DNA of 64,000 nucleotides. Origin: Fidelibacterota bacterium. GTDB lineage: Bacteria; Fidelibacterota; Marinisomatia; Marinisomatales; UBA1611. The notes beneath the pieces were generated by a model. It saw only the letters and a list, made by a program, of their open reading frames with translations. It did not search any database and had not been told where the DNA came from. The stretch is taken from assembly GCA_002708715.1 (NCBI GenBank), contig PAPB01000035.1, positions 22,285 through 86,284 of the forward strand, read 5' to 3'. Below are positions 1 through 64,000 of this stretch, piece by piece. The position numbers and the translations under genes were made by a program. Each line of letters begins with the position of its first letter. The first letter of the stretch is position 1.

Positions 1-1848
1 AAAATGCTTAAAATGAAGGAAAAGATCGGATTACATATCAAAAAATCAATTGATTTAAATCAAATCCATAGTCAAGTAGGTATCAGAGAAAATAAAAAAA
101 TAGCAAAAAGAGTAGCAGCTGAAGCAATAACCTGTGTAAAACTAGAAAAAGATTTACTTCCAATTTCAAAATTATCAGATAGTCCTATTTATGTTATTGA
201 TATATATGATTATAAATATGATCACTCTATTTCAAATATAACGAAAGGATTAATTAGTACTGGATTAAATATTAAACCATATCAGATTGATGAATCAGAT
301 TCAAAAAAAATAATGCATGCTATCCTTGATGAGATACCTTCAGGTGCTAATACCATAATCAATACTTTTGTGACACATAAAGCTTGGAAGGATAGAATAT
401 CTCTTCCAGAAAACGAATTATACTTCATTAACAGATTACAAGAAAAAACGAATAATATTGTTTTGGGAAGTCTTGGTAATCCATACGTTATCCAAAGTTT
501 TCCTGATATTCCTGTTTATATTTGCGCATACAAAGATAATTTATTGATGCAAGATGCGTATATGAATGCCATTTTAGGGAAAGTTGCGATATCTGGAAAA
601 TTACCAATTTCTATCCCAGGCATTGCAGAAATAGGACAAGGTATAATTGTTGAAAAATATACACCAAAGCATAGTTCAAAAGTCTATAAACCTGGAACTG
701 AAGTCAAAAGGGTTTTGCCAGAAGAAATAAATGCTAATACTGATAATATTATTAAATTTTTGAATGAAGCTGTAGATGACAAAGCTTTCCCTGGCGCTGT
801 ATTACTTGCATCAAAAAATGGTAAAATTTTTCTTCATGAAGCTGCAGGATATCACACCTATAATAAAATACACAAAATGCGGAAAAGTGATATATTTGAC
901 TTGGCATCTATCACAAAAGTTGTTTCTACAACATCAGCGATTATGAAATTATATGATGAAGGGTTAATCAATTTACAAACACCAGTGACAAAATATTTGC
1001 CTGCTTTTAAAGGGAAAAATAATAAATATTTTTCCCATAAAGAAAAAATAACAATTGAGCACCTATTAACACATACTAGTGGTCTTCCGCCTTTTAGACA
1101 ATATTATCTAATGGAAGGGGATATTGAATCACGGGTTGATAGTATCTATAATACTATACCTATTTATAGTCTAGCTGACACTATGGTTTACTCGGATGTT
1201 GGGATTATTGTTTTAGGTAAGATTATTGAGGAAATTACCGGAATTTCTATTGAAAAGTATTCTAAACAAAATATTTTCGATCCACTCGGTATGACTGCGA
1301 CTATGTATAACCCTATTAGAAAAAAAATGCATAGGGTGGTACCAACAGAAATAAATAAAGAAAACTCTCTTATAAAAGGATATGTCCATGATGAGAATGC
1401 GCTTAGTCTTGGTGGAGTGGCAGGCCATGCGGGCTTATTTTCTACCGCTAAAGATTTGGCACTATTTGCACAGATGATGTTAAATAATGGTATATATAGA
1501 TGGGAGAGAATTTTTACGCCTGAAACTGTAAAGCTTTTCACAAGTAAATCTTTTATTATTGATGGAAGCTCTAGATGTCTTGGTTGGGATAGTCCTTCTG
1601 GAAAAGCATCTGGTGGGTTGTATATGAGTGACAATAGTTATGGGCACAATGGTTTTACTGGAACAAGTATGTGGATTGATGTGGACAATGATATTTTTGT
1701 GATTTTATTATCGAATGCTGTACATCCAAATAGAAATAATAAAAATCCGACTTATTTTGATTGGAGGCAAAGGTTACATTCATTAGTTTACCAATCTCTA
1801 GGATTTGAAAATGAAAATCCCAAACTTGAATGGCGTAAGCAATGGTAG
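1..1848 (+). CDS. Fusion protein, 5' end outside the window: GH3 (NagZ-type) C-terminal region plus a beta-lactamase-fold serine hydrolase
   Basis: The frame is open to nt 1. The C-terminal half carries SxxK (ASITK), YSD and HNGFTGT..WID motifs typical of class-C beta-lactamase/esterase-like hydrolases. The first ~220 aa resemble the C-terminal domain of long NagZ-like GH3 enzymes; that part is a recollection, not a search result. Confidence 0.7.
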   Translation, partial: KMLKMKEKIGLHIKKSIDLNQIHSQVGIRENKKIAKRVAAEAITCVKLEKDLLPISKLSDSPIYVIDIYDYKYDHSISNITKGLISTGLNIKPYQIDESDSKKIMHAILDEIPSGANTIINTFVTHKAWKDRISLPENELYFINRLQEKTNNIVLGSLGNPYVIQSFPDIPVYICAYKDNLLMQDAYMNAILGKVAISGKLPISIPGIAEIGQGIIVEKYTPKHSSKVYKPGTEVKRVLPEEINANTDNIIKFLNEAVDDKAFPGAVLLASKNGKIFLHEAAGYHTYNKIHKMRKSDIFDLASITKVVSTTSAIMKLYDEGLINLQTPVTKYLPAFKGKNNKYFSHKEKITIEHLLTHTSGLPPFRQYYLMEGDIESRVDSIYNTIPIYSLADTMVYSDVGIIVLGKIIEEITGISIEKYSKQNIFDPLGMTATMYNPIRKKMHRVVPTEINKENSLIKGYVHDENALSLGGVAGHAGLFSTAKDLALFAQMMLNNGIYRWERIFTPETVKLFTSKSFIIDGSSRCLGWDSPSGKASGGLYMSDNSYGHNGFTGTSMWIDVDNDIFVILLSNAVHPNRNNKNPTYFDWRQRLHSLVYQSLGFENENPKLEWRKQW

Positions 1849-3194
1849 TTAAAAAAAGATTTATTTACTTTTTGTTTCCAATAATTTTAAGCATTTCTTT
1901 TGCAAGTCGTGTTGTTGGATATTACCCTTATTGGGTTCAAAATACGCTCTTACCTCAAAATATTGATCTAGAAACATTTACTCATATTAATCATGCTTTT
2001 GCATGGCCAGATGCGAATGGTGGAATAATCGCTCCAAATAATTCATTTTTTAATGTTGCGACATCGAGCTATATCCATGACCTAGATAGGAAATTCATCC
2101 TTTCTTTAGGTGGAGGAGGGCAGGGTCAAGGATTTGCCACCTCTACCTCAACATATGATATTAGAGCAGTTTTTATAGAGAATATTATTGATAAGCTTAT
2201 TACCTATGGTTATGATGGAGTTGATATTGACTGGGAGCATCCTCAATCAGCCGAGCAAAGGAATAACCTCACCCAATTTATTCAAGAATTAGATTCCACA
2301 TTCAATGCCTTTGATCCTGAGTTGTTAATAACCATGGCAGTTCCCATATCAAATTGGTCTGGGCAGTGGTATGATTTTAATAGCCTAAAATTGTATGTGG
2401 ATTATTTTAATGCAATGACGTATGATATCCATGGAGGGTGGAGTTCACATGCAGGTCATAATTCACCTTTATATCAATCTCCACAGGGTGACCCCGATGG
2501 GTCAGTTCAGACAGGGATAAATTATTTAATAAGCAGTGGAATCCCTCAAGAAAAAATAAATATGGGTATACCTTTTTGGGGCAAGCAATATAATACATCT
2601 ACAATTAATGGAAGTTTTTCTGGTACTGTTCTTGATTTATATTACAATGAAATTACTTCACTCATTGGTAATGGGTGGGTTTACGAATGGGATAATGTTG
2701 CTAAGTGTCCTTATCTTGTGAAAGATGATCAAACAAAAATTATCACCTATGATAATCCTCTTTCAGTACAGTATAAATGTAATTATGCAAAACTTAGAAA
2801 TCTTGGAGGGGTTATGGTATGGGCATTAGGGTATGATGAAATGGATGGAGATGAGACTCTTACAGGGGCAATTAATATGTATTGGTTATCAGCATCGAAT
2901 CGTGATTTTAACATTTTACCAAATGATGTTAGTCTAGCTGTATTTCCTAATCCATTCAATCCAAGAACAAAAATAAAATTTGAACTACATAAAGCTGACA
3001 ATATTCGTATCAATATATACAATATTAGAGGGGTAAAAATGGGGACGGTAATAAATGACTATTTTAAGGCAGGAACTCACGTAATGAATTATTATCCAGA
3101 ATCCAATCATGATAATATTTCTAGTGGCATTTATTTTTTGGAACTGGAAACTTCTACAAAAAGATTGACAGAAAAAATATTATATTTAAAATAA
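1842..3194 (+). CDS. GH18 chitinase / endo-beta-N-acetylglucosaminidase-like enzyme with a T9SS C-terminal sorting domain
   Basis: It has an N-terminal signal peptide and the GH18 catalytic motif DGVDIDWEHP (DxxDxDxE). The C-terminus (VFPNPFNPRTKIKFEL...GIYFLELE...ILYLK) matches the Por-secretion-tail pattern. The ATG overlaps the upstream stop (ATGGTAG). Confidence 0.85.
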   Translation: MVVKKRFIYFLFPIILSISFASRVVGYYPYWVQNTLLPQNIDLETFTHINHAFAWPDANGGIIAPNNSFFNVATSSYIHDLDRKFILSLGGGGQGQGFATSTSTYDIRAVFIENIIDKLITYGYDGVDIDWEHPQSAEQRNNLTQFIQELDSTFNAFDPELLITMAVPISNWSGQWYDFNSLKLYVDYFNAMTYDIHGGWSSHAGHNSPLYQSPQGDPDGSVQTGINYLISSGIPQEKINMGIPFWGKQYNTSTINGSFSGTVLDLYYNEITSLIGNGWVYEWDNVAKCPYLVKDDQTKIITYDNPLSVQYKCNYAKLRNLGGVMVWALGYDEMDGDETLTGAINMYWLSASNRDFNILPNDVSLAVFPNPFNPRTKIKFELHKADNIRINIYNIRGVKMGTVINDYFKAGTHVMNYYPESNHDNISSGIYFLELETSTKRLTEKILYLK

Positions 3195-3195
3195 A

Positions 3196-4515
3196 TCAGT
3201 CATAGAGGTAATATTTAGAAGATTTTTTAATAAATCTATTTATATCATTTCTCTGTTTCATAAGAAAATCAAATACGGATTCCTCTATACTAATTTCATC
3301 CGAGTTGGCTCCACTGTTTAGGTAGTTTGATAGAGATTTATCCCCATAGAGCTTATTTAGTGTTTTAGCATTAAATTGAAATTGATCTTTGTAAAGATTT
3401 TTTATCATATAGAGTTCGTAAAGCGCCGTTTCTAAAGATTTATATCTATATTTATCGGTTATTTCCAAAGAACTCCCGTAGCAAGTTTGATTTTTAAATT
3501 TTGGTTTTAATGTTTTCCCAGGTATGGATTCTGGAGAAAACTTAGTAAAACTAATTTCCACTCCATTAAGGTTTATATTTTGTAGTTTTTCAATTAACGT
3601 ATTAGTTATCCACGGAGCGCCAATCTGTTTAAATGGTCTTTTTGTACCGCGGCCTTCACTAATATTTGTAGCTTCAATTAGACACCTGCCAGGATATACA
3701 ATCGCGGTTTCGAGATCTGGAATATTTGGAGAAGGTGCAACCCATGGTAATCCTGTTTTATTAAAATACATTGATCTTTTCCAACCATCCATTTTTACAA
3801 TTGTTAAATTTTTTGGTATAGATGATAACCAATTTTCATTTACTGCCATATTGGTAAGTTCGCCAACGGTCATCCCATATCGAATGGGTATGGGATAATA
3901 ACCTATAAATGATTTGAATGAATTATCAAGAATAGGGCCTTCAATTATTTCTCCTCCAATTGGATTTGGTCTATCGAAAACCATTACATCTATACCATTT
4001 TCCGATGCAGCTTCAATAACCATTCCAAGAGTGGATATGTAGGTGTAGAACCTGGCGCCAATATCTTGGATATCATAAATAATTAAATCAATTCCTTTTA
4101 GCATTGCACTAGTTGGTTTTCTATTTTTGCCGTATAAAGATATAATCTCTACTTTTTTAAAATTTTTATTTTCATAGTTAATTTTTGCGCCAGCACTTGC
4201 TTCGCCAAAGAAACCATGCTCTGGAGCAAAAATCTTTTTTAAAAATAAATTCGGACTTTCTTGAAAAATTTTATAATTATTTTTAGAATTTCTCGTTATA
4301 CCAGTATGATTAGTAACTAAGCCGATAGTTTTATTCTTAAGAATATTTGGATAATCTTCAAGCAAAACATCTAAGCCAGTCCTCACAGAACCATTTTTTT
4401 GGGTAGTTATTGGTTTAAGAATTTTTACATTATTGATGGGAGATCGACAACTAAGTAATAAGATAAGTAATATTAAAAGATATTTCTTCACAACTTGATT
4501 TAGATTATTTCGCAA
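3196..4515 (-). CDS. namZ: DUF1343 family protein (exo-beta-N-acetylmuramidase NamZ-like)
   Basis: 439 aa with a lipoprotein-like leader (LLLSC). The blocks GLVTNHTGI, FAPEHGFFG, SLYG, DIQDIGARFYTY, FDRPNPIGG and RYGMTVGE are characteristic of DUF1343/NamZ. Confidence 0.75.
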   Translation of the reverse strand: MRNNLNQVVKKYLLILLILLLSCRSPINNVKILKPITTQKNGSVRTGLDVLLEDYPNILKNKTIGLVTNHTGITRNSKNNYKIFQESPNLFLKKIFAPEHGFFGEASAGAKINYENKNFKKVEIISLYGKNRKPTSAMLKGIDLIIYDIQDIGARFYTYISTLGMVIEAASENGIDVMVFDRPNPIGGEIIEGPILDNSFKSFIGYYPIPIRYGMTVGELTNMAVNENWLSSIPKNLTIVKMDGWKRSMYFNKTGLPWVAPSPNIPDLETAIVYPGRCLIEATNISEGRGTKRPFKQIGAPWITNTLIEKLQNINLNGVEISFTKFSPESIPGKTLKPKFKNQTCYGSSLEITDKYRYKSLETALYELYMIKNLYKDQFQFNAKTLNKLYGDKSLSNYLNSGANSDEISIEESVFDFLMKQRNDINRFIKKSSKYYLYD

Positions 4516-4575
4516 TTATAAGTTAAAATTATTCTTCATATAAAACTATGTTAAGACCAAATAAGGAGCCTACTC

Positions 4576-5988
4576 ATTCATTGGATTGATATTATAATTA
4601 TTTTAACCTTTTTAACTGGATTTATCATTTTTGGATGGTATCAAGGTAAGCAAAATACATCATCTAAAGATTACTTTTTAGGGAATAAATCTTTACCATG
4701 GGTTATTGCAATGTTTTCTATAGTTGCAACGGAAACGTCAGTATTAACCTTTATCAGCGTTCCAGGTCTTGCTTATCGTGGGGATTGGACTTTTCTGCAG
4801 TTGGGTTTTGGTTATATTCTTGGAAGAGTCTTTGTTAGCTTTTTTTTCCTTCCGAAATATTTTACATCTGGAGTTACATCTATCTATCAAATAATAGGTA
4901 ATAGATTTGGCCAGAATATTCAAAAAGTTGCATCCATCATTTTCCTTATTACTCGCGTTTTGGCAGATGGTATAAGGTTTTTAGCAACTGCTGTCATTGT
5001 TCAAGTTATTACTGGATGGACATTAATATCCTCAGTGATTTTAATTGGTGTAATTACATTAGTTTATGTTGTCATAGGTGGTCTTAAAATAATAATATGG
5101 ATCGATAGTGTACAATTTTTTCTCTATCTACTTGGAGGATGTATAACGATCTTTTTTATAATGTATAATGCAGAGGATAGTTTCGGAAATATTTGGTCTG
5201 GTTTAATTTACTCTGATAAAATACAGATATTTAGCTTTTCAGGAAGCATGTTTGATGATCCATACCTTTTTATAAATGCATTAATAGGCGGGATGTTTCT
5301 CTCTCTCTCCTCTCACGGTGTAGACTACATGATGGTTCAGCGAGTCTTAAGTGTTAAAGATTTAAGATCTGGTCAAAAAGCTATGATTGGAAGTGGAATT
5401 TTCGTTTTGATTCAATTTACAATTTTTTTATTTGCTGGATCTCTAATTTTTTATTTATTTGAAGGAGCCATAATAAATAAAGATCGTGAATTCAGCACTT
5501 TTATTGTAGAATATTTACCTGTTGGATTAAAGGGTTTCTTGTTGGCGGGAATTTTATCAGCTGCGATGTCAACTTTGAGCTCATCGATAAATGCGCTTGC
5601 TTCTTCCACTTTAATTGATTTATTCAAAGGTGAACCTTCCTTATTATCTTCTAGATTGATGAGTTTATTTTGGGCTATAATTTTAATTGGAATAGCACTG
5701 ATTTTCGATGAAAGTGACTCTGCAATTGTAATCATTGGATTACAAATAGCATCATTTACATATGGTGGACTATTGGGATTGTTTATTTTGAGTAAGTTTA
5801 ATAAAGAATTCAATTCTATAAGTTTAATTATTGGGCTAGTATGTAGTCTTTTGATTGTATTTTATCTGAAATACTTGGGAATTGCATGGACTTGGTTTAT
5901 TTTAATTTCTGTAATTGTGAACATAACCATAACAATTATAGTTGAAAAATTGGTAACTAGATCAGGGGAGAATTCGCTTCACATATAA
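4576..5988 (+). CDS. Sodium:solute symporter family transporter (start codon uncertain)
   Basis: A polytopic hydrophobic protein. The SSF N-terminal signature DYFLGNKSLPW..ATETS and a first TM helix lie upstream of the first ATG (4711) in the same frame. That frame is open back to the stop at 4552-4554 and contains no ATG, GTG or TTG. AAGGAG at 4563-4568 is followed 7 nt later by an in-frame ATT at 4576. Confidence 0.75.
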   Translation: MHWIDIIIILTFLTGFIIFGWYQGKQNTSSKDYFLGNKSLPWVIAMFSIVATETSVLTFISVPGLAYRGDWTFLQLGFGYILGRVFVSFFFLPKYFTSGVTSIYQIIGNRFGQNIQKVASIIFLITRVLADGIRFLATAVIVQVITGWTLISSVILIGVITLVYVVIGGLKIIIWIDSVQFFLYLLGGCITIFFIMYNAEDSFGNIWSGLIYSDKIQIFSFSGSMFDDPYLFINALIGGMFLSLSSHGVDYMMVQRVLSVKDLRSGQKAMIGSGIFVLIQFTIFLFAGSLIFYLFEGAIINKDREFSTFIVEYLPVGLKGFLLAGILSAAMSTLSSSINALASSTLIDLFKGEPSLLSSRLMSLFWAIILIGIALIFDESDSAIVIIGLQIASFTYGGLLGLFILSKFNKEFNSISLIIGLVCSLLIVFYLKYLGIAWTWFILISVIVNITITIIVEKLVTRSGENSLHI

Positions 5989-7071
5989 AAATGATTTAGA
6001 TCTTTGATATGCAAAATCAGGAGACTCTTTATCTAGAGAATTTACCTTTACCATGCCTCCCTGATGAATAAATTCTTTTTTCCCTGCACTTATTCCAACG
6101 TGAGTGACTCTATCTTTTTCACCGAAAAATAATAGATCTCCAGCTAAAATATTATCCCATGTCTCATTAGGGATGATTTTTGTTCCTAATAATGCCTGCT
6201 GTCTTGCATCTCTAGGGAGCTGGATCCCTTGAGATTTAAAAACTGTCTGAGTAAACCCTGAACAATCATTTGCTTTGGATGAGTTTCCTCCCCATAAATA
6301 TGGAGTCCCAGTCATTCTATAAGCCTCGAATAACAATTTTTTAGTATTAATAGACTGGATTAATGTAGTGCCTATTGGTTTAAGGTTTTTTTCCCTAGCA
6401 AATCCAGAACGTCCATCTGGTAAAATAACTGATATCCAATTGTTATTATTCTTTTTGCCGATAAATATATTATTTAAAATGATATCAGTAATGGGTTGAC
6501 TAGTTTCATATGGCAGAGAGAATATTGAGGCATGTAATGCGCTAACTTTATAGTTAGTTGCATTTTCCCATTTTTTTATACCAATGGAATCCGTTACAAT
6601 AATTCCAGTTTTGTTAATCCAGCCAACATAATCATAATCAGTCTGTATAAGATACCACCCATCTTTCTCTTGAAGTAGTTTAGTTATATTTCCCATTATT
6701 GCTTGATCTATCATTTGGCTGGAGTGCTTAGGTTTTTCCCTTATGGGAGTAACGCTTACATTAATAATCCCAAAGACGCTATCACCAAGGGATGAGTCTG
6801 GTAACAATAACAGATTATTTATTATGTTGTCCTTTCCAAATAATGAATCTGTGAATTCAAGAATACGAACATATGCGGGCTTTGTTGTCATTTCGCCAGA
6901 GAGTATCCATTTTTTATCAATTCTATCTAAGCTGATAGAAAAAACGGATAGTGTTTTATCAGTAATATATATTTCTTCAATTTTCTTAATTTGATTGTTA
7001 AAAGTTGTTTTTAGTTTTTTCTCTCCATTACAATTGATAAAGAATAATAAAAGACTGATAATGAAATACAT
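5962..7071 (-). CDS. NlpC/P60 (C40) peptidoglycan peptidase with SH3b-like domains, YkfC-like gamma-D-Glu-diamino-acid endopeptidase; lipoprotein
   Basis: The C-terminal block NDCSGFTQTVF...GDLLFF...THVGI carries the NlpC/P60 Cys and His. The upstream region looks like SH3b repeats. The start is placed at the Met of MYFIISLLLFFINC (lipobox), not at 7161, which would overlap the upstream gene by 50 nt. Confidence 0.75.
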   Translation of the reverse strand: MYFIISLLLFFINCNGEKKLKTTFNNQIKKIEEIYITDKTLSVFSISLDRIDKKWILSGEMTTKPAYVRILEFTDSLFGKDNIINNLLLLPDSSLGDSVFGIINVSVTPIREKPKHSSQMIDQAIMGNITKLLQEKDGWYLIQTDYDYVGWINKTGIIVTDSIGIKKWENATNYKVSALHASIFSLPYETSQPITDIILNNIFIGKKNNNNWISVILPDGRSGFAREKNLKPIGTTLIQSINTKKLLFEAYRMTGTPYLWGGNSSKANDCSGFTQTVFKSQGIQLPRDARQQALLGTKIIPNETWDNILAGDLLFFGEKDRVTHVGISAGKKEFIHQGGMVKVNSLDKESPDFAYQRSKSFLYVKRILP

Positions 7072-7111
7072 TTGATAGGAGATTATCCTTGTTAAATATA
7101 TAGACATTAGG

Positions 7112-8299
7112 TTACTCAACAATCTGATATTTATTTTTGGTTTCATCATAAGAGAAAGCATTAAAATGCCACCATTCTGAATTTAAAATACTAAAGCCCG
7201 CTTTTTGCATTACTTTACGAAGGATTCTTCGGTTCTCAACCTGCTCTTTTGAAAGCTTACCTAGATTTAATAAAGAATCTTCATAAATTGGAAAGGCAAG
7301 TGCTCCAAAATAGTCATATTTGGTTCCCATATCTAGCTCCATTCCATTTTTATAAGCAAGAGTTAGATCTATTGCTGCTCCATAATTATGTATTGAACCC
7401 TTTATAGGGTCTGCAACAAATTTAGTTCGTTCAGTTTCAGGTATGGTGTCAAGAGCGTTCCACAGTTTTTTTTGGATACTTCTTGGACGTAGACCATCGT
7501 ATACTAGTAAACGTAAATCTGGATTTAGTTCTTGTAAACTTTTACTAGCACTAACAAGCATTGCTGCAGGGGTTTTTCGTAAATAACAAGAATCCAATTC
7601 GCCGTAAATATCTTTTCCTAAAAAGTTATCTTGAGTTGAATATTTTAAATCTACAATTATACTTGGATCCAGTTCTTGAATATTCACAATTTCATCATTA
7701 TCGTTTTGGTTTGATACTATTGGATTTCCAAATAAAATTTGGCAAAAAAATACAGCTCCAATAATGCCAGCAAGATCAGCTAGAAGTCCAGCTATAAGGG
7801 CATGCCTTGATTTTCTTATGCCCACTGAACCAAAATAAACAGCAAGGACATAAAAGGTTGTTTCTGTTGAACCATACATAGTGGCTCCAATTTTTGATAT
7901 TAATGAATCTTGTCCATATCGATCTATTAGGTCAGTTAATAATCCAAGAGAGCCACTCCCTGAAAGTGGCCGCATCAAGGCAAGCGGAAGGTTCTCTGGA
8001 GGAAATCCCACGATATTTAAAAAAGGTGTTAAAAATAATAATAACATTTCCAAAGCTCCTGAAGCTCTGAACATACCAATTGCGACTAATATTGCTACAA
8101 GGTAGGGAATGATCCGAACTGCAATTGTGAAACCATCTTTTGCACCTTCTACGAATGATTCATATACTTTAACTTTTTTAAAGAAAAGACCGTAGAATGG
8201 GATTAAAACCAGTAGAAAAGGGATGATGTATCTTGATATTTGATTCGTGAGAATAACAAAAGAATCAATCATGATTTTTGCCATTTTTTGGATATTCAA
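7112..8299 (-). CDS. Fusion of a SpmB-like nucleoside-recognition/Gate membrane domain and a VanX/DdpX-type D-Ala-D-Ala dipeptidase (M15)
   Basis: The N-terminal ~190 aa are hydrophobic and SpmB-like (VYESFVEGAKDGF..IIPYLVAILVAIGMFRASGA). The C-terminal ~190 aa have the dipeptidase blocks DLKYSTQDNF, YDGLRPRSIQ, GSIHNYGAAIDLTL, ELDMGT and EWWHF. An alternative start at 8272 overlaps the spmA stop (ATGATTGA). Confidence 0.8.
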   Translation of the reverse strand: MNIQKMAKIMIDSFVILTNQISRYIIPFLLVLIPFYGLFFKKVKVYESFVEGAKDGFTIAVRIIPYLVAILVAIGMFRASGALEMLLLFLTPFLNIVGFPPENLPLALMRPLSGSGSLGLLTDLIDRYGQDSLISKIGATMYGSTETTFYVLAVYFGSVGIRKSRHALIAGLLADLAGIIGAVFFCQILFGNPIVSNQNDNDEIVNIQELDPSIIVDLKYSTQDNFLGKDIYGELDSCYLRKTPAAMLVSASKSLQELNPDLRLLVYDGLRPRSIQKKLWNALDTIPETERTKFVADPIKGSIHNYGAAIDLTLAYKNGMELDMGTKYDYFGALAFPIYEDSLLNLGKLSKEQVENRRILRKVMQKAGFSILNSEWWHFNAFSYDETKNKYQIVE

Positions 8300-8867
8300 A
8301 TCGTTTCATTTTTTCTAGAAATTTTACAGCTATGATAGCTGTTATTGTTGATAATCCTGTAGCTAAAATTGTAGTAATAAAGATTTGATTTGCCGCTGCG
8401 CCCATTAGAGCAACTACAGTGGCAGGTAAAATGATTTGAACACTAGATGTATTTATGGCTAAAAATGTACACATTGCATTTGTAGCTGTTTCTTTATCAT
8501 CATTTAATTCCTGTAACTCTTCCATTGCTTTAAGTCCTAATGGAGTAGCTGCATTACCAAGGCCAAGTATATTTGCAGCCATGTTGAGAATAATTGACCC
8601 GATAGCTGGATGATCAGATGGAATGTCTGGAAATAGCCATAGGGTAATGGGACGAAGACCTCGAGCTATGATACGAATTAGCCCAGCTTCCTCTGCAATC
8701 TTCATTATTCCAAGCCAAAGGGCCATGATGCCAATAAGGCCTAGAGCAATAGTAACTGCTGTTTTGGACATATCTATTGCTGCCTGTGTTACAGCATCAA
8801 TATTTCCAGTTATCGTTCCTACAATAACAGCAACAAACATCATTCCAAACCAAATATAGTTTAGCAT
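8265..8867 (-). CDS. spmA: SpmA-like nucleoside-recognition (Gate) domain membrane protein
   Basis: A 200 aa hydrophobic protein (MLNYIWFGMMF...GLIGIMALWLGIMKIAEEAGL) with the typical SpmA N-terminus. It sits immediately upstream of the SpmB-like gene. Confidence 0.7.
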   Translation of the reverse strand: MLNYIWFGMMFVAVIVGTITGNIDAVTQAAIDMSKTAVTIALGLIGIMALWLGIMKIAEEAGLIRIIARGLRPITLWLFPDIPSDHPAIGSIILNMAANILGLGNAATPLGLKAMEELQELNDDKETATNAMCTFLAINTSSVQIILPATVVALMGAAANQIFITTILATGLSTITAIIAVKFLEKMKRFEYPKNGKNHD

Positions 8868-9803
8868 TTAAGTCTCTTTTTGTACAGCTGTTTCAAGTAT
8901 CTCAATGTATGGTTTATTGGTTGCATTAAGCTCAACTGATAAAGATAGAGGTATTGTACATTGGTATTTACCATGTCCGCAAGGGAAATTAGATATAATT
9001 GGAATGTCTAAATCCCCACAAATATCCATCACAATTTCATCAGTATTCTTTCCAAAAGGTATGTCCTGATCTTTAAAATCAGATAATTCTCCTATTACTA
9101 GCCCTTTAATATTTTTAAACATTCCTGATTCATACATATGCATCATGTTTCTTTCAAAAGAATATAAATATTCGTCTACATCTTCCAAAAAAAGAATTAT
9201 ATCTTTTGTTATTAAGGCATCATTAGTTCCTAAACGGTTTATAAGTAAAGTCATATTGCCACCCCATATTTCCCCAATTCCAGTTCCTGATTTTAATATT
9301 TTCACAGGTAGTGAATTTGAAGAAAAAATTTTCTTTTTTCCCTTAAATTGGAGGATCTGTAGCATTTGATGATAGTTATATTTTATAAATTGTTCGTTAA
9401 AGCTAGATAACATGGGACCATGAAAAGTAATGAGGCCTGTTTTTTGAGTGATTGATGTTAAATACGCTGTTATATCACTATATCCTAAAAATATTTTAGG
9501 ATTTTTTTTGATAATATCATAATCTAATAACGGTAATACTTTATTTGCGCCATACCCTCCACGTGCACAAATGATAACATCTATTGTTGGATCCTCAAAC
9601 ATATTATGAATATCATCAGCGCGATCTTGAGGTGTACCAGCAAAAGGTCCAAACCTTAAGAAATTACTTGTACCAAATTTTAAATTATATCCAAGGTCAG
9701 TAAAATATTTTGAAGTTTCCTCTAAGACTTTTTTATTAGGCCAATAAGATGGGCTTATAACGCCTATTGTTGAATTTGCTTTAAATTCTTTTGGTTTAAT
9801 CAT
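8868..9803 (-). CDS. ldcA: LD-carboxypeptidase (peptidase S66, LdcA/MccF family)
   Basis: It shows GVISPS, ARGGYG, the nucleophile elbow GYSDITA and FPCGHG (His), at an S66-typical size of 311 aa. Confidence 0.85.
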   Translation of the reverse strand: MIKPKEFKANSTIGVISPSYWPNKKVLEETSKYFTDLGYNLKFGTSNFLRFGPFAGTPQDRADDIHNMFEDPTIDVIICARGGYGANKVLPLLDYDIIKKNPKIFLGYSDITAYLTSITQKTGLITFHGPMLSSFNEQFIKYNYHQMLQILQFKGKKKIFSSNSLPVKILKSGTGIGEIWGGNMTLLINRLGTNDALITKDIILFLEDVDEYLYSFERNMMHMYESGMFKNIKGLVIGELSDFKDQDIPFGKNTDEIVMDICGDLDIPIISNFPCGHGKYQCTIPLSLSVELNATNKPYIEILETAVQKET

Positions 9804-11196
9804 CTATTATATATTGAATTATTTTATCTTGAAGTGATCGGTAAGGATTGGAATCTCCTATATATCCATTAGTTAAAATTGAAAATGCTATCGGGCCATA
9901 TCTAGGCGAAAAAATATATCCAGATATATTTGTGACTCCTGATAGCCCTCCTGTTTTAACCCTTATCATATCTCCTGCTATTTTTAGTCTATCTTCCATA
10001 GTCCCTTTTTTCATGCCTCCAGTAGGTAAGCATGAAATAAAATCATTTTTATGCTGACTATTAAATATCCATTCTAAAAATGTACATATTTCAGATGCAC
10101 TTGTTAGGTTATATCTAGATAGGCCAGATCCATCTGCAATTTTTATAAGGGTAGTATCGATGCCAACCGAATCATTTAGAAATATTTTTATATTGTGTAA
10201 GCCATTCTTCCAATCACCTTGCTTGTGATTAGTTAAGCCAATTTTTTTCACAAATAGTTCTGCAGTAAGATTATCACTTTCATTCATCAAGTTTTGTGCA
10301 GAATGTAATAATGATCTTGATGTATGGAGTGCTATTGGAATTGATTTTTTCGTTATTGATGTTATTGCAATTTGATTTACAACCACACTATATTTATTTA
10401 AAAGTTCTTTGAAAATTGTACCTGTAAATAGTGCTGGGTTTTTAATATTTCGTTTTAGTGTATCAGAAGCTGCGCCGTTTTTAATGGAACCGCTTATAGT
10501 AAAATGGTTTTTTTGTTTTATGAAGTCACGTTCTATAAATATTTTTTCGATGTTTGGGTTTTGTTTAATTGTTAAAGAATTGTTAGATATTGAAATATAA
10601 TCTGTTTTTGGATATGTTTTGATATTTGCAGGTTCATCTATCTCTCCTGGATTTATAATAAAATCAATACAGTTATCATTTAATGATAATGCACTTATTG
10701 GAGCGGCATACCACCATGGACCCTCATCCCACATCCACCCATTACCATAATAGACTGAGTCCATAAGAGTTGCGTCTAGGAATAATGTATCGACAAAATT
10801 TATAGATTGTGCTGAGCGGATTGCCAGGGAATCAAGTTGTGCTACAGTAAGATCAGGATCTCCGCCACCTTTTAAAATGAGGTTTTTTCCATCTTGCAAG
10901 ATGCTTGTTGTGAAAATATGATCCTCTCCTAGGTAGTGTAGTGACGCGCCTAGCGTATAGAGTTTATTATTACTTGCTGGAGTAAATAGTTTTTCACTAT
11001 TTAGCTCGTATAATGTTTTACCATTTTTTAGAGAAACTATTTTGATACCTAGTGATACATCAACATTTGAATTATTTATTATTTTATTAATTGGCTTTTT
11101 TAGTGATGTCATTCCATAATTTGTGTATAGTACCTTATTAGGAATGCAAGATTGAAAAATCATAAAAAATAATAAAAAATTATAAAAGGGTTTCAT
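9796..11196 (-). CDS. dacB: D-alanyl-D-alanine carboxypeptidase/endopeptidase, PBP4 family (S13)
   Basis: It has a signal peptide, SxxK (PASNNK), DGSGLSRYN and KTGGLSGV motifs, and is 466 aa long. Confidence 0.85.
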   Translation of the reverse strand: MKPFYNFLLFFMIFQSCIPNKVLYTNYGMTSLKKPINKIINNSNVDVSLGIKIVSLKNGKTLYELNSEKLFTPASNNKLYTLGASLHYLGEDHIFTTSILQDGKNLILKGGGDPDLTVAQLDSLAIRSAQSINFVDTLFLDATLMDSVYYGNGWMWDEGPWWYAAPISALSLNDNCIDFIINPGEIDEPANIKTYPKTDYISISNNSLTIKQNPNIEKIFIERDFIKQKNHFTISGSIKNGAASDTLKRNIKNPALFTGTIFKELLNKYSVVVNQIAITSITKKSIPIALHTSRSLLHSAQNLMNESDNLTAELFVKKIGLTNHKQGDWKNGLHNIKIFLNDSVGIDTTLIKIADGSGLSRYNLTSASEICTFLEWIFNSQHKNDFISCLPTGGMKKGTMEDRLKIAGDMIRVKTGGLSGVTNISGYIFSPRYGPIAFSILTNGYIGDSNPYRSLQDKIIQYIIDD

Positions 11197-11200
11197 TTGA

Positions 11201-11854
11201 TTAATCTATTATTTTATTGAAAAAGGCATTTAGTAATGCATCGCCTAGCGGTTGTGCTTTTTTAAAGTCATTTTGATTGATACCGATTCTTTCTGCAAAT
11301 ATATTACTCGCTTCAATATGAGTTTGAAAACTCCAAATCGGAAGATGCTTATGGGATATTGCTTCAATCTCAACCATTGAACTCGATCCAGAGATAGTAA
11401 AATCGGTTGGGCATTCTACTACACCTTCTTGGTGCGAATAAATTAAATAATCTTCAAATGTGCTCTTTAGTAAATTGTTATTATTGAGTTTGACTTTTCT
11501 GATTCCTATTTTTTTCTTGGCATTCCACAATAACTTTATTTTTCCCCCAAAGATATGTGCTAGAAATTGATGGCCAAAACATATTCCAAGAATAGGAACT
11601 TTCTTTTCAATAGCTTTTGTTATAACTATTGTAACATTTTTCATCCAATCAAAATTGTCATGTACTGATGCAGCGCTTCCCATTAAAATTACACCAGACA
11701 CATTTTTTATTTGATTTTCCATAGATTTTGAGTTGTGAATTGCAGGAAGATGGTAGCTTGTCTGAATAGGGCTTTTTGAGGCTAATTTATTGTAAGACTC
11801 TAATTCTGGAATTTCTAAAGATGGATCAATAATCATTAAATTTTTTGTATACAT
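11201..11854 (-). CDS. Class-I glutamine amidotransferase-like protein (GATase1 / C26-type fold)
   Basis: It has the nucleophile elbow GICFGHQ and a His-x-Glu (QTHIE) near the C-terminus. No synthase partner domain is present. Any role in gamma-glutamyl bond hydrolysis is only a guess from context. Confidence 0.65.
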   Translation of the reverse strand: MYTKNLMIIDPSLEIPELESYNKLASKSPIQTSYHLPAIHNSKSMENQIKNVSGVILMGSAASVHDNFDWMKNVTIVITKAIEKKVPILGICFGHQFLAHIFGGKIKLLWNAKKKIGIRKVKLNNNNLLKSTFEDYLIYSHQEGVVECPTDFTISGSSSMVEIEAISHKHLPIWSFQTHIEASNIFAERIGINQNDFKKAQPLGDALLNAFFNKIID

Positions 11855-11996
11855 TTATTTTTCTAAACTATTTATAATTGACTTAATTAAACATCCCATC
11901 ATTCTATTGAAAAATATTATTTATTTACGATTAATGATATCTAATAATAATCCATAATTACTTATAAATTAGTGTCTTATATTTATTTAAAAATTA

Positions 11997-12827
11997 GTGT
12001 ATATAAAAATATTTTTCTTATTTCTGACTCTTGTTATTGGTTGTTCAAAAACAGATCCTTTTGAATGGATTGAAACTTTGCCTAATCCGTGGGATTTAAC
12101 TGAGAACCAGTTAAATATTTATTTGCCTCAGTTTCATGATCGATTTCCTGATTATAAAAATAGATTAATTGCTTTGAATTTATGGCGTGTCGGGACTCCA
12201 TACGGAATTTTTTGCCTTGGTGAAGAGCGAGGTGTCGACCCTGATCCAATCATTAGGATTGATACTTCTGATTGTACTGTACACGTATTGACTACTATTG
12301 CCTATGCGGAAAGCCAATCTTTTAAGGATGCGAAAGATGCGATGATTCAATTGCATTATAAACCAAATCGTTATGGACAAATAGATCCTAGCTTTCAATC
12401 AAGATGGCATTACACTTCAGATAGATTATTAAATAATCCAAAAACTCCAGACATCACTTCAAAAGTTGTATCATCAGATATCCTTGAAACTATTGAAATT
12501 GAAATAAATAGGAAGCAGAATGGAGAGCAATTTTTAGATTTAGATTGGACTTCAAAAGAATCAATAAGTTTTATCCCAATTATAAAAATAGATGAAGATA
12601 TTTTAAAAAAACTTCCTAAAATTTGTGGCGTAGCTTTTGTTAAAAAAAGTTATTTTAGAAATGGGATTGTTATAGCTCATGAAGGTTATCTTATAAATAA
12701 AAAGAATTTAATACACGCATCTTCAAATGAAAAAATGACAGTAAATATAGATTTTTTATCATATTTATTTGGAAATGGTGGCCCTGGATTTGATGGAGTT
12801 ATGTTTTATGATTTTAAAGAAGGATAG
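11997..12827 (+). CDS. Lipoprotein, DUF1460 / N-acetylmuramoyl-L-alanine amidase-like (tentative)
   Basis: It has a GTG start and a lipobox (LVIGC). The DTSDCTVHV Cys-containing block and a C-terminal HASS... block are reminiscent of DUF1460. The call is made from memory only. Confidence 0.45.
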   Translation: MYIKIFFLFLTLVIGCSKTDPFEWIETLPNPWDLTENQLNIYLPQFHDRFPDYKNRLIALNLWRVGTPYGIFCLGEERGVDPDPIIRIDTSDCTVHVLTTIAYAESQSFKDAKDAMIQLHYKPNRYGQIDPSFQSRWHYTSDRLLNNPKTPDITSKVVSSDILETIEIEINRKQNGEQFLDLDWTSKESISFIPIIKIDEDILKKLPKICGVAFVKKSYFRNGIVIAHEGYLINKKNLIHASSNEKMTVNIDFLSYLFGNGGPGFDGVMFYDFKEG

Positions 12828-12839
12828 TAGATAATTAGT

Positions 12840-15167
12840 TTGAAATTATCAAGTATAGAAAATAGCGTTATTGAAAAAAATGTATTCGATAAGCAGAATA
12901 CAAAGATTCCTTATATCACGGTAGATAGTTTTCCTGATTTAGGTCTAATTACTGCCTTAAGATTTCTGGAATGGACTTTTGATAATCCAGAAGGAGTTAT
13001 CAGTCTGCCTACTGGTAAAACTCCTGAATATTTTATTAAATGGACAAATTATTTTATAAAAAATTGGGACACTGACAGTGTAAAGTCTATCAGAGGAAAA
13101 TATGGGCTGATATCTAAAACTCGACCTGATTTATCAAAATTACAATTTATTCAAATTGATGAGTTCTATCCTTTAAACCCTAACCAACATAATAGTTTTT
13201 ACAATTATGTAATTAAATATTATTTAGAAGGTTTTGGGATAGAAAAAAATAGATCCTATTTAATAAGTTCTAATGAAATTCCTTTAGCAAACGGTATGCA
13301 TTGGGAAGAAGTATTCTCTAATGGTATGGTTGATTTGAGTCTGAGACATAGAGAGGCAGCTACTGAAATAGAAAAGTATCAACAAGAGTCTCTGTTCCTT
13401 ATTGATCAGTGGTGTAATGTATATGAAGAGAAAATACGTGAGTTAGGTGGAATTGGATTTTTTCTTGGTGGTATTGGTCCTGATGGGCATATCGCTTTTA
13501 ACGTAAGAGGATCTGATCATAATTCTACTACAAGATTAATGGAAACAAATTTTGAAACTCAGGCTACTGCCGCTATTGATCTTGGAGGTATTGAAATTAG
13601 CAGGAATAGATTAGTCATTACCATTGGGCTTGGGACCATTACATATAATAAAGAAGCAACTGCTATCATAATTGCAGCTGGAGAAGCAAAAGCATCGATT
13701 ATTCAAAAATCACTTGAGTCAGATCAGGATATAATGTATCCTGCTTCTGTATTACAAAAACTAGAGCACTCTAGATTCTATATAACCTCTGGTGCTTCAA
13801 AATATTTGACAGATACTGATACTAAATTTTGGATGGAATCACCTTGGAATATTCAAAAAAAGCAAAGAGCACTTCTTAAGCTATCTAAAGAAAAAAATAT
13901 ATTTGGTAAAAAATTAACTGTTGAGGATTTTAAAAAAGAAAAAAAATTTAAAGGTATTAAAAATCTGAATGAAAATACTATTCCAGAGATAATTAAAAGT
14001 ATCGATGCAAAAGTCCAACGTGGTATAAAAAGTGAAAAAAATCAAATATATTACCATACTGGGCCACACCATGATGATATTATGTTAGGTATGATGCCAC
14101 ATATTATTCATTTAGTTAGAGAACCTAGTAATAGGCATATATTTGCAAATATGACATCTGGTTTTACTTCTGTGACTAATGATTTTTTAATTAAAGCACT
14201 TAAAAAGACACTATTTTTTCTTGAGAATGAAAGAATAGGAATGGTTACCTATCCAGACTTTTTTTCTAAAGGCTATAAATTTAAGTGGGACAAAGATGTA
14301 TACCATTATCTTGATAGAATAGCGGATAACGATATTAATGGACAGCAAAGAGGATTATCTCATAGAATCGTTCGATCAATTGTTGAAATATTCTCCATTA
14401 AAAATAAAAAACAATTATCTCATCAGTTAAAAACCATTATTAATGAATTAGGTAGGTGCTATGAAGGAGAAAAAAACTCTTTTGATATTCAAAAATTAAA
14501 AGGTATGATTCGTGAATTTGAAGAAGAATTGGTATGGGCAAACTATGGAGTCCGTGTCCGAGATGTTCACCATTTACGTCTTGGGTTTTATAAGGGTGAT
14601 ATGTTTACAGAGCAACCACAGAAAAAAAGAGATGTGAATCCAATATTAAATCAATTACAGGAATTTGAGCCTACAGTAATCTCTTTAGCACTTGATCCTG
14701 AGGGTAGTGGGCCTGATACTCATTATAAAGTACTCCAGTCTATAGCGGAGGCAATTAGACTTTGGGGAAAAACTTCTGATCTTTCAAAGTTGCGTATCTG
14801 GGGATATAGAAATGTTTGGTATCGTTTTGATTTAGAAGAAGCAGATCTCATTGTGCCTGTAACACTTAACTCTATGGCTATTATGCATTCAACGTTTATG
14901 AATTGTTACTTAAGTCAGAAAGATGCATCTTTTCCAAGCTATGAATATGATGGCCCTTTTTCAAAATTGTCCCAAAAAATATGGGTGGAACAACATCGTG
15001 ATTTACAATTGATCTTAGGCAGAGATTATTGGTATCGTAATCCTAATCCACATTTACGTGCTGTACATGGAGCGGTTTATTTAAAAGAGATGAATGTCGA
15101 AAAATTTTTAAGCTTATCAAGGCGACTTGAAGAATCTATAGAGAATTCAGCTATTTTTAACGATTAG
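12840..15167 (+). CDS. Glucosamine-6-phosphate deaminase (NagB) fused to a PIG-L/LmbE-type deacetylase domain
   Basis: The N-terminal half has the NagB blocks LPTGKTP, QIDEF and GGIGPDGHIAFN. The C-terminal half begins with HTGPHHDDIMLG (PIG-L/LmbE metal motif). TTG start. Confidence 0.8.
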   Translation: MKLSSIENSVIEKNVFDKQNTKIPYITVDSFPDLGLITALRFLEWTFDNPEGVISLPTGKTPEYFIKWTNYFIKNWDTDSVKSIRGKYGLISKTRPDLSKLQFIQIDEFYPLNPNQHNSFYNYVIKYYLEGFGIEKNRSYLISSNEIPLANGMHWEEVFSNGMVDLSLRHREAATEIEKYQQESLFLIDQWCNVYEEKIRELGGIGFFLGGIGPDGHIAFNVRGSDHNSTTRLMETNFETQATAAIDLGGIEISRNRLVITIGLGTITYNKEATAIIIAAGEAKASIIQKSLESDQDIMYPASVLQKLEHSRFYITSGASKYLTDTDTKFWMESPWNIQKKQRALLKLSKEKNIFGKKLTVEDFKKEKKFKGIKNLNENTIPEIIKSIDAKVQRGIKSEKNQIYYHTGPHHDDIMLGMMPHIIHLVREPSNRHIFANMTSGFTSVTNDFLIKALKKTLFFLENERIGMVTYPDFFSKGYKFKWDKDVYHYLDRIADNDINGQQRGLSHRIVRSIVEIFSIKNKKQLSHQLKTIINELGRCYEGEKNSFDIQKLKGMIREFEEELVWANYGVRVRDVHHLRLGFYKGDMFTEQPQKKRDVNPILNQLQEFEPTVISLALDPEGSGPDTHYKVLQSIAEAIRLWGKTSDLSKLRIWGYRNVWYRFDLEEADLIVPVTLNSMAIMHSTFMNCYLSQKDASFPSYEYDGPFSKLSQKIWVEQHRDLQLILGRDYWYRNPNPHLRAVHGAVYLKEMNVEKFLSLSRRLEESIENSAIFND

Positions 15168-15594
15168 CTGCATTTTCTTTTAATTGTTCTCTTTTTTCTT
15201 GTGCTGCTTGTGCTTTTTTAGCTAAGTGAAACATATAAAAAACTGATTTTCTAATCTCATGCTCATCGCATAAATTGCAGAAACCTTTTGCAGGCATTAC
15301 ACCATTTTCACCTTTATAGCCTTCCCATACACTTTTAAAAAGAGCATCTATCCCTTTTTGAGCTGCTTTATCCCAATATTCTTTATTTTCAGAAACTATT
15401 GCACCATTTGTACCATATCTATGACAGCGGAAACATGAGGTTGCCCAAATAGATTCACCAATAATTATGTCTTTTTTTGATAAAGACTTATATTCCTCGG
15501 ATTCATAGATATTAGTTGGTGTAGATTTTTTACTACATCCATTTATACATAGGATGATAATTAAGCTTATGAATGTATAATAAATATTTCTCAT
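15157..15594 (-). CDS. Mono-haem c-type cytochrome (c5-like), lipoprotein
   Basis: It has a lipobox (INGC), a single CxxCH (CFRCH), the distal Met motif GVMPAKG and a CxxC pair (CNLC) as in cytochrome c5. Confidence 0.75.
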   Translation of the reverse strand: MRNIYYTFISLIIILCINGCSKKSTPTNIYESEEYKSLSKKDIIIGESIWATSCFRCHRYGTNGAIVSENKEYWDKAAQKGIDALFKSVWEGYKGENGVMPAKGFCNLCDEHEIRKSVFYMFHLAKKAQAAQEKREQLKENAANR

Positions 15595-15600
15595 AGAATA

Positions 15601-16581
15601 TTATTGTATTCCTGTTTTAAGGATATCATGGATATGTACAACCCCATCTGGTTTTTTTAGTTTTGTATTAGAGAATACAAATAAGCTAGTTATAGAATGT
15701 TTTTCCATGAGCTCAAGAGCTGATATTGCCAAGGTATCTGCAGTCACCCATTTTGGTTCTGGAGACATCAAACAATCTGCAGTTTGATCAAAAATTGTGT
15801 TTCCTTTATCTTCTAATCCTCTTCGAATATCACCATCGGTAATAATGCCTTTCATTTCATTGTTTTTATTTAAAACAGCAGTCATCCCAAATCCTTTTTC
15901 GGAGATAGTTAATAAAGCATCTTTAACTTTTGTATCAGTATAAACAAAAGGAATTCGATCATCTCTATGTGCAATTTGATCTAAAGTTAATAATAAACGT
16001 TTTCCAAGCATCCCTCCAGGGTGAAGTTTGGCAAAATCTTTTTTGTTAAATCCACGAAGTTCCAGAAGTGATACTGCTAAAGCATCTCCCATAGCTAAAG
16101 TAGCAGTGGTGCTAGCGGTTGGCGCAAGGTCTAATGTGCATGCTTCTTTATCTACTGATGTATCAAGAAAAAAATCAGATTTAAAAGCTAAAGTAGATTG
16201 CTTTCTACCAATGAGTCCAATGATGGTGATGTTTTTATTTTTTAAAGAAGGAAGAATATGTATTAATTCCATGGTCTCGCCACTGTTACTAATAATAAGG
16301 ACAATATCTTTTGCAGTAATCATCCCCAGATCACCATGAATTGCTTCTCCAGGATGAACAAATTGCGATGGTGTGCCAGTTGAGGCCATTGTAGATGCGA
16401 TTTTTTGAGATATTAGGCCTGATTTACCCATGCCTGAAACAATCAAACGCCCATTACATTCGAAGATAGCTTTTACAGCTAATGCAAAGTTTTCATTAAT
16501 ACGATTTTGAATTTGAGATACTGCTTTGGCTTCAATTTTAATAGTTTCTTTAGCAATACCTATTATATCAATATTTTTCAT
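15601..16581 (-). CDS. kdsD: Arabinose-5-phosphate isomerase (KdsD/KpsF: SIS domain plus tandem CBS)
   Basis: The SIS blocks GMGKSG and SNSGET are followed by a C-terminal CBS pair. The length is 326 aa. Confidence 0.9.
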   Translation of the reverse strand: MKNIDIIGIAKETIKIEAKAVSQIQNRINENFALAVKAIFECNGRLIVSGMGKSGLISQKIASTMASTGTPSQFVHPGEAIHGDLGMITAKDIVLIISNSGETMELIHILPSLKNKNITIIGLIGRKQSTLAFKSDFFLDTSVDKEACTLDLAPTASTTATLAMGDALAVSLLELRGFNKKDFAKLHPGGMLGKRLLLTLDQIAHRDDRIPFVYTDTKVKDALLTISEKGFGMTAVLNKNNEMKGIITDGDIRRGLEDKGNTIFDQTADCLMSPEPKWVTADTLAISALELMEKHSITSLFVFSNTKLKKPDGVVHIHDILKTGIQ

Positions 16582-16593
16582 TATATAAAATTT

Positions 16594-16608
16594 AATACTA
16601 TTAGTATT
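16594..16608. promoter_or_regulatory. Perfect 7-1-7 inverted repeat AATACTA-T-TAGTATT in the kdsD/bcp divergent intergenic region (candidate operator)
   Basis: Read directly from the sequence. It is followed by the direct repeat GTATTTAG-TG-GTATTTAG (16603-16620). It lies 40-54 nt upstream of the peroxiredoxin ATG. Confidence 0.35.
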
Positions 16609-16647
16609 TAGTGGTATTTAGATTTTGACCTGATATTCAATTAAAAA

Positions 16648-17136
16648 ATGAAAGCAATCCTATTTTTTTTTATGTTTAAAATTTCTTTATTTAGTTCATC
16701 ATTAAAACTAGGTGATAGTGTACCTAATTTTAATTTAAAGGATCAAAATGGTAGGCAGCATCAATTGATCGATTATAAAGGAGAAAAACTTGTTATCTAT
16801 TTTTTCCCTAAGGCGTTTACCCCAGGATGAACAAAGCAAGCGTGCGGGCTACGCGATAATTATGAAAGTTTTAGAAAAAATAATATTTCTATTTTAGGTG
16901 TTAGTTATGATACAGAGGATAAATTAAAGTTATTTAAGGAAAAATATAATTTGGATTTCAATTTATTATCAGATTCAGAAAAAATAATGGGGAAATTGTA
17001 TGATGTGAATAGTTATCATTTTTTTCCACAGCGTAAAACTTTTCTCATTAATGAAAATGGAGTGTTAGTACATATAATTAATTCAGTAAATATAGATAAT
17101 CATGCTGATGATATCTTAAAAATTTTTAAAAAATGA
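16648..17136 (+). CDS. bcp: Bcp/PrxQ-type peroxiredoxin with selenocysteine (TGA 16828-16830) at the peroxidatic position; N-terminal signal-like extension
   Basis: The two ORF-track fragments (16648..16830 and 16951..17136) are in the same frame. Reading through the TGA gives YFFPKAFTPG-U-TKQACGLRDNY...GVSYD...LLSD...RKTFLI. This is collinear with the Bcp motif FTPGCTxxAC, with the resolving Cys 5 residues later. Confidence 0.8.
16840..16854 (+). promoter_or_regulatory. Candidate bacterial SECIS hairpin for the Sec-peroxiredoxin
   Basis: GCGU-GCGGGCU-ACGC is a 4-bp GC stem with a G-rich loop, starting 10 nt after the UGA, in a locally GC-rich patch. The stem is short, so the call is tentative. 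Confidence 0.4.
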
Positions 17137-17149
17137 TAAGGAGTTTAGG

Positions 17150-17374
17150 ATGAAACTATCTATTGAATATTGTTCAGTTTGAAATTATTTACCTAAAGCT
17201 TCTAGTTTAGAAGCTGAATTAAAACAAAGTTTTTCTAATATTGATATTTCTCTTATCTCATCAGGGGGTGGAGTATTTGAGATTACTTTGGACAAAAAAT
17301 TGATTTTTTCAAAAAAATCTTTAGGACGTTTTCCCAATGATGGTGAAGTCGTGAGTTTAATCAATGAACGCTAG
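17150..17374 (+). CDS. SelW/SelT/Rdx-family small redox protein with a CxxU motif (Sec at TGA 17180-17182)
   Basis: The ORF track does not call it. AAGGAG (17138-17143) precedes the ATG at 17150. The translation is MKLSIEYCSV-U-NYLPKASSLEAELKQ...GGGVFEI...FSKK..GRFP, 74 codons ending at TAG 17372-17374. This matches the Rdx-fold pattern IEYCxxC/U. Confidence 0.75.
17197..17215 (+). promoter_or_regulatory. Candidate bacterial SECIS hairpin for the SelW-like gene
   Basis: A perfect 8-bp stem AGCUUCUA/UAGAAGCU with loop GUU, starting 15 nt after the UGA. Confidence 0.55.
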
Positions 17375-17387
17375 GATAAGATAGGTT

Positions 17388-18137
17388 TTGAAAATTATAT
17401 ATGAAGAAAAACAGTATTTAATTAGTAGTGAAAATGCATTTGATTTATCTATTAAAAACACCTTCTCGGGCGATGCTCCAACTTTTTATAACTCTTCTCA
17501 ACCAAGTTGTAAACCTTTAGCATCAGAAGATTTTATTGGTGATATACAACAAGGTGGGAGTTGTAATGTCCCTATTGTTTCAATTAATATTCATTGTACT
17601 GGAACTCATACAGAGTGTGAGGGGCATGTGAATGATTCCAATATTACAATAGCTGATGTGTGCCCTATAGATTTCATTCCAGCTTCTTTGATAACAATTT
17701 CACCAGAGCAAGCGAACAGAACGGAGGAATCATATCATGTTGCATTAGCAGAGGATATGGTTATAACTAAAAATGCTATTAAGGAGAAAATGTTGACAGC
17801 GCATAGTGGACTTATTATCCGCACAACACCGAATAGTCATTCTAAAAAATCAAGAAACTATGATTATGAAGCAGCACCTTTCCTTACTAATGATGCTATC
17901 GATTATATTATAGCCGCGGGAGTGGAGCATTTACTTGTCGATTTGCCTTCGATTGATAAATCTGAAGATGATGGACAATTAGGCAATCATAAAAGGTTTT
18001 TTAAGAGTGGTAAAACAGTCTCGGAATTACTTTTTATAGAAAATGATATAAATGATGGGTTTGGTTTTTTACATATTCAGGTTCCAAACTGGGCACTAGA
18101 TTCAGCACCTAGCAGACCAATTTTTTATCCGACGTAA
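17388..18137 (+). CDS. Cyclase-family protein (arylformamidase / kynurenine formamidase-like fold)
   Basis: HCTGTHTECEGH resembles the HxGTHxDxPxH metal motif. A later block, GVEHLLVDLPSIDK...GNH, resembles the second conserved block. TTG start. Confidence 0.5.
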   Translation: MKIIYEEKQYLISSENAFDLSIKNTFSGDAPTFYNSSQPSCKPLASEDFIGDIQQGGSCNVPIVSINIHCTGTHTECEGHVNDSNITIADVCPIDFIPASLITISPEQANRTEESYHVALAEDMVITKNAIKEKMLTAHSGLIIRTTPNSHSKKSRNYDYEAAPFLTNDAIDYIIAAGVEHLLVDLPSIDKSEDDGQLGNHKRFFKSGKTVSELLFIENDINDGFGFLHIQVPNWALDSAPSRPIFYPT

Positions 18138-18205
18138 ATTTCATTTTTATAATGTAGGGAAAAATTTGTAAACTTTAAAAAGCAATTGACTGGAAAAGGA
18201 TCAAA

Positions 18206-19489
18206 ATGAGCAAAAATTTTAAAAGTGTAATTACTTGTGACCTAGATGGAAAGGTAGAGACTTTCAGCGATGGTGCAGTGAATCTTTTTGGCTATAATGC
18301 TGAAGAAGTTATTGGTAAAATGCGAGTGAGTGATTTTAGTGATGGCCAGGTTGTGTTAGGTCATGTAATAGGTTGGTTGGATGAATCAGTTAAAAAAGGG
18401 AAATGGGAAGGAGAGACAGCATTTTTACGTAAGGATGGGAGTGAGTTTTCAGCTAGAATTAAAATTACTCCAACAAAAGATAAAAATGGTGAACATATTG
18501 GATATTGTGGTGTTACCACACCATTAAAAGATAAAACGCCCGATGAAGTAAGACCAAAAATAGATTTTATGACAAAAATATTTACATGGGTTGTAATTAT
18601 GCGGTTGCCGTTTTTATCTGCTACTATTATGCCAATTTTGGTTGGAGCTGCAGTGGCAAAATTTATGGGATATCCCGTAGACTGGTCTTGGCTTGGCCTT
18701 ACTTTGCTAGGTGGATCTCTGTTGCATATTGGGACTAATACATCTAATGATTATTTTGACTATTTGAGTGGGACAGATGATTTAAACTATAATTATAGTA
18801 ATAAAGGTTTAAATGGTGGAAGTAGGGGGATACAAATGGGGCTTATTACTCCTACAGGTGTGCGAAATTTAGCGATCACTGTTTTTACGTTAAGTGTGTT
18901 GGTAGGTATTCCACTTATACAAAAAGCAGGTATGTCTGTTTTATGGTTAGGATTAATAGGATTTTTATCTGGCTTATTTTATACAGCACCTCCATTTCGA
19001 TTTTCATCAAGGAAAGGAATGGGTGAATTGCTCATTGGACTTAATTTTGGTCCACTAATGGTGGCAGGTAGTACGTTGGTACAAACAGGTCAACTTCTAC
19101 CAGAAGCATTTTTAGCGGGTATCCCTCTGGGATTCCTAATTGCTGCTGTTGTATATGTTAATGAATTTCCAGATCATGATAGTGATAAAGCAACAGGAAA
19201 GAATACCCTTATAGTGGTATTTGGTCCTGAAAAAGCAAGAGTTGGCTATGTTGCATTAGTCTCAGGTGCTTTTCTTAGTATAGTCTTATTGGTCTTGAAT
19301 GGAACTTTTCCTTCTTTAATATTGATTGCGTTATTAGCTTCATATTTTGGGATAACATCTATTCAAACACTCTATAAATATTACAATAGTAGACTGCTTG
19401 AGCCAGCAAATTGGGGTACTATTATTATGCACAGCGTTACAGGTGTATTGCTTTTTATAGGACTTTGGCTAGGAAACTCCGCAATATAA
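18206..19489 (+). CDS. PAS domain fused to a UbiA-superfamily (MenA-like) polyprenyltransferase
   Basis: The N-terminal ~110 aa have a PAS pattern (DGKVETFSDGAVNLFGYNAEEVIGK...FLRKDGSEF...I..T). They are followed by ~8 TM helices with NDYFDYLSGTD and NEFPDHDSDKATGKNTL, the two Asp-rich prenyltransferase motifs. Confidence 0.75.
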   Translation: MSKNFKSVITCDLDGKVETFSDGAVNLFGYNAEEVIGKMRVSDFSDGQVVLGHVIGWLDESVKKGKWEGETAFLRKDGSEFSARIKITPTKDKNGEHIGYCGVTTPLKDKTPDEVRPKIDFMTKIFTWVVIMRLPFLSATIMPILVGAAVAKFMGYPVDWSWLGLTLLGGSLLHIGTNTSNDYFDYLSGTDDLNYNYSNKGLNGGSRGIQMGLITPTGVRNLAITVFTLSVLVGIPLIQKAGMSVLWLGLIGFLSGLFYTAPPFRFSSRKGMGELLIGLNFGPLMVAGSTLVQTGQLLPEAFLAGIPLGFLIAAVVYVNEFPDHDSDKATGKNTLIVVFGPEKARVGYVALVSGAFLSIVLLVLNGTFPSLILIALLASYFGITSIQTLYKYYNSRLLEPANWGTIIMHSVTGVLLFIGLWLGNSAI

Positions 19490-19510
19490 CAAATTCTTTA
19501 TTATGAATTA

Positions 19511-19536
19511 AAGCCCCTTTTTAGGGGCTTTTTTAT
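19511..19536 (+). terminator. Rho-independent terminator after the PAS-UbiA gene
   Basis: AAGCCCCT-TTTT-AGGGGCTT is followed by a T-run. Confidence 0.8.
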
Positions 19537-19565
19537 TTGTATAATATAAAATTCTTTTATAAAAT

Positions 19566-19587
19566 ACTTACGAGTAACTTACGAGTA
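19566..19587. promoter_or_regulatory. Tandem 11-bp direct repeat ACTTACGAGTA x2 within the larger dyad AATACT-N15-AGTATT; candidate SOS/LexA operator
   Basis: Read directly from the sequence. Each unit contains a (T/A)ACT-N4-AGTA dyad. It lies between a TATAAT hexamer (19540-19545) and lexA. Confidence 0.4.
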
Positions 19588-19757
19588 TTTATTTAATAGA
19601 GGGTTGTAATGAAATATATATTAAAAAAACAGGATAAAAAAAGAGTCTCTTCAGTAGTCTTACGTGCTATTGCTAGAATTAATGATTACGAGAATAGAAA
19701 AGCATATTGCTCAGTTGTTTGGAATGGAAAATCAATTAACCATTTTTCTATTACCTC

Positions 19758-20378
19758 GTGAATAAAAAGCTGTCACCAAAGTTGAAAAAATTCTTGGACT
19801 TTATACATCGATTTATATTGATTCATGATCAGTCTCCATCTTATGAAGAAATCATGCAAAGCTTAGGATTTGGATCATTGGGGACAGTTAACTGGTATGT
19901 AAAGACCCTAGAAGAACAGGGTTATTTATATCGTGTAAAAGGTCCTAACGGTAAGCGGGCACTCGCCTTAGCTCAAGAAGAGCTTTCCGCAACTACAACA
20001 GCCTGTTTACCGTTATTAGGGCTTATCGCTGCGGGTGAGCCTATTGAAGCGTTAGAGAATCCTGAGATGGTGGACGTTCCATCATCTTTATTGCATCCAG
20101 ATAATTATGTGCTACAGGTTAAAGGTAATTCTATGATTGATGAAAATATACATGATGGAGATTATATCGTTGCTAGAAAAGCAAAAACTGCACGTTCAGG
20201 ACAGATTGTTGTTGCTCTTGTTAATGGTGAAGCTACATTAAAATGTTATGTCCCTAAAAAAAATAAAGTTGAATTACATCCTCGGAATTCAACTTTTCCA
20301 GTTATAAAAATCGATTCGCATGATGATTTTCATATAAATGGTGTTTTACTTTATTCCTTTCGGAACTATTTGAATTAG
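19758..20378 (+). CDS. lexA: LexA repressor (S24 peptidase)
   Basis: It has a GTG start and an N-terminal wHTH (LDFIHRFI...SPSYEEIMQSLGF.S.GTV..YVKTLEEQGYL). It also has an Ala-Gly cleavage site (LIAAGEPIEA), the catalytic Ser (GNSM) and Lys (ATLK). Confidence 0.9.
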   Translation: MNKKLSPKLKKFLDFIHRFILIHDQSPSYEEIMQSLGFGSLGTVNWYVKTLEEQGYLYRVKGPNGKRALALAQEELSATTTACLPLLGLIAAGEPIEALENPEMVDVPSSLLHPDNYVLQVKGNSMIDENIHDGDYIVARKAKTARSGQIVVALVNGEATLKCYVPKKNKVELHPRNSTFPVIKIDSHDDFHINGVLLYSFRNYLN

Positions 20379-20389
20379 GAATAATACCC

Positions 20390-21562
20390 ATGATTAATAA
20401 AGACGTTTTTCACATACGTCTTAATAATATGGTGTTACAAGCTGAACAAATTATGGACCCTAGTCTTAAAACATGTTCTGTGGCTATTATTTCTTCAGAA
20501 GATCCTAATGGGAGTGTTATTGCATTATCTTCTGAAGCTAAAGAAGAAGGGATTTTTCATGGAATGAAGGTTTCTTTAGTTAGAAAAATGAGTCATAATA
20601 CGATACTGTTACCATATAATAAATCTCTTTATAATAGTATTAATAATCACATATATAATATTTTATCTAGATATACACCTATTATTGAACCAAATGGTAT
20701 TGGAAATTATTTTTTAGATATGTGTGGTATGGATGCTCTTAAAGGCAATATGGAGAACACAGGACTTTCTATTATTAAACATATTCAAAGTCAAACAAAT
20801 CTATCAGGAATAGTTGGGATTAGTATTAATAAACTGGTTAGTAAAGTTATTACTGATGTTGTGTCTGATATGATTCATAAGGTTGATAATGGAGATGAAA
20901 AAAAATTTCTTTCACCTTTAAAACCACAGGTGTTACCAATTGTACAAGAGAGAATGGTTAATCGAATGCTGAAATTCCTTTTTATTAAACAGATTAAAAA
21001 TATTCAAGAGATGTCAAAACAAGTTAAAGAATTCCAGATATTATTTGGATCTTATGCTACATTACTTGTTAAGCAATCAAATGGCTCTGATCAATCACCT
21101 GTGATGCCACCATATTATTTAGATCATATTGTAGAGCAAACAATTTTACCAAAGGATACAAATGATAAAAATATATTATTAGCGATAGTAAAAGATCTCG
21201 CTGAAAAAGTTGCATTTAAACTTAGAAAACGAAAGCAAAATTCAGGTAGAGTACAATTAGAAATTCACTATAGTGATGGATACAAATGTTTTTCTTTAGG
21301 GAAGATTGATGATATTGATGATTATTCTGTAATTATTATTTTTAAAAAATTATTTTTTTGTGCAAACAAACGTCGTAATCGTATACGTACTATATTAGTA
21401 AACCTTTGCAGATTCTCTCCTTATGTAGAGCAGATCAACCTCTTTGATACATATCAGAATCGTAGTTTGGATCTTTCTCGTTCTTTAGAAAAAATACGAT
21501 TGAAGTATGGTGTACGTAGTGTACAAACTGCTAATATATTGCAGGCTCTAGGTTGTACCTGA
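20390..21562 (+). CDS. imuB: ImuB-like inactive Y-family DNA polymerase paralogue
   Basis: It is collinear with the DinB/UmuC fold, but the N-terminal catalytic DxD block reads HIRLNNM (acidic residues replaced). It sits between lexA and dnaE2. Confidence 0.7.
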   Translation: MINKDVFHIRLNNMVLQAEQIMDPSLKTCSVAIISSEDPNGSVIALSSEAKEEGIFHGMKVSLVRKMSHNTILLPYNKSLYNSINNHIYNILSRYTPIIEPNGIGNYFLDMCGMDALKGNMENTGLSIIKHIQSQTNLSGIVGISINKLVSKVITDVVSDMIHKVDNGDEKKFLSPLKPQVLPIVQERMVNRMLKFLFIKQIKNIQEMSKQVKEFQILFGSYATLLVKQSNGSDQSPVMPPYYLDHIVEQTILPKDTNDKNILLAIVKDLAEKVAFKLRKRKQNSGRVQLEIHYSDGYKCFSLGKIDDIDDYSVIIIFKKLFFCANKRRNRIRTILVNLCRFSPYVEQINLFDTYQNRSLDLSRSLEKIRLKYGVRSVQTANILQALGCT

Positions 21563-24500
21563 TGTTTATTCATTTAAACATACATTCTGTTTATTCCTCA
21601 ATGTGTGGACTTTTATCATTATCAGATCTAATGGATAAAGCAAAATCCTGTTCTATGGATACATTAGGATTAACTGATGTGAATGGACTATGGGGTTTTA
21701 TTCGTTTTGTACAACATTGTCGTCAATCTGATATTAAACCGATTGCTGGGGTTAATTTGATAACAGATCATGATGAGGTTATACTATTAGTAGAGAATCA
21801 GAATGGGTATGAAAATCTTTGTAGAATTATATCCACGATACATGATAATTCAGACCAAAAGATATCGGATGTATTAGAAGGATATTCATCTGGGTTATTT
21901 GTTATAGCGTTTGATAAAAAAACACTACAGTTATTACATCGTTTTATTCCAGATACACATCTTTTTGTAGAGCTACGACCAGGATTCTCAGAGTTGCAAA
22001 TACAACAATTAGCAAGGGATTTGAAATTAGAAATCGTTGTAACTGGTGATGTATATTTTGCATCAGAGAGAGATTATAGATCATACATAGTTTTGCGTGC
22101 TATAGATAATAGTGTAACATTGGATCAGTTAGATTTATCAAAACAGAAAACAAAACAACATTGGTTTCGTAATGAGAGAGAGATGGTGCATTTATTCCCA
22201 AATAGTTTAGATGCAATTAATAATACTCGATACTTAGCTGATCGTTGTAAGACTGATTGGTCATTTATTAATACTATTTTTCCAGGATTATCACTTAAAG
22301 AAACTTACCATGCGAATAGAGAATTAAAAGATAAAGTTTACATAGGTGCTAAGAAGCGTTATAATGATATAAATAGCAATGTGCGGAATCGTATTAATTA
22401 TGAATTACAACTTATTACTCAAAAAGGTTTTGCACCTTATTTTCTTATTGTTCAAGATATTATTACTAAGACGCAGGCTACTATTGGACGAGGGTCTGCA
22501 GCCGCATCAATTGTGAGTTATTGTCTTTTTATTACTCAGGTGGATCCTTTACGTTATAATTTACAATTTGAACGTTTTATCCATTCAGAGAGAGAAAATA
22601 TGCCAGATATTGATGTGGATTTTCCCTGGGATGAACGTGACAGTATTTTAGAGTATGTATTTAAAAAATATGGTAATGAACGTACGGCGATGGTTTCTAA
22701 TCAGGTTATTTTAAAAACTCGTTCAGCTATTCGAGAGGTAGCGAAAGTATATGGATTGTCAAATGAAGAAATTAAAAGTATTACAAATCGTATTGGTTGG
22801 TATCATTCATCTAAAGATTTAGAACATTGGATACGGACAGATTCCCGGTTTGCTAATCTTGATTTAAATGATACTATAATTCGTATTTTAAAAGAAAGTG
22901 AGAAAATCATAGGAGCCTTTCGTTATTCTTCAGTTCATCCTGGTGGAGTGCTAATTGTACCAGATGAGATTAGAAAATATGTACCTGTCCTTACAGCACC
23001 GAAAGGTGTTCAAATTGTAGAATGGGAGAAGGATCAGGTAGAAGATTCTGGACTTTTAAAAATTGATTTATTAGGTAATAGGAGCCTAGCTGTAGTTCGT
23101 GATACTATTTCTTCTATAAATATTCATAGAGAAGAGTTTGATAATAAATATTTAGACTATCATCAAATCCAACCTATCGGTGATAAAAAAACAGAGGACT
23201 TATTGAAAATAGGTAAGACGATGGGGGTCTTTTATATAGAGAGCCCTGCCACTAGACAATTACTTGCTAAGTCGGGAATAGTAGACTTTGAACATGTAGT
23301 CATCTATTCATCAATTATTCGCCCTGCCGCTAATAAATATACGAATCTAATGTTGTCTAGAATACATGGTGAAAAATGGAATTTAATTCATCCAGATTTA
23401 GAGTTTTTAAAAGAAAGTTATGGGATTATGGTGTATGAAGAACATGTCTCTATGGCGGTAATGACTATGGCGGGGTTGGGATATGCAGAAGCAGAACAAT
23501 TAAGAAAAACGATGAGTCGAAATTCTATGCAACATTTTATTATATCATGGAAACAAAAATTTATTGGAGGTGCACAAAAAAGAGGATATCCTTTAAAAAT
23601 AATCAATACTGTTTGGGAAATGATTGAATCTTTTGTTGGTTATTCTTTCTGTAAGCCTCATTCTGCATCTTATGCTATGCTTTCTTTTACTTGTGCATAT
23701 CTCAAGGCTCATTTTCCAGCTGAGTTTTTATCATCTGTTATATCTAATCAAGGTGGTTTTTATTCATCATATGCTTATATGAATGAAGCACGTAGATTGA
23801 AAATCAAGATACTTACTCCAGATATAAACGATAGTAATTATCATTGGCATGGACAATCTGATAAAATTCGAATGGGTTTTATGAGTATTAGAAATTTAAA
23901 ATATAAAACAATTAGTCTAATTTTATCTAAAAGAAAAAATGGTTATTTTGATTCTCTAGATGATTTTTTATTTCGTGTTGATTTAGACTTTTCTGATGCT
24001 ATGGCGTTAACTAATGCTGGTTGTTTTAGATCTATAACTTTAAATATGAGTCACCAAGAGATTGCATATAATGTAGCAGGATTTTATTTGCAGAATGGAT
24101 CACGAAAAACATTTGGACCAAGTCTATTAAAAAGACACCTGACACTAGATGAAAAATATCAATTAGAATTAGATACGTTTGGCTTCCCTATTACTATTCA
24201 TCCTACTGCAAGATATCGGCCAATGCTTAGTAAGAGGATTTGTTATGCAAAGGATATCCCAAAATATCAAGGTCAGTCTATTTATTTAATAGGTATTTAT
24301 ATAACAAGAAAAGAATCTACAACACGTATGTCTGAACCTATGGAATTTTTAACATTAGAAGATGAGACCGATATCTATGAGTGTGTTCTCTTCCCTACTG
24401 TTTTTAAAGATTTTGGTGATCTGGTACACTGGGAAAGATTATTTATTATAAGAGGAAAAGTAGAAGAATCTTTTGGTGTTTGTAGTATTAATGTTGAAAA

Positions 24501-24573
24501 AATAGGCAGTTTACAGCAATGGATAAACCGTATAAAGCAGCATAAATCAGTATCTACATATCATTTTGATTAG
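21562..24573 (+). CDS. dnaE2: Error-prone DNA polymerase III alpha-subunit paralogue DnaE2 (ImuC)
   Basis: It has a PHP domain (FIHLNIHSVYS), the Pol III alpha core blocks (GRGSAAAS, PDIDVDF, HPGG, KID.LG) and an OB fold at the C-terminus. The preferred start is the ATG at 21562, overlapping the imuB stop (TGATG). The ORF track starts at 21553. Confidence 0.85.
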   Translation: MFIHLNIHSVYSSMCGLLSLSDLMDKAKSCSMDTLGLTDVNGLWGFIRFVQHCRQSDIKPIAGVNLITDHDEVILLVENQNGYENLCRIISTIHDNSDQKISDVLEGYSSGLFVIAFDKKTLQLLHRFIPDTHLFVELRPGFSELQIQQLARDLKLEIVVTGDVYFASERDYRSYIVLRAIDNSVTLDQLDLSKQKTKQHWFRNEREMVHLFPNSLDAINNTRYLADRCKTDWSFINTIFPGLSLKETYHANRELKDKVYIGAKKRYNDINSNVRNRINYELQLITQKGFAPYFLIVQDIITKTQATIGRGSAAASIVSYCLFITQVDPLRYNLQFERFIHSERENMPDIDVDFPWDERDSILEYVFKKYGNERTAMVSNQVILKTRSAIREVAKVYGLSNEEIKSITNRIGWYHSSKDLEHWIRTDSRFANLDLNDTIIRILKESEKIIGAFRYSSVHPGGVLIVPDEIRKYVPVLTAPKGVQIVEWEKDQVEDSGLLKIDLLGNRSLAVVRDTISSINIHREEFDNKYLDYHQIQPIGDKKTEDLLKIGKTMGVFYIESPATRQLLAKSGIVDFEHVVIYSSIIRPAANKYTNLMLSRIHGEKWNLIHPDLEFLKESYGIMVYEEHVSMAVMTMAGLGYAEAEQLRKTMSRNSMQHFIISWKQKFIGGAQKRGYPLKIINTVWEMIESFVGYSFCKPHSASYAMLSFTCAYLKAHFPAEFLSSVISNQGGFYSSYAYMNEARRLKIKILTPDINDSNYHWHGQSDKIRMGFMSIRNLKYKTISLILSKRKNGYFDSLDDFLFRVDLDFSDAMALTNAGCFRSITLNMSHQEIAYNVAGFYLQNGSRKTFGPSLLKRHLTLDEKYQLELDTFGFPITIHPTARYRPMLSKRICYAKDIPKYQGQSIYLIGIYITRKESTTRMSEPMEFLTLEDETDIYECVLFPTVFKDFGDLVHWERLFIIRGKVEESFGVCSINVEKIGSLQQWINRIKQHKSVSTYHFD

Positions 24574-24583
24574 ATATGCGCAT

Positions 24584-25642
24584 TTATTTTGCTAAAGTAA
24601 TTCTTTGTAAATCAAAAGAATAATCATTGTAGGGCTCAAATGAATCATCATCTCCAGGTATATTAACAAGTATATATAAATACTCTTCATTTGTATCTAA
24701 AGCGATACCACGAGCAGTAAGGTTGCCAGCAGAAAGGTAATAATTATTTTCTAATTTTGTTTCTTGAGAAAATTCGATAATAAATACACCCATTTCGTCA
24801 GCATCAGTTGGTGCAGTAAAAATTCTTTCTCCATTCTGAGATGTTGCGGCGGCTAATCCTGCGGATTTTATTTGATATTTACCTGCAAATGTCATATCGT
24901 TTCCATAATATGAATAGATATGTTGTACATCTGTTGTATTATTTTTATCGCTTATACATGTGAAAATAATTCCTTTTTGATGGTTATATATAAGGTGATG
25001 TACATTACCTACAAAACCATATGGATCTGATATATTAAAATCCTGATAAAACCTATCATTATCCCAGTTATATTTTTTTATAGATGAAGATGTTGCTACG
25101 TAAAGGGTTTTGTTTTCTTTATTAATAGCGAATTCTCCATTAAGTACTGATTGAGATGTTTCTTGACCAGAGATTATGTTGAGAGTAATACAAGAGGGAT
25201 CAGTTTTTGAAGAAATAATAAGAATAGAATCATTTACAAATATTATATCATTCATGTTCATTAGTGAGACAGCAAATGATGTGTCTACATTCATGGTCTC
25301 AGTATTAATTAATTGAATTGTTGACTCTCCTTCGTGAGCAACAGCCAGAATTGAATTATTAAGACTAATATCTATTGCAATGGGGTGAGAACCAACAATC
25401 GTAGTTTGTTGAAGAGATAAAGAATTTTGAGTGTTAATTTTTAATATAGCATTATTATTATAGTCAGATAGATAAATTGAGTTATTATTTGTAGAGATGA
25501 TCATATCTGAAAAACTTTTGCCTAATTCTAAAATTTCAAAATCTGAATATTGAAAAAATATTTCGGGCGTTTCTTCATCTTGGTATATAGAACAACCGAG
25601 TAGAAAAAGTAAGGTTAATATATAAATAAGCTTTTTTATCAT
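24584..25642 (-). CDS. Lipoprotein, probable 6-7-bladed beta-propeller (YVTN/YncE-like repeats)
   Basis: It has a lipobox (LLGC) and recurring ~45-aa units ending in patterns such as SIYLSDYNNNAILKIN, ILAVAHEGESTIQLIN, TLYVATSSSIKKYN and YLYILVN. It overlaps the upstream gene by ATGA. Confidence 0.4.
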   Translation of the reverse strand: MIKKLIYILTLLFLLGCSIYQDEETPEIFFQYSDFEILELGKSFSDMIISTNNNSIYLSDYNNNAILKINTQNSLSLQQTTIVGSHPIAIDISLNNSILAVAHEGESTIQLINTETMNVDTSFAVSLMNMNDIIFVNDSILIISSKTDPSCITLNIISGQETSQSVLNGEFAINKENKTLYVATSSSIKKYNWDNDRFYQDFNISDPYGFVGNVHHLIYNHQKGIIFTCISDKNNTTDVQHIYSYYGNDMTFAGKYQIKSAGLAAATSQNGERIFTAPTDADEMGVFIIEFSQETKLENNYYLSAGNLTARGIALDTNEEYLYILVNIPGDDDSFEPYNDYSFDLQRITLAK

Positions 25643-26610
25643 GATTCAAATCTAAAAAGTGATCCAAATTGTATAATAAAGGGAGAGATAAGTTGACTTT
25701 CATTTAATTTTTGATAAATAGGAATCTGTAATGTCATCTCAAAATCTAAATTATCGGTAGCTTTTGTTCCAATTTTACCTGTCATAAAATAATTTTCACC
25801 ACCTCTATCTCTAGAAATTTTTCCATATTCATAATAATCGCGGGTAGATAGTAGATGACTAAATTGAATACCGCCATAGATAAGAGGATTCTCAATGTAA
25901 TCTAGATTAATGAGAGTTTGAATTTCATTACCATATTGATATCCATATATATTTTCTCCATTAGAAATTCTTGTAAATATTCCTCCTGATAAAATAAAAC
26001 GTTTGATATCTCTATTACTATATATTGAAAATATTGGATCAATTGTTCCAGTTCCTACTTGTAAGTTATCACTTATCCTATCACCAAATTCATCAGTCAT
26101 ATTAATTTTACCATTACTTAATTTTAAACCGATACCAAAAACAATAGGGGTTTCATTAAGAAAAGATTTTTGTACTCTAGCTTGTAGTAAAACATCTCCT
26201 AAACCATAGGATTCCCTAAAATATTTTCCACCATTGTACATATGTTGATTCTGGCCTCTAAATAATATTTTTTGATTTAGTATATAACGAAAAGGAAAAA
26301 ATGCGCTTATGGTAAAATGATCTGTAATTCCATAGGATGTAATAATGGTTAGGCTGCTATTATCCGTTCTTTCTTTATTGTAGTTAGGAATAGATCTATT
26401 TTCATATTGCGCTCTATCAAGTTGTTCATGCTCATAGGAGATACCAAAAGAAAACTGTCCATTTTGAGAGTCATTATATTCTAATAAACTTCCACCTGGA
26501 AGCAGTGGTCTTCTTCAGCTAATACCACCCTGTGCGAATGCATTATTAAGCTGAAATAAAAGGTATAAGCTTATAGTAAAAGGTTTTATGTTTTTTAAAT
26601 CTTTTATCAT
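25639..26610 (-). CDS. Outer-membrane beta-barrel protein interrupted by one in-frame TGA (26517-26515): recoding, pseudogene or sequence error
   Basis: My hand translation of the apparently empty stretch 26242-26610 is continuous with ORF 25639..26241. It gives MIKDLKNIKPFTISLYLLFQLNNAFA-QGGIS-TGA-RRPLLPGGSLLEYNDSQNGQFSFGISYEHE... (signal peptide, then alternating beta-strand pattern). The ATG at 26610 overlaps the amylase stop (ATGA). Confidence 0.5.
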
Positions 26611-28457
26611 TCTAATTCTAAAATTAGGATACTTTTAGGTTTTAATTCAATTGACTCTGATAGGTTATAATTATTACCATTTATGATATCAATTCCTTTT
26701 CTTTTTTTCAATAAAATTTCATGATATAAATCAAATTCCAATATTTTTTTATTTTCTTGATTATTCATTATTACCATTACTTTTTCATTTTTATAGATTC
26801 TAAAATAAACGTAGATACCATGGGTTACAGGATAATGTATTAGCTTACCCTGAGTAATAGCATTATTTGATTTTCTCCAGTTTAGTAATGTTTTTATATA
26901 ATTTTTGGCCTCTAGTTGTATAGGATTTAGTCCAGAACCTATAAAGGCATTTATCTTATCGTTATCCCAACCTCCAGGAAAATCTTTACGGAGTTCACCA
27001 TGATCTTCAGTACTGGTCATAGCAATCTCAGTTCCATAATAAATTTGAGGTATTCCTCTGGTTGTGGCAATAAACGAAATTGCCATTTTAAATAGATCCA
27101 TTTTTTCATTTAATAAAGAATATACACGCTGCATATCATGGTTATCTGGAAAAATGACAAGATTATAAGGATCTCCGTATTGGAAATCACTTGCAAGAAT
27201 ACGGTAGATATCTCCTATCCCGCTATTCCAAGAATGTTTAGTTGTTAAACCTTGAATAAGAAATTTTTGAAGAGGAAAGTCTTTCATGCTTGGTATGTAA
27301 GATTGGAAATCATCATATGGTTTACTTCCTTTTTGCCAATAGGATACCATTGTTGGATCATTCAACCAGGCCTCGCCAAAAAAGTTGAAATCTGGAAATT
27401 CTTCAATAACTCTTTTACTCCACTTTGAAAGAAAATCTTTATCAATATATGGATAAGTATCAATCCTAAGACTAGACAATTCAGCATATTCAATCCACCA
27501 TATGGTGACTTGTTCTAGATAAGTAGCAACAAATGGATTTTTTTGGTTTAAATCAGGCATTGTTTGAACAAACCAGCCATCCGTGAACAAGTTTTTTTGA
27601 GATTGGGGTAAATGAGGATCATAAACTGTTTCGTGAATATGATTAGTTTGAACGTAATTATCTTGATAATTTAACCAGTCTATCGTTGGAAGATCATTCA
27701 TCCACCAATGCCCTGATCCGATATGATTTAAAACTAGATCTTTGATAAGGCCAATATCTCTTTTTTTTGCTTCTAATGATAATTTTTTATATAGTTTATT
27801 GGAACCATATCGAGCATCAATATTGTAGTAGTCAGTTGTGGAGTATCCATGATAAGAATAATTAGTTTGATTATTCTCTAGAACAGGATTGAGCCAAATT
27901 TGAGTAAATCCCATATCATTAATATAGTCAAGGTGATCTATAATCCCCTTTATGTCACCTCCATGTCTTCCATCTTTATTCATTCTATTTACTTTCTCAA
28001 ATAAGTGATCAATATTGTCATTACTTCTATCACCATTTGCATATCTGTCAGGTGTAATTAAATATATCACATCAGCACTATTCAAATTTTGTTTGTTATG
28101 ATATTCTTTTCTTTTTAGTAGTTCATAGTCATAGCTCAGAACCTTTTTTTTCTTATCATAAAAATTTATGGTAAATTGTTTTGGTTTATCCTTTTCTATA
28201 AATAAATCAATAAATAAATAATTAGGACTATCGGCAATGTGTATCTTTTTAATTTTTATACCTTTGTATGGGATTTTTGGTTGGAGCTTAGATATATTAT
28301 CACCATGTATCATTAATTGAAGGTTCTTATTCTCAAATCCTGACCACCAAAAAGGTGGTTCAATATGATCAATTTCGAATGATAACCCTTTTGATATCCC
28401 TGATATTAAAAGAATAGTAAGGTAGAACTCTTTTATATTGAAATATTTTTTTAGCAT
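26607..28457 (-). CDS. GH13 alpha-amylase / cyclomaltodextrinase-family enzyme, exported
   Basis: It has a signal peptide and an N-terminal cyclomaltodextrinase-N-like domain (PPFWWSGF). The GH13 regions are present: DRYANGD, GGDIKGI..LDY...GFTQIWLNP, DLVLNHIG, RIDTYPY, FGEAW and FPDNHDMQR. Confidence 0.9.
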   Translation of the reverse strand: MLKKYFNIKEFYLTILLISGISKGLSFEIDHIEPPFWWSGFENKNLQLMIHGDNISKLQPKIPYKGIKIKKIHIADSPNYLFIDLFIEKDKPKQFTINFYDKKKKVLSYDYELLKRKEYHNKQNLNSADVIYLITPDRYANGDRSNDNIDHLFEKVNRMNKDGRHGGDIKGIIDHLDYINDMGFTQIWLNPVLENNQTNYSYHGYSTTDYYNIDARYGSNKLYKKLSLEAKKRDIGLIKDLVLNHIGSGHWWMNDLPTIDWLNYQDNYVQTNHIHETVYDPHLPQSQKNLFTDGWFVQTMPDLNQKNPFVATYLEQVTIWWIEYAELSSLRIDTYPYIDKDFLSKWSKRVIEEFPDFNFFGEAWLNDPTMVSYWQKGSKPYDDFQSYIPSMKDFPLQKFLIQGLTTKHSWNSGIGDIYRILASDFQYGDPYNLVIFPDNHDMQRVYSLLNEKMDLFKMAISFIATTRGIPQIYYGTEIAMTSTEDHGELRKDFPGGWDNDKINAFIGSGLNPIQLEAKNYIKTLLNWRKSNNAITQGKLIHYPVTHGIYVYFRIYKNEKVMVIMNNQENKKILEFDLYHEILLKKRKGIDIINGNNYNLSESIELKPKSILILELE

Positions 28458-28599
28458 AATTAACTGAATTTTTTTAATTAATAACTACAATAAAGTTTGT
28501 TGATATATTAAAAAAAGATCTTTTATGTAGTGAATCAAATTTAGGTTAAAGTTAAATTTCTTCAAATAACCATGATAGTATCAATATTATTTAGACTCT

Positions 28600-30333
28600 A
28601 TGAAATTCATATTATTTTTATTCATTTTTAATTTTTTATCTGGAGAAATACTTTTTACAGATATTTCTGATAATGCAGGTGTATCATTTTCAGGAATGTC
28701 AGAAGCAGTTTGTGTATTTGATTACAATAATGATGGTTTAGATGACATCTTATTTACTACGAGAAACGGAGGGACTATACATCTTTATGAGAATAGTGGT
28801 GGAATGAATTTTACAGATGTATCTATTGAATCTAATCTTGGTGTAGTAATGGAAGCGAGGACTGCAGTAGCTGGTGATTATGATAATGATGGTGACTTAG
28901 ATTTGTTTATAGGTGCTACAATTGGGGAAAGTAAATTTTTTCGTAATAATGGGAATGGTACATTTCAAGATATAACAAACTTGACTGGAATTAATATTAG
29001 TGAACAAGTTAGAGGATGTACTTGGTTTGACTTTGATCAAGACGGGTTTCTTGATTTATATATTGGACTTTTATATGAGCCAAATTTATTATTCAAGAAT
29101 AACGCAGATGGAACATTTGTTGATATCGCTCAAACTGTAGGCGCTACAGGTCCATTTTCTGCAGGAATAATTATGGGACTTGGTGCGATCGATTACGATA
29201 GGGATGGAGACCAAGATATCTTTATAACTCAAGATAATAATAATGGGAATATTCTTTTAGAAAATCAGGGTAACGGATATTTTTTGGATATATCTCAATC
29301 TTCTCAAACAAATTTACAAGTGATGGGTATGGGAGTAGCCTTTGGTGATATTAACAGAGATGGTTTTTTCGATTTTTACACAACAAATCTCTATGAGAAT
29401 TCTCTTCTATTAAATTCCTCTGATGGGACTTTTACAGATATTAGTTTTTCTTCAGGGACTCAAGATATACCAGGTAGCATGGGATGGGGAACATTTTTTT
29501 TTGATGCTAACAATGATGGGTGGCTTGATATATACAATAATAATGAGACTGCATTTGGTGGAGTATATAATTCATTGATGATAAATCAAGGGGATCTCAC
29601 ATTTTCTATGTTGGGAGAAAGTTGTGGTGCAATTTTAGCTAATAATGGATATGGATCTTCATTTAGCGATTTTGATCATGATGGCGATTTGGATATGATA
29701 CTCGTTGGGCATTCATCAAATATTGGTTCTATTAATCTTTTGCAAAATGATTCTGATAATTTGAATTGGATTATATTGAATTTAGAACAAGCTCAGGGCA
29801 ATTTATTTGCAGTGGGTGCTACAGTTGAATTATATCATGGTACTAATTATCAATTAAATTATGTTTCAGCAGGTAATGGATATTGTAGCCAAAATACCTT
29901 AGATGTCCATTTTGGCCTTGATGATATGACCTATGTTGATTCGGTAATAGTTACATGGCCAGATAACCAAAAAGAATTATTCTTTGATCTTCAAATTAAT
30001 ACTAGGAATCATTTGATTCGCGGTAGTGGATCATTAATGATGAATACAGATCATGTAATTTCTAATCCTCAAAATTTTCTTGTAAAAGATATATATCCTA
30101 ATCCTTTTAATTCTGAAGCGATTTTGATGATTTCTTCTTATGAGAATATTAATCCAAAAATTGAGATTTTTGATCTTACTGGCCGTTTAATTAAATCAAA
30201 TATATATAGTTTTATTTTTAAAGGTGATCATAGAGTTAAAATTTCACTAAATAATAATACATCGGGGCTTTACTTTGTAAGAGTAAGTACATCAAATACC
30301 ATTCAAACAAAAAAGATTTATCTATTAAAATAA
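28600..30333 (+). CDS. FG-GAP/VCBS repeat (CRTAC1/ASPIC-UnbV-like) protein with a T9SS C-terminal domain
   Basis: It has repeated DYDNDGDLDL/DFDQDGFLDL/DYDRDGDQDI/DFDHDGDLDM FG-GAP Ca-loops and an UnbV-like block (VELYHG...GYCSQN). The C-terminus reads IYPNPFNSEA...GLYFVRV...KIYLLK. Confidence 0.8.
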   Translation: MKFILFLFIFNFLSGEILFTDISDNAGVSFSGMSEAVCVFDYNNDGLDDILFTTRNGGTIHLYENSGGMNFTDVSIESNLGVVMEARTAVAGDYDNDGDLDLFIGATIGESKFFRNNGNGTFQDITNLTGINISEQVRGCTWFDFDQDGFLDLYIGLLYEPNLLFKNNADGTFVDIAQTVGATGPFSAGIIMGLGAIDYDRDGDQDIFITQDNNNGNILLENQGNGYFLDISQSSQTNLQVMGMGVAFGDINRDGFFDFYTTNLYENSLLLNSSDGTFTDISFSSGTQDIPGSMGWGTFFFDANNDGWLDIYNNNETAFGGVYNSLMINQGDLTFSMLGESCGAILANNGYGSSFSDFDHDGDLDMILVGHSSNIGSINLLQNDSDNLNWIILNLEQAQGNLFAVGATVELYHGTNYQLNYVSAGNGYCSQNTLDVHFGLDDMTYVDSVIVTWPDNQKELFFDLQINTRNHLIRGSGSLMMNTDHVISNPQNFLVKDIYPNPFNSEAILMISSYENINPKIEIFDLTGRLIKSNIYSFIFKGDHRVKISLNNNTSGLYFVRVSTSNTIQTKKIYLLK

Positions 30334-30413
30334 TTCAGATTTTGAACAGTATTATTTATTTATAATTTGTAGTTTGCAGGAGTTTTATATAAATAAAAAT
30401 TAACGGAGGAACC

Positions 30414-32831
30414 ATGTTGAAATATCTTCCCAAATATATAGTTTTAACTTCTATTATTTTGTTATTTATTGGCTGTTTAGAAATGGAAATTATAGATCAG
30501 CCTATGACTGCTCAAATAGCGTCTTCTTTTATAGCCACCACAGAAATTATTTTTACTCAAGATCCTGATGCCGATTATGATCGTAGGATGCTTTTTGGTA
30601 TCAATAAACCGACAGGCTGGATTATTAATAGTGTTACATATTTATCACCTGAGCATGGAGAAGGTATATTTGAATACCTTGGCAATGAACAAGATGAACC
30701 TGATTGTGTAGATTGTGGTATTGATACTGGATGGGAGAATGAGCTAGAAGGTTCATATCCATCTCCAACTGGTCTACATTGGCAAATGTTTGTTAGTGAT
30801 AAAGATACAATCTCCACATCTAATGAAGAAGATCCTGATACATTCCACGTGACTATTAATTATACAGTAGACTATGCAGAATCTTCTTATATGTTACGGT
30901 ATTTTACAGCCTTTACAGATCTTAATGATGCTGGAGATCAAGAAAAGAGTGCTCTTGATAGTGCCTCTATTGCAATATATAATCCTGCATCAACAACAGT
31001 TGCGACTCTAACCATTACTGATCATTCATGGTTAAATGAAAATATTAAGATGAAAGGATCAATGTCAGATTGGTTTCTTTTTGCTGCGAATGATGATGGT
31101 GTTGATGGAGATATTGAAGCAGGAGATCATGTTTGGACAGGTCAATATCCTATATTTGATGATGGTGTATATGAATGGGGAGCTATAGAAGATGATGGAT
31201 CGGAGTATGGTATCTGGCTTATTGATGGTCCTAATCCACAGTTTGTTGTTGAGGGTAGTACCATTACTGGTGTTACAGATTATATTATACCTCCAGACAG
31301 TGCTGTTTATCCTGGAGCAGTAAAATTTACAGTAACTGATGGTACTCAAGAATATGTTGCAATCGAATGGAAAGGTACACCCACTGATTGGAATACGGTT
31401 CCAATGTATGATGATGGTTCAACCAGTGGTGATGAAGTAGCAGGAGATCATATTTGGACAGTGATTATTGATAATATTGTACCTGGAGATCATGAATGGG
31501 GAGCAATTGAGAATGATGGTACAGATAACGGTATCTGGCTAATAGATGGGGCATGGGAAAACCCTTCATTTAATTTAGAGTCAGATATGTTTACCTTGCA
31601 TGGTCAGACTGATTACGTGATTCCTGAACCAGGAGGAGAAGATATCACAAAAACAGTACTCTTTTCTGTTGATATGACAGAGTGGTTGGATGAAGCAGGT
31701 AATTTAGGTATGAGCATATTTAGTATAGGTCGCAGTGATTCGGTACAGGTAAGAGGTAGTTTTAATAATTGGGGTAATTGTACAGAATGTACCATGACTC
31801 GTACGCCTGGTACGAATATATTCAGTCATGCTATTAATGTTACAGCTCAACCAAATAGCGAACATGAGTGGGCATATTATCTTCATCTTAGTCAAGCATC
31901 GCTTGATTCAATTGCAACACGATTTGATGTGCAACCTGTTGATTGGATTGGTTGGGAGACATCACCACAGAATGCAGGGAATCGTAATTTTAATTTAGGT
32001 GAGGATGATGGAACAAATTTATTAGAGCTCCCTATCCATTCTTTTTATGATGTTTTTCCTGGTGCTGTTTTAGAACAAGGTAATTCAATGGATGTTACAT
32101 TTAGTATTGATATGTCTGATGCCACCTCAATGGGATTTAATGCAATTGAAGACTCTGTATTTTTAAGAACAGGGGATAAGTGGTTAAATCTTACACAAGG
32201 ATATTCAGATGGCGCAGATGTTAATTTTTATGGTGCAGTAAATAATAATGATGGAACGTATTCACTTGATTTAACATTTCATGGCCCTCTTCCTTGGAGT
32301 ATCTATTATAAGTGGGGTTTTAAGGATGTTTCTTTTGGTACTGAAATACAAGAAGAAGGTGGTGGTTTAGGTGGTGCACCTAGAATACGCTATTTTCATA
32401 GAAATATAGATGATAATTGTAATTGGCCTTCATCATTTGCATTTCCTTTAGACGAAACTTTCTCTCCTGATCCTACATTTCAAGAACCATGGGATTCTTC
32501 AGCTATATGTATGGAATTAATGGATATTGAAAAAGATCTTCCATTACCACAGCGATTCTATGTGAGTAATAATTATCCAAATCCATTCAATCCAACAACA
32601 CAAATTAAATTTTCTATGCCGATGGAATCAGATATGAGTTTAAAAATATATTCCATTGCTGGAGCCGAGGTTTACTCCTATACAAAGAAATCTCTACAGG
32701 CAGGGACATATTTGGTGGATTGGAATGGAAGGAATATGAATAATGCCCCTGTTGCGAGTGGTGTTTATTTTTATGAGTTTAGAGCAGGGAAAGAATTTCA
32801 TATTACCAAAAAAATGACCTTATTAAAATAG
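30414..32831 (+). CDS. Surface protein with lipobox, repeated beta-sandwich (putative carbohydrate-binding) modules and a T9SS C-terminal domain
   Basis: GGAGGA precedes the ATG. There is a lipobox (LFIGC). Two ~85-90-aa internal repeats are present, plus further V(R/K)GSFNNW-type modules. The C-terminus reads NYPNPFNPTTQIKF...GVYFYEF...MTLLK. Confidence 0.6.
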   Translation: MLKYLPKYIVLTSIILLFIGCLEMEIIDQPMTAQIASSFIATTEIIFTQDPDADYDRRMLFGINKPTGWIINSVTYLSPEHGEGIFEYLGNEQDEPDCVDCGIDTGWENELEGSYPSPTGLHWQMFVSDKDTISTSNEEDPDTFHVTINYTVDYAESSYMLRYFTAFTDLNDAGDQEKSALDSASIAIYNPASTTVATLTITDHSWLNENIKMKGSMSDWFLFAANDDGVDGDIEAGDHVWTGQYPIFDDGVYEWGAIEDDGSEYGIWLIDGPNPQFVVEGSTITGVTDYIIPPDSAVYPGAVKFTVTDGTQEYVAIEWKGTPTDWNTVPMYDDGSTSGDEVAGDHIWTVIIDNIVPGDHEWGAIENDGTDNGIWLIDGAWENPSFNLESDMFTLHGQTDYVIPEPGGEDITKTVLFSVDMTEWLDEAGNLGMSIFSIGRSDSVQVRGSFNNWGNCTECTMTRTPGTNIFSHAINVTAQPNSEHEWAYYLHLSQASLDSIATRFDVQPVDWIGWETSPQNAGNRNFNLGEDDGTNLLELPIHSFYDVFPGAVLEQGNSMDVTFSIDMSDATSMGFNAIEDSVFLRTGDKWLNLTQGYSDGADVNFYGAVNNNDGTYSLDLTFHGPLPWSIYYKWGFKDVSFGTEIQEEGGGLGGAPRIRYFHRNIDDNCNWPSSFAFPLDETFSPDPTFQEPWDSSAICMELMDIEKDLPLPQRFYVSNNYPNPFNPTTQIKFSMPMESDMSLKIYSIAGAEVYSYTKKSLQAGTYLVDWNGRNMNNAPVASGVYFYEFRAGKEFHITKKMTLLK
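31044..31631 (+). repeat. Two intragenic ~85-90-aa repeat modules (31044-31298 and 31362-31631)
   Basis: IKMKGSMSDW..DGD.EAGDHVWTGQ...GVYEWGAIEDDGSEYGIWLIDGPNPQF...TGVTDYIIP aligns with IEWKGTPTDW..SGDEVAGDHIWTVI...GDHEWGAIENDGTDNGIWLIDGAWENPSF...HGQTDYVIP. Confidence 0.7.
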
Positions 32832-32897
32832 AATCAATTAATGATTTAAAGGTTCTTAAGAAATTTTTGAGTACTTCTTTTTGATAATTTTTTTACA

Positions 32898-34211
32898 ATG
32901 AATTTCTTTTTGAATAGTAGACTAAAAAATAGTTTGGACTTTTTCCAGGTGATTTTTTCTACAAGTTATTCAATAAAACTGATAATTATTTTTACTATTT
33001 TTTCCTGTGCCAATCCTGAAGATGAAGTTGTTGCAAAAATTAATGATATTAGCATTACTAAATCTTCTTTTGAAACAAAGTATAGTGATTTTTTAAAAGC
33101 CAATTATAAAAAAGACAACTTATTAAATAGATATGCATTCTTAAATGGTTTAATAGATAATATTTTAATATTGAATTTTGCGTCTAAAGAAAAAATTAAA
33201 GAAAGTTCAGAGTTTATTATAAAAAGAAATAAGATTTTTGATCAGTTAATGTTGAACTATTTTTTTGAAGAAGAAGTTAATCTAGCGTATGGTATTACGG
33301 ATTCTGAATTACGAAAATTTTCAGTTTGGAAAAATAATACATTCCACGTTCGGCATCTTTTTGCGAAAAATAAATATCAAATAGAAAACATGCATATGAG
33401 ATTGTTATCGGGAGATTCTTGGGAGGATATAGCGCAACAGACATTTAAAGATACAATACTAAAAAATAATGGTGGAGATCTAGGATGGGTAAGTTTAGGT
33501 GATCTAGATCCTATTTTTGAATTGACGGCTTTTACCTTAGAAAAAAAGCAAATTTCAGGTCCAATAAAAACAAAATCAGGGTATAGTATTATTCAGTTAC
33601 TTGACAAGGTTCCAAATGGTTTAATAACGGAGCAACATTATCAATTATCTAAAAATAAACTAAAAAATTTGGTGCAGTATTATAAACGTCAGTTAGGAAT
33701 ACAAGAATATATGATTGAAGCGGAAAAATCATTGAATATTAAATTCTCTGATGACGTTTTGCATAATTTCTATAATAATTATTTTTCATTAACAAAAACT
33801 AAAGAATTTGATGAGACTACAGTGCTTGTAAATGTTAATAAAGATGTTTGGGATATAAGAAAAACTAAAAAACAATTACAATCATTATCAGATATTCAAG
33901 AAAGTTCGATTATAACAAAAATTGATTTTAAGAATGCAATTAAAGGCCTTATATGTCGATCTCATTTTTTAGAAAAAGCCAAATTGAAAAATATTAATAA
34001 AGACAAATTATTTGAAAAAGAATTTCAAGAGTTAATAAATAAAGCACTCGTCAAAAATGTATTAGATATGGTTTATGGAAAACTCGAGCAAAATGATTCT
34101 GAGTATTTAGTGCGGAAAAAAGATAAATATCTAAATTTTCGAAATATTTTGGTAATGAATAATGTTGTATCTGTTGATAGTAGTGCATTAAAAAATCTTA
34201 TAATATCATGA
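32898..34211 (+). CDS. Parvulin-type peptidyl-prolyl isomerase (PpiC/SurA/PrsA-like), lipoprotein (module A)
   Basis: It has a lipobox (IFSC) and the parvulin core HVRHLF...GGDLGWVSLGDLDPIFELTAF.L...ISGPIKTKSGYSIIQL. It is flanked by SurA-like helical regions, and its stop overlaps the next ATG (ATGA). Confidence 0.7.
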   Translation: MNFFLNSRLKNSLDFFQVIFSTSYSIKLIIIFTIFSCANPEDEVVAKINDISITKSSFETKYSDFLKANYKKDNLLNRYAFLNGLIDNILILNFASKEKIKESSEFIIKRNKIFDQLMLNYFFEEEVNLAYGITDSELRKFSVWKNNTFHVRHLFAKNKYQIENMHMRLLSGDSWEDIAQQTFKDTILKNNGGDLGWVSLGDLDPIFELTAFTLEKKQISGPIKTKSGYSIIQLLDKVPNGLITEQHYQLSKNKLKNLVQYYKRQLGIQEYMIEAEKSLNIKFSDDVLHNFYNNYFSLTKTKEFDETTVLVNVNKDVWDIRKTKKQLQSLSDIQESSIITKIDFKNAIKGLICRSHFLEKAKLKNINKDKLFEKEFQELINKALVKNVLDMVYGKLEQNDSEYLVRKKDKYLNFRNILVMNNVVSVDSSALKNLIIS

Positions 34212-37120
34212 TAAAAATACTATTCATGTTTTTGAAACTATTATTTTTAATACTGAATATGATTTTTGCAGGTACTACAGGGAAATTAACAGGTCTTATA
34301 ATAGATGAGAATACCTCACAGCCAATTATAGGATGTAATATTATAATTGAAAATACATTTTTAGGTACTTCATCTGATCAAAATGGAGAATATATTATCC
34401 TAAATATTCCGCCTGGGGAGTATAATGTTCGTTATGAAATGATTGGATATAAAAATATTTTGCAAGAGGGAATAGCTATTTCTATTGATAAGACTAACCG
34501 ATTAAATATAAACCTATTGGAAAGCGTTATACAGGGTGAAATGGTAACTGTAAAAGCCGAGAGAAAGCTTATTCAATTTGATGTTACCCAATCAGAAGCG
34601 ATTATTACATCGGATATATTGGATGATATGCCTGCGGTTGAAGTGATGGATGTGTTACGTTTGCAGGGAGGCGTTACCCAGGATAGTGATGGGGAAATTC
34701 ATTTAAGAGGTGGAAGAGCCAGCGAAGTGTCTTATATGATTGATGGTGTCCCTGTATCTGATATGTATGACGGAGGTGTATCTGTACAAATTGAAAATGA
34801 TAATGTGCAAGAGCTGCAGGTGATAAGTGGAACATTTAATGCTGAGTATGGGAAAGCATTAACTGGTGTTATTAACATGGTGACAAAAGATGGTGGAAGT
34901 CAGTTGGACGGTTCAATCCATATTTATTCTGGTGACTATACTACTAAAGATCCTATTTTTAATAATTTGGATCGACTAACCATAAGTGAAGATTATAGTA
35001 TATCGGCAAATATTAGTGGCCCATTATTACCAGGAAAGATTTCTTTCTATTCAAGTGGAAGAGTCAATAGCTCTCAGGGATGGCTCAATGGACTTCAAAC
35101 TTTTAATATATATGGTGACACGGTATTTACCGATAATAATAATAATAAATATTTTGATAGTGGCGATGAAAATAAAACACCGTTTTACAAGAGTTTAAAT
35201 TGGAATAATGCATGGTCTACTCAAAATAAACTCTTGTTCCAATTACGTCCATCTACAATATTAAAATTGAATACAATATTGAATTCTCAACAATCTCAAG
35301 ACTACAATCATGCATTACAATTTGTTAGTAATGGGCAATTAACAAATCTTGAGAGAGGAAAATTATTTATTATTAGTCTATCGCATTCTTTCTCGCCTAC
35401 TAGTTTTTTCCAATTTAATCTTAGTCAATTCCAAAGAAATTATGATTCATATTTATTTGAGAATCCATTAGATGATAGATATGTAAAACCCGATAGCTTG
35501 TATTGGTCTCATGTTCAGGCAATTATTCCTGATCATATTATAGATCAATATGGTGATGATGTGACATTCTATCCTAATTACGCACTCTATAGAATGGGAG
35601 TAGATACTAGGAGGTTTCAAAGAGAGACAAAAACGCAAACTATTAAACTGGATTTTACTAGCCAAATTAATAAATATAATCAAATAAAAGCAGGTATAGA
35701 CTATACGCAAAATATTTTATATTTAGATAACTATTCTATAATGGACTCTGTACAGACTGATCAAATTTTTACATTATCTATCCCAGAAAAAAATAGTTTT
35801 TCAAGGAGCTCATATACAAATAAGCCAAAAGAGATAGCCCTCTTTTTGCAAGATAAAATTGAATATGGTGATATGATTATTAATATAGGTTTGAGATATG
35901 AGCAATTTGATCCGAATAGTAGAACACCTAATAATATTCATGAGCCTTACATAAATAACCCTCGTAATCCTGCACTTGATTCTCTGACAATAACTGAACG
36001 TGAAGCAATAGATTGGGGAGCAATCTCATATATAGATCAGGATAGCTTGGGTAATGATGTTGCACACACATATGCTGAGTACTATGACAGGTTTAATGAC
36101 CAACCAACTCTTAATAGCAAAATCGGTTGGTGGAAAAACACCACAATAAAAAAGCAATTGAGCCCGCGAATGGCGGTCGCGTATCCTATCTCTGATAAGG
36201 GAGTGATACATTTTGCATATGGATATTTTTTTAAAGTTCCTGACTATTCTTTTCTCTATGATAATTCAGAATATAAATTAACAGAGACAGGAACAAATTT
36301 TGGTATATTTGGTAATCCAGACCTTAAGCCTGAGACAACTGTAAGTTATGAGATTGGTTTGAAGCAGGAGGTCCAAAAGAATACGCGGTTAGAATTAAGA
36401 GCATTTTATAGGGATGCAAGGAACTATGTATCAAGTGGGATACCTATTGACCTTGGTGATGGTAAAACATATTATACTTATGTAAATAAAGATTATGCCA
36501 ATTCAAGAGGGATTATTACAACGATTTATAAACGTATTAACACTATGTTTGGTGGCCAAATTGATTATACCTACCAAATAGCAGAAGGCGCTAATTCTAA
36601 TCCCGAAGAAGAGTTTGGCGCTGCATTAGCTGGGAATGAACCGACAAAGTCGATGATACCTTTAGATTGGGATCAAAATCATACTTTAAATGGGACTATT
36701 TTTGCTTCTCTAAACAATTGGAATATTAATACTATTTTTCAGTTTGGTAGTGGTTATCCTTATACACCAAATATCACAAACTATGAAATGCAGGGTGAAG
36801 TTTTATCAAACGTTTTGCAAAGGAACAGTAGAAGAAAGCCAATAACCTTTCGTCTGGATATTAAGGTTCAAAGAAAAATAAAATTAAGTAATTATCAAGG
36901 GAAAGTATATGTTGGAATATACAATCTTACAGATAGACGAAATCAGATTAATGTATATGGAGATACAGGTAGTGCAAGTGAAACAATTGAAAAAAGACGT
37001 GCGGAAATCATTAGCCCGTTTGAACCAATGAGGCCAAACACGATATCAGAATATTTTAATCGTCCTGATTGGTATGACCCACCTAGACGTATTCAATTCG
37101 GAGTTCAGTTTGGTATTTAA
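34208..37120 (+). CDS. TonB-dependent outer-membrane receptor with an N-terminal carboxypeptidase-regulatory-like domain (module A)
   Basis: It has a signal peptide, a CarbopepD_reg-like block (GKLTGLIIDENTSQPIIGCNIII..T..GTSSDQNGEYIILNIPPGEYNV) and a plug domain (HLRGGRASEVSYMIDGVPV...VISGTFNAEYGKALTGVINMVTKDG). A long beta-barrel region includes YGYFFKVP and DLKPETTVSYEIG. Confidence 0.85.
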   Translation: MIKILFMFLKLLFLILNMIFAGTTGKLTGLIIDENTSQPIIGCNIIIENTFLGTSSDQNGEYIILNIPPGEYNVRYEMIGYKNILQEGIAISIDKTNRLNINLLESVIQGEMVTVKAERKLIQFDVTQSEAIITSDILDDMPAVEVMDVLRLQGGVTQDSDGEIHLRGGRASEVSYMIDGVPVSDMYDGGVSVQIENDNVQELQVISGTFNAEYGKALTGVINMVTKDGGSQLDGSIHIYSGDYTTKDPIFNNLDRLTISEDYSISANISGPLLPGKISFYSSGRVNSSQGWLNGLQTFNIYGDTVFTDNNNNKYFDSGDENKTPFYKSLNWNNAWSTQNKLLFQLRPSTILKLNTILNSQQSQDYNHALQFVSNGQLTNLERGKLFIISLSHSFSPTSFFQFNLSQFQRNYDSYLFENPLDDRYVKPDSLYWSHVQAIIPDHIIDQYGDDVTFYPNYALYRMGVDTRRFQRETKTQTIKLDFTSQINKYNQIKAGIDYTQNILYLDNYSIMDSVQTDQIFTLSIPEKNSFSRSSYTNKPKEIALFLQDKIEYGDMIINIGLRYEQFDPNSRTPNNIHEPYINNPRNPALDSLTITEREAIDWGAISYIDQDSLGNDVAHTYAEYYDRFNDQPTLNSKIGWWKNTTIKKQLSPRMAVAYPISDKGVIHFAYGYFFKVPDYSFLYDNSEYKLTETGTNFGIFGNPDLKPETTVSYEIGLKQEVQKNTRLELRAFYRDARNYVSSGIPIDLGDGKTYYTYVNKDYANSRGIITTIYKRINTMFGGQIDYTYQIAEGANSNPEEEFGAALAGNEPTKSMIPLDWDQNHTLNGTIFASLNNWNINTIFQFGSGYPYTPNITNYEMQGEVLSNVLQRNSRRKPITFRLDIKVQRKIKLSNYQGKVYVGIYNLTDRRNQINVYGDTGSASETIEKRRAEIISPFEPMRPNTISEYFNRPDWYDPPRRIQFGVQFGI

Positions 37121-37133
37121 AAGTAAATATTGC

Positions 37134-40100
37134 ATGCTACTTTTTGTAACGATGCCATTTGTTTCTTTGCTTGATGCACAATCATTGGAACGTGGAGACC
37201 CTAATTATAGAAGAGAGACACCTATTGATGTTAATAAAGTAAGAGCCTCTATTCATAATATTGGTTCCAGTGGAGGAGGTGGAGCTTACGGTTTTCACTA
37301 TGAGTGGCCAACAAATTCTGATAGAAGATATATTGCCTATCAAGCACTATATGTAGGCTCTGAGGTTGTTACTAATTCTGGGGAGACAAAACCATTGGTA
37401 ACCATTGCCCATCGTAGTGATCAGGAAGGTAATTCAATGATGTGGGAGCCAATACCAGGTTATTTGAATCCTAATTCAACAAAAATTGCTATTAGTGATA
37501 ATGAGACTACTTGGCCTAATACCTGGCCTGATAAATTAGGAGACAATAATGATCCAGGCTGGGCTGGTTCTTGGAATGGATATTTTGGAAAAAATCAATT
37601 CAATGCAGGTCAAGAAATATTTTATAAGATTTCTGATGATCGTAATTATATAGTGGGCTATCCCTATTCTCCTGATACAACTGATTTAACAAGAAAAGGC
37701 GCAGGTATTCAGGTTGGAGTAAGAGCAATGGAGTGGAAACAAATATTAATAGAAGATGTTGTTTTTTTACTTCATGAAGTAACGAATGATGGCTCATATG
37801 ATTATGAAAAAGTGGCATTTGGTTATTGGTTAGCTAATTGCGTTGGAGGTAACGGAGACTGTAATGATGATGTGATTGATTTTGATTTGTTAACTGATAT
37901 TGCTTGGTCTTTAGATAATGATGGTATCGGTGGATCTGCTTTTGGAACAGATCCAGTTGGTGTTGGCGCTACGTCATTTATAGAGACACCAGGGAATGAT
38001 AAAGATAGAATTGATAATGATGGCGATGGAGAGACGATGGGTCCAGTAATTACAGAGGATATGATTATAAATGAAATATTAGGAAATTCTATTGATGATA
38101 ATTTTAATGGTCTAGTAGATGAAAACTTAAGTCATGTTCCTGTAGCAAATCAGAGTGGGGTAGGTTTTGCAGATTATATTGATAATAATGGTAATGGCGA
38201 AGCTGCTAGTCCTATTATTACTCAAGAAATGATAGATGCTGCATCTTCACAAAATTGGAATATTTGGCCACATCCTAATGATGGATTTCAAGAAGGTGTA
38301 ATTCATTTAATTCAATTAGATGAAACCGATTTGGGTGCAGGTTTTGCAGATGGAATAGATAATAATGCAGATCCTGAAGATCCATATTTATTAGAATACC
38401 CAGTTGGATTAGGAGCAGATGTTGGTTCGCCAGTTATTACCGCTGAAATGGTATCAATAGCATCTAATGATGCTTGGCATAGATATAAAGTCCCTGGTAC
38501 TAACATTATTTTATATGATTTAGGAAGTGAAGATATTGGTAAGTCTTATGCTGATGGGATTGATAATGATGGCGATGGTGCTATTGATGAAGGTATTGAT
38601 GAAGGTATTGACGAAATGATTGATGAATCAAGAGATGATGGGATTGACAATGATGGGGACTGGACATTCATTGATGATGTGGGATTAAATGGTGATGAAT
38701 CAGGTGGTATTATTGCTGGAGTTGGTGATCAAAAACCTACGACAGGATCTGGAACAGGTTTTCCAGGTGAACCAAATATAGATAAGACGGATGTCTCTGA
38801 ATCAGATCAAATGGGTCTTACCTCTGTTCAGAAGAATGATGGTGGATTTAATACAGCGAGTGATAATTCTCTTTGGACATTTTATTTATCACCTGGAAAT
38901 ATTTGGGATCCTCCGCCTGGTGGTGATGAGCCAGGGAGTGTGGATATGCAAATTTCATCCGGGTTTTTTCCCCTAAAAGCAGGCCAAACAGAGCGTATAG
39001 CTATGGCTATAATGATGGGTAATGATCAACAGGATGCAATTAGAAATAAATATGTGGCGCAGCTAACGTATGAAAGTGATTATCAATTTGCAAAAGCACC
39101 TAACCCGCCGATAGTAACAGCTTTGGCAGGAGATGGGAAAGTGACTCTTTATTGGGATAATAAAGCCGAATTAACTCAAGATAAATATATGGGCAGAATT
39201 ACAAATGGTGTAGATCTTTATGATTTTGAAGGTTATAAAATATATCGTGCTACTGATTTTGAATTTAATGATGCTTATAATATTACCGATGGTGATGGAA
39301 ACCGAACTTTTATGGAGCCATATGTTCAAAATGGCGTTCCTGCTCGCTGGGACTTGGTTAATGGTAAAAATGGATGGCACCCAATTGATTTAAATGGGGT
39401 AAAGTTTTATCTAGGAGATGATACTGGCCTTGTTCATTCTTATGTAGATAATAATGTTGTTAATGGTCAGCGATACTATTATGCCGTTGTATCTTATGAT
39501 TATGGTGGTGATGCCACTAATAATATTATTCCTAGTGACTCTCCTATGAGACTAAGAGTACACCCTCTTACTGGAGAGATTGAGATGGGCCCGAATGTTG
39601 TTGGTGTGGTACCTTCTCCACCTTCAGCGGGTTATGTTGAGGCTAGTCTTGTAGAAAATAATATTAGTCATGTTGCGGGATCATCTAGTGGAGAAATTAA
39701 TTTAGAAATTATAGACCCTTCTGTAATAAAAAATAATCATCGATATAGAATTACTTTTGAAGATACGCTTTTTGCCAATCAACAAGGGCTTGCAGGCTAT
39801 GATACTGCTACGACAAAATCTTATAGTTTAATTGATATTACTAATCAAGATAATCATGATACTTTACTTAAAGATATAGAATCTCTTCCGATTGTAGATG
39901 GTCCAGTTATAGATGGGTTTCGTTTATCTTTTTATAATGTTGGAAGTCTTGGTTTTAATCAAAACTTTTCTTATTGGTCAAATGATAGTTTATGGACATT
40001 TGATGTTGGACGATATTTTACCTTTAATGTTGTGGGCTCCATGTTACCCTATGATTACCGAATCATTTTTACTGAAGAGCAATCTGACTCCAGCATAGAT

Positions 40101-40844
40101 CTTTGTATGCGGTATCTACCAAATAGCTCAACATGTTTTCCTGGATTTTTACATCCAGCAAAGGAAGTCAATTTTAGAGTAGAGCGTCAGGTATCTTTAA
40201 CAGGTGAAGATGAAGTAGATTGGGAGCAGATACCGATTGGATTTATTGATGTAATACCTTTTGGTGATCCCGATGGATATTTTAATGCTGATGGAGATAG
40301 AGAAAGTGACTGGATAGTTTTTATGGATCATGAAGATGAAGAAGGGAACCCTATTCCTTCTTGGAGATTTTTATTAAATCTTCTCCCATATGATGAAATG
40401 TTAGTTTATGATGCACCTCAGCCAGGTGATACGGCCTATGTAATTATTGATAAACCATTTTTGAGTAGCGATGTTTATGAGTTTAATACAATTGCTTCTC
40501 ATATTAATGTTGAAGATGCAGTTACTGACCTTGATAAAATAAAAGTTGTTCCTAACCCATATTTTGCAGCTTCGGCATTCGAGAATCAAAATACATTTAA
40601 TACAGGAAGAGGCCCAAGAGAAATACAATTTCGTTATCTACCTAACGATTGTACAATTCGTATTTATACAATTTCTGGTGAATTAGTGAAAACTATTCAT
40701 CATTCATCTCCAATTGAATCAGGTACAGGAAGATGGGATTTATTGACAAAGGATAATTTGGCCGCTTCTTTTGGTGTATATGTTTATCATATAGAAGCGG
40801 ACAATATTGGGGAAAAAATTGGTAAGCTGGCAATTGTGAAATGA
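37134..40844 (+). CDS. Large secreted surface protein (module A): conserved N-domain, acidic DxDxDG Ca-binding-type repeats, FN3-like module, variant T9SS-like C-terminal domain
   Basis: The start is set at MLLFVTMPFVSLLDAQS (signal peptide). ADGIDN(D/N)GDG...SP(V/I)IT.EM repeats occur 3-4 times. DESRDDGIDNDGDW and FPGEPNIDKTDVSESDQ blocks are present. The FN3-like block is PPIVTALAGDGKVTLYWDN...FEGYKIYRATD. The C-terminus reads IKVVPNPYF...LPNDCTIRIYTISGELV...GVYVYHIEA...GKLAIVK. It is a paralogue of 52433..56401. Confidence 0.6.
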   Translation: MLLFVTMPFVSLLDAQSLERGDPNYRRETPIDVNKVRASIHNIGSSGGGGAYGFHYEWPTNSDRRYIAYQALYVGSEVVTNSGETKPLVTIAHRSDQEGNSMMWEPIPGYLNPNSTKIAISDNETTWPNTWPDKLGDNNDPGWAGSWNGYFGKNQFNAGQEIFYKISDDRNYIVGYPYSPDTTDLTRKGAGIQVGVRAMEWKQILIEDVVFLLHEVTNDGSYDYEKVAFGYWLANCVGGNGDCNDDVIDFDLLTDIAWSLDNDGIGGSAFGTDPVGVGATSFIETPGNDKDRIDNDGDGETMGPVITEDMIINEILGNSIDDNFNGLVDENLSHVPVANQSGVGFADYIDNNGNGEAASPIITQEMIDAASSQNWNIWPHPNDGFQEGVIHLIQLDETDLGAGFADGIDNNADPEDPYLLEYPVGLGADVGSPVITAEMVSIASNDAWHRYKVPGTNIILYDLGSEDIGKSYADGIDNDGDGAIDEGIDEGIDEMIDESRDDGIDNDGDWTFIDDVGLNGDESGGIIAGVGDQKPTTGSGTGFPGEPNIDKTDVSESDQMGLTSVQKNDGGFNTASDNSLWTFYLSPGNIWDPPPGGDEPGSVDMQISSGFFPLKAGQTERIAMAIMMGNDQQDAIRNKYVAQLTYESDYQFAKAPNPPIVTALAGDGKVTLYWDNKAELTQDKYMGRITNGVDLYDFEGYKIYRATDFEFNDAYNITDGDGNRTFMEPYVQNGVPARWDLVNGKNGWHPIDLNGVKFYLGDDTGLVHSYVDNNVVNGQRYYYAVVSYDYGGDATNNIIPSDSPMRLRVHPLTGEIEMGPNVVGVVPSPPSAGYVEASLVENNISHVAGSSSGEINLEIIDPSVIKNNHRYRITFEDTLFANQQGLAGYDTATTKSYSLIDITNQDNHDTLLKDIESLPIVDGPVIDGFRLSFYNVGSLGFNQNFSYWSNDSLWTFDVGRYFTFNVVGSMLPYDYRIIFTEEQSDSSIDLCMRYLPNSSTCFPGFLHPAKEVNFRVERQVSLTGEDEVDWEQIPIGFIDVIPFGDPDGYFNADGDRESDWIVFMDHEDEEGNPIPSWRFLLNLLPYDEMLVYDAPQPGDTAYVIIDKPFLSSDVYEFNTIASHINVEDAVTDLDKIKVVPNPYFAASAFENQNTFNTGRGPREIQFRYLPNDCTIRIYTISGELVKTIHHSSPIESGTGRWDLLTKDNLAASFGVYVYHIEADNIGEKIGKLAIVK
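38583..38630 (+). repeat. 4 x 12-bp in-frame tandem repeat (ATTGATGAAGGT x2, then two degenerate copies)
   Basis: Read directly from the sequence; it encodes IDEG-IDEG-IDEM-IDES. Confidence 0.8.
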
Positions 40845-41851
40845 GAAACTATACAATAATTAAATATTCTATTTTTCTTTTTATGCTTTCTCAATTATTA
40901 TCCGTAGACAAAGCGGGTACGACATCAGCTAAATTTTTATCAATAGGAGCTGGTTCTGCTGCTGTTAGTATGGGAGGTGCATTTACTTCTATTGCGAATG
41001 ATGCTACTGCAATGTATTGGAATCCTGCAGGTATAAGTTTTTATAATATGAGAGAGGTTTATTTTAACCATTCTAACTGGATTGCAGATATCTCTCATGA
41101 TTATTTTGGTTTAACTATACCACTTAATTCTAAAAACACTATTGGGTTTAATTTGATTTCTGTGACAATGGATGATATGGAGGTTACACGCTATGGTAAT
41201 GAAGATACTGGAGAGACATTTAAAGCGGCAGATTATGCACTCGGAGTATCTTATGCTGTGAACTTTACAGACCGTTTTTCTATTGGTTTTAATGGCAAAT
41301 ATATACAGCAAATGATAGCGAGTAGTTATGCAAGAGGATTAGCTCTTGATATAGGGACTTTATTTGATACCCCTTTCGGATTTCGTTTAGGTACGAGTAT
41401 CAGCAACTTTGGACCAAAGTTAAAAATGACTGGCGATGATTTATTGGTTGCTGCTGATGTTGATCAAACGATTGAAGGTAATAATGAAAGTGTAATCAGT
41501 GTGTTGTCTACAGACTATTTTGATTTACCATTAGTATTACGTTTTGGTATTTCAGATAATGTTAAAGTTGGAAAATTGTTAAAAATGTTATGGTCGGTAG
41601 ACGCTGTAAGTCCTAATGATAATACAAATTATATAAATATAGGATTGGAGTTTAGTTTTCTCAATGACCTTCTACGCTTGAGATCAGGAATTAATTCTTT
41701 ATTTTTAAGTGATAATGAAAAAGAATTTTCACTAGGTCTTGGATTAAAAATCCCAAGCATTGGTAAGAATAATATTTTGATGAATTATTCCTATGAGTCT
41801 ATGAAATTTTTGGGAGTTACGCAGCAGATAGGCATATCCTTTGCATATTAA
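40841..41851 (+). CDS. PorV/PorQ-family-like outer-membrane beta-barrel (module A)
   Basis: It has a signal peptide followed by GTTSAKFLSIGAGSAAVSMGGAFTSIANDATAMYWNPAGI, the hallmark PorV-type N-terminal motif (FL.I....RA.GMGGA....DA.A.YWNPAG). An alternating beta-strand pattern follows. It is 336 aa, and the ATG overlaps the upstream stop (ATGA). Confidence 0.7.
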   Translation: MRNYTIIKYSIFLFMLSQLLSVDKAGTTSAKFLSIGAGSAAVSMGGAFTSIANDATAMYWNPAGISFYNMREVYFNHSNWIADISHDYFGLTIPLNSKNTIGFNLISVTMDDMEVTRYGNEDTGETFKAADYALGVSYAVNFTDRFSIGFNGKYIQQMIASSYARGLALDIGTLFDTPFGFRLGTSISNFGPKLKMTGDDLLVAADVDQTIEGNNESVISVLSTDYFDLPLVLRFGISDNVKVGKLLKMLWSVDAVSPNDNTNYINIGLEFSFLNDLLRLRSGINSLFLSDNEKEFSLGLGLKIPSIGKNNILMNYSYESMKFLGVTQQIGISFAY

Positions 41852-41875
41852 ATATATCATAAATAGTTACAGTAT

Positions 41876-43189
41876 ATGAATAAAGTTTTTTGTGTTATTT
41901 CTTTTATTTCTTTGTTTTTATCATGTGAATCTTCAAAAGTAAGGCAAATTATTAATGATCAAAAAGCTATAGATAATTTATTAGATGAGCATGTAAATAA
42001 TGGTTCATATCCTTTTTTATATGCTCGAATAGAGAATATCGATGGGACTATTTTATATGAACATAGTGTGGTGAATCATAGGTTGCTTCCCGATATTGAG
42101 GTTAATGGAGACACATGGATTCGTATTTGGTCAATGAGCAAAATTGTAACGATTTCAATTTTAATGGATTTGGTAGAAGATGGGATGGTAGACCTCAATG
42201 ATCCTGTGATTAAATATATACCGGAATTTTCAAATCTTAAAGTTGCTGAATCTTCTGATGGAAAAAGTTTATCAATGTTTACCCAAGCTGATACCTTTTC
42301 AAAAGCATCAGATAAACAATTAGATTTAGCATGTCCTATCCAATTAGTTAAGCCTGATTCTATAATGAGAGTTCATCATTTAATTAATCATAGGGCTGGA
42401 TTTTATTATGCAAATACAACTATAAGTTGCCTAGACTCAATTTCTGTTGAGGCCGATCTTTCTATGGTTGCCAATAGTGATTCCCTTATAAATAGGTTAT
42501 CCAATATGCCTTTGATTCATCATCCTGGAGAGAGATACCACTATGGATTAAATACAACAGTCCTAGGACTAGTAGCAGAGAGAGCTTCTAGTAAGACATT
42601 AGATGAATTAGTAAATGATCGTATTGCAACACCCTGTGGTATAGAAGGATTTCAATATAAAATATCTGAAGATATTCAATTAATACCTACTTTTACTGGA
42701 CGTGATGGTACTTTAAGAAGAGCAGTATCAGGTGAGCTTGATATAATGGGTGCAAATGTTCCTATGTATGATAAAGATCAACGGGTCTATTTTGGAGGAG
42801 AGGGTATGGTTGCAACAAGTGATGGTTATGCTGATTTTTTACGGTTATGGTTAGGCTATGGTAAATTAAATAATCATAGATTTTTAGATAAAACTACATT
42901 AAAAAGTATGATCTCGAGTATTGATAGGAAAGATGGATATGGAATCAGTACAAAGTATGGAGTATACATTACAGGCGATTCAACGCTATCTCAAGGAAAA
43001 GGAGACAAAGGTCTTTGGCAGGGTGGAGGATATGAAGGTACTAGTTTTTGGATAGATCCAAAAAGAAAATTTGTAGGACTCCTAATGACTCAAGTAAATC
43101 AGTCTCCAGATCATGTAGGTCTAGGTTCTGGACTCTATGATAAGTTTAGAGGGCTTATATACAAACAAATATTTGATAGAGAAATATAA
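41876..43189 (+). CDS. Beta-lactamase-fold serine hydrolase, lipoprotein
   Basis: It has a lipobox (FLSC) and the motifs SxxK (WSMSK), YGLN and GGGYEGTSFWIDP. Confidence 0.75.
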   Translation: MNKVFCVISFISLFLSCESSKVRQIINDQKAIDNLLDEHVNNGSYPFLYARIENIDGTILYEHSVVNHRLLPDIEVNGDTWIRIWSMSKIVTISILMDLVEDGMVDLNDPVIKYIPEFSNLKVAESSDGKSLSMFTQADTFSKASDKQLDLACPIQLVKPDSIMRVHHLINHRAGFYYANTTISCLDSISVEADLSMVANSDSLINRLSNMPLIHHPGERYHYGLNTTVLGLVAERASSKTLDELVNDRIATPCGIEGFQYKISEDIQLIPTFTGRDGTLRRAVSGELDIMGANVPMYDKDQRVYFGGEGMVATSDGYADFLRLWLGYGKLNNHRFLDKTTLKSMISSIDRKDGYGISTKYGVYITGDSTLSQGKGDKGLWQGGGYEGTSFWIDPKRKFVGLLMTQVNQSPDHVGLGSGLYDKFRGLIYKQIFDREI

Positions 43190-43200
43190 ATTTTAATTTT

Positions 43201-44907
43201 ATGCATAGAATTTTGAAAAATGTTTTTTATTTAATAGCCTTATTTATAATGGTAGCACTTCGTGCCCAGGAAACAACTTTTACAAACCCTATACTCCCTG
43301 GAAGCTATCCTGATCCATCAATATGTAGAGTTGGCAATGATTTTTATATTGTGAATTCTTCATTTGAATATTTTCCAGGACTTCCAATTCATCATAGTAC
43401 CGACTTGGTTAATTGGAATTTAGTAGGCTATGGATTGCATCGGGAAAATCAGTGCAATGGTCTAATGAACTTGTTAGATGTTCAATCAGATGGTGGGATA
43501 CATGCTCCAACTATTAGGTATAATAAAGGTCTATTTTATATTATTACAACAAATGTTTATAGTCCTCCAAACGGAGGTCCTGCAAAGATGGTTAATTTTA
43601 TTATTACATCAAATAATATCCGCGGTCCATGGTCAGATCCGCATATTATCGAAGGAGCACCTGGAATTGATCCTGATATTTTCTTTGAAGGAGATAGAGC
43701 ATACTTTGTTGGAACACATAAACCTAACGAACCTAACGAAAATGGTATAGGAGAAATTTGGGTTCAGGAATTAGATTTAAAATATTGGGAACTCAAGGGA
43801 GAAAGATATTCGGTCTGGAAAGGTGCATGTGGTGGATGTTGTGTTGAAGGCCCTCATATCTATAAAGAAAATAATATGTATTACCTCATGGTTGCAGAGG
43901 GAGGCACAGGTCTTCATCATGCTGTAATGATAGCTGCTAGTAAAAATTTATTTGGTCCATACGAATCTAACCCAAGGAATCCGATCCTTACCTCTAGACA
44001 TCTATCCAATACTAACTGGGTACATAGTACAGGCCATGCTGATATGGTAAAATTAGCTGATGATAGATGGTATATGGTTGCGCTTGGTAAGCGGAATGAT
44101 TTAAATGGCTCTTCGAACATGGGTAGAGAAACTCATTTGATGCCAATAATATGGGAGCCTGCAACAATGAGGTGGGAAGAGGTTCACCCAAAAGTATGGG
44201 AGCCAGTAGACTATCTTTTCCCAGTAGTGGCACCATATTCAGGGAAAGTAGAAAGAAATAATCCTTTACCTTTTGATGGTAAATATCAACTAATGGTTGA
44301 AAAATATTATGATGGTTTTGATGATGAATATTTAGATCTTAAATGGAATTTTCGGAGGGTTCCTATAAGTGGCACTTATTCTTTAACCGATCGACCAGGA
44401 TATTTAAGAATGTTTTCCAATTCAAATACATTAAAGGATAGAGCTCAATGTAGTTTGATTGGCTTAAGGCAAACAGAAAGTGATTTTGAATATGTTGTTA
44501 ATATGGAATTTAATCCTACATATCCTACATCAGAGTCTGGTATCTGTATATTTCAAAAAGATGATTATTATATTTCATGCACAATTAAGAAAAATAAAAA
44601 GAAAGTATATCTTAATGTTCTTTTAAAACAACCCAAACGCGGACTTGTTGAAATGAAAACCATTAGGTTGAAATCTTATAAGAAAAACATCATTTTTAAA
44701 ATAACTTCAAAAAAGGATAATTATACTTATTTTTATTCTATTGATAATGGTGAAACATTTGAAAAGTATTTAGAGACCAGCGCTGATAAAATTTTATGCA
44801 AAGGTTATACAGGAGCCTACCTGGGAGTATATATTACAAGCAACGGTAATGATACAGATGATTATGCAGATTTTGATTGGGTTAATTATACTGGATTTCC
44901 TCGATAA
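43201..44907 (+). CDS. GH43 beta-xylosidase/alpha-L-arabinofuranosidase with a C-terminal concanavalin-like domain
   Basis: It has a signal peptide and the blocks NPILPGSYPDPSICRVGNDFYIVNSSFEYFPGLPIHHSTDLVNW, HAPTIRY and EGPHIYK, all typical of GH43 XynB-type enzymes. Confidence 0.85.
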   Translation: MHRILKNVFYLIALFIMVALRAQETTFTNPILPGSYPDPSICRVGNDFYIVNSSFEYFPGLPIHHSTDLVNWNLVGYGLHRENQCNGLMNLLDVQSDGGIHAPTIRYNKGLFYIITTNVYSPPNGGPAKMVNFIITSNNIRGPWSDPHIIEGAPGIDPDIFFEGDRAYFVGTHKPNEPNENGIGEIWVQELDLKYWELKGERYSVWKGACGGCCVEGPHIYKENNMYYLMVAEGGTGLHHAVMIAASKNLFGPYESNPRNPILTSRHLSNTNWVHSTGHADMVKLADDRWYMVALGKRNDLNGSSNMGRETHLMPIIWEPATMRWEEVHPKVWEPVDYLFPVVAPYSGKVERNNPLPFDGKYQLMVEKYYDGFDDEYLDLKWNFRRVPISGTYSLTDRPGYLRMFSNSNTLKDRAQCSLIGLRQTESDFEYVVNMEFNPTYPTSESGICIFQKDDYYISCTIKKNKKKVYLNVLLKQPKRGLVEMKTIRLKSYKKNIIFKITSKKDNYTYFYSIDNGETFEKYLETSADKILCKGYTGAYLGVYITSNGNDTDDYADFDWVNYTGFPR

Positions 44908-45022
44908 TTTGAGCAAAAGAATAATGTGAAAATTGTATTTATTTTTCTTGTAAAATACATAACCAATCTCAATTGTATCCTGTTTTTAAAAAATATTCAA
45001 GTTATATAAAATTGTAAATATA

Positions 45023-46072
45023 TTGATTACTGTAACCAATAATATCAGATATCTAGTAATCTTAGTGATACTAATTATTGCAGTGTTATGGTACAAACCT
45101 ATAAGTGAAACCGAAGCTGGTATAAAAGTATTTGATCAGCATATGGTTTTAATAGCAGGTGGAAAATATTTTATGGGTAGTAATAAGCCAGAGGCATATG
45201 CTAATGAACAACCTGTCCATGAAGTGTTCGTAGATTCATTTTATATGGATGCCTATGAAGTGACAAATCATCAATTTAAACAGTTTGTTAATGAGACTGG
45301 TTACGTTACCACTGCTGAAGAATTGATAATTTGGGATGAGATGAGAAAACAATTGCCAACACATATCCCTAAGCCACCTGATTCATTATTAGAGCCTGGA
45401 TCTTTAGTTTTTCAAGCCAGTACAAAGCCAATACCATTAAATGATGAATCAATCTGGTGGAAGTGGGTTAGAGGCGCTTCCTGGAAGCATCCTAATGGTC
45501 AAAATAGTTCCATTGAAAATATTATGGATCATCCAGTGGTCCATGTCTCATGGGATGATGCGGTTGCATATGCAAAGTGGGCAGGGAAGAGGCTTCCAAC
45601 TGAAGCTGAATGGGAGTGGGCAGCACGGGGAATGAAGACCAATGCTCTTTACCCATGGGGAAATGAATCCATTAATATAGAACCTATGAAAGCAAACTTT
45701 TGGCAAGGACATTTTCCATATTTAAATACTAAAAGAGATGGATATAGTATGACCGCACCTGTTGGCTCATTTAAGCCCAACGAATATGGTTTGTACGATA
45801 TGGCGGGTAATGTTTGGGAATGGTGTTCTGATTATTATAATATTAATAGCTACACGGTAGATGCAAATTCAGGATTCTGTAAAAACCCAAAAGGTCCAGA
45901 ACGGTCCTATGATCCAACAGAACCTTTTGCTGTAAAAAAAGTATTAAGAGGAGGATCCTTTTTATGTAATGATAGTTATTGCTCTGGATATCGAGTATCA
46001 AGAAGAATGAGCTCCAGCAAAGATACGGGTTTAAGTCACACAGGATTTCGTTGTGTAAAGGATATCAAGTGA
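45023..46072 (+). CDS. Formylglycine-generating enzyme (FGE/SUMF1) family protein, membrane-anchored
   Basis: It has a TTG start and an N-terminal TM helix. The FGE blocks are present: YMDAYEVTN.QF..FV..TGY, HPVVHVSWDDAVAYAKWAGKRLPTEAEWE, GNVWEWCSDYY and RGGSFLCNDSYCSGYR. Confidence 0.85.
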   Translation: MITVTNNIRYLVILVILIIAVLWYKPISETEAGIKVFDQHMVLIAGGKYFMGSNKPEAYANEQPVHEVFVDSFYMDAYEVTNHQFKQFVNETGYVTTAEELIIWDEMRKQLPTHIPKPPDSLLEPGSLVFQASTKPIPLNDESIWWKWVRGASWKHPNGQNSSIENIMDHPVVHVSWDDAVAYAKWAGKRLPTEAEWEWAARGMKTNALYPWGNESINIEPMKANFWQGHFPYLNTKRDGYSMTAPVGSFKPNEYGLYDMAGNVWEWCSDYYNINSYTVDANSGFCKNPKGPERSYDPTEPFAVKKVLRGGSFLCNDSYCSGYRVSRRMSSSKDTGLSHTGFRCVKDIK

Positions 46073-46098
46073 TGAGTAAAAAATTGGTTATTAAATTT

Positions 46099-47415
46099 TT
46101 AGTTAGCTTTTAATTTAGATTTAAATAGTTTTTCTAAGTTCTTATCATACACTACAATTTTATATTGAGCTTTTAGTTTTTTTGTAATTTCCATAATATC
46201 TTTTTCAGAAAAGTTTTTTTGTTTTTTATCTTTTGAAAGGGAGAGCAGGAATTCTCTTGCGAGATATTGATCTTCTTTAGATTGTATTTTCCATTGTACT
46301 TTTTTATTATTTTGTAATCCACGATTTAAAGCTTCAGTTGTTAAAAGTTTATTTCTTAGAGCAATATAAAATGCTTGAACGGGATTGTCTAAAAATGATT
46401 TAGGACTAGAATTTCTTAAATTATTTAAAAGATCATTAATGGTAAATGATCCATTTTTGAATGTTGCAAGTGTAGTATTAGCATTCAATTTTAAATCGAT
46501 AATAAACTCAGTTAATTTTTCGCTAATCTTTGGTTTGAGATCATATTCATTTTTATTTTTTTGAAATACAATTGTATGAATCTTATGAAGTGTATTCATC
46601 ACAAGTGTGTCATCAATTGTTATATCATTATCCATGAGATTATTCACATAATCATTTGCCATTATTTGAGTCTGTTTTTTTATAATAGTATTGATTAAGC
46701 CGTGCTTGGTATTTTGATAATCGTTTTCACTAATGATCATTTGTCTTCTTTCATCCTTTTTTAAAAGGATGTGCCACCCGTAGCTGGATCGAATGGGTCC
46801 CACAGCTTTATTTATAGGCATGGAAAAAGCAGTTTGCTCTAAATTTGGATCTAATGTATTATAACTGATCCAGCCTAAATCACCACCAGAATCTTTTAGG
46901 TTTTTATCTTTAAATAACTTTTTTGCATAGACATCAAACATAATTGGATTTTTTAATATTAAGGGCAATAGCGTGTCTAAGACCTCTTTATCCTGGTGAA
47001 AGATATGCTTTAGTGAAATTTCTGTGTTTTTCCATGTGAAATGTTTCCTTGCAATACTATCTTCTATGGCAACACCTTTAGACCCTATAATGTGATTATA
47101 GAGTTCCTCACGTAGTGCTAATTCTTTTGATAGTTTGACTCTATTCAATCCTATAGAATCAAGTGAAAGGTTTTTTGATCTTGCTGCTTCTGCGAATAGT
47201 TTGGTTCGTATTAATTCGTTTAGGGTTCTGCTACGTTCAAAGTCAGAATCTTGTGCTGCCGTATTAATTAATTTATTTGAATATGACTCAATGAAATCAT
47301 CTGCTGTGACTTCACTTGTACCTACCACTGCCAGGATTTCAGGATCAACATTATTTTCACAAGTATGGAAAAATGTACTGTATATGATTAATAAGATTAA
47401 ATGAGTTTTATTCAT
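46099..47415 (-). CDS. Parvulin-type peptidyl-prolyl isomerase (PpiC/SurA-like) (module B), paralogue of 32898..34211
   Basis: It has the parvulin core SLKHIF...GGDLGWISYNTLDPNLEQTAFSMPINKAVGPIRSSYGWHILLK. It is 438 aa versus 437 aa for the paralogue. Confidence 0.7.
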   Translation of the reverse strand: MNKTHLILLIIYSTFFHTCENNVDPEILAVVGTSEVTADDFIESYSNKLINTAAQDSDFERSRTLNELIRTKLFAEAARSKNLSLDSIGLNRVKLSKELALREELYNHIIGSKGVAIEDSIARKHFTWKNTEISLKHIFHQDKEVLDTLLPLILKNPIMFDVYAKKLFKDKNLKDSGGDLGWISYNTLDPNLEQTAFSMPINKAVGPIRSSYGWHILLKKDERRQMIISENDYQNTKHGLINTIIKKQTQIMANDYVNNLMDNDITIDDTLVMNTLHKIHTIVFQKNKNEYDLKPKISEKLTEFIIDLKLNANTTLATFKNGSFTINDLLNNLRNSSPKSFLDNPVQAFYIALRNKLLTTEALNRGLQNNKKVQWKIQSKEDQYLAREFLLSLSKDKKQKNFSEKDIMEITKKLKAQYKIVVYDKNLEKLFKSKLKAN

Positions 47416-47442
47416 ACCAATAAAGTATCAATAGATTTAGAC

Positions 47443-47475
47443 AAAAAAAAAGGGGGAGTAGAACTCCCCCTTTTT
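47443..47475 (-). terminator. Rho-independent terminator after the 1266-aa gene
   Basis: On the minus strand: GGGGGAGT-TCT-ACTCCCCC followed by nine T. Confidence 0.85.
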
Positions 47476-47494
47476 AGATTATATAGATCAGTTG

Positions 47495-50400
47495 CTATTT
47501 CATTAATAGCATTTTTCCTGTTAAGATTCGATTATCTGAAGTAACCCTATATAGGTATAATCCAGAAGGAACTTTCTGACCATAAGTATTATTAGCATTC
47601 CACTGTATCGCATGTCTTCCTGCATGTAATTCACCATTCTGAAGTGTAATGATTTCATTACCCAAAATGTTGTATACAGTTACGTTTACCTTTGAGGTAT
47701 AATCTAAATCAAAGCGTAAAGTTGTTACAGGATTAAATGGATTAGGATAATTGCCTAATAATACGAATTCCTTTGGTGTGACAATATCCTCTTCTTCAGC
47801 AGATAGCACATCTGTAGAAATCATCATACCAATATTATCAAAATAGACAGCACCAGCATCAGCCTCTGGACCCTGCCATAATTCACAACCAGCATTAACA
47901 TTTACAGCTCCATCAGGAACCATACCTGAGACCATAACATGGTGCCACATATCAGTTGTCGAAGATGCATCAATTACTTCTGATGTGTATTTAGCTAATT
48001 GACTCCATCCAGCATCAAAGAATTCAACAAACAAATATCCATTATTATTACCTGTTACGGCATCACCAGCGGGTGTCATCATGTGGCCTTGCATATGGAC
48101 ATAGTTACCAGGTTCAAGGCCTAAACCATCAACACTGAAACCTTGATATACTGGTGTCCACTCAGGATTATCGTTAGAGTCATCAGTCCTGGGTGTTATT
48201 TGAAGACTGTGCATCCCTTCAAATGGATACATGTCATTGGCTTCCCAGTTTTCTAACTCTGGTGGCCAACTTCCCCAACCAAATGCGCCTTCTTCAAAAC
48301 CGCCATTTGTTAAGTATCCACCAGGACCTGCCCATGGATTTGCAGGGTTGTTATCACCAAATACTGTTTGCAACAGTACAGTTCCACTTGCGTCAGTATT
48401 CATATAGAATACTTTATCAATACCATAACCTGCTTCATTATCCATCGCGCCATTGTCTCCACCTTCATTTTCAATTCCAGGATAGTAGGCACCTAATTTA
48501 TAGGTGAACACATTACCATGGCCCGCAGGCAACATTAATGATCCAGTGAATACACCATCTCCATCTGAGTCAGTGAGTCTTGGTACATCAGGAGAACATG
48601 GTGTTGCACAATCAGGACCCATACAGTCACCCCAGGTACACCAACAATTCAAGAAAGAACCATTCATGATGAGTGTGTCAGGATGCTCTACAAAATATTC
48701 ACCAGTATTAACATTCTGAGTATTCATCATCCACATTGCGTGAATCTCAACTGTTACATCATTTAGAAGCTCTCCAATTGGAAGAATTACTGGCTCTGCT
48801 GGATCAAGAATGAGATCTTCACCCGTAAATTCAAACACTCTATTTGCCGCAGTCTCCCAACCACCATTGTTGAAGTTCTCATCTGGGTTTGCCTTAAACT
48901 TCCACTCATGCATACTACCTGGAGCAGCCATGATTGTTTTAGTAAAGGTGTAGAGGTTTGGATCGGTTAGATCTTCCTGGAATACATCTCCAGCTCCCCA
49001 ACCGTTTATTCCACCTCTTAGCTCCATGAAGTGTGTATTAGCATCCCATCCTTGAGATAATAAAGTCGTCATATCTGCCTGGAAGGTTACATTAGCCTCA
49101 ACAGGGTCTCCGCCACATGTGTAACATGAGCTGAAACAGAATGGAGGAGTCATGGTGTCTTCTTCTCCAACTGATATAACACGATCACCCCAATCTCCAG
49201 CACCACATCCTTCTGCGGTTAGGTTTCCACCATCTTCATATCCAGCATCATTACCACCATTATTGAATTTGTAGTAGTGTTCACCTTCTGGAAGAGGTAC
49301 CTTGATCATGTAGATACTTTCTTCACCTTCGACTAAAGTCATTGGATGAAAATTTGGCCAGAAAACACCACCACCAAGAAAAACACCATCTGGTGAAATT
49401 GTCTCTACTTCTTCCATATCTACATGGAAAACAACATAAGACTCATCACATGACAGACACTCTCCAAAACAAGCTGGAGGTAGTACTGTATTTTCATCAG
49501 GTACTACTAGCCATCTATCACTACCAAATCCACCTGCTCCACCACAGACAGGGTCTGTTACACTTTCATCATTTCCCCATGCATTACCATTAATAAATTT
49601 ATAGTAAAGAGTATCACCCGCTTCTGCTTCAATATCAACAGAAAAAATACCATCCATATCGGGATCATGTAGCTCAGTTGCACCTGGATCCCATCCTTGG
49701 AAACTTCCAGCGACGTGCACGCCATCATCAGAGACATCATGGTTTCTCATGTCTAGGTTAAGGGTAATAACGCGAGGTAGGAAGGGGTTTGCTGGATTAT
49801 TATCTCCAAATACAGTTTCCAATGTCACAGTTCCGCTTGCGTCTGTTGGAATGTAATATACTTTATCTGCGCCGAAGCCCGCTTCGTTATCCATAGATCC
49901 ATTTTCACCAGGTACATCTTCAACACCCGGATAATATGCACCGAGTTTGTAGGTGAATACATTACCATGTCCAGCAGGTAAACTTAGTGAACCAACATAG
50001 ACTCCATCACCATCTGGATCAGTAAGACGCGGGACATCTGGAGAAACAGATTCTGCGCAACTTGATCCCATACAGTTACCCCATGTACACCAGCAATTTA
50101 AGAACGATCCGTTCATAACTAATGTATCAGGAGTTACAGGAAAGGGCTCGTTGTTATTAGCATTGAGAGTACCTTCCACCCACGTTGCATGAATCTCAAC
50201 GTCTACAGCATTAGCAAGTGGTCCAATAGGAAGGATAGCAGGTGTCTCAGGAGCAAGAACTATATCTTCTCCCCAGAAATAGAATATTCTATTAGCAGCT
50301 GTTTCCCAACCATTATTATTAAAATTAGCATCAGGGTTAGCTTTAAACTTCCACTCTTGTACTGAACCGGGCTGTGCTGTGATTTCTTTTGTAAAGGTAT

Positions 50401-51295
50401 AGAGGTTTGGATCTGTGAGATCTTCTTGGAAGACATCTCCAGCAGCCCAACCATTCATTCCACCTCTAAGTTCCATGAAATGTGTATTGACGTCCCAACC
50501 TTGTGATAGTAGAACACTCATATCAGCCTGGAAAGTAACACTAGCTGTTAGAGGCTCACCGCCACAAGCATAGCAGGAAGCAAAACAAGGAACTGGATCA
50601 AACATCATGTCATCTGCTGAAACAGTTACAGCTCGATTAACAAATTCACTACCTTGTGTTGTACAAAAATCTTCTTGAAGCTCTTCCCAGTTGTCGCCAT
50701 TTATCACAAACTTATACTCGTGTACGCTCTCTTCAGGAAATGCTTTAGAAAGTTTATAGATACCATCACCAGCATCCTCCATCCAATCAACTGACGCATC
50801 CCAAGCATTAAATGTTCCTGCTAGTCTCACGTCTGTTACATCAAACCCAGCAACATTTACCGCAAAATGAACGTAAGATTCGTCACAGCCAATACATTCA
50901 CTAAAACACACTGGATCAAGAACAGTATCTGCATCAGGAACCGCTAGCCATCTATCATTTCCAAAACCACCAGCACCACCACATAGTGGATCCTCAACGC
51001 CTTCATCATTTCCCCATGCGTTTCCATTAATGTATTTAAAATAGACTGTGTCTTCTGCCACGCCAGACATGTCAACAACAACGGTGTAGACACCATCTCC
51101 ATCTTCATCAGTCAATGCTGTAGCAGCTGGATCCCAGCCCTGAAAGCTACCCGCAACGTGTACCCCATCTTCTGAAACAGTTACATCAGACATATCTACA
51201 TTCAATGTAACGTTAACAGCAAAAAGAGAAGAGGTTAGTGCTACGATCATAGCCAAGGAAAAAACCTTTAATCGATTTATCATAGATTGCTCCAT
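47495..51295 (-). CDS. 1266-aa surface protein with a duplicated ~480-aa block of four beta-sandwich (CBM-like) modules, a CBM4/9-like domain and a T9SS C-terminal domain
   Basis: It has a signal peptide. Module signatures include DGVHVAGSFQGWDP, VRLAGTFNAWD, MELRGGMNGWAAGD and MNGSFLNCWCTWG. There is an NGGFEEGAFGW block. The C-terminus reads NYPNPFNPVTTLRF...GLYLYRV...MLLMK. Confidence 0.6.
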   Translation of the reverse strand: MEQSMINRLKVFSLAMIVALTSSLFAVNVTLNVDMSDVTVSEDGVHVAGSFQGWDPAATALTDEDGDGVYTVVVDMSGVAEDTVYFKYINGNAWGNDEGVEDPLCGGAGGFGNDRWLAVPDADTVLDPVCFSECIGCDESYVHFAVNVAGFDVTDVRLAGTFNAWDASVDWMEDAGDGIYKLSKAFPEESVHEYKFVINGDNWEELQEDFCTTQGSEFVNRAVTVSADDMMFDPVPCFASCYACGGEPLTASVTFQADMSVLLSQGWDVNTHFMELRGGMNGWAAGDVFQEDLTDPNLYTFTKEITAQPGSVQEWKFKANPDANFNNNGWETAANRIFYFWGEDIVLAPETPAILPIGPLANAVDVEIHATWVEGTLNANNNEPFPVTPDTLVMNGSFLNCWCTWGNCMGSSCAESVSPDVPRLTDPDGDGVYVGSLSLPAGHGNVFTYKLGAYYPGVEDVPGENGSMDNEAGFGADKVYYIPTDASGTVTLETVFGDNNPANPFLPRVITLNLDMRNHDVSDDGVHVAGSFQGWDPGATELHDPDMDGIFSVDIEAEAGDTLYYKFINGNAWGNDESVTDPVCGGAGGFGSDRWLVVPDENTVLPPACFGECLSCDESYVVFHVDMEEVETISPDGVFLGGGVFWPNFHPMTLVEGEESIYMIKVPLPEGEHYYKFNNGGNDAGYEDGGNLTAEGCGAGDWGDRVISVGEEDTMTPPFCFSSCYTCGGDPVEANVTFQADMTTLLSQGWDANTHFMELRGGINGWGAGDVFQEDLTDPNLYTFTKTIMAAPGSMHEWKFKANPDENFNNGGWETAANRVFEFTGEDLILDPAEPVILPIGELLNDVTVEIHAMWMMNTQNVNTGEYFVEHPDTLIMNGSFLNCWCTWGDCMGPDCATPCSPDVPRLTDSDGDGVFTGSLMLPAGHGNVFTYKLGAYYPGIENEGGDNGAMDNEAGYGIDKVFYMNTDASGTVLLQTVFGDNNPANPWAGPGGYLTNGGFEEGAFGWGSWPPELENWEANDMYPFEGMHSLQITPRTDDSNDNPEWTPVYQGFSVDGLGLEPGNYVHMQGHMMTPAGDAVTGNNNGYLFVEFFDAGWSQLAKYTSEVIDASSTTDMWHHVMVSGMVPDGAVNVNAGCELWQGPEADAGAVYFDNIGMMISTDVLSAEEEDIVTPKEFVLLGNYPNPFNPVTTLRFDLDYTSKVNVTVYNILGNEIITLQNGELHAGRHAIQWNANNTYGQKVPSGLYLYRVTSDNRILTGKMLLMK
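48335..51217 (-). repeat. Intragenic tandem duplication: unit 1 = 51217-49775 (aa 27-507), unit 2 = 49774-48335 (aa 508-987)
   Basis: The units align end to end, for example VNVTLNVDMSDVTVSEDGVHVAGSFQGWDPAAT... with VITLNLDMRNHDVSDDGVHVAGSFQGWDPGAT.... Both end in TVFGDNNPANP. Similarity is also visible at nucleotide level. Confidence 0.85.
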
Positions 51296-51325
51296 TTTTA
51301 CTTTATTTACGTTTAAATATTTTAG

Positions 51326-51343
51326 TAACTCTAGATAGAGACA
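51326..51343. promoter_or_regulatory. Imperfect copy (TAACTCTA-GA-TAGAGACA) of the palindrome found at 59850-59867; candidate shared operator
   Basis: It lies 31 nt upstream of the ATG of the 1266-aa gene. The surrounding ~35 nt (TTAGTAACTCTA..TAGAG..ATTAATT.TAGG) are shared with the 59.85 kb region. Confidence 0.45.
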
Positions 51344-51425
51344 CTATTAATTATAGGTAGTAAAACCAGTTTAACATACTAATTTAGTTATAATGGCCTT
51401 AATTCTACAAAAGAATTTTAGTAGG

Positions 51426-52436
51426 TTATAATGATGTTGTAAGTGTGATTTTTTTGGGATTGCCTAGCGGACCCATATCTACATAGGTATAATCAATATG
51501 ATAGTACGTATTAGATATTTTTAATTTTATTCCACATCCAATAGATACACCAGAGATGCTATCTCGTTGATACAGATTTGCTAACCCTGAACGCAAGAAC
51601 AAGAAATCTTTAAATGTTAATTCAGAGCCTAGATTAATACTCTCTGTATTATCATTGGGATGCAGGGCATCTACGGCAAATAAGATACTTAGATTATTGG
51701 GTAAGCTTTTTTTATAGGCTAATCCAAAGCGGAATATAAGTGGAAGTTCAAAACGATCTGTTGCAAAATTAGCATTAATATTAATTGGATCAGACTCAAG
51801 GCTGGGGTCTACCTCAGTTTGTAAAAGTAAATCGCGTCCTTCCATCTGCATCTTTGTACCGTAGTTTGATATACTCATTCCCATAGTAAGTCCAGGAATT
51901 TGCGTATCGTATAAGGTACCAAGGTCAAGTGCCAAACCATTGGCCTTAGAGTTGTAGATACTTTCTCGAATAATCTTAGTTGATATTCCAAAAGAAAATC
52001 TATCTGTGAGAGACCTTGAAAATGTTAGCTGACCCATAATAGAACCAGCATTAAATTTTTCACCTGTACCTTCAGGGGAATGGGTTGTTGTCACTTCCAT
52101 TTCACCCATATACATTGCGCTAATGGCTGCACCTATAGTTCCAAAAGGAGTGTTATAAGATCCGCCAATAAAATCTAGATCTACATCTAATATCCAATCT
52201 TGGTGATCTAGTATGATTTCATTTTTTTTAATGGATGCTAATCCAGCAGGATTCCAATAGAGAGCAGTCGCATCATTAGATACGGCGGAGTAAGCTCCAC
52301 CCATACCAAGAGCCCTTGCTCCGATTCCAATTTTTAAAAATTGGGCTGCAGTGGTTCCTGTTTTAGAAACAGTTTGTGTAAAAGATATAGATAAAAACAG
52401 AGCTAAGATTGGTATCGTTTGTATAAAATATTTCAT
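51426..52436 (-). CDS. PorV/PorQ-family-like outer-membrane beta-barrel (module B), paralogue of 40841..41851
   Basis: It has GTTAAQFLKIGIGARALGMGGAYSAVSNDATALYWNPAGLA and is also exactly 336 aa. The ATG overlaps the upstream stop by 4 nt. Confidence 0.7.
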   Translation of the reverse strand: MKYFIQTIPILALFLSISFTQTVSKTGTTAAQFLKIGIGARALGMGGAYSAVSNDATALYWNPAGLASIKKNEIILDHQDWILDVDLDFIGGSYNTPFGTIGAAISAMYMGEMEVTTTHSPEGTGEKFNAGSIMGQLTFSRSLTDRFSFGISTKIIRESIYNSKANGLALDLGTLYDTQIPGLTMGMSISNYGTKMQMEGRDLLLQTEVDPSLESDPININANFATDRFELPLIFRFGLAYKKSLPNNLSILFAVDALHPNDNTESINLGSELTFKDFLFLRSGLANLYQRDSISGVSIGCGIKLKISNTYYHIDYTYVDMGPLGNPKKITLTTSL

Positions 52437-55400
52437 TTTATGACTGCAAATTTTCCTAAATGAGGTTTAAAATCATATAAACCTTCATCCATAGGCTCAA
52501 CATGATAAAAATATACTCCGTAGGCGATATCTAGATTATCTTTAGTTAGCATATCCCATTCGTAAGATCCATCATCAAAGTCGGTATTATGAATTAAGGT
52601 ATTGACAAGTTCTCCAGAGAGAGTAAATACTTGGATTTTACACTGTGGAGGAAGGTGATTAAAATGAATAGAGCGTGGTCCTCTGCCATCTGCATATGGA
52701 TTTTGTCCTTCCCAACTTGCAGCTACAATATAAGGATTGGGTACAACTTTAATATTATTAGTTGAATAATTTAATAATCCTGGATCAAATGAAGCTCCTT
52801 TTGAAATAAACTCATACACATCTGCACTTGAAAAGGGTTTAGTGGTGTACAAAGATAACGTATCGCCAGTAGTTGGTATATGTTGCTCCGGTATGTTATC
52901 GTGGCCAGGTGTTACATTCCATGTAACAAACGAAGTGTCTCCTACATGCTCCAATAGTATAATTCGGTCAGAATAAGAAAAGTGACCTGGTTTTGCTAAT
53001 TCAAGTTTTAGTGCATAGTCTGTGCCAAAAAGAGATACCGCAAATCCAAAATCTGACCATGTTCCTGCGACAGTATCTATAATGTTATAGTATCCAAATT
53101 GATCTTCTCTTAGATAAAACTCACTGTTGATTATTGAATCAATAGGTACCGAATCTGGAAGACCAGCAGCCTTGCTGTAGTATATCCAGGTCCTATCAAT
53201 TATCGCTAGATCAATGCTTATCTCTTCATTATCTAAATCAATTACCTTAAAATTTGCCATTGAGGAATCAATGGTAATGGTTTGACCATTCTCGCGTAAT
53301 AGATCAATAGAAGCTGTTGAGTATATTGCAGAGTCTGAGAACACTAATCCATAATTTCTTGGATAGGCGACGCCCTGAGTTGCGATACCTCCGAAACTGA
53401 AGGGGCTGAAAGTATAAGCATAATCAGATTCTGATTCTGGGTAAAAATGAGATAGGTCACTATCGGTCTGAATTGATGTTTGATTATTTATTTCTAAAAT
53501 CATTCCATTAAATTGACCTAGGTCACTATCGAGATCAGTGCTCCATGGTACCACAGTATCCAATTGAGTATTGTTTGATATATTTACCACCATAAAATCA
53601 GTGGTGTGTGGTATTGCTTCGTCTAGATCATAAATATCTAAATTTGGTTCTCCAGTATCGGCTACCCCATTATTTTCTGTCATCTCACCATAGTCAAATT
53701 CTCCATTATTTTCTGTTCCAAATGGATTGTTATTGTATTCATAATCATCATTGTTAGGATCAGGGTTTTGGGTTGGGTCGAATCCAAATTCCTGTTCATT
53801 GCACAACCCATCTGAGCCGCAATCATTCCAGTTATCTTGATTCTCATCATTTGCAACGGGATTGGCAAAATCATTACATCCTCCGAGGCCATTTTCATAG
53901 TAGTCAGAGCATCCATCAATACCAACATCATGGGAATCGGCAGACCAATCACCATCATCATCAATCATATTCATGCGTGTATCTTTAAAATAGATTTGAT
54001 AGATATTATTATCTGGAATTTTTGAAGGATCAATATTGCGTATTTTCATTGTTCCAGTACCTACTGGTGTAGTTACTGGATAGACATCTTTTTCCTTTGG
54101 TGCTGCAACATAGCCAATAGAGGGAGCATCAGGGACTGCGGTTATAACATTTTTTGCGGTAATAACTTTTCCACCTCGATTCATGGTTACAAATTTCGAT
54201 GTTTCAGCTGGAAGAATTTCTTTTTCAATTGACCCATGATCGTAGGCTGTTACCGCATAAAAATATCTATGTCCATTGATTACATTTGTATCGGTCCAAG
54301 AATGTACTAGTCCAGAATTGTTACCAAGATAAAATTGAATTCCATCTACATGACCTGGGTAAAAATCTTCAAATTCATTGATCTTATCATATTGTTTAAT
54401 AGGAATATTAAATTTTGCGGTACCAAATGCATCAGTTATAACACCAGCATCTGTGAATTGAGTGTCAGTCGCTTTATAAATTTTATATCCTTCAAAATCA
54501 TCACCAGTTATTCTATCTACAGATTGCTCTGCATTATCGTCCCAATATAGTGTAACATATCCATCTCCAGAGTATGCCCAGACGCTTGGTAGGTCTGGTG
54601 CTTTTGCAAAATTATAGTTCTGGTTATATATAGTTTGGACAGTTTGTTTATTTCTAACCAAATCAGGGAGATTATCACCAAATAATAATGCGATTGAGAA
54701 TCGCTCTGTGAGATCTTTTTTCAATGGGAAATATCCAGAGCTGAATAAGAAATCAGCATCGGTGTTTGATATAGAATTATTAAAATAACCTGGTAGCATC
54801 TCTTCCCATAGCCTTGGATCGTCATCCATTTGTGGTCCTACACCAAAATTAAAATAATAAAAACTGGATAGTCCTATCTGGTCTGATTCATCTACATCTG
54901 TTTTATCAATATTTGGTTCACCAGGTAATTCTGTACCCATTCCTGAGGTAGGAAGGCCGTCTCCTTCTCCGAGATCTCCGCTTCCTGGCATCCCGTCTAT
55001 GCCCACATCATCTGTAGCAATATCCCAGTCACCATCATTATCAATGCCATCTTCTCTGCTTTCGTCAATGAGAGTGTTGGTGGATCCGATCCCGCTAAAA
55101 TAATCTATATATTTTAGGCCTTCTCCTGATAGAGCATCAAAATATAGATATGTATCTTCAAAAATACCTGGCGCGATTTCTATGGATGCACCATTATTTT
55201 CATCGATCAAACCATTTAGGTTGTCATCGATAAGATTTCTTGGTATCTCTTCTAGTATATCTCCTGGCATAAACACATGCTCGCTATTCGATTTTTGAAT
55301 TATAATACCGCTTGATGGCATAGCAACTAAGGTTCTTTCATAGGTCTGGTAGTCGATTACGACTATAGTATCGCCAGTGCTATAAGATCGACTAGAGAAC

Positions 55401-56401
55401 ACATCTTCTGAAAGTGTGAGTCCTAAACCATCTGATCCATCGCCATCATTATCTAATCCATCATAGGGATTTCCAGGACTTTCCAAGAATGCATAACCAG
55501 CAAGTCCAACAGGTGACCACCCGCTAGATCCTATACCACCTAGACCAGTTTCTAAGTCAGTGCCATTGTCATATGAAAAGGCTATATCATCTGATTTTTC
55601 AAAATCAGCCCAGTCATCTCCGCTGTCCCCATCACCACCAGTGATGGTTCCTACAATATAGCCGAATACCATTTTTTCCATATCATAGTCACTTATATTT
55701 TTGATGTCATATAGCCAAAATAATACATCTTCAGCTAGAATATGGTTCCATTGTAATCCTCTTTGTGTACATCTTAGTCCCATGCCACGTCTTTCAAGAT
55801 CATTCGAATCTGGATAATAAAAAAATTCTGCATCTTGGGCGTCATCCATTACAAAATAACTTTCTTGTTCAGCATTTTTCTGATCTTTACCAAAATATCC
55901 GTTCCAAGTACCTGCCCATCCAGGATCCAATGGGTCATCTAGCTTATCCGGCCATTGTTCAGGCCAGGTATTGACATTAGCATTCTCTCCTTCAGATGGT
56001 CCCATATGACTCATAGCAATTAGAGGAGTATCTGGGTTAGTGTATCCAGACAAAGGTTCCCAGCCCCAATGGGTGTCAAGATTAAATTCACTACCACGTG
56101 GACTATCAATAGTAATCACACTTTTTCTTTTGATATTATCATTATCAACAAATTCTGTACCAACCATATGACCGACATCACCAATGTATTCATGTCCTGA
56201 ATTAATTGGCCACTCTCCACCAATATCTTCAGGCTCACTTGTCCATCGTCCTACTAAACCATAGTTATAGAAGGTAGTGCGAATTTTATTTCCTGAGTGG
56301 TCATTCTTAGCCCTAGCGAGTGAATTGCCTTTTGGACTTCCACTATGGCCTATGCTTAGAAAGAACCAAAGGATAAATAGTATATTATAATATTTTACCA
56401 T
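52433..56401 (-). CDS. Large secreted surface protein (module B), paralogue of 37134..40844
   Basis: It has a signal peptide and blocks shared with the paralogue: WPDKLDDPLDPGWAGTWNGYFGKDQ, DESREDGIDNDGDW, LPGEPNIDKTDVDESDQ, the FN3-like GDGYVTLYWDD...FEGYKIYKATD, and GHRYFYAVTAYDHG. The C-terminus reads IKVVPNPYI...LPPQCKIQVFTLSGELV...GVYFYHVEP...GKFAVIK. Confidence 0.6.
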   Translation of the reverse strand: MVKYYNILFILWFFLSIGHSGSPKGNSLARAKNDHSGNKIRTTFYNYGLVGRWTSEPEDIGGEWPINSGHEYIGDVGHMVGTEFVDNDNIKRKSVITIDSPRGSEFNLDTHWGWEPLSGYTNPDTPLIAMSHMGPSEGENANVNTWPEQWPDKLDDPLDPGWAGTWNGYFGKDQKNAEQESYFVMDDAQDAEFFYYPDSNDLERRGMGLRCTQRGLQWNHILAEDVLFWLYDIKNISDYDMEKMVFGYIVGTITGGDGDSGDDWADFEKSDDIAFSYDNGTDLETGLGGIGSSGWSPVGLAGYAFLESPGNPYDGLDNDGDGSDGLGLTLSEDVFSSRSYSTGDTIVVIDYQTYERTLVAMPSSGIIIQKSNSEHVFMPGDILEEIPRNLIDDNLNGLIDENNGASIEIAPGIFEDTYLYFDALSGEGLKYIDYFSGIGSTNTLIDESREDGIDNDGDWDIATDDVGIDGMPGSGDLGEGDGLPTSGMGTELPGEPNIDKTDVDESDQIGLSSFYYFNFGVGPQMDDDPRLWEEMLPGYFNNSISNTDADFLFSSGYFPLKKDLTERFSIALLFGDNLPDLVRNKQTVQTIYNQNYNFAKAPDLPSVWAYSGDGYVTLYWDDNAEQSVDRITGDDFEGYKIYKATDTQFTDAGVITDAFGTAKFNIPIKQYDKINEFEDFYPGHVDGIQFYLGNNSGLVHSWTDTNVINGHRYFYAVTAYDHGSIEKEILPAETSKFVTMNRGGKVITAKNVITAVPDAPSIGYVAAPKEKDVYPVTTPVGTGTMKIRNIDPSKIPDNNIYQIYFKDTRMNMIDDDGDWSADSHDVGIDGCSDYYENGLGGCNDFANPVANDENQDNWNDCGSDGLCNEQEFGFDPTQNPDPNNDDYEYNNNPFGTENNGEFDYGEMTENNGVADTGEPNLDIYDLDEAIPHTTDFMVVNISNNTQLDTVVPWSTDLDSDLGQFNGMILEINNQTSIQTDSDLSHFYPESESDYAYTFSPFSFGGIATQGVAYPRNYGLVFSDSAIYSTASIDLLRENGQTITIDSSMANFKVIDLDNEEISIDLAIIDRTWIYYSKAAGLPDSVPIDSIINSEFYLREDQFGYYNIIDTVAGTWSDFGFAVSLFGTDYALKLELAKPGHFSYSDRIILLEHVGDTSFVTWNVTPGHDNIPEQHIPTTGDTLSLYTTKPFSSADVYEFISKGASFDPGLLNYSTNNIKVVPNPYIVAASWEGQNPYADGRGPRSIHFNHLPPQCKIQVFTLSGELVNTLIHNTDFDDGSYEWDMLTKDNLDIAYGVYFYHVEPMDEGLYDFKPHLGKFAVIK

Positions 56402-59400
56402 CTATAGTGATACATTTATGCCTATGTTGACTCTTCTTGGTTCGCCATACCAATCAGGACGAAGCAGGTGTTCATTAAGATGTCCGATCCGTCCAGGATC
56501 AGTTAAGGATACATCTTTTGCAGTAAGTGTATAGGTCGATCTTCCTGTATCATTCCAAACAGAAAATTCGTTTCTTATATCAAGGAGATTATAAATATTG
56601 CAATAAAGGTTTGATTTTAGACCAAGTAGAGAAAGCGAATAGGATGCACGTATATCCAAGTCAAATATATTTGGTTTTCTCTCACTGTTATCTGCAAAAC
56701 CAGCAAATGCACCAGAACCAGAGACAACACCTGTCTTGAATTCAGGAGTATATGGCTTCCCAGTCCAAAGTTTTCCAATTGAACTTATGATCCAGTTTTT
56801 ACCACCAAATGTGGTACGAAAATTTAGAGTGTGAGTCTGATCCCAATCCAGAGGAAGCATATTGAGCCTTGGCGCCTGATTATCTTGAGCGTCAAAGTAT
56901 GCATCTTGAGGATTTGAATATGTTCCTTCTGCAATCATCCAAGTGTAGTCAACTCCTCCTCCAAAACCACCAGTAAATTGACGGTCTAAAACAAGCGTAA
57001 ATCCTCTTGTGTTTGCATAATCTTTATTTTCATACTTTCTATAGTTTCCAACTGGATATTTTTTGATAGCGGTAGAAATACCAACCCAGTCTCTTGTGTC
57101 ACGATAAAAAATGGTAAGGTCAATAGCTGTTCTGTACGCAATTTCTTGCTTAAATCCAATTTCATACATGACAGTTTTTTCAGGTTTTAAATCAGCATTT
57201 CCAAGAATTCCACCATTATTGTTATTTGTAATTTCAAATTCTGGATTTTCATATAAAAAGCTAAAATTTGGGACCTGGAAGAAGTGGCCATATGATACAT
57301 GAATAACGCCTTTATCAGTTATAGGATATGCGATACCGATTCGAGGACTTATCTGGTATGAAGGTTTAACAGTTTTATATCCATAACCCCATCTAAAAGA
57401 ATCTCTGTAGGTATATAGCTGCCTATCAAAAGCTTGTGTATAAGACTCTACAGTTGAATCATATTCAACACCAGTAGTGAAAAGATTTTCTATGGAAACC
57501 GCACCTTGTTGAGTGATGGAGTCAATAATAGTAACGTCATCATGTAGTAATGAGAAATCATGTTCCCAAAAGACAGTAGTATCATTTTGAGTTTTCGTTA
57601 GATAATATTTTAAATTACCTGGTAATTGATCATTTGTGGGGACTTTCCAATCTGGATCAAAATAATCAAAACGCGTACCTGCATTAATGATTAATTCATC
57701 TAATTCTATTTTATCTTGTATAAATAGTGAGAACTCTTTGGGACTTGCTCTAAAATAGTCATGCTCAGATGTATAAGTAGGGTTAATGATTGGAGTGAAA
57801 GGATTCATACGTGCACCAGCTAGAGGGTTATATCCTAGCGTGTCCCCGTTTTGAGTAACCGACCATTCCCCAACAGTTTTATAATTTAAAAATTTATCAT
57901 CTGCCCAGATATCATATACCTTGTACAATATCCCTGCTTTTATAAAGTGCGTTGGATTAATTTGGCTAGATATATCGAATTTTAATTGTTTAAATGAAGT
58001 ATTTCTACTGAACCGCCCATTCTGAGTTCCACCAATACCAAAAGACCACGCGGGTGTGATAAATTCATCACTGGCAACATATCCACTTTGGTCACTCATA
58101 TCTATAATTTGATACATATTCTCGTTAAGTGAGTCCAAATCGTACCTAGGAATATTTTTAAAAATATCATAGCCCATTCTTACTTGAATTGAGTCATTCA
58201 GGTTTAAAGCATCTAATTCACTTTGGTCTATTATTCTACTTGCATTTGGCACATCATTTATATCATAAAGTGACTGGTTGTAGCCACTGCTAAAGTCTAG
58301 ATATTTTAGTTCATAGAACGTGCTTTGATTAATACTATGAGTTAGTGATAGCATATGAGATTGATCGGATTCAAAGTGTTGAAGTAATCCGTCAGGGTTG
58401 TATTTGTAATAGCTATCGTAATTTTTATAAGATTTCTCTGTAATATATCCAGTGTAACTAGTTTTTATATCTGGTCGTATTTTATATGTTAGTTTAAATT
58501 GACCAGATAATTTTGAATAGGGCGATAGTGGGACAATAGTTTCATCGCTAAAATTGCCAGTGGGAGTAAATAATTTTCTTCCATAATAGCGACCAGATGA
58601 TTGGTAATATCTGAAGGTTGAATAAAAAGTAAGTCGTTTGTTTAATAATGGAACAGGGCCACTTAAACTTCCTGATAGGTTTGTTTGTTGAAAAATATTT
58701 TCGAAAATATTTAAATATTTTGTATATCCATTTTTATCAAGGCTGAACTCGTGCTCTCCCCAGTCCATACGACCATTGCCTTCTCCAGGACTAGGTTGAG
58801 TAGTTTTTCCATCGCCATTATAATCGTAGTAATCACCTAAATATCCATCATAACCAACGTCATCATTTAAAGGTTCTGATCCTTCATCACCATCCCATGA
58901 TTGATTACCATTCCTGTCCCAGTAAATTTCTCCTTCATCCCAGGTACCGTTATTATTTAAGTCATAAAGGATTTCACCGTAATCCCAATTACCATCACCA
59001 TTAATATCTGTAAAAGATTCCCAGTTAGAAAAAGGAGAAGATAGAGAGTAAAGATCAGAATGGCTAGAGTGATATCCACCACTATAAAAATCAAGATTTC
59101 CTTCGAAGTTTTCACCACCATCTTTTGTAACTACATTAACAATCCCTGACATTGCTTGTCCATATTCTGCGTTAAAAGTACCAGAGATTACCTGTACCTC
59201 CTGGATCCCAGCATTCTCAACTTCTAAGCCAGAGCTACCATCATATGAATCAGTAGTGGCTACCCCATCAACCCAGAAAGAAACTTCACTACTACGTCCT
59301 CCTCTGACATGAAACCCTCCATTTGGGTCCCGTACAATACCAGCTTGTAGTTCAATAATATCACCTATATCAGTAACAGGTAAATTCTCAATATCTTCAG

Positions 59401-59827
59401 AGCTAACAACGGCAGACATAGAAGTTTGGTCTAGTCTCACCGTTGGCTTTTCAGCTGTAACAATAATTTCTTCACCTGCAATTGTCTCTGGCTTTAAAGA
59501 GAAATCAGATTTTGCAGTTAGGTCAACAATAACCTGTGTACCCTCAATTGTTACTGTCCCATATCCAATCATAGAAGCCGATATATTGTAGGTGCCAGGT
59601 GGAACATTAATAATAAAATATTCACCTTCAAGATTTGTAGCAGCACCATAAGAGGTGCCTTTAACAATGATATTACATCCTATTAGTGGCTGGTTGTTCT
59701 CATCAACAACTTTTCCAGATATTTTACCAGTTGTACCTGCATATAGAAATTGTAAAAGAATAAAAATATGTGTAAATAATTTTGTTTTTTTCACAATTTG
59801 ATAGATTAAATATCTGCTATAATTCAT
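56402..59827 (-). CDS. TonB-dependent outer-membrane receptor with a CarbopepD_reg-like N-domain (module B), carrying an extra acidic Ca-loop insertion
   Basis: It has GKISGKVVDENNQPLIGCNIIVKGTSYGAATNLEGEYFIINVPPGTYNI and a plug (HVRGGRSSEVSFWVDGV...VISGTFNAEYGQAMSGIVNVVTKDG). The barrel blocks YGHFFQVP and DLKPEKTVMYEIG are shared with 34208..37120. Confidence 0.85.
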   Translation of the reverse strand: MNYSRYLIYQIVKKTKLFTHIFILLQFLYAGTTGKISGKVVDENNQPLIGCNIIVKGTSYGAATNLEGEYFIINVPPGTYNISASMIGYGTVTIEGTQVIVDLTAKSDFSLKPETIAGEEIIVTAEKPTVRLDQTSMSAVVSSEDIENLPVTDIGDIIELQAGIVRDPNGGFHVRGGRSSEVSFWVDGVATTDSYDGSSGLEVENAGIQEVQVISGTFNAEYGQAMSGIVNVVTKDGGENFEGNLDFYSGGYHSSHSDLYSLSSPFSNWESFTDINGDGNWDYGEILYDLNNNGTWDEGEIYWDRNGNQSWDGDEGSEPLNDDVGYDGYLGDYYDYNGDGKTTQPSPGEGNGRMDWGEHEFSLDKNGYTKYLNIFENIFQQTNLSGSLSGPVPLLNKRLTFYSTFRYYQSSGRYYGRKLFTPTGNFSDETIVPLSPYSKLSGQFKLTYKIRPDIKTSYTGYITEKSYKNYDSYYKYNPDGLLQHFESDQSHMLSLTHSINQSTFYELKYLDFSSGYNQSLYDINDVPNASRIIDQSELDALNLNDSIQVRMGYDIFKNIPRYDLDSLNENMYQIIDMSDQSGYVASDEFITPAWSFGIGGTQNGRFSRNTSFKQLKFDISSQINPTHFIKAGILYKVYDIWADDKFLNYKTVGEWSVTQNGDTLGYNPLAGARMNPFTPIINPTYTSEHDYFRASPKEFSLFIQDKIELDELIINAGTRFDYFDPDWKVPTNDQLPGNLKYYLTKTQNDTTVFWEHDFSLLHDDVTIIDSITQQGAVSIENLFTTGVEYDSTVESYTQAFDRQLYTYRDSFRWGYGYKTVKPSYQISPRIGIAYPITDKGVIHVSYGHFFQVPNFSFLYENPEFEITNNNNGGILGNADLKPEKTVMYEIGFKQEIAYRTAIDLTIFYRDTRDWVGISTAIKKYPVGNYRKYENKDYANTRGFTLVLDRQFTGGFGGGVDYTWMIAEGTYSNPQDAYFDAQDNQAPRLNMLPLDWDQTHTLNFRTTFGGKNWIISSIGKLWTGKPYTPEFKTGVVSGSGAFAGFADNSERKPNIFDLDIRASYSLSLLGLKSNLYCNIYNLLDIRNEFSVWNDTGRSTYTLTAKDVSLTDPGRIGHLNEHLLRPDWYGEPRRVNIGINVSL

Positions 59828-59849
59828 AAAATTTTAAAATACTTATTAG

Positions 59850-59867
59850 TAACTCTATTTAGAGTTA
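59850..59867. promoter_or_regulatory. Perfect inverted repeat TAACTCTA-TT-TAGAGTTA between the module-B TonB receptor and the divergent TrmB-like gene (candidate operator)
   Basis: Read directly from the sequence. It is 23 nt upstream of the receptor ATG (59827) and 91 nt upstream of the regulator ATG (59958). Confidence 0.5.
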
Positions 59868-59957
59868 TTAATTTTAGGGCAAATTAGTGTAATCTAAAAT
59901 TAATTTTTAACTTAAATCAGCAGAGCAAATATAAATGATTTCAACTGGCCTAATAAA

Positions 59958-60755
59958 ATGAAAGAAATACAGAGTTTTTTAATTGAATTTGGCTTTACAT
60001 CTAATGCTGCCAAGGCTTATACGGCTCTATTAAAAAACAACCCATCCACTGGTTATGAAATTAGTTCGCAAACGGATATTCCGAGGTCGGCTATTTACAA
60101 TGTATTAAATAGGTTAGTCAGTTTGGGCTTTGCAAATAGTGTTGGCGATTCTCCAAAGAAATATATTCCACTACAACCACCTGCTCTTATCGAACATCTA
60201 AATCAATCTCATAATGAGAAATTAGAGGGGCTTAAAGACGCAATTAGTAATATTGAAATTGATGATGAGGCTTTTGACTTTTGGCATTTGCATGGGTATA
60301 GAAATATTATTCTTAAAGCAAAAGAATTGATCAATAATGCTCAGGAAAAAATTGCAATCAGTTGCTGGGAGCGAGAAATCGAAGAAATTAAAAAAGAATT
60401 ATTTGCTGCAAAAGATAGAGGCATTGAAAGCACTATCTTCTCTTTTACAAAAATTGATGAAAAATTAGGGAAAGTAGTATCGTATAATTTGGATGAAAAA
60501 GATCTTCGAAAAATATGGACCCCTAAGGTTATTATGGTTGTTGACCATAAGTATACTATAATGGGCAGTACAAAAAAAACAGAAAATAGTAAGGCCATCC
60601 TTACTCAAAATACAGCTATCAATGAAATTGCAACCAACCATATAATTTTAGATATTACACTTGCAGGTCAACGACTAGGTATTGATTCTAGTGTATTTGT
60701 TACAAATATTATGCGCAATTCGGCTGAAGATTTGGAAGATTTATTAAAGTCTTAG
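59958..60755 (+). CDS. TrmB-family sugar-responsive transcriptional regulator
   Basis: Its N-terminal wHTH reads L.EFGFTSNAAKAYTALLKNNPSTGYEISSQTDIPRSAIYNVLNRLVSLGF, the typical TrmB pattern, and is followed by a C-terminal effector-like domain. 265 aa. Confidence 0.8.
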   Translation: MKEIQSFLIEFGFTSNAAKAYTALLKNNPSTGYEISSQTDIPRSAIYNVLNRLVSLGFANSVGDSPKKYIPLQPPALIEHLNQSHNEKLEGLKDAISNIEIDDEAFDFWHLHGYRNIILKAKELINNAQEKIAISCWEREIEEIKKELFAAKDRGIESTIFSFTKIDEKLGKVVSYNLDEKDLRKIWTPKVIMVVDHKYTIMGSTKKTENSKAILTQNTAINEIATNHIILDITLAGQRLGIDSSVFVTNIMRNSAEDLEDLLKS

Positions 60756-60789
60756 TGATTTATGGCGAATGTTTTAATATAGATATGTT

Positions 60790-62298
60790 GTGATGCAGGA
60801 AATGTTAAATTCAAAAAGGGCTAGTGGTATCTTGATGCATATCACATCTCTGCCAGGTCCTTATGGTATTGGTGAGATTGGTAATAATGCAAAAGCATTT
60901 ATTGATGACCTTATTAAAATGAATCAATCTTATTGGCAGATCCTACCTACAAATTATCCAGAGACATGTAATAGTCCATATGACACAAATTCAGCATTTG
61001 CTCAAAATCCATTTCTGATTTGTATAGATTCTCTTATAGAAGATGGTTTAATTAAAAAAAATGATTTAGAGCCTATACCAGACTTTGGTGATAGAAAGGT
61101 TGAATTTGAAAAATTAAAAAAATGGAAATTCCCAATTCTTAAAAAAGCCGCACATAATTTTTTTAAGGATGGTAGTGATAAGGATATTGCAGAATATAGT
61201 GACTTTTGTAATGAACATGATTTTTGGCTTAATGACTATGCTCTATTTATTGTGATAAAAAGTTTAGAGAATAAACTAAATTGGTCCGATTGGGAGCCTA
61301 GATATAAAAATTTAGATAAAGATGCGATAAGAGATATATTTACCATCTATGAGGATCAGATCGAAGAAATAAAAATATTACAATACTTTTTTTATAAACA
61401 ATGGAAAATTTTAAAAGCATATGCGACTTCTAGGGATATTAAGTTGATTGGTGATATCCCGATTTATATATCTTTCAATAGTGCAGATGTATGGAAAAAT
61501 CAGTCTCTATTTAAGTTAGATCAAGATTCTAAAATGAAATATCAGTCAGGGTGTCCGCCTGATTATTTTATGGAATCGGGGCAACTTTGGGGTCATCCTA
61601 TCTATGATTGGCAAAAGCATTTAGATTCAGGATTTAATTGGTGGATTAATCGTATAAACTATATAATAAAATATGTGGATATCATTAGAATTGACCATTT
61701 TAATGGATTCGCAAAATACTGGGAAGTGCCAGCAAATGATTTAAATGCTATTCATGGTAAATGGGTTAAAGCAAAAGGGACTGAACTTCTTGATAATCTT
61801 TTTAGAACAGAAAAAAAAATCTATTTAATTGCTGAAGATCTTGGTGAGGCATCTGCTGATGCTGCAGTAATACGCAAGAAATATAATATTCCAGGAATGA
61901 GTGTATTGCAATTTGCCTTTTATGAGGAAGATCCTCTTAGTGATATTCAGGAAAATACGGTTTTATATACTGGTACACATGACAATGATACATCAATTGG
62001 ATGGTATAATTCTCTTAATGGACAGCTTCCTCAGGATAAAATGGATATGGTGAAAAATATTTTAAATTTGAATTCAAAGGAGGTCAATTGGGCAATGATA
62101 GAATATGCTTTTCAATCTAGAGCATTGAATGTAATGGTTCCAGTTCAAGATCTTTTAGGATTGGGATCTGAGGCTCGTATGAATACTCCAGGTACTATTA
62201 GCGATCAAAATTGGACATGGAGAATGACGCAAAATGATTTGAAGGATTCTATAATGCACAAAATGAAAAAAATTACCCAAAAAGCGAATCGCATATGA
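60790..62298 (+). CDS. malQ: 4-alpha-glucanotransferase (amylomaltase, GH77)
   Basis: It has RASGILMHITSLPGPYGIGEIG, GDIPIYIS, the RIDHFNGF-type block (IIRIDHFNGF), AEDLGE and YTGTHDNDT. The start may be the ATG at 60793 rather than the GTG at 60790. Confidence 0.9.
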   Translation: MMQEMLNSKRASGILMHITSLPGPYGIGEIGNNAKAFIDDLIKMNQSYWQILPTNYPETCNSPYDTNSAFAQNPFLICIDSLIEDGLIKKNDLEPIPDFGDRKVEFEKLKKWKFPILKKAAHNFFKDGSDKDIAEYSDFCNEHDFWLNDYALFIVIKSLENKLNWSDWEPRYKNLDKDAIRDIFTIYEDQIEEIKILQYFFYKQWKILKAYATSRDIKLIGDIPIYISFNSADVWKNQSLFKLDQDSKMKYQSGCPPDYFMESGQLWGHPIYDWQKHLDSGFNWWINRINYIIKYVDIIRIDHFNGFAKYWEVPANDLNAIHGKWVKAKGTELLDNLFRTEKKIYLIAEDLGEASADAAVIRKKYNIPGMSVLQFAFYEEDPLSDIQENTVLYTGTHDNDTSIGWYNSLNGQLPQDKMDMVKNILNLNSKEVNWAMIEYAFQSRALNVMVPVQDLLGLGSEARMNTPGTISDQNWTWRMTQNDLKDSIMHKMKKITQKANRI

Positions 62299-63938
62299 AC
62301 AAACAATTTGAAATAGCATATTTTTCTGCTGAAATAGGTATATCATCTAGTATCCCAACATATAGCGGTGGGTTAGGGGTATTGGCTGGAGATCATATAA
62401 AAGCTGCTGGTGATGCTGGAATTAGTATGTGTGCTATAACGCTATTATATAAAGAAGGATATTTTAAGCAACGTTTAGATGAAGAAGGAGTACAGACTGA
62501 AACATATCCAAGGTTTGATCCTGATCCATTAATTAAGCAAATGGATTTAAATTTTTCAATCCAATTGCGTAATAGAAAAGTATTTATTCAAGTTTTTAAA
62601 TTTGAGTATGTTGCAGATTCTGGTGATCGTGTTCCAATATTTTTTTTAGATACAGATACAGATAAAAATATTGATGAAGATAGATTTATCACTCATAGAT
62701 TATACTCAGGAGATAAGGATCATCGTATTCTTCAAGAGTCAGTGCTTGGGTTCGGAGGTATAAAATTATTACAGAAGCTTGAACAAAATAGTATAAAAAC
62801 TTATCACATGAATGAAGGTCACTGTTCTTTTCTAGTTCTTAGTCTATTACGCCATTTTAAAGGAGACGCTGATAAAGTAAAATCATTATGCCATTTTACA
62901 ACGCATACTCCTGTTCCAGCTGGTCATGACCATTTTTCATTGGACCGTACAAAAAACATACTGAATGATCTTATTCCTGATGATATGGTATTGCCATCGA
63001 TAGAAAAATCGCAGAGGCTACACATGACAGAACTGGGATTGCATTTTAGTAGGAGTGCCAATGGAGTATCAGAGTTACATGGTGATGTTGCACAAAATCA
63101 GTTTCCTTGGGCTTCAATTGGATTTATAACTAATGGTGTGCATCACAGCTATTGGATGGGCACAACTTTTAAAAATATTTTTGATAAATATTTACCGGGT
63201 TGGAGATTAGATCCAGATAAATTATTAGAAATAGATTCTGTCCCAGATCAAATTTTATTAGAAGCACATTTATCTAGAAAAAAACGATTATTAACTTATG
63301 CTAATTCTCAAACTGGAAAGGCGCTAGATATGGAAACCCTAACCATTGGATTTGCGCGACGCTCTGCAACATATAAACGTGCTCAGCTTCTCTTTAATGA
63401 TTTAGAAAAACTGCGACTATTAGGTCATAAGAAAATTCAAATAATCTATTCTGGAAAGGCGCATCCCAAAGACACTGGTGGTAAAGAATTAATCCGTCAA
63501 ATTGTGACAAAAGCAAAAAGTCTATTTGGTTCTATTAAAATTATTTATTTAGAGAATTATGATATGTGGCTTGGGAGATTAATTACTTCTGGAGTAGATG
63601 TTTGGCTTAATACACCTCTAAGACCAAATGAGGCATCTGGTACGAGTGGGATGAAAGCAACCCTAAATGGTGTCCCCAATTTATCAATTTTAGATGGATG
63701 GTGGGCTGAAGGATGTGATCATAAAGTAAATGGTTGGGCTATTGGAGACCCAAATCATCCAGATGACCAAAAAGATGCAGAACACTTATATTATCTATTA
63801 GAAAATCAAATCATTCCGATGTTTTACGATAACAAGAAAAAATGGATTGGGATAATGAAACAAGCTATAAAAACAGGAGTAAGGTTTACAGCTTTTCGAA
63901 TGATAAATGAATATAAAAACCAATACTATAAGGTGTAA
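62295..63938 (+). CDS. glgP: Alpha-glucan (maltodextrin/glycogen) phosphorylase, short GT35 type
   Basis: It has YSGGLGVLAGDHIKAAGD, FTTHTPVPAGHD and EASGTSGMKATLNG (PLP-Lys region). It overlaps the malQ stop by 4 nt. Confidence 0.9.
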   Translation: MNKQFEIAYFSAEIGISSSIPTYSGGLGVLAGDHIKAAGDAGISMCAITLLYKEGYFKQRLDEEGVQTETYPRFDPDPLIKQMDLNFSIQLRNRKVFIQVFKFEYVADSGDRVPIFFLDTDTDKNIDEDRFITHRLYSGDKDHRILQESVLGFGGIKLLQKLEQNSIKTYHMNEGHCSFLVLSLLRHFKGDADKVKSLCHFTTHTPVPAGHDHFSLDRTKNILNDLIPDDMVLPSIEKSQRLHMTELGLHFSRSANGVSELHGDVAQNQFPWASIGFITNGVHHSYWMGTTFKNIFDKYLPGWRLDPDKLLEIDSVPDQILLEAHLSRKKRLLTYANSQTGKALDMETLTIGFARRSATYKRAQLLFNDLEKLRLLGHKKIQIIYSGKAHPKDTGGKELIRQIVTKAKSLFGSIKIIYLENYDMWLGRLITSGVDVWLNTPLRPNEASGTSGMKATLNGVPNLSILDGWWAEGCDHKVNGWAIGDPNHPDDQKDAEHLYYLLENQIIPMFYDNKKKWIGIMKQAIKTGVRFTAFRMINEYKNQYYKV

Positions 63939-63941
63939 TTA

Positions 63942-64000
63942 TGGAAACAATTGATCTTATTATTATTATAGTGTATTTGCTTGCCATCGTTATTGTTGGT
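63942..64000 (+). CDS. Start of a membrane transporter (SSF/SGLT-like N-terminal helix), truncated by the window end
   Basis: METIDLIIIIVYLLAIVIVG resembles the first TM helix of Na+/sugar symporters. Only 19 codons are visible. Confidence 0.3.

Follow-up and report, generated by a model that had tools for sequence, protein, structure and literature searches.

A conserved palindrome upstream of a TrmB-family gene is a predicted operator for the flanking alpha-glucan operons of Marinimicrobia

The palindrome situated between a TrmB-family regulator gene and a divergent TonB-dependent receptor gene in the DNA analysed here (the window, 64 kb at full length) is very probably a TrmB operator that controls the alpha-glucan operons on either side, an assignment drawn from comparative sequence analysis. 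The motif accompanies this subfamily of regulators across Marinimicrobia as well as in a distant lineage of high GC content, and is found almost only in intergenic DNA near trmB or alpha-glucan genes. TrmB control through this palindrome, as originally predicted, has gained support, since the predicted operator adjoins trmB in 63 of 70 loci as well as in a second phylum-level group. The mode of control is probably repression. What is new here is the bacterial setting, the truncated effector domain and the motif; the TrmB family and the regulatory logic, which is ordinary, are known.

Results

A perfect palindrome between divergent regulator and receptor genes

Positions 59850-59867 of the window read TAACTCTATTTAGAGTTA, a perfect inverted repeat with 8-nt arms and a 2-nt spacer (TAACTCTA-TT-TAGAGTTA; assigned to neither strand), in exact agreement with the original prediction. 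With one mismatch, the arms lengthen to 13-2-13 (59845-59872). The palindrome is flanked by the ORF of a TonB-dependent receptor (56402-59827, minus strand) and by the TrmB-family gene (59958-60755, plus strand). The divergent region between them had been given as 130 bp, which is correct if the receptor starts at ATG 59827; with the GTG at 59794, a start whose equivalent is common to the closest relatives (L001, L002 and L004), it measures 163 bp, and by this comparison the GTG start and the longer gap appear more likely. By itself the palindrome is not significant, because about 12 of this kind are expected by chance in a window of 33% GC; its weight comes from conservation. Perfect palindromes with arms of at least 8 nt and spacers of 0 to 4 nt numbered 29 in the window, versus 12.2 +/- 3.9 expected from Markov-1 simulations, and the chance expectation for such a palindrome is approximately 0.025 per 130-bp gap and 0.5 across all intergenic DNA. 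Directly to the right lies a perfect 11-nt AT-rich inverted repeat, ATTAATTTTAG / CTAAAATTAAT (59867-59877 / 59894-59904, 16 nt apart). Its sequence is partly kept in close relatives; as a conserved structure it was rejected, the consensus fold giving no support.

The regulator gene, hereafter trmB, encodes a protein of 265 aa that was assigned from Pfam, NCBIfam and PDB profiles, an AF2 model and Foldseek. It is followed on the plus strand by malQ, encoding a GH77 4-alpha-glucanotransferase (60790-62298), and by an alpha-glucan phosphorylase gene (62295-63938), both identified by Pfam and NCBIfam profiles. Only 34 nt separate trmB from malQ, and the malQ and phosphorylase genes overlap by 4 nt; this tight packing suggests a single transcript for all three. 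Past the window end, on the same strand of the contig, genes for an SSF symporter, a GH13 protein with a T9SS tail, a CBM48-GH13 protein and another GH13 protein follow, again tightly packed. The leftward operon (51426-59827, minus strand), delimited by Pfam and NCBIfam matches and a gene order kept in relatives, comprises the receptor, which has CarboxypepD_reg, Plug and TonB_dep_Rec domains, a 1322-aa "giant" protein without any Pfam or NCBIfam match (52433-56401) and an outer-membrane protein assigned to the PorV/PorQ family by profile match (51426-52436). A 130-bp gap separates the PorV gene from a gene on the same strand for a CBM48/X25/SusF-like starch-binding array protein (47495-51295; 1266 aa; Pfam and NCBIfam matches) that carries a T9SS C-terminal sorting domain. 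No SusD-family match was obtained among the genes scanned, and the gene after the receptor is the one for the 1322-aa protein. Profile searches agree with the neighbours named in the original prediction (TrmB, receptor-giant-PorV, malQ and phosphorylase), and the symporter that it had also placed after the regulator corresponds to the SSF-family gene just beyond the window.

A module consisting of a receptor, a 1250-1320-aa protein without Pfam or NCBIfam match and a PorV/PorQ protein is present twice in the window (module A, 34208-41851, plus strand; module B, 51426-59827, minus strand). The receptor-giant-PorV module recurs across Marinimicrobia loci, without SusD. Of the two copies in the window, module B is the only one with TrmB sites.

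The palindrome is conserved upstream of trmB in Marinimicrobia

A scan with a TrmB alignment, using one genome per GTDB species, yielded 72 loci, almost all from Marinimicrobia, Neomarinimicrobiota or Fidelibacterota, and usable upstream DNA was available for 70. Within 300 nt upstream of trmB, the best palindrome match keeps TAACTC-N6-GAGTTA in approximately 60 of these 70 loci, which come from genomes of 33-58% GC and encode regulators that are just 50-80% identical. The exact pattern has 49 matches in 816 kb, every one of them directly upstream of trmB. With a PWM trained on the same site family, for which the high-GC loci and metagenome matches described below are the independent tests, 63 of the 70 loci showed a site of at least 12 bits in the 260 nt preceding trmB, a density 142-fold that in the rest of the loci. 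Comparative footprinting had been proposed as a check on the palindrome; where the trmB arrangement is conserved the palindrome is conserved with it, both in these 63 loci and in the high-GC lineage.

The matching sites have the consensus gTAACTC-N6-GAGTTAc. In an anchored alignment, information content is limited to gTAACTCa-N4-tGAGTTAc and a short left flank (TTAAATTTAG), while the rest of the intergenic sequence around the site is unconserved. Judged by these alignments, the conserved unit is gTAACTC-N6-GAGTTAc and the 8-2-8 form is clade-specific. The primary site of the window occupies 59848-59869 in the 22-bp PWM frame, contains the conserved core TAACTC-N6-GAGTTA and scores 24.1 bits, the best value in the 64 kb. 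The distance from site to trmB varies from 32 to 216 nt across loci (median 88) and is 90 nt in the window.

The gene order giant < receptor (< PPIase) (< GH13) / trmB > malQ > phosphorylase > symporter is kept, and the left neighbour of the site differs by locus, being the receptor, a GH13 amylase (in most loci) or the threonine operon thrA-asd-thrB-thrC. At the loci with the threonine operon, the palindrome is retained 41-75 nt upstream of trmB. On the evidence of gene order, the constant partner of the site is trmB, not the receptor, and such constancy is what an autoregulated local transcription factor classically shows, and it makes autoregulation the link with the best support. Control of the regulator's own operon had been put forward as a possibility; the proposal stands, with the site tracking trmB through changing neighbours, and only the word "possible" proves too weak.

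The other PWM matches, from 752 kb of related loci, are almost without exception intergenic. Thirteen further sites are located between trmB and its downstream neighbour, a gene for GH77 MalQ or for a GH57 4-alpha-glucanotransferase; five lie directly upstream of a receptor gene, and others adjoin GH13 genes. The sole clearly intragenic strong match, of 18.9 bits, falls within the trmB coding sequence of L004 (6425-6446). A GH57 4-alpha-glucanotransferase gene takes the place of malQ at four loci (L014, 4779-6890; L059, 6937-9018; also L015 and L016), with a TrmB-type site still ahead of it, and from this synteny the replacement of GH77 MalQ by GH57 reads as a non-orthologous displacement inside a conserved regulon.

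In 7 of the 70 loci no strong site was found upstream of trmB, and some of these have the variant TAACTA-N6-TAGTTA. A variant perfect palindrome, AGT(A/G)ACTA-N6-TAGTTACT, is situated about 31 nt upstream of trmB in L018 (5968), L063 (5968), L067 (1375) and L068 (5968). It differs by a symmetric change in both arms, C to A and G to T, and scores merely 7-10 bits. L018 and L067 also have canonical sites nearby, that of L018 preceding malQ. Whether regulator and motif co-vary was considered with these four loci, which were set aside as an unclean test, given the canonical site in L018. At the more divergent TrmB paralogues L064 and L065 (38-40% identity) the motif is absent. Two loci, L036 and L063, labelled Winogradskyella sp. 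and Dehalococcoidia, respectively, have trmB loci of the Marinimicrobia type, and their regulators share 53-55% identity with the window protein; L036 holds trmB-malQ, and trmB of L063 is cut by the contig end. Both are probably mis-binned contigs.

The motif accompanies TrmB homologues in a high-GC lineage

The matches listed by a metagenome-wide pattern scan were mostly unrelated or due to chance, such as a recurring human-gut sequence, and are unusable for counts. Among them were contigs of 54-71% GC; here the motif, itself AT-rich, is located directly upstream of TrmB homologues or beside phosphorylase, GH13 and CBM20 genes. Homologues of one such regulator are found in MAGs labelled Proteobacteria, Myxococcales or Deltaproteobacteria. 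We analysed three high-GC loci with their flanks (DNA of 66-73% GC), which encode TrmB proteins of 273-284 aa that are 29-37% identical to the window protein. The motif scores 29-38 bits there (L203, 2134 and 7943; L205, 252; L207, 7894) and all other positions in these loci score below zero. Ahead of trmB it lies at a distance of 58 nt in L203 and of 107 nt in L207, and in L205 it precedes a DUF6209-trmB gene pair; in L203 it is also found beside a glgB-like gene. In one high-GC contig the motif precedes a phosphofructokinase gene. Together with L092, L107, L108 and L115, these contigs span 54-73% GC; as a group they encode TrmB homologues of about 273-284 aa and have the motif upstream of trmB and near glgB, GH13, CBM20 and phosphorylase genes. 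To judge from these loci, the predicted regulator-operator pair extends beyond Marinimicrobia. That the regulator subfamily and the motif have been kept together despite diverging GC content, neighbours and protein sequence is strong comparative evidence for predicted binding of the one to the other.

A weaker site precedes the CBM-array gene

The PWM scores in the window rank as 24.1, 15.6, 9.0 and then at most 1.2 bits. The two best matches are both intergenic and within the alpha-glucan cluster, intergenic DNA making up 4.4% of the window. The second is a predicted, weaker operator, TAACTCTAGATAGAGACA (51326-51343; no strand assigned), recognised by its score and its presence in relatives. 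Its 22-bp PWM match, AGTAACTCTAGATAGAGACACT (51324-51345), has a consensus left arm and a degenerate right arm, and it is placed 30 nt upstream of the start of the CBM-array gene, between this gene and that for PorV. Scores of at least 15.6 bits were reached in 20 of 1000 shuffled windows, and approximately 0.0009 such matches are expected in intergenic DNA. In the relative represented by L073/L074 (TrmB identity 80%), a 15.0-bit site has been retained at this junction, with the strong and weak arms swapped. An exact AGTAACTC-N6-GAGTTACT is present at the PorV/CBM-array junction in at least three independent metagenome contigs (L123, L192 and L202) and, in the short contig L183, just downstream of the PorV gene. 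Control of the CBM-array gene, which the original prediction had included, is supported by this second site and its recurrence at that junction in relatives. No other intergenic region of the window scored above zero bits, including those of module A and of a cyclomaltodextrinase-like GH13 gene (26607-28457), and the PWM scan found no further site in the 7 kb downstream of the window.

The intergenic regions 51296-51425 and 59828-59957 both share, beyond the operator, TTAGTAACTCTA..TAGAG and then TATTAATT(A/T)TAGG. This shared block suggests a minus-strand promoter-operator cassette that may have been duplicated or convergently maintained.

The regulator lacks the C-terminal sugar-binding subdomain

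An identical protein (100%) is encoded in a MAG labelled 'Candidatus Marinimicrobia bacterium'. The regulator matches PF01978, the TrmB winged helix-turn-helix, at residues 10-74 (67.1 bits, cutoff 25.6) and the effector domain PF11495 at residues 108-219 (38.2 bits, cutoff 22.2), the latter over profile positions 2-114 of 233. NCBIfam gave partial matches to TrmB/TrmBL1/TrmBL2 and to TransRegTrmBHalo. PDB profile matches were 3qph, with an alignment that spans residues 6-164 only, and 5bpd. The AF2 model (pLDDT 84) consists of a winged helix, a long helix, one alpha/beta domain and then helices, with helices only beyond residue 219. The best full-length Foldseek matches to this model were the TrmBL2 structures 5bqt, 5bpd and 5box (about 260 columns, E 1e-12); the TrmB sugar-binding domain 2f5t aligned over 134 of 233 residues, and PLD/Nuc folds were also matched. 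The C-terminal beta-barrel subdomain of Pfu TrmB is absent, the protein ending at residue 265 with half of the effector profile matched. Six of the seven sugar contacts of Pfu TrmB (Asn305 to Glu326) sit in that subdomain (PMC4158304), and TrmBL2 and TrmBL3 (264 aa) are without it as well (PMC4158304). The regulator has a TrmBL2-like architecture but, as far as the motif allows a prediction, a sharply defined operator.

The Tyr that aligns with Tyr50 of Pyrococcus TrmB, a residue in contact with DNA (PMC4158304), is invariant among the homologues. Both lineages, Marinimicrobia and high-GC, have an invariant recognition helix, PRSA[I/V]Y, preceded by an equally invariant P-x-TGYE; W109, Y114, W137, E140, W187, D196, D232 and R239 of the remaining subdomain are invariant in both as well. 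We infer that the invariant aromatic and acidic residues of this remaining effector subdomain could form a pocket. How a TrmB without the sugar-binding subdomain senses its signal is a question raised by these data. The original prediction had taken the regulator to be maltodextrin-responsive; a maltodextrin-type sugar is a plausible effector, at somewhat less than even chances.

The leftward promoter is predicted to overlap the operator

The palindrome and the leftward start codon are 25-57 nt apart in the closest relatives; for most GH13-type loci the distance is 15-45 nt. With only 16-57 nt between site and start codon there is no room for a promoter, and that of the leftward operon, or its transcription start, must either overlap the site or be placed beyond it; bound TrmB should for this reason repress the receptor-giant-PorV operon. 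On the receptor-operon strand, a -10-like TAAAAT (59871-59876, minus strand), which we take as an inferred promoter element, is located 3 nt upstream of the palindrome; together with TTTAGA at 59898-59893 it gives a 9/12 sigma-70-like match, and the block ATTAATTT is invariant in 9 close relatives. At the secondary site, a perfect TATAAT (51350-51355, minus strand), likewise an inferred promoter element, is located 6 nt upstream of the operator core on the CBM-array strand. It has no -35 match and was not called as a full promoter in the sigma-70 scan. With promoters of Marinimicrobia uncharacterised and sigma-70-like matches near both sites no commoner than in shuffled sequence, the predicted promoter overlap is deduced from the distances.

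At loci without a leftward sugar gene, too, the conserved left-flank element TTAAATTT directly adjoins the site. Its persistence there suggests that the trmB promoter also overlaps the site, which would result in autorepression. As the site is kept without a leftward sugar gene, approximately 90 nt upstream, it would most likely autoregulate the trmB-malQ-phosphorylase-symporter-GH13 operon.

Discussion

We propose that a TrmB dimer binds the operator with one winged helix per half-site, via the recognition helix PRSA[I/V]Y, and that the bound dimer would repress the leftward receptor-giant-PorV operon. Given the -10-like hexamers 3 and 6 nt before the two sites, transcription would start inside the operator. 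The same operator would most likely also autoregulate the operon that begins with trmB, and the weaker second operator could provide for separate control of the CBM-array gene. An effector derived from alpha-glucan (maltose, maltodextrin or glucose) presumably would release the repressor.

Alternatively, TrmB may bind the site as an activator, or in a dual activating and repressing role, at one of the operons or at both, a behaviour described for TrmBL1/Tgr and for TrmB of Halobacterium. Archaeal TrmBs do activate when their site is upstream of the promoter (PMC4158304), and the 32-216 nt to trmB leave room for a rightward promoter. However, the leftward start codon, only 16-57 nt away, is too close for a promoter downstream of the site, and the left flank that abuts the site without a leftward sugar gene suggests overlap with the trmB promoter on the other side. 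We consider activation unlikely.

The palindrome might instead be the site of another DNA-binding protein, for instance a global carbon regulator, with the adjacency to trmB being incidental. The link between site and TrmB comes from sequence comparison, and sites also adjoin other alpha-glucan genes. Against this, trmB is the sole neighbour that stays constant, in over 60 Marinimicrobia loci as in the high-GC lineage, while the others change, the divergent paralogues L064 and L065 are without the motif, and the recognition helix is invariant in parallel with invariant half-sites, so that a foreign binding protein seems very improbable. More improbable still is a function of the inverted repeat as RNA or DNA structure, i.e. 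a leader hairpin, attenuator, processing site or cruciform. A 12-bp hairpin with a 4-nt loop can form (-10.6 kcal/mol for the consensus fold) and may be transcribed in one or both leaders. Yet the outer six positions are invariant in base identity across genomes of 33-73% GC with fixed arm spacing, 0 of 12 pairs show a compensatory change among close relatives, single-arm substitutions such as GAGTGA disrupt pairing, and secondary sites keep only one good half-site. As an RNA element it had no Rfam match, and the consensus fold is only the palindrome itself. A chance palindrome in AT-rich intergenic DNA, although some 12 of this size are expected per 64 kb, is ruled out by comparative conservation, which fixes its position in more than 60 genomes and in the second lineage, and has a negligible probability.

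A broader reading can be formulated, which we offer tentatively and hold to be less likely than not. A TrmB subfamily without the canonical sugar-binding subdomain would act as a highly sequence-specific master switch for alpha-glucan use. Its operator and recognition helix would have been kept from Marinimicrobia to Myxococcota-like high-GC bacteria, the operator resembling the haloarchaeal TrmB motif; in Marinimicrobia, one operator on overlapping divergent promoters would run SusD-less starch uptake by the TonB receptor, giant protein and PorV-like protein, and the sugar signal would be recognised by a new pocket of the remaining PLD-like subdomain or by a partner protein. If this broader reading were true, the uncultured phylum SAR406 would have its first defined cis-regulatory code.

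Marinimicrobia (SAR406) are ocean heterotrophs, abundant and uncultured, for which the site gives a concrete and testable regulatory code. Full-text literature searches found no description of a Marinimicrobia regulator-operator pair or regulon, and nothing that connects TrmB with this phylum, with polysaccharide or TonB-dependent loci, or with a comparable bacterial regulon. Scanning for the motif can predict the set of genes that respond jointly to alpha-glucans: the receptor-giant-PorV module, the starch-binding surface protein, GH13, GH77 and GH57 enzymes, the phosphorylase and the symporter. The predicted regulon also gives the uncharacterised giant proteins of about 1300 aa a substrate context. 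Reviews describe the TrmB family as mainly archaeal (PMC4158304, PMC8253408), and it would be extended here to a defined, predicted bacterial operator.

Published TrmB motifs are TACT-N3-AGTA in Pyrococcus and Thermococcus, TATCAC-N5-GTGATA for TrmBL1/Tgr and TACT-N7-8-GAGTA in Halobacterium (PMC4158304). Archaeal TrmBs repress when their site is at or downstream of the promoter, and maltose, trehalose or maltodextrins release them (PMC4158304). The Marinimicrobia system resembles TrmB of Pyrococcus furiosus and Thermococcus litoralis in the combination of PF01978 and PF11495, in a (predicted) palindromic operator and in an alpha-glucoside cluster that encodes its own regulator. It also resembles Pyrococcus TrmB at the trehalose/maltose (malE) operon in its repressor logic (PMC4158304), here predicted. 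It differs from Pyrococcus TrmB in the bacterial host and RNA polymerase, in half-site and spacing (TAACTC-N6-GAGTTA), in protein length (265 versus 338 aa) with loss of the C-terminal sugar-binding subdomain, and in the target, a TonB-dependent outer-membrane system instead of an ABC transporter. Halobacterium salinarum TrmB (VNG1451C) shares the core ACT-N7-GAGT, as read from published consensus strings only, and a sugar-metabolism regulon, in which the outcome depends on site position (PMC4158304). In contrast to the window protein, it is a global archaeal regulator of approximately 100 genes with 360 aa and a full effector domain, and the outer bases of its motif are TACT, not AACT.

The closest structural counterpart, TrmBL2 (5bqt, 5bpd, 5box), is of nearly the same length (264 versus 265 aa), and neither protein has the C-terminal sugar-binding subdomain. 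As an abundant chromatin-like protein, TrmBL2 occupies coding as well as intergenic DNA and has no defined operator, whereas the predicted motif of the window protein gives only two matches above 10 bits in the 64 kb, both intergenic, an indirect sign of sequence-specific binding. TrmBL1/Tgr, with the Thermococcales glycolytic motif, is similar in having a hexamer inverted repeat before alpha-glucan and glycolytic genes, and different in motif, effector domain and domain of life. Finally, the locus recalls the Bacteroides Sus system (SusC/SusD, SusR) in its SusC-like receptor with an N-terminal carboxypeptidase-regulatory-like domain, its CBM proteins, its GH13 enzymes and its local regulator. 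Unlike in Sus, there is no SusD, the receptor is followed by the 1322-aa protein and PorV/PorQ, and the regulator is of an unrelated family and a predicted repressor, SusR being an activator.
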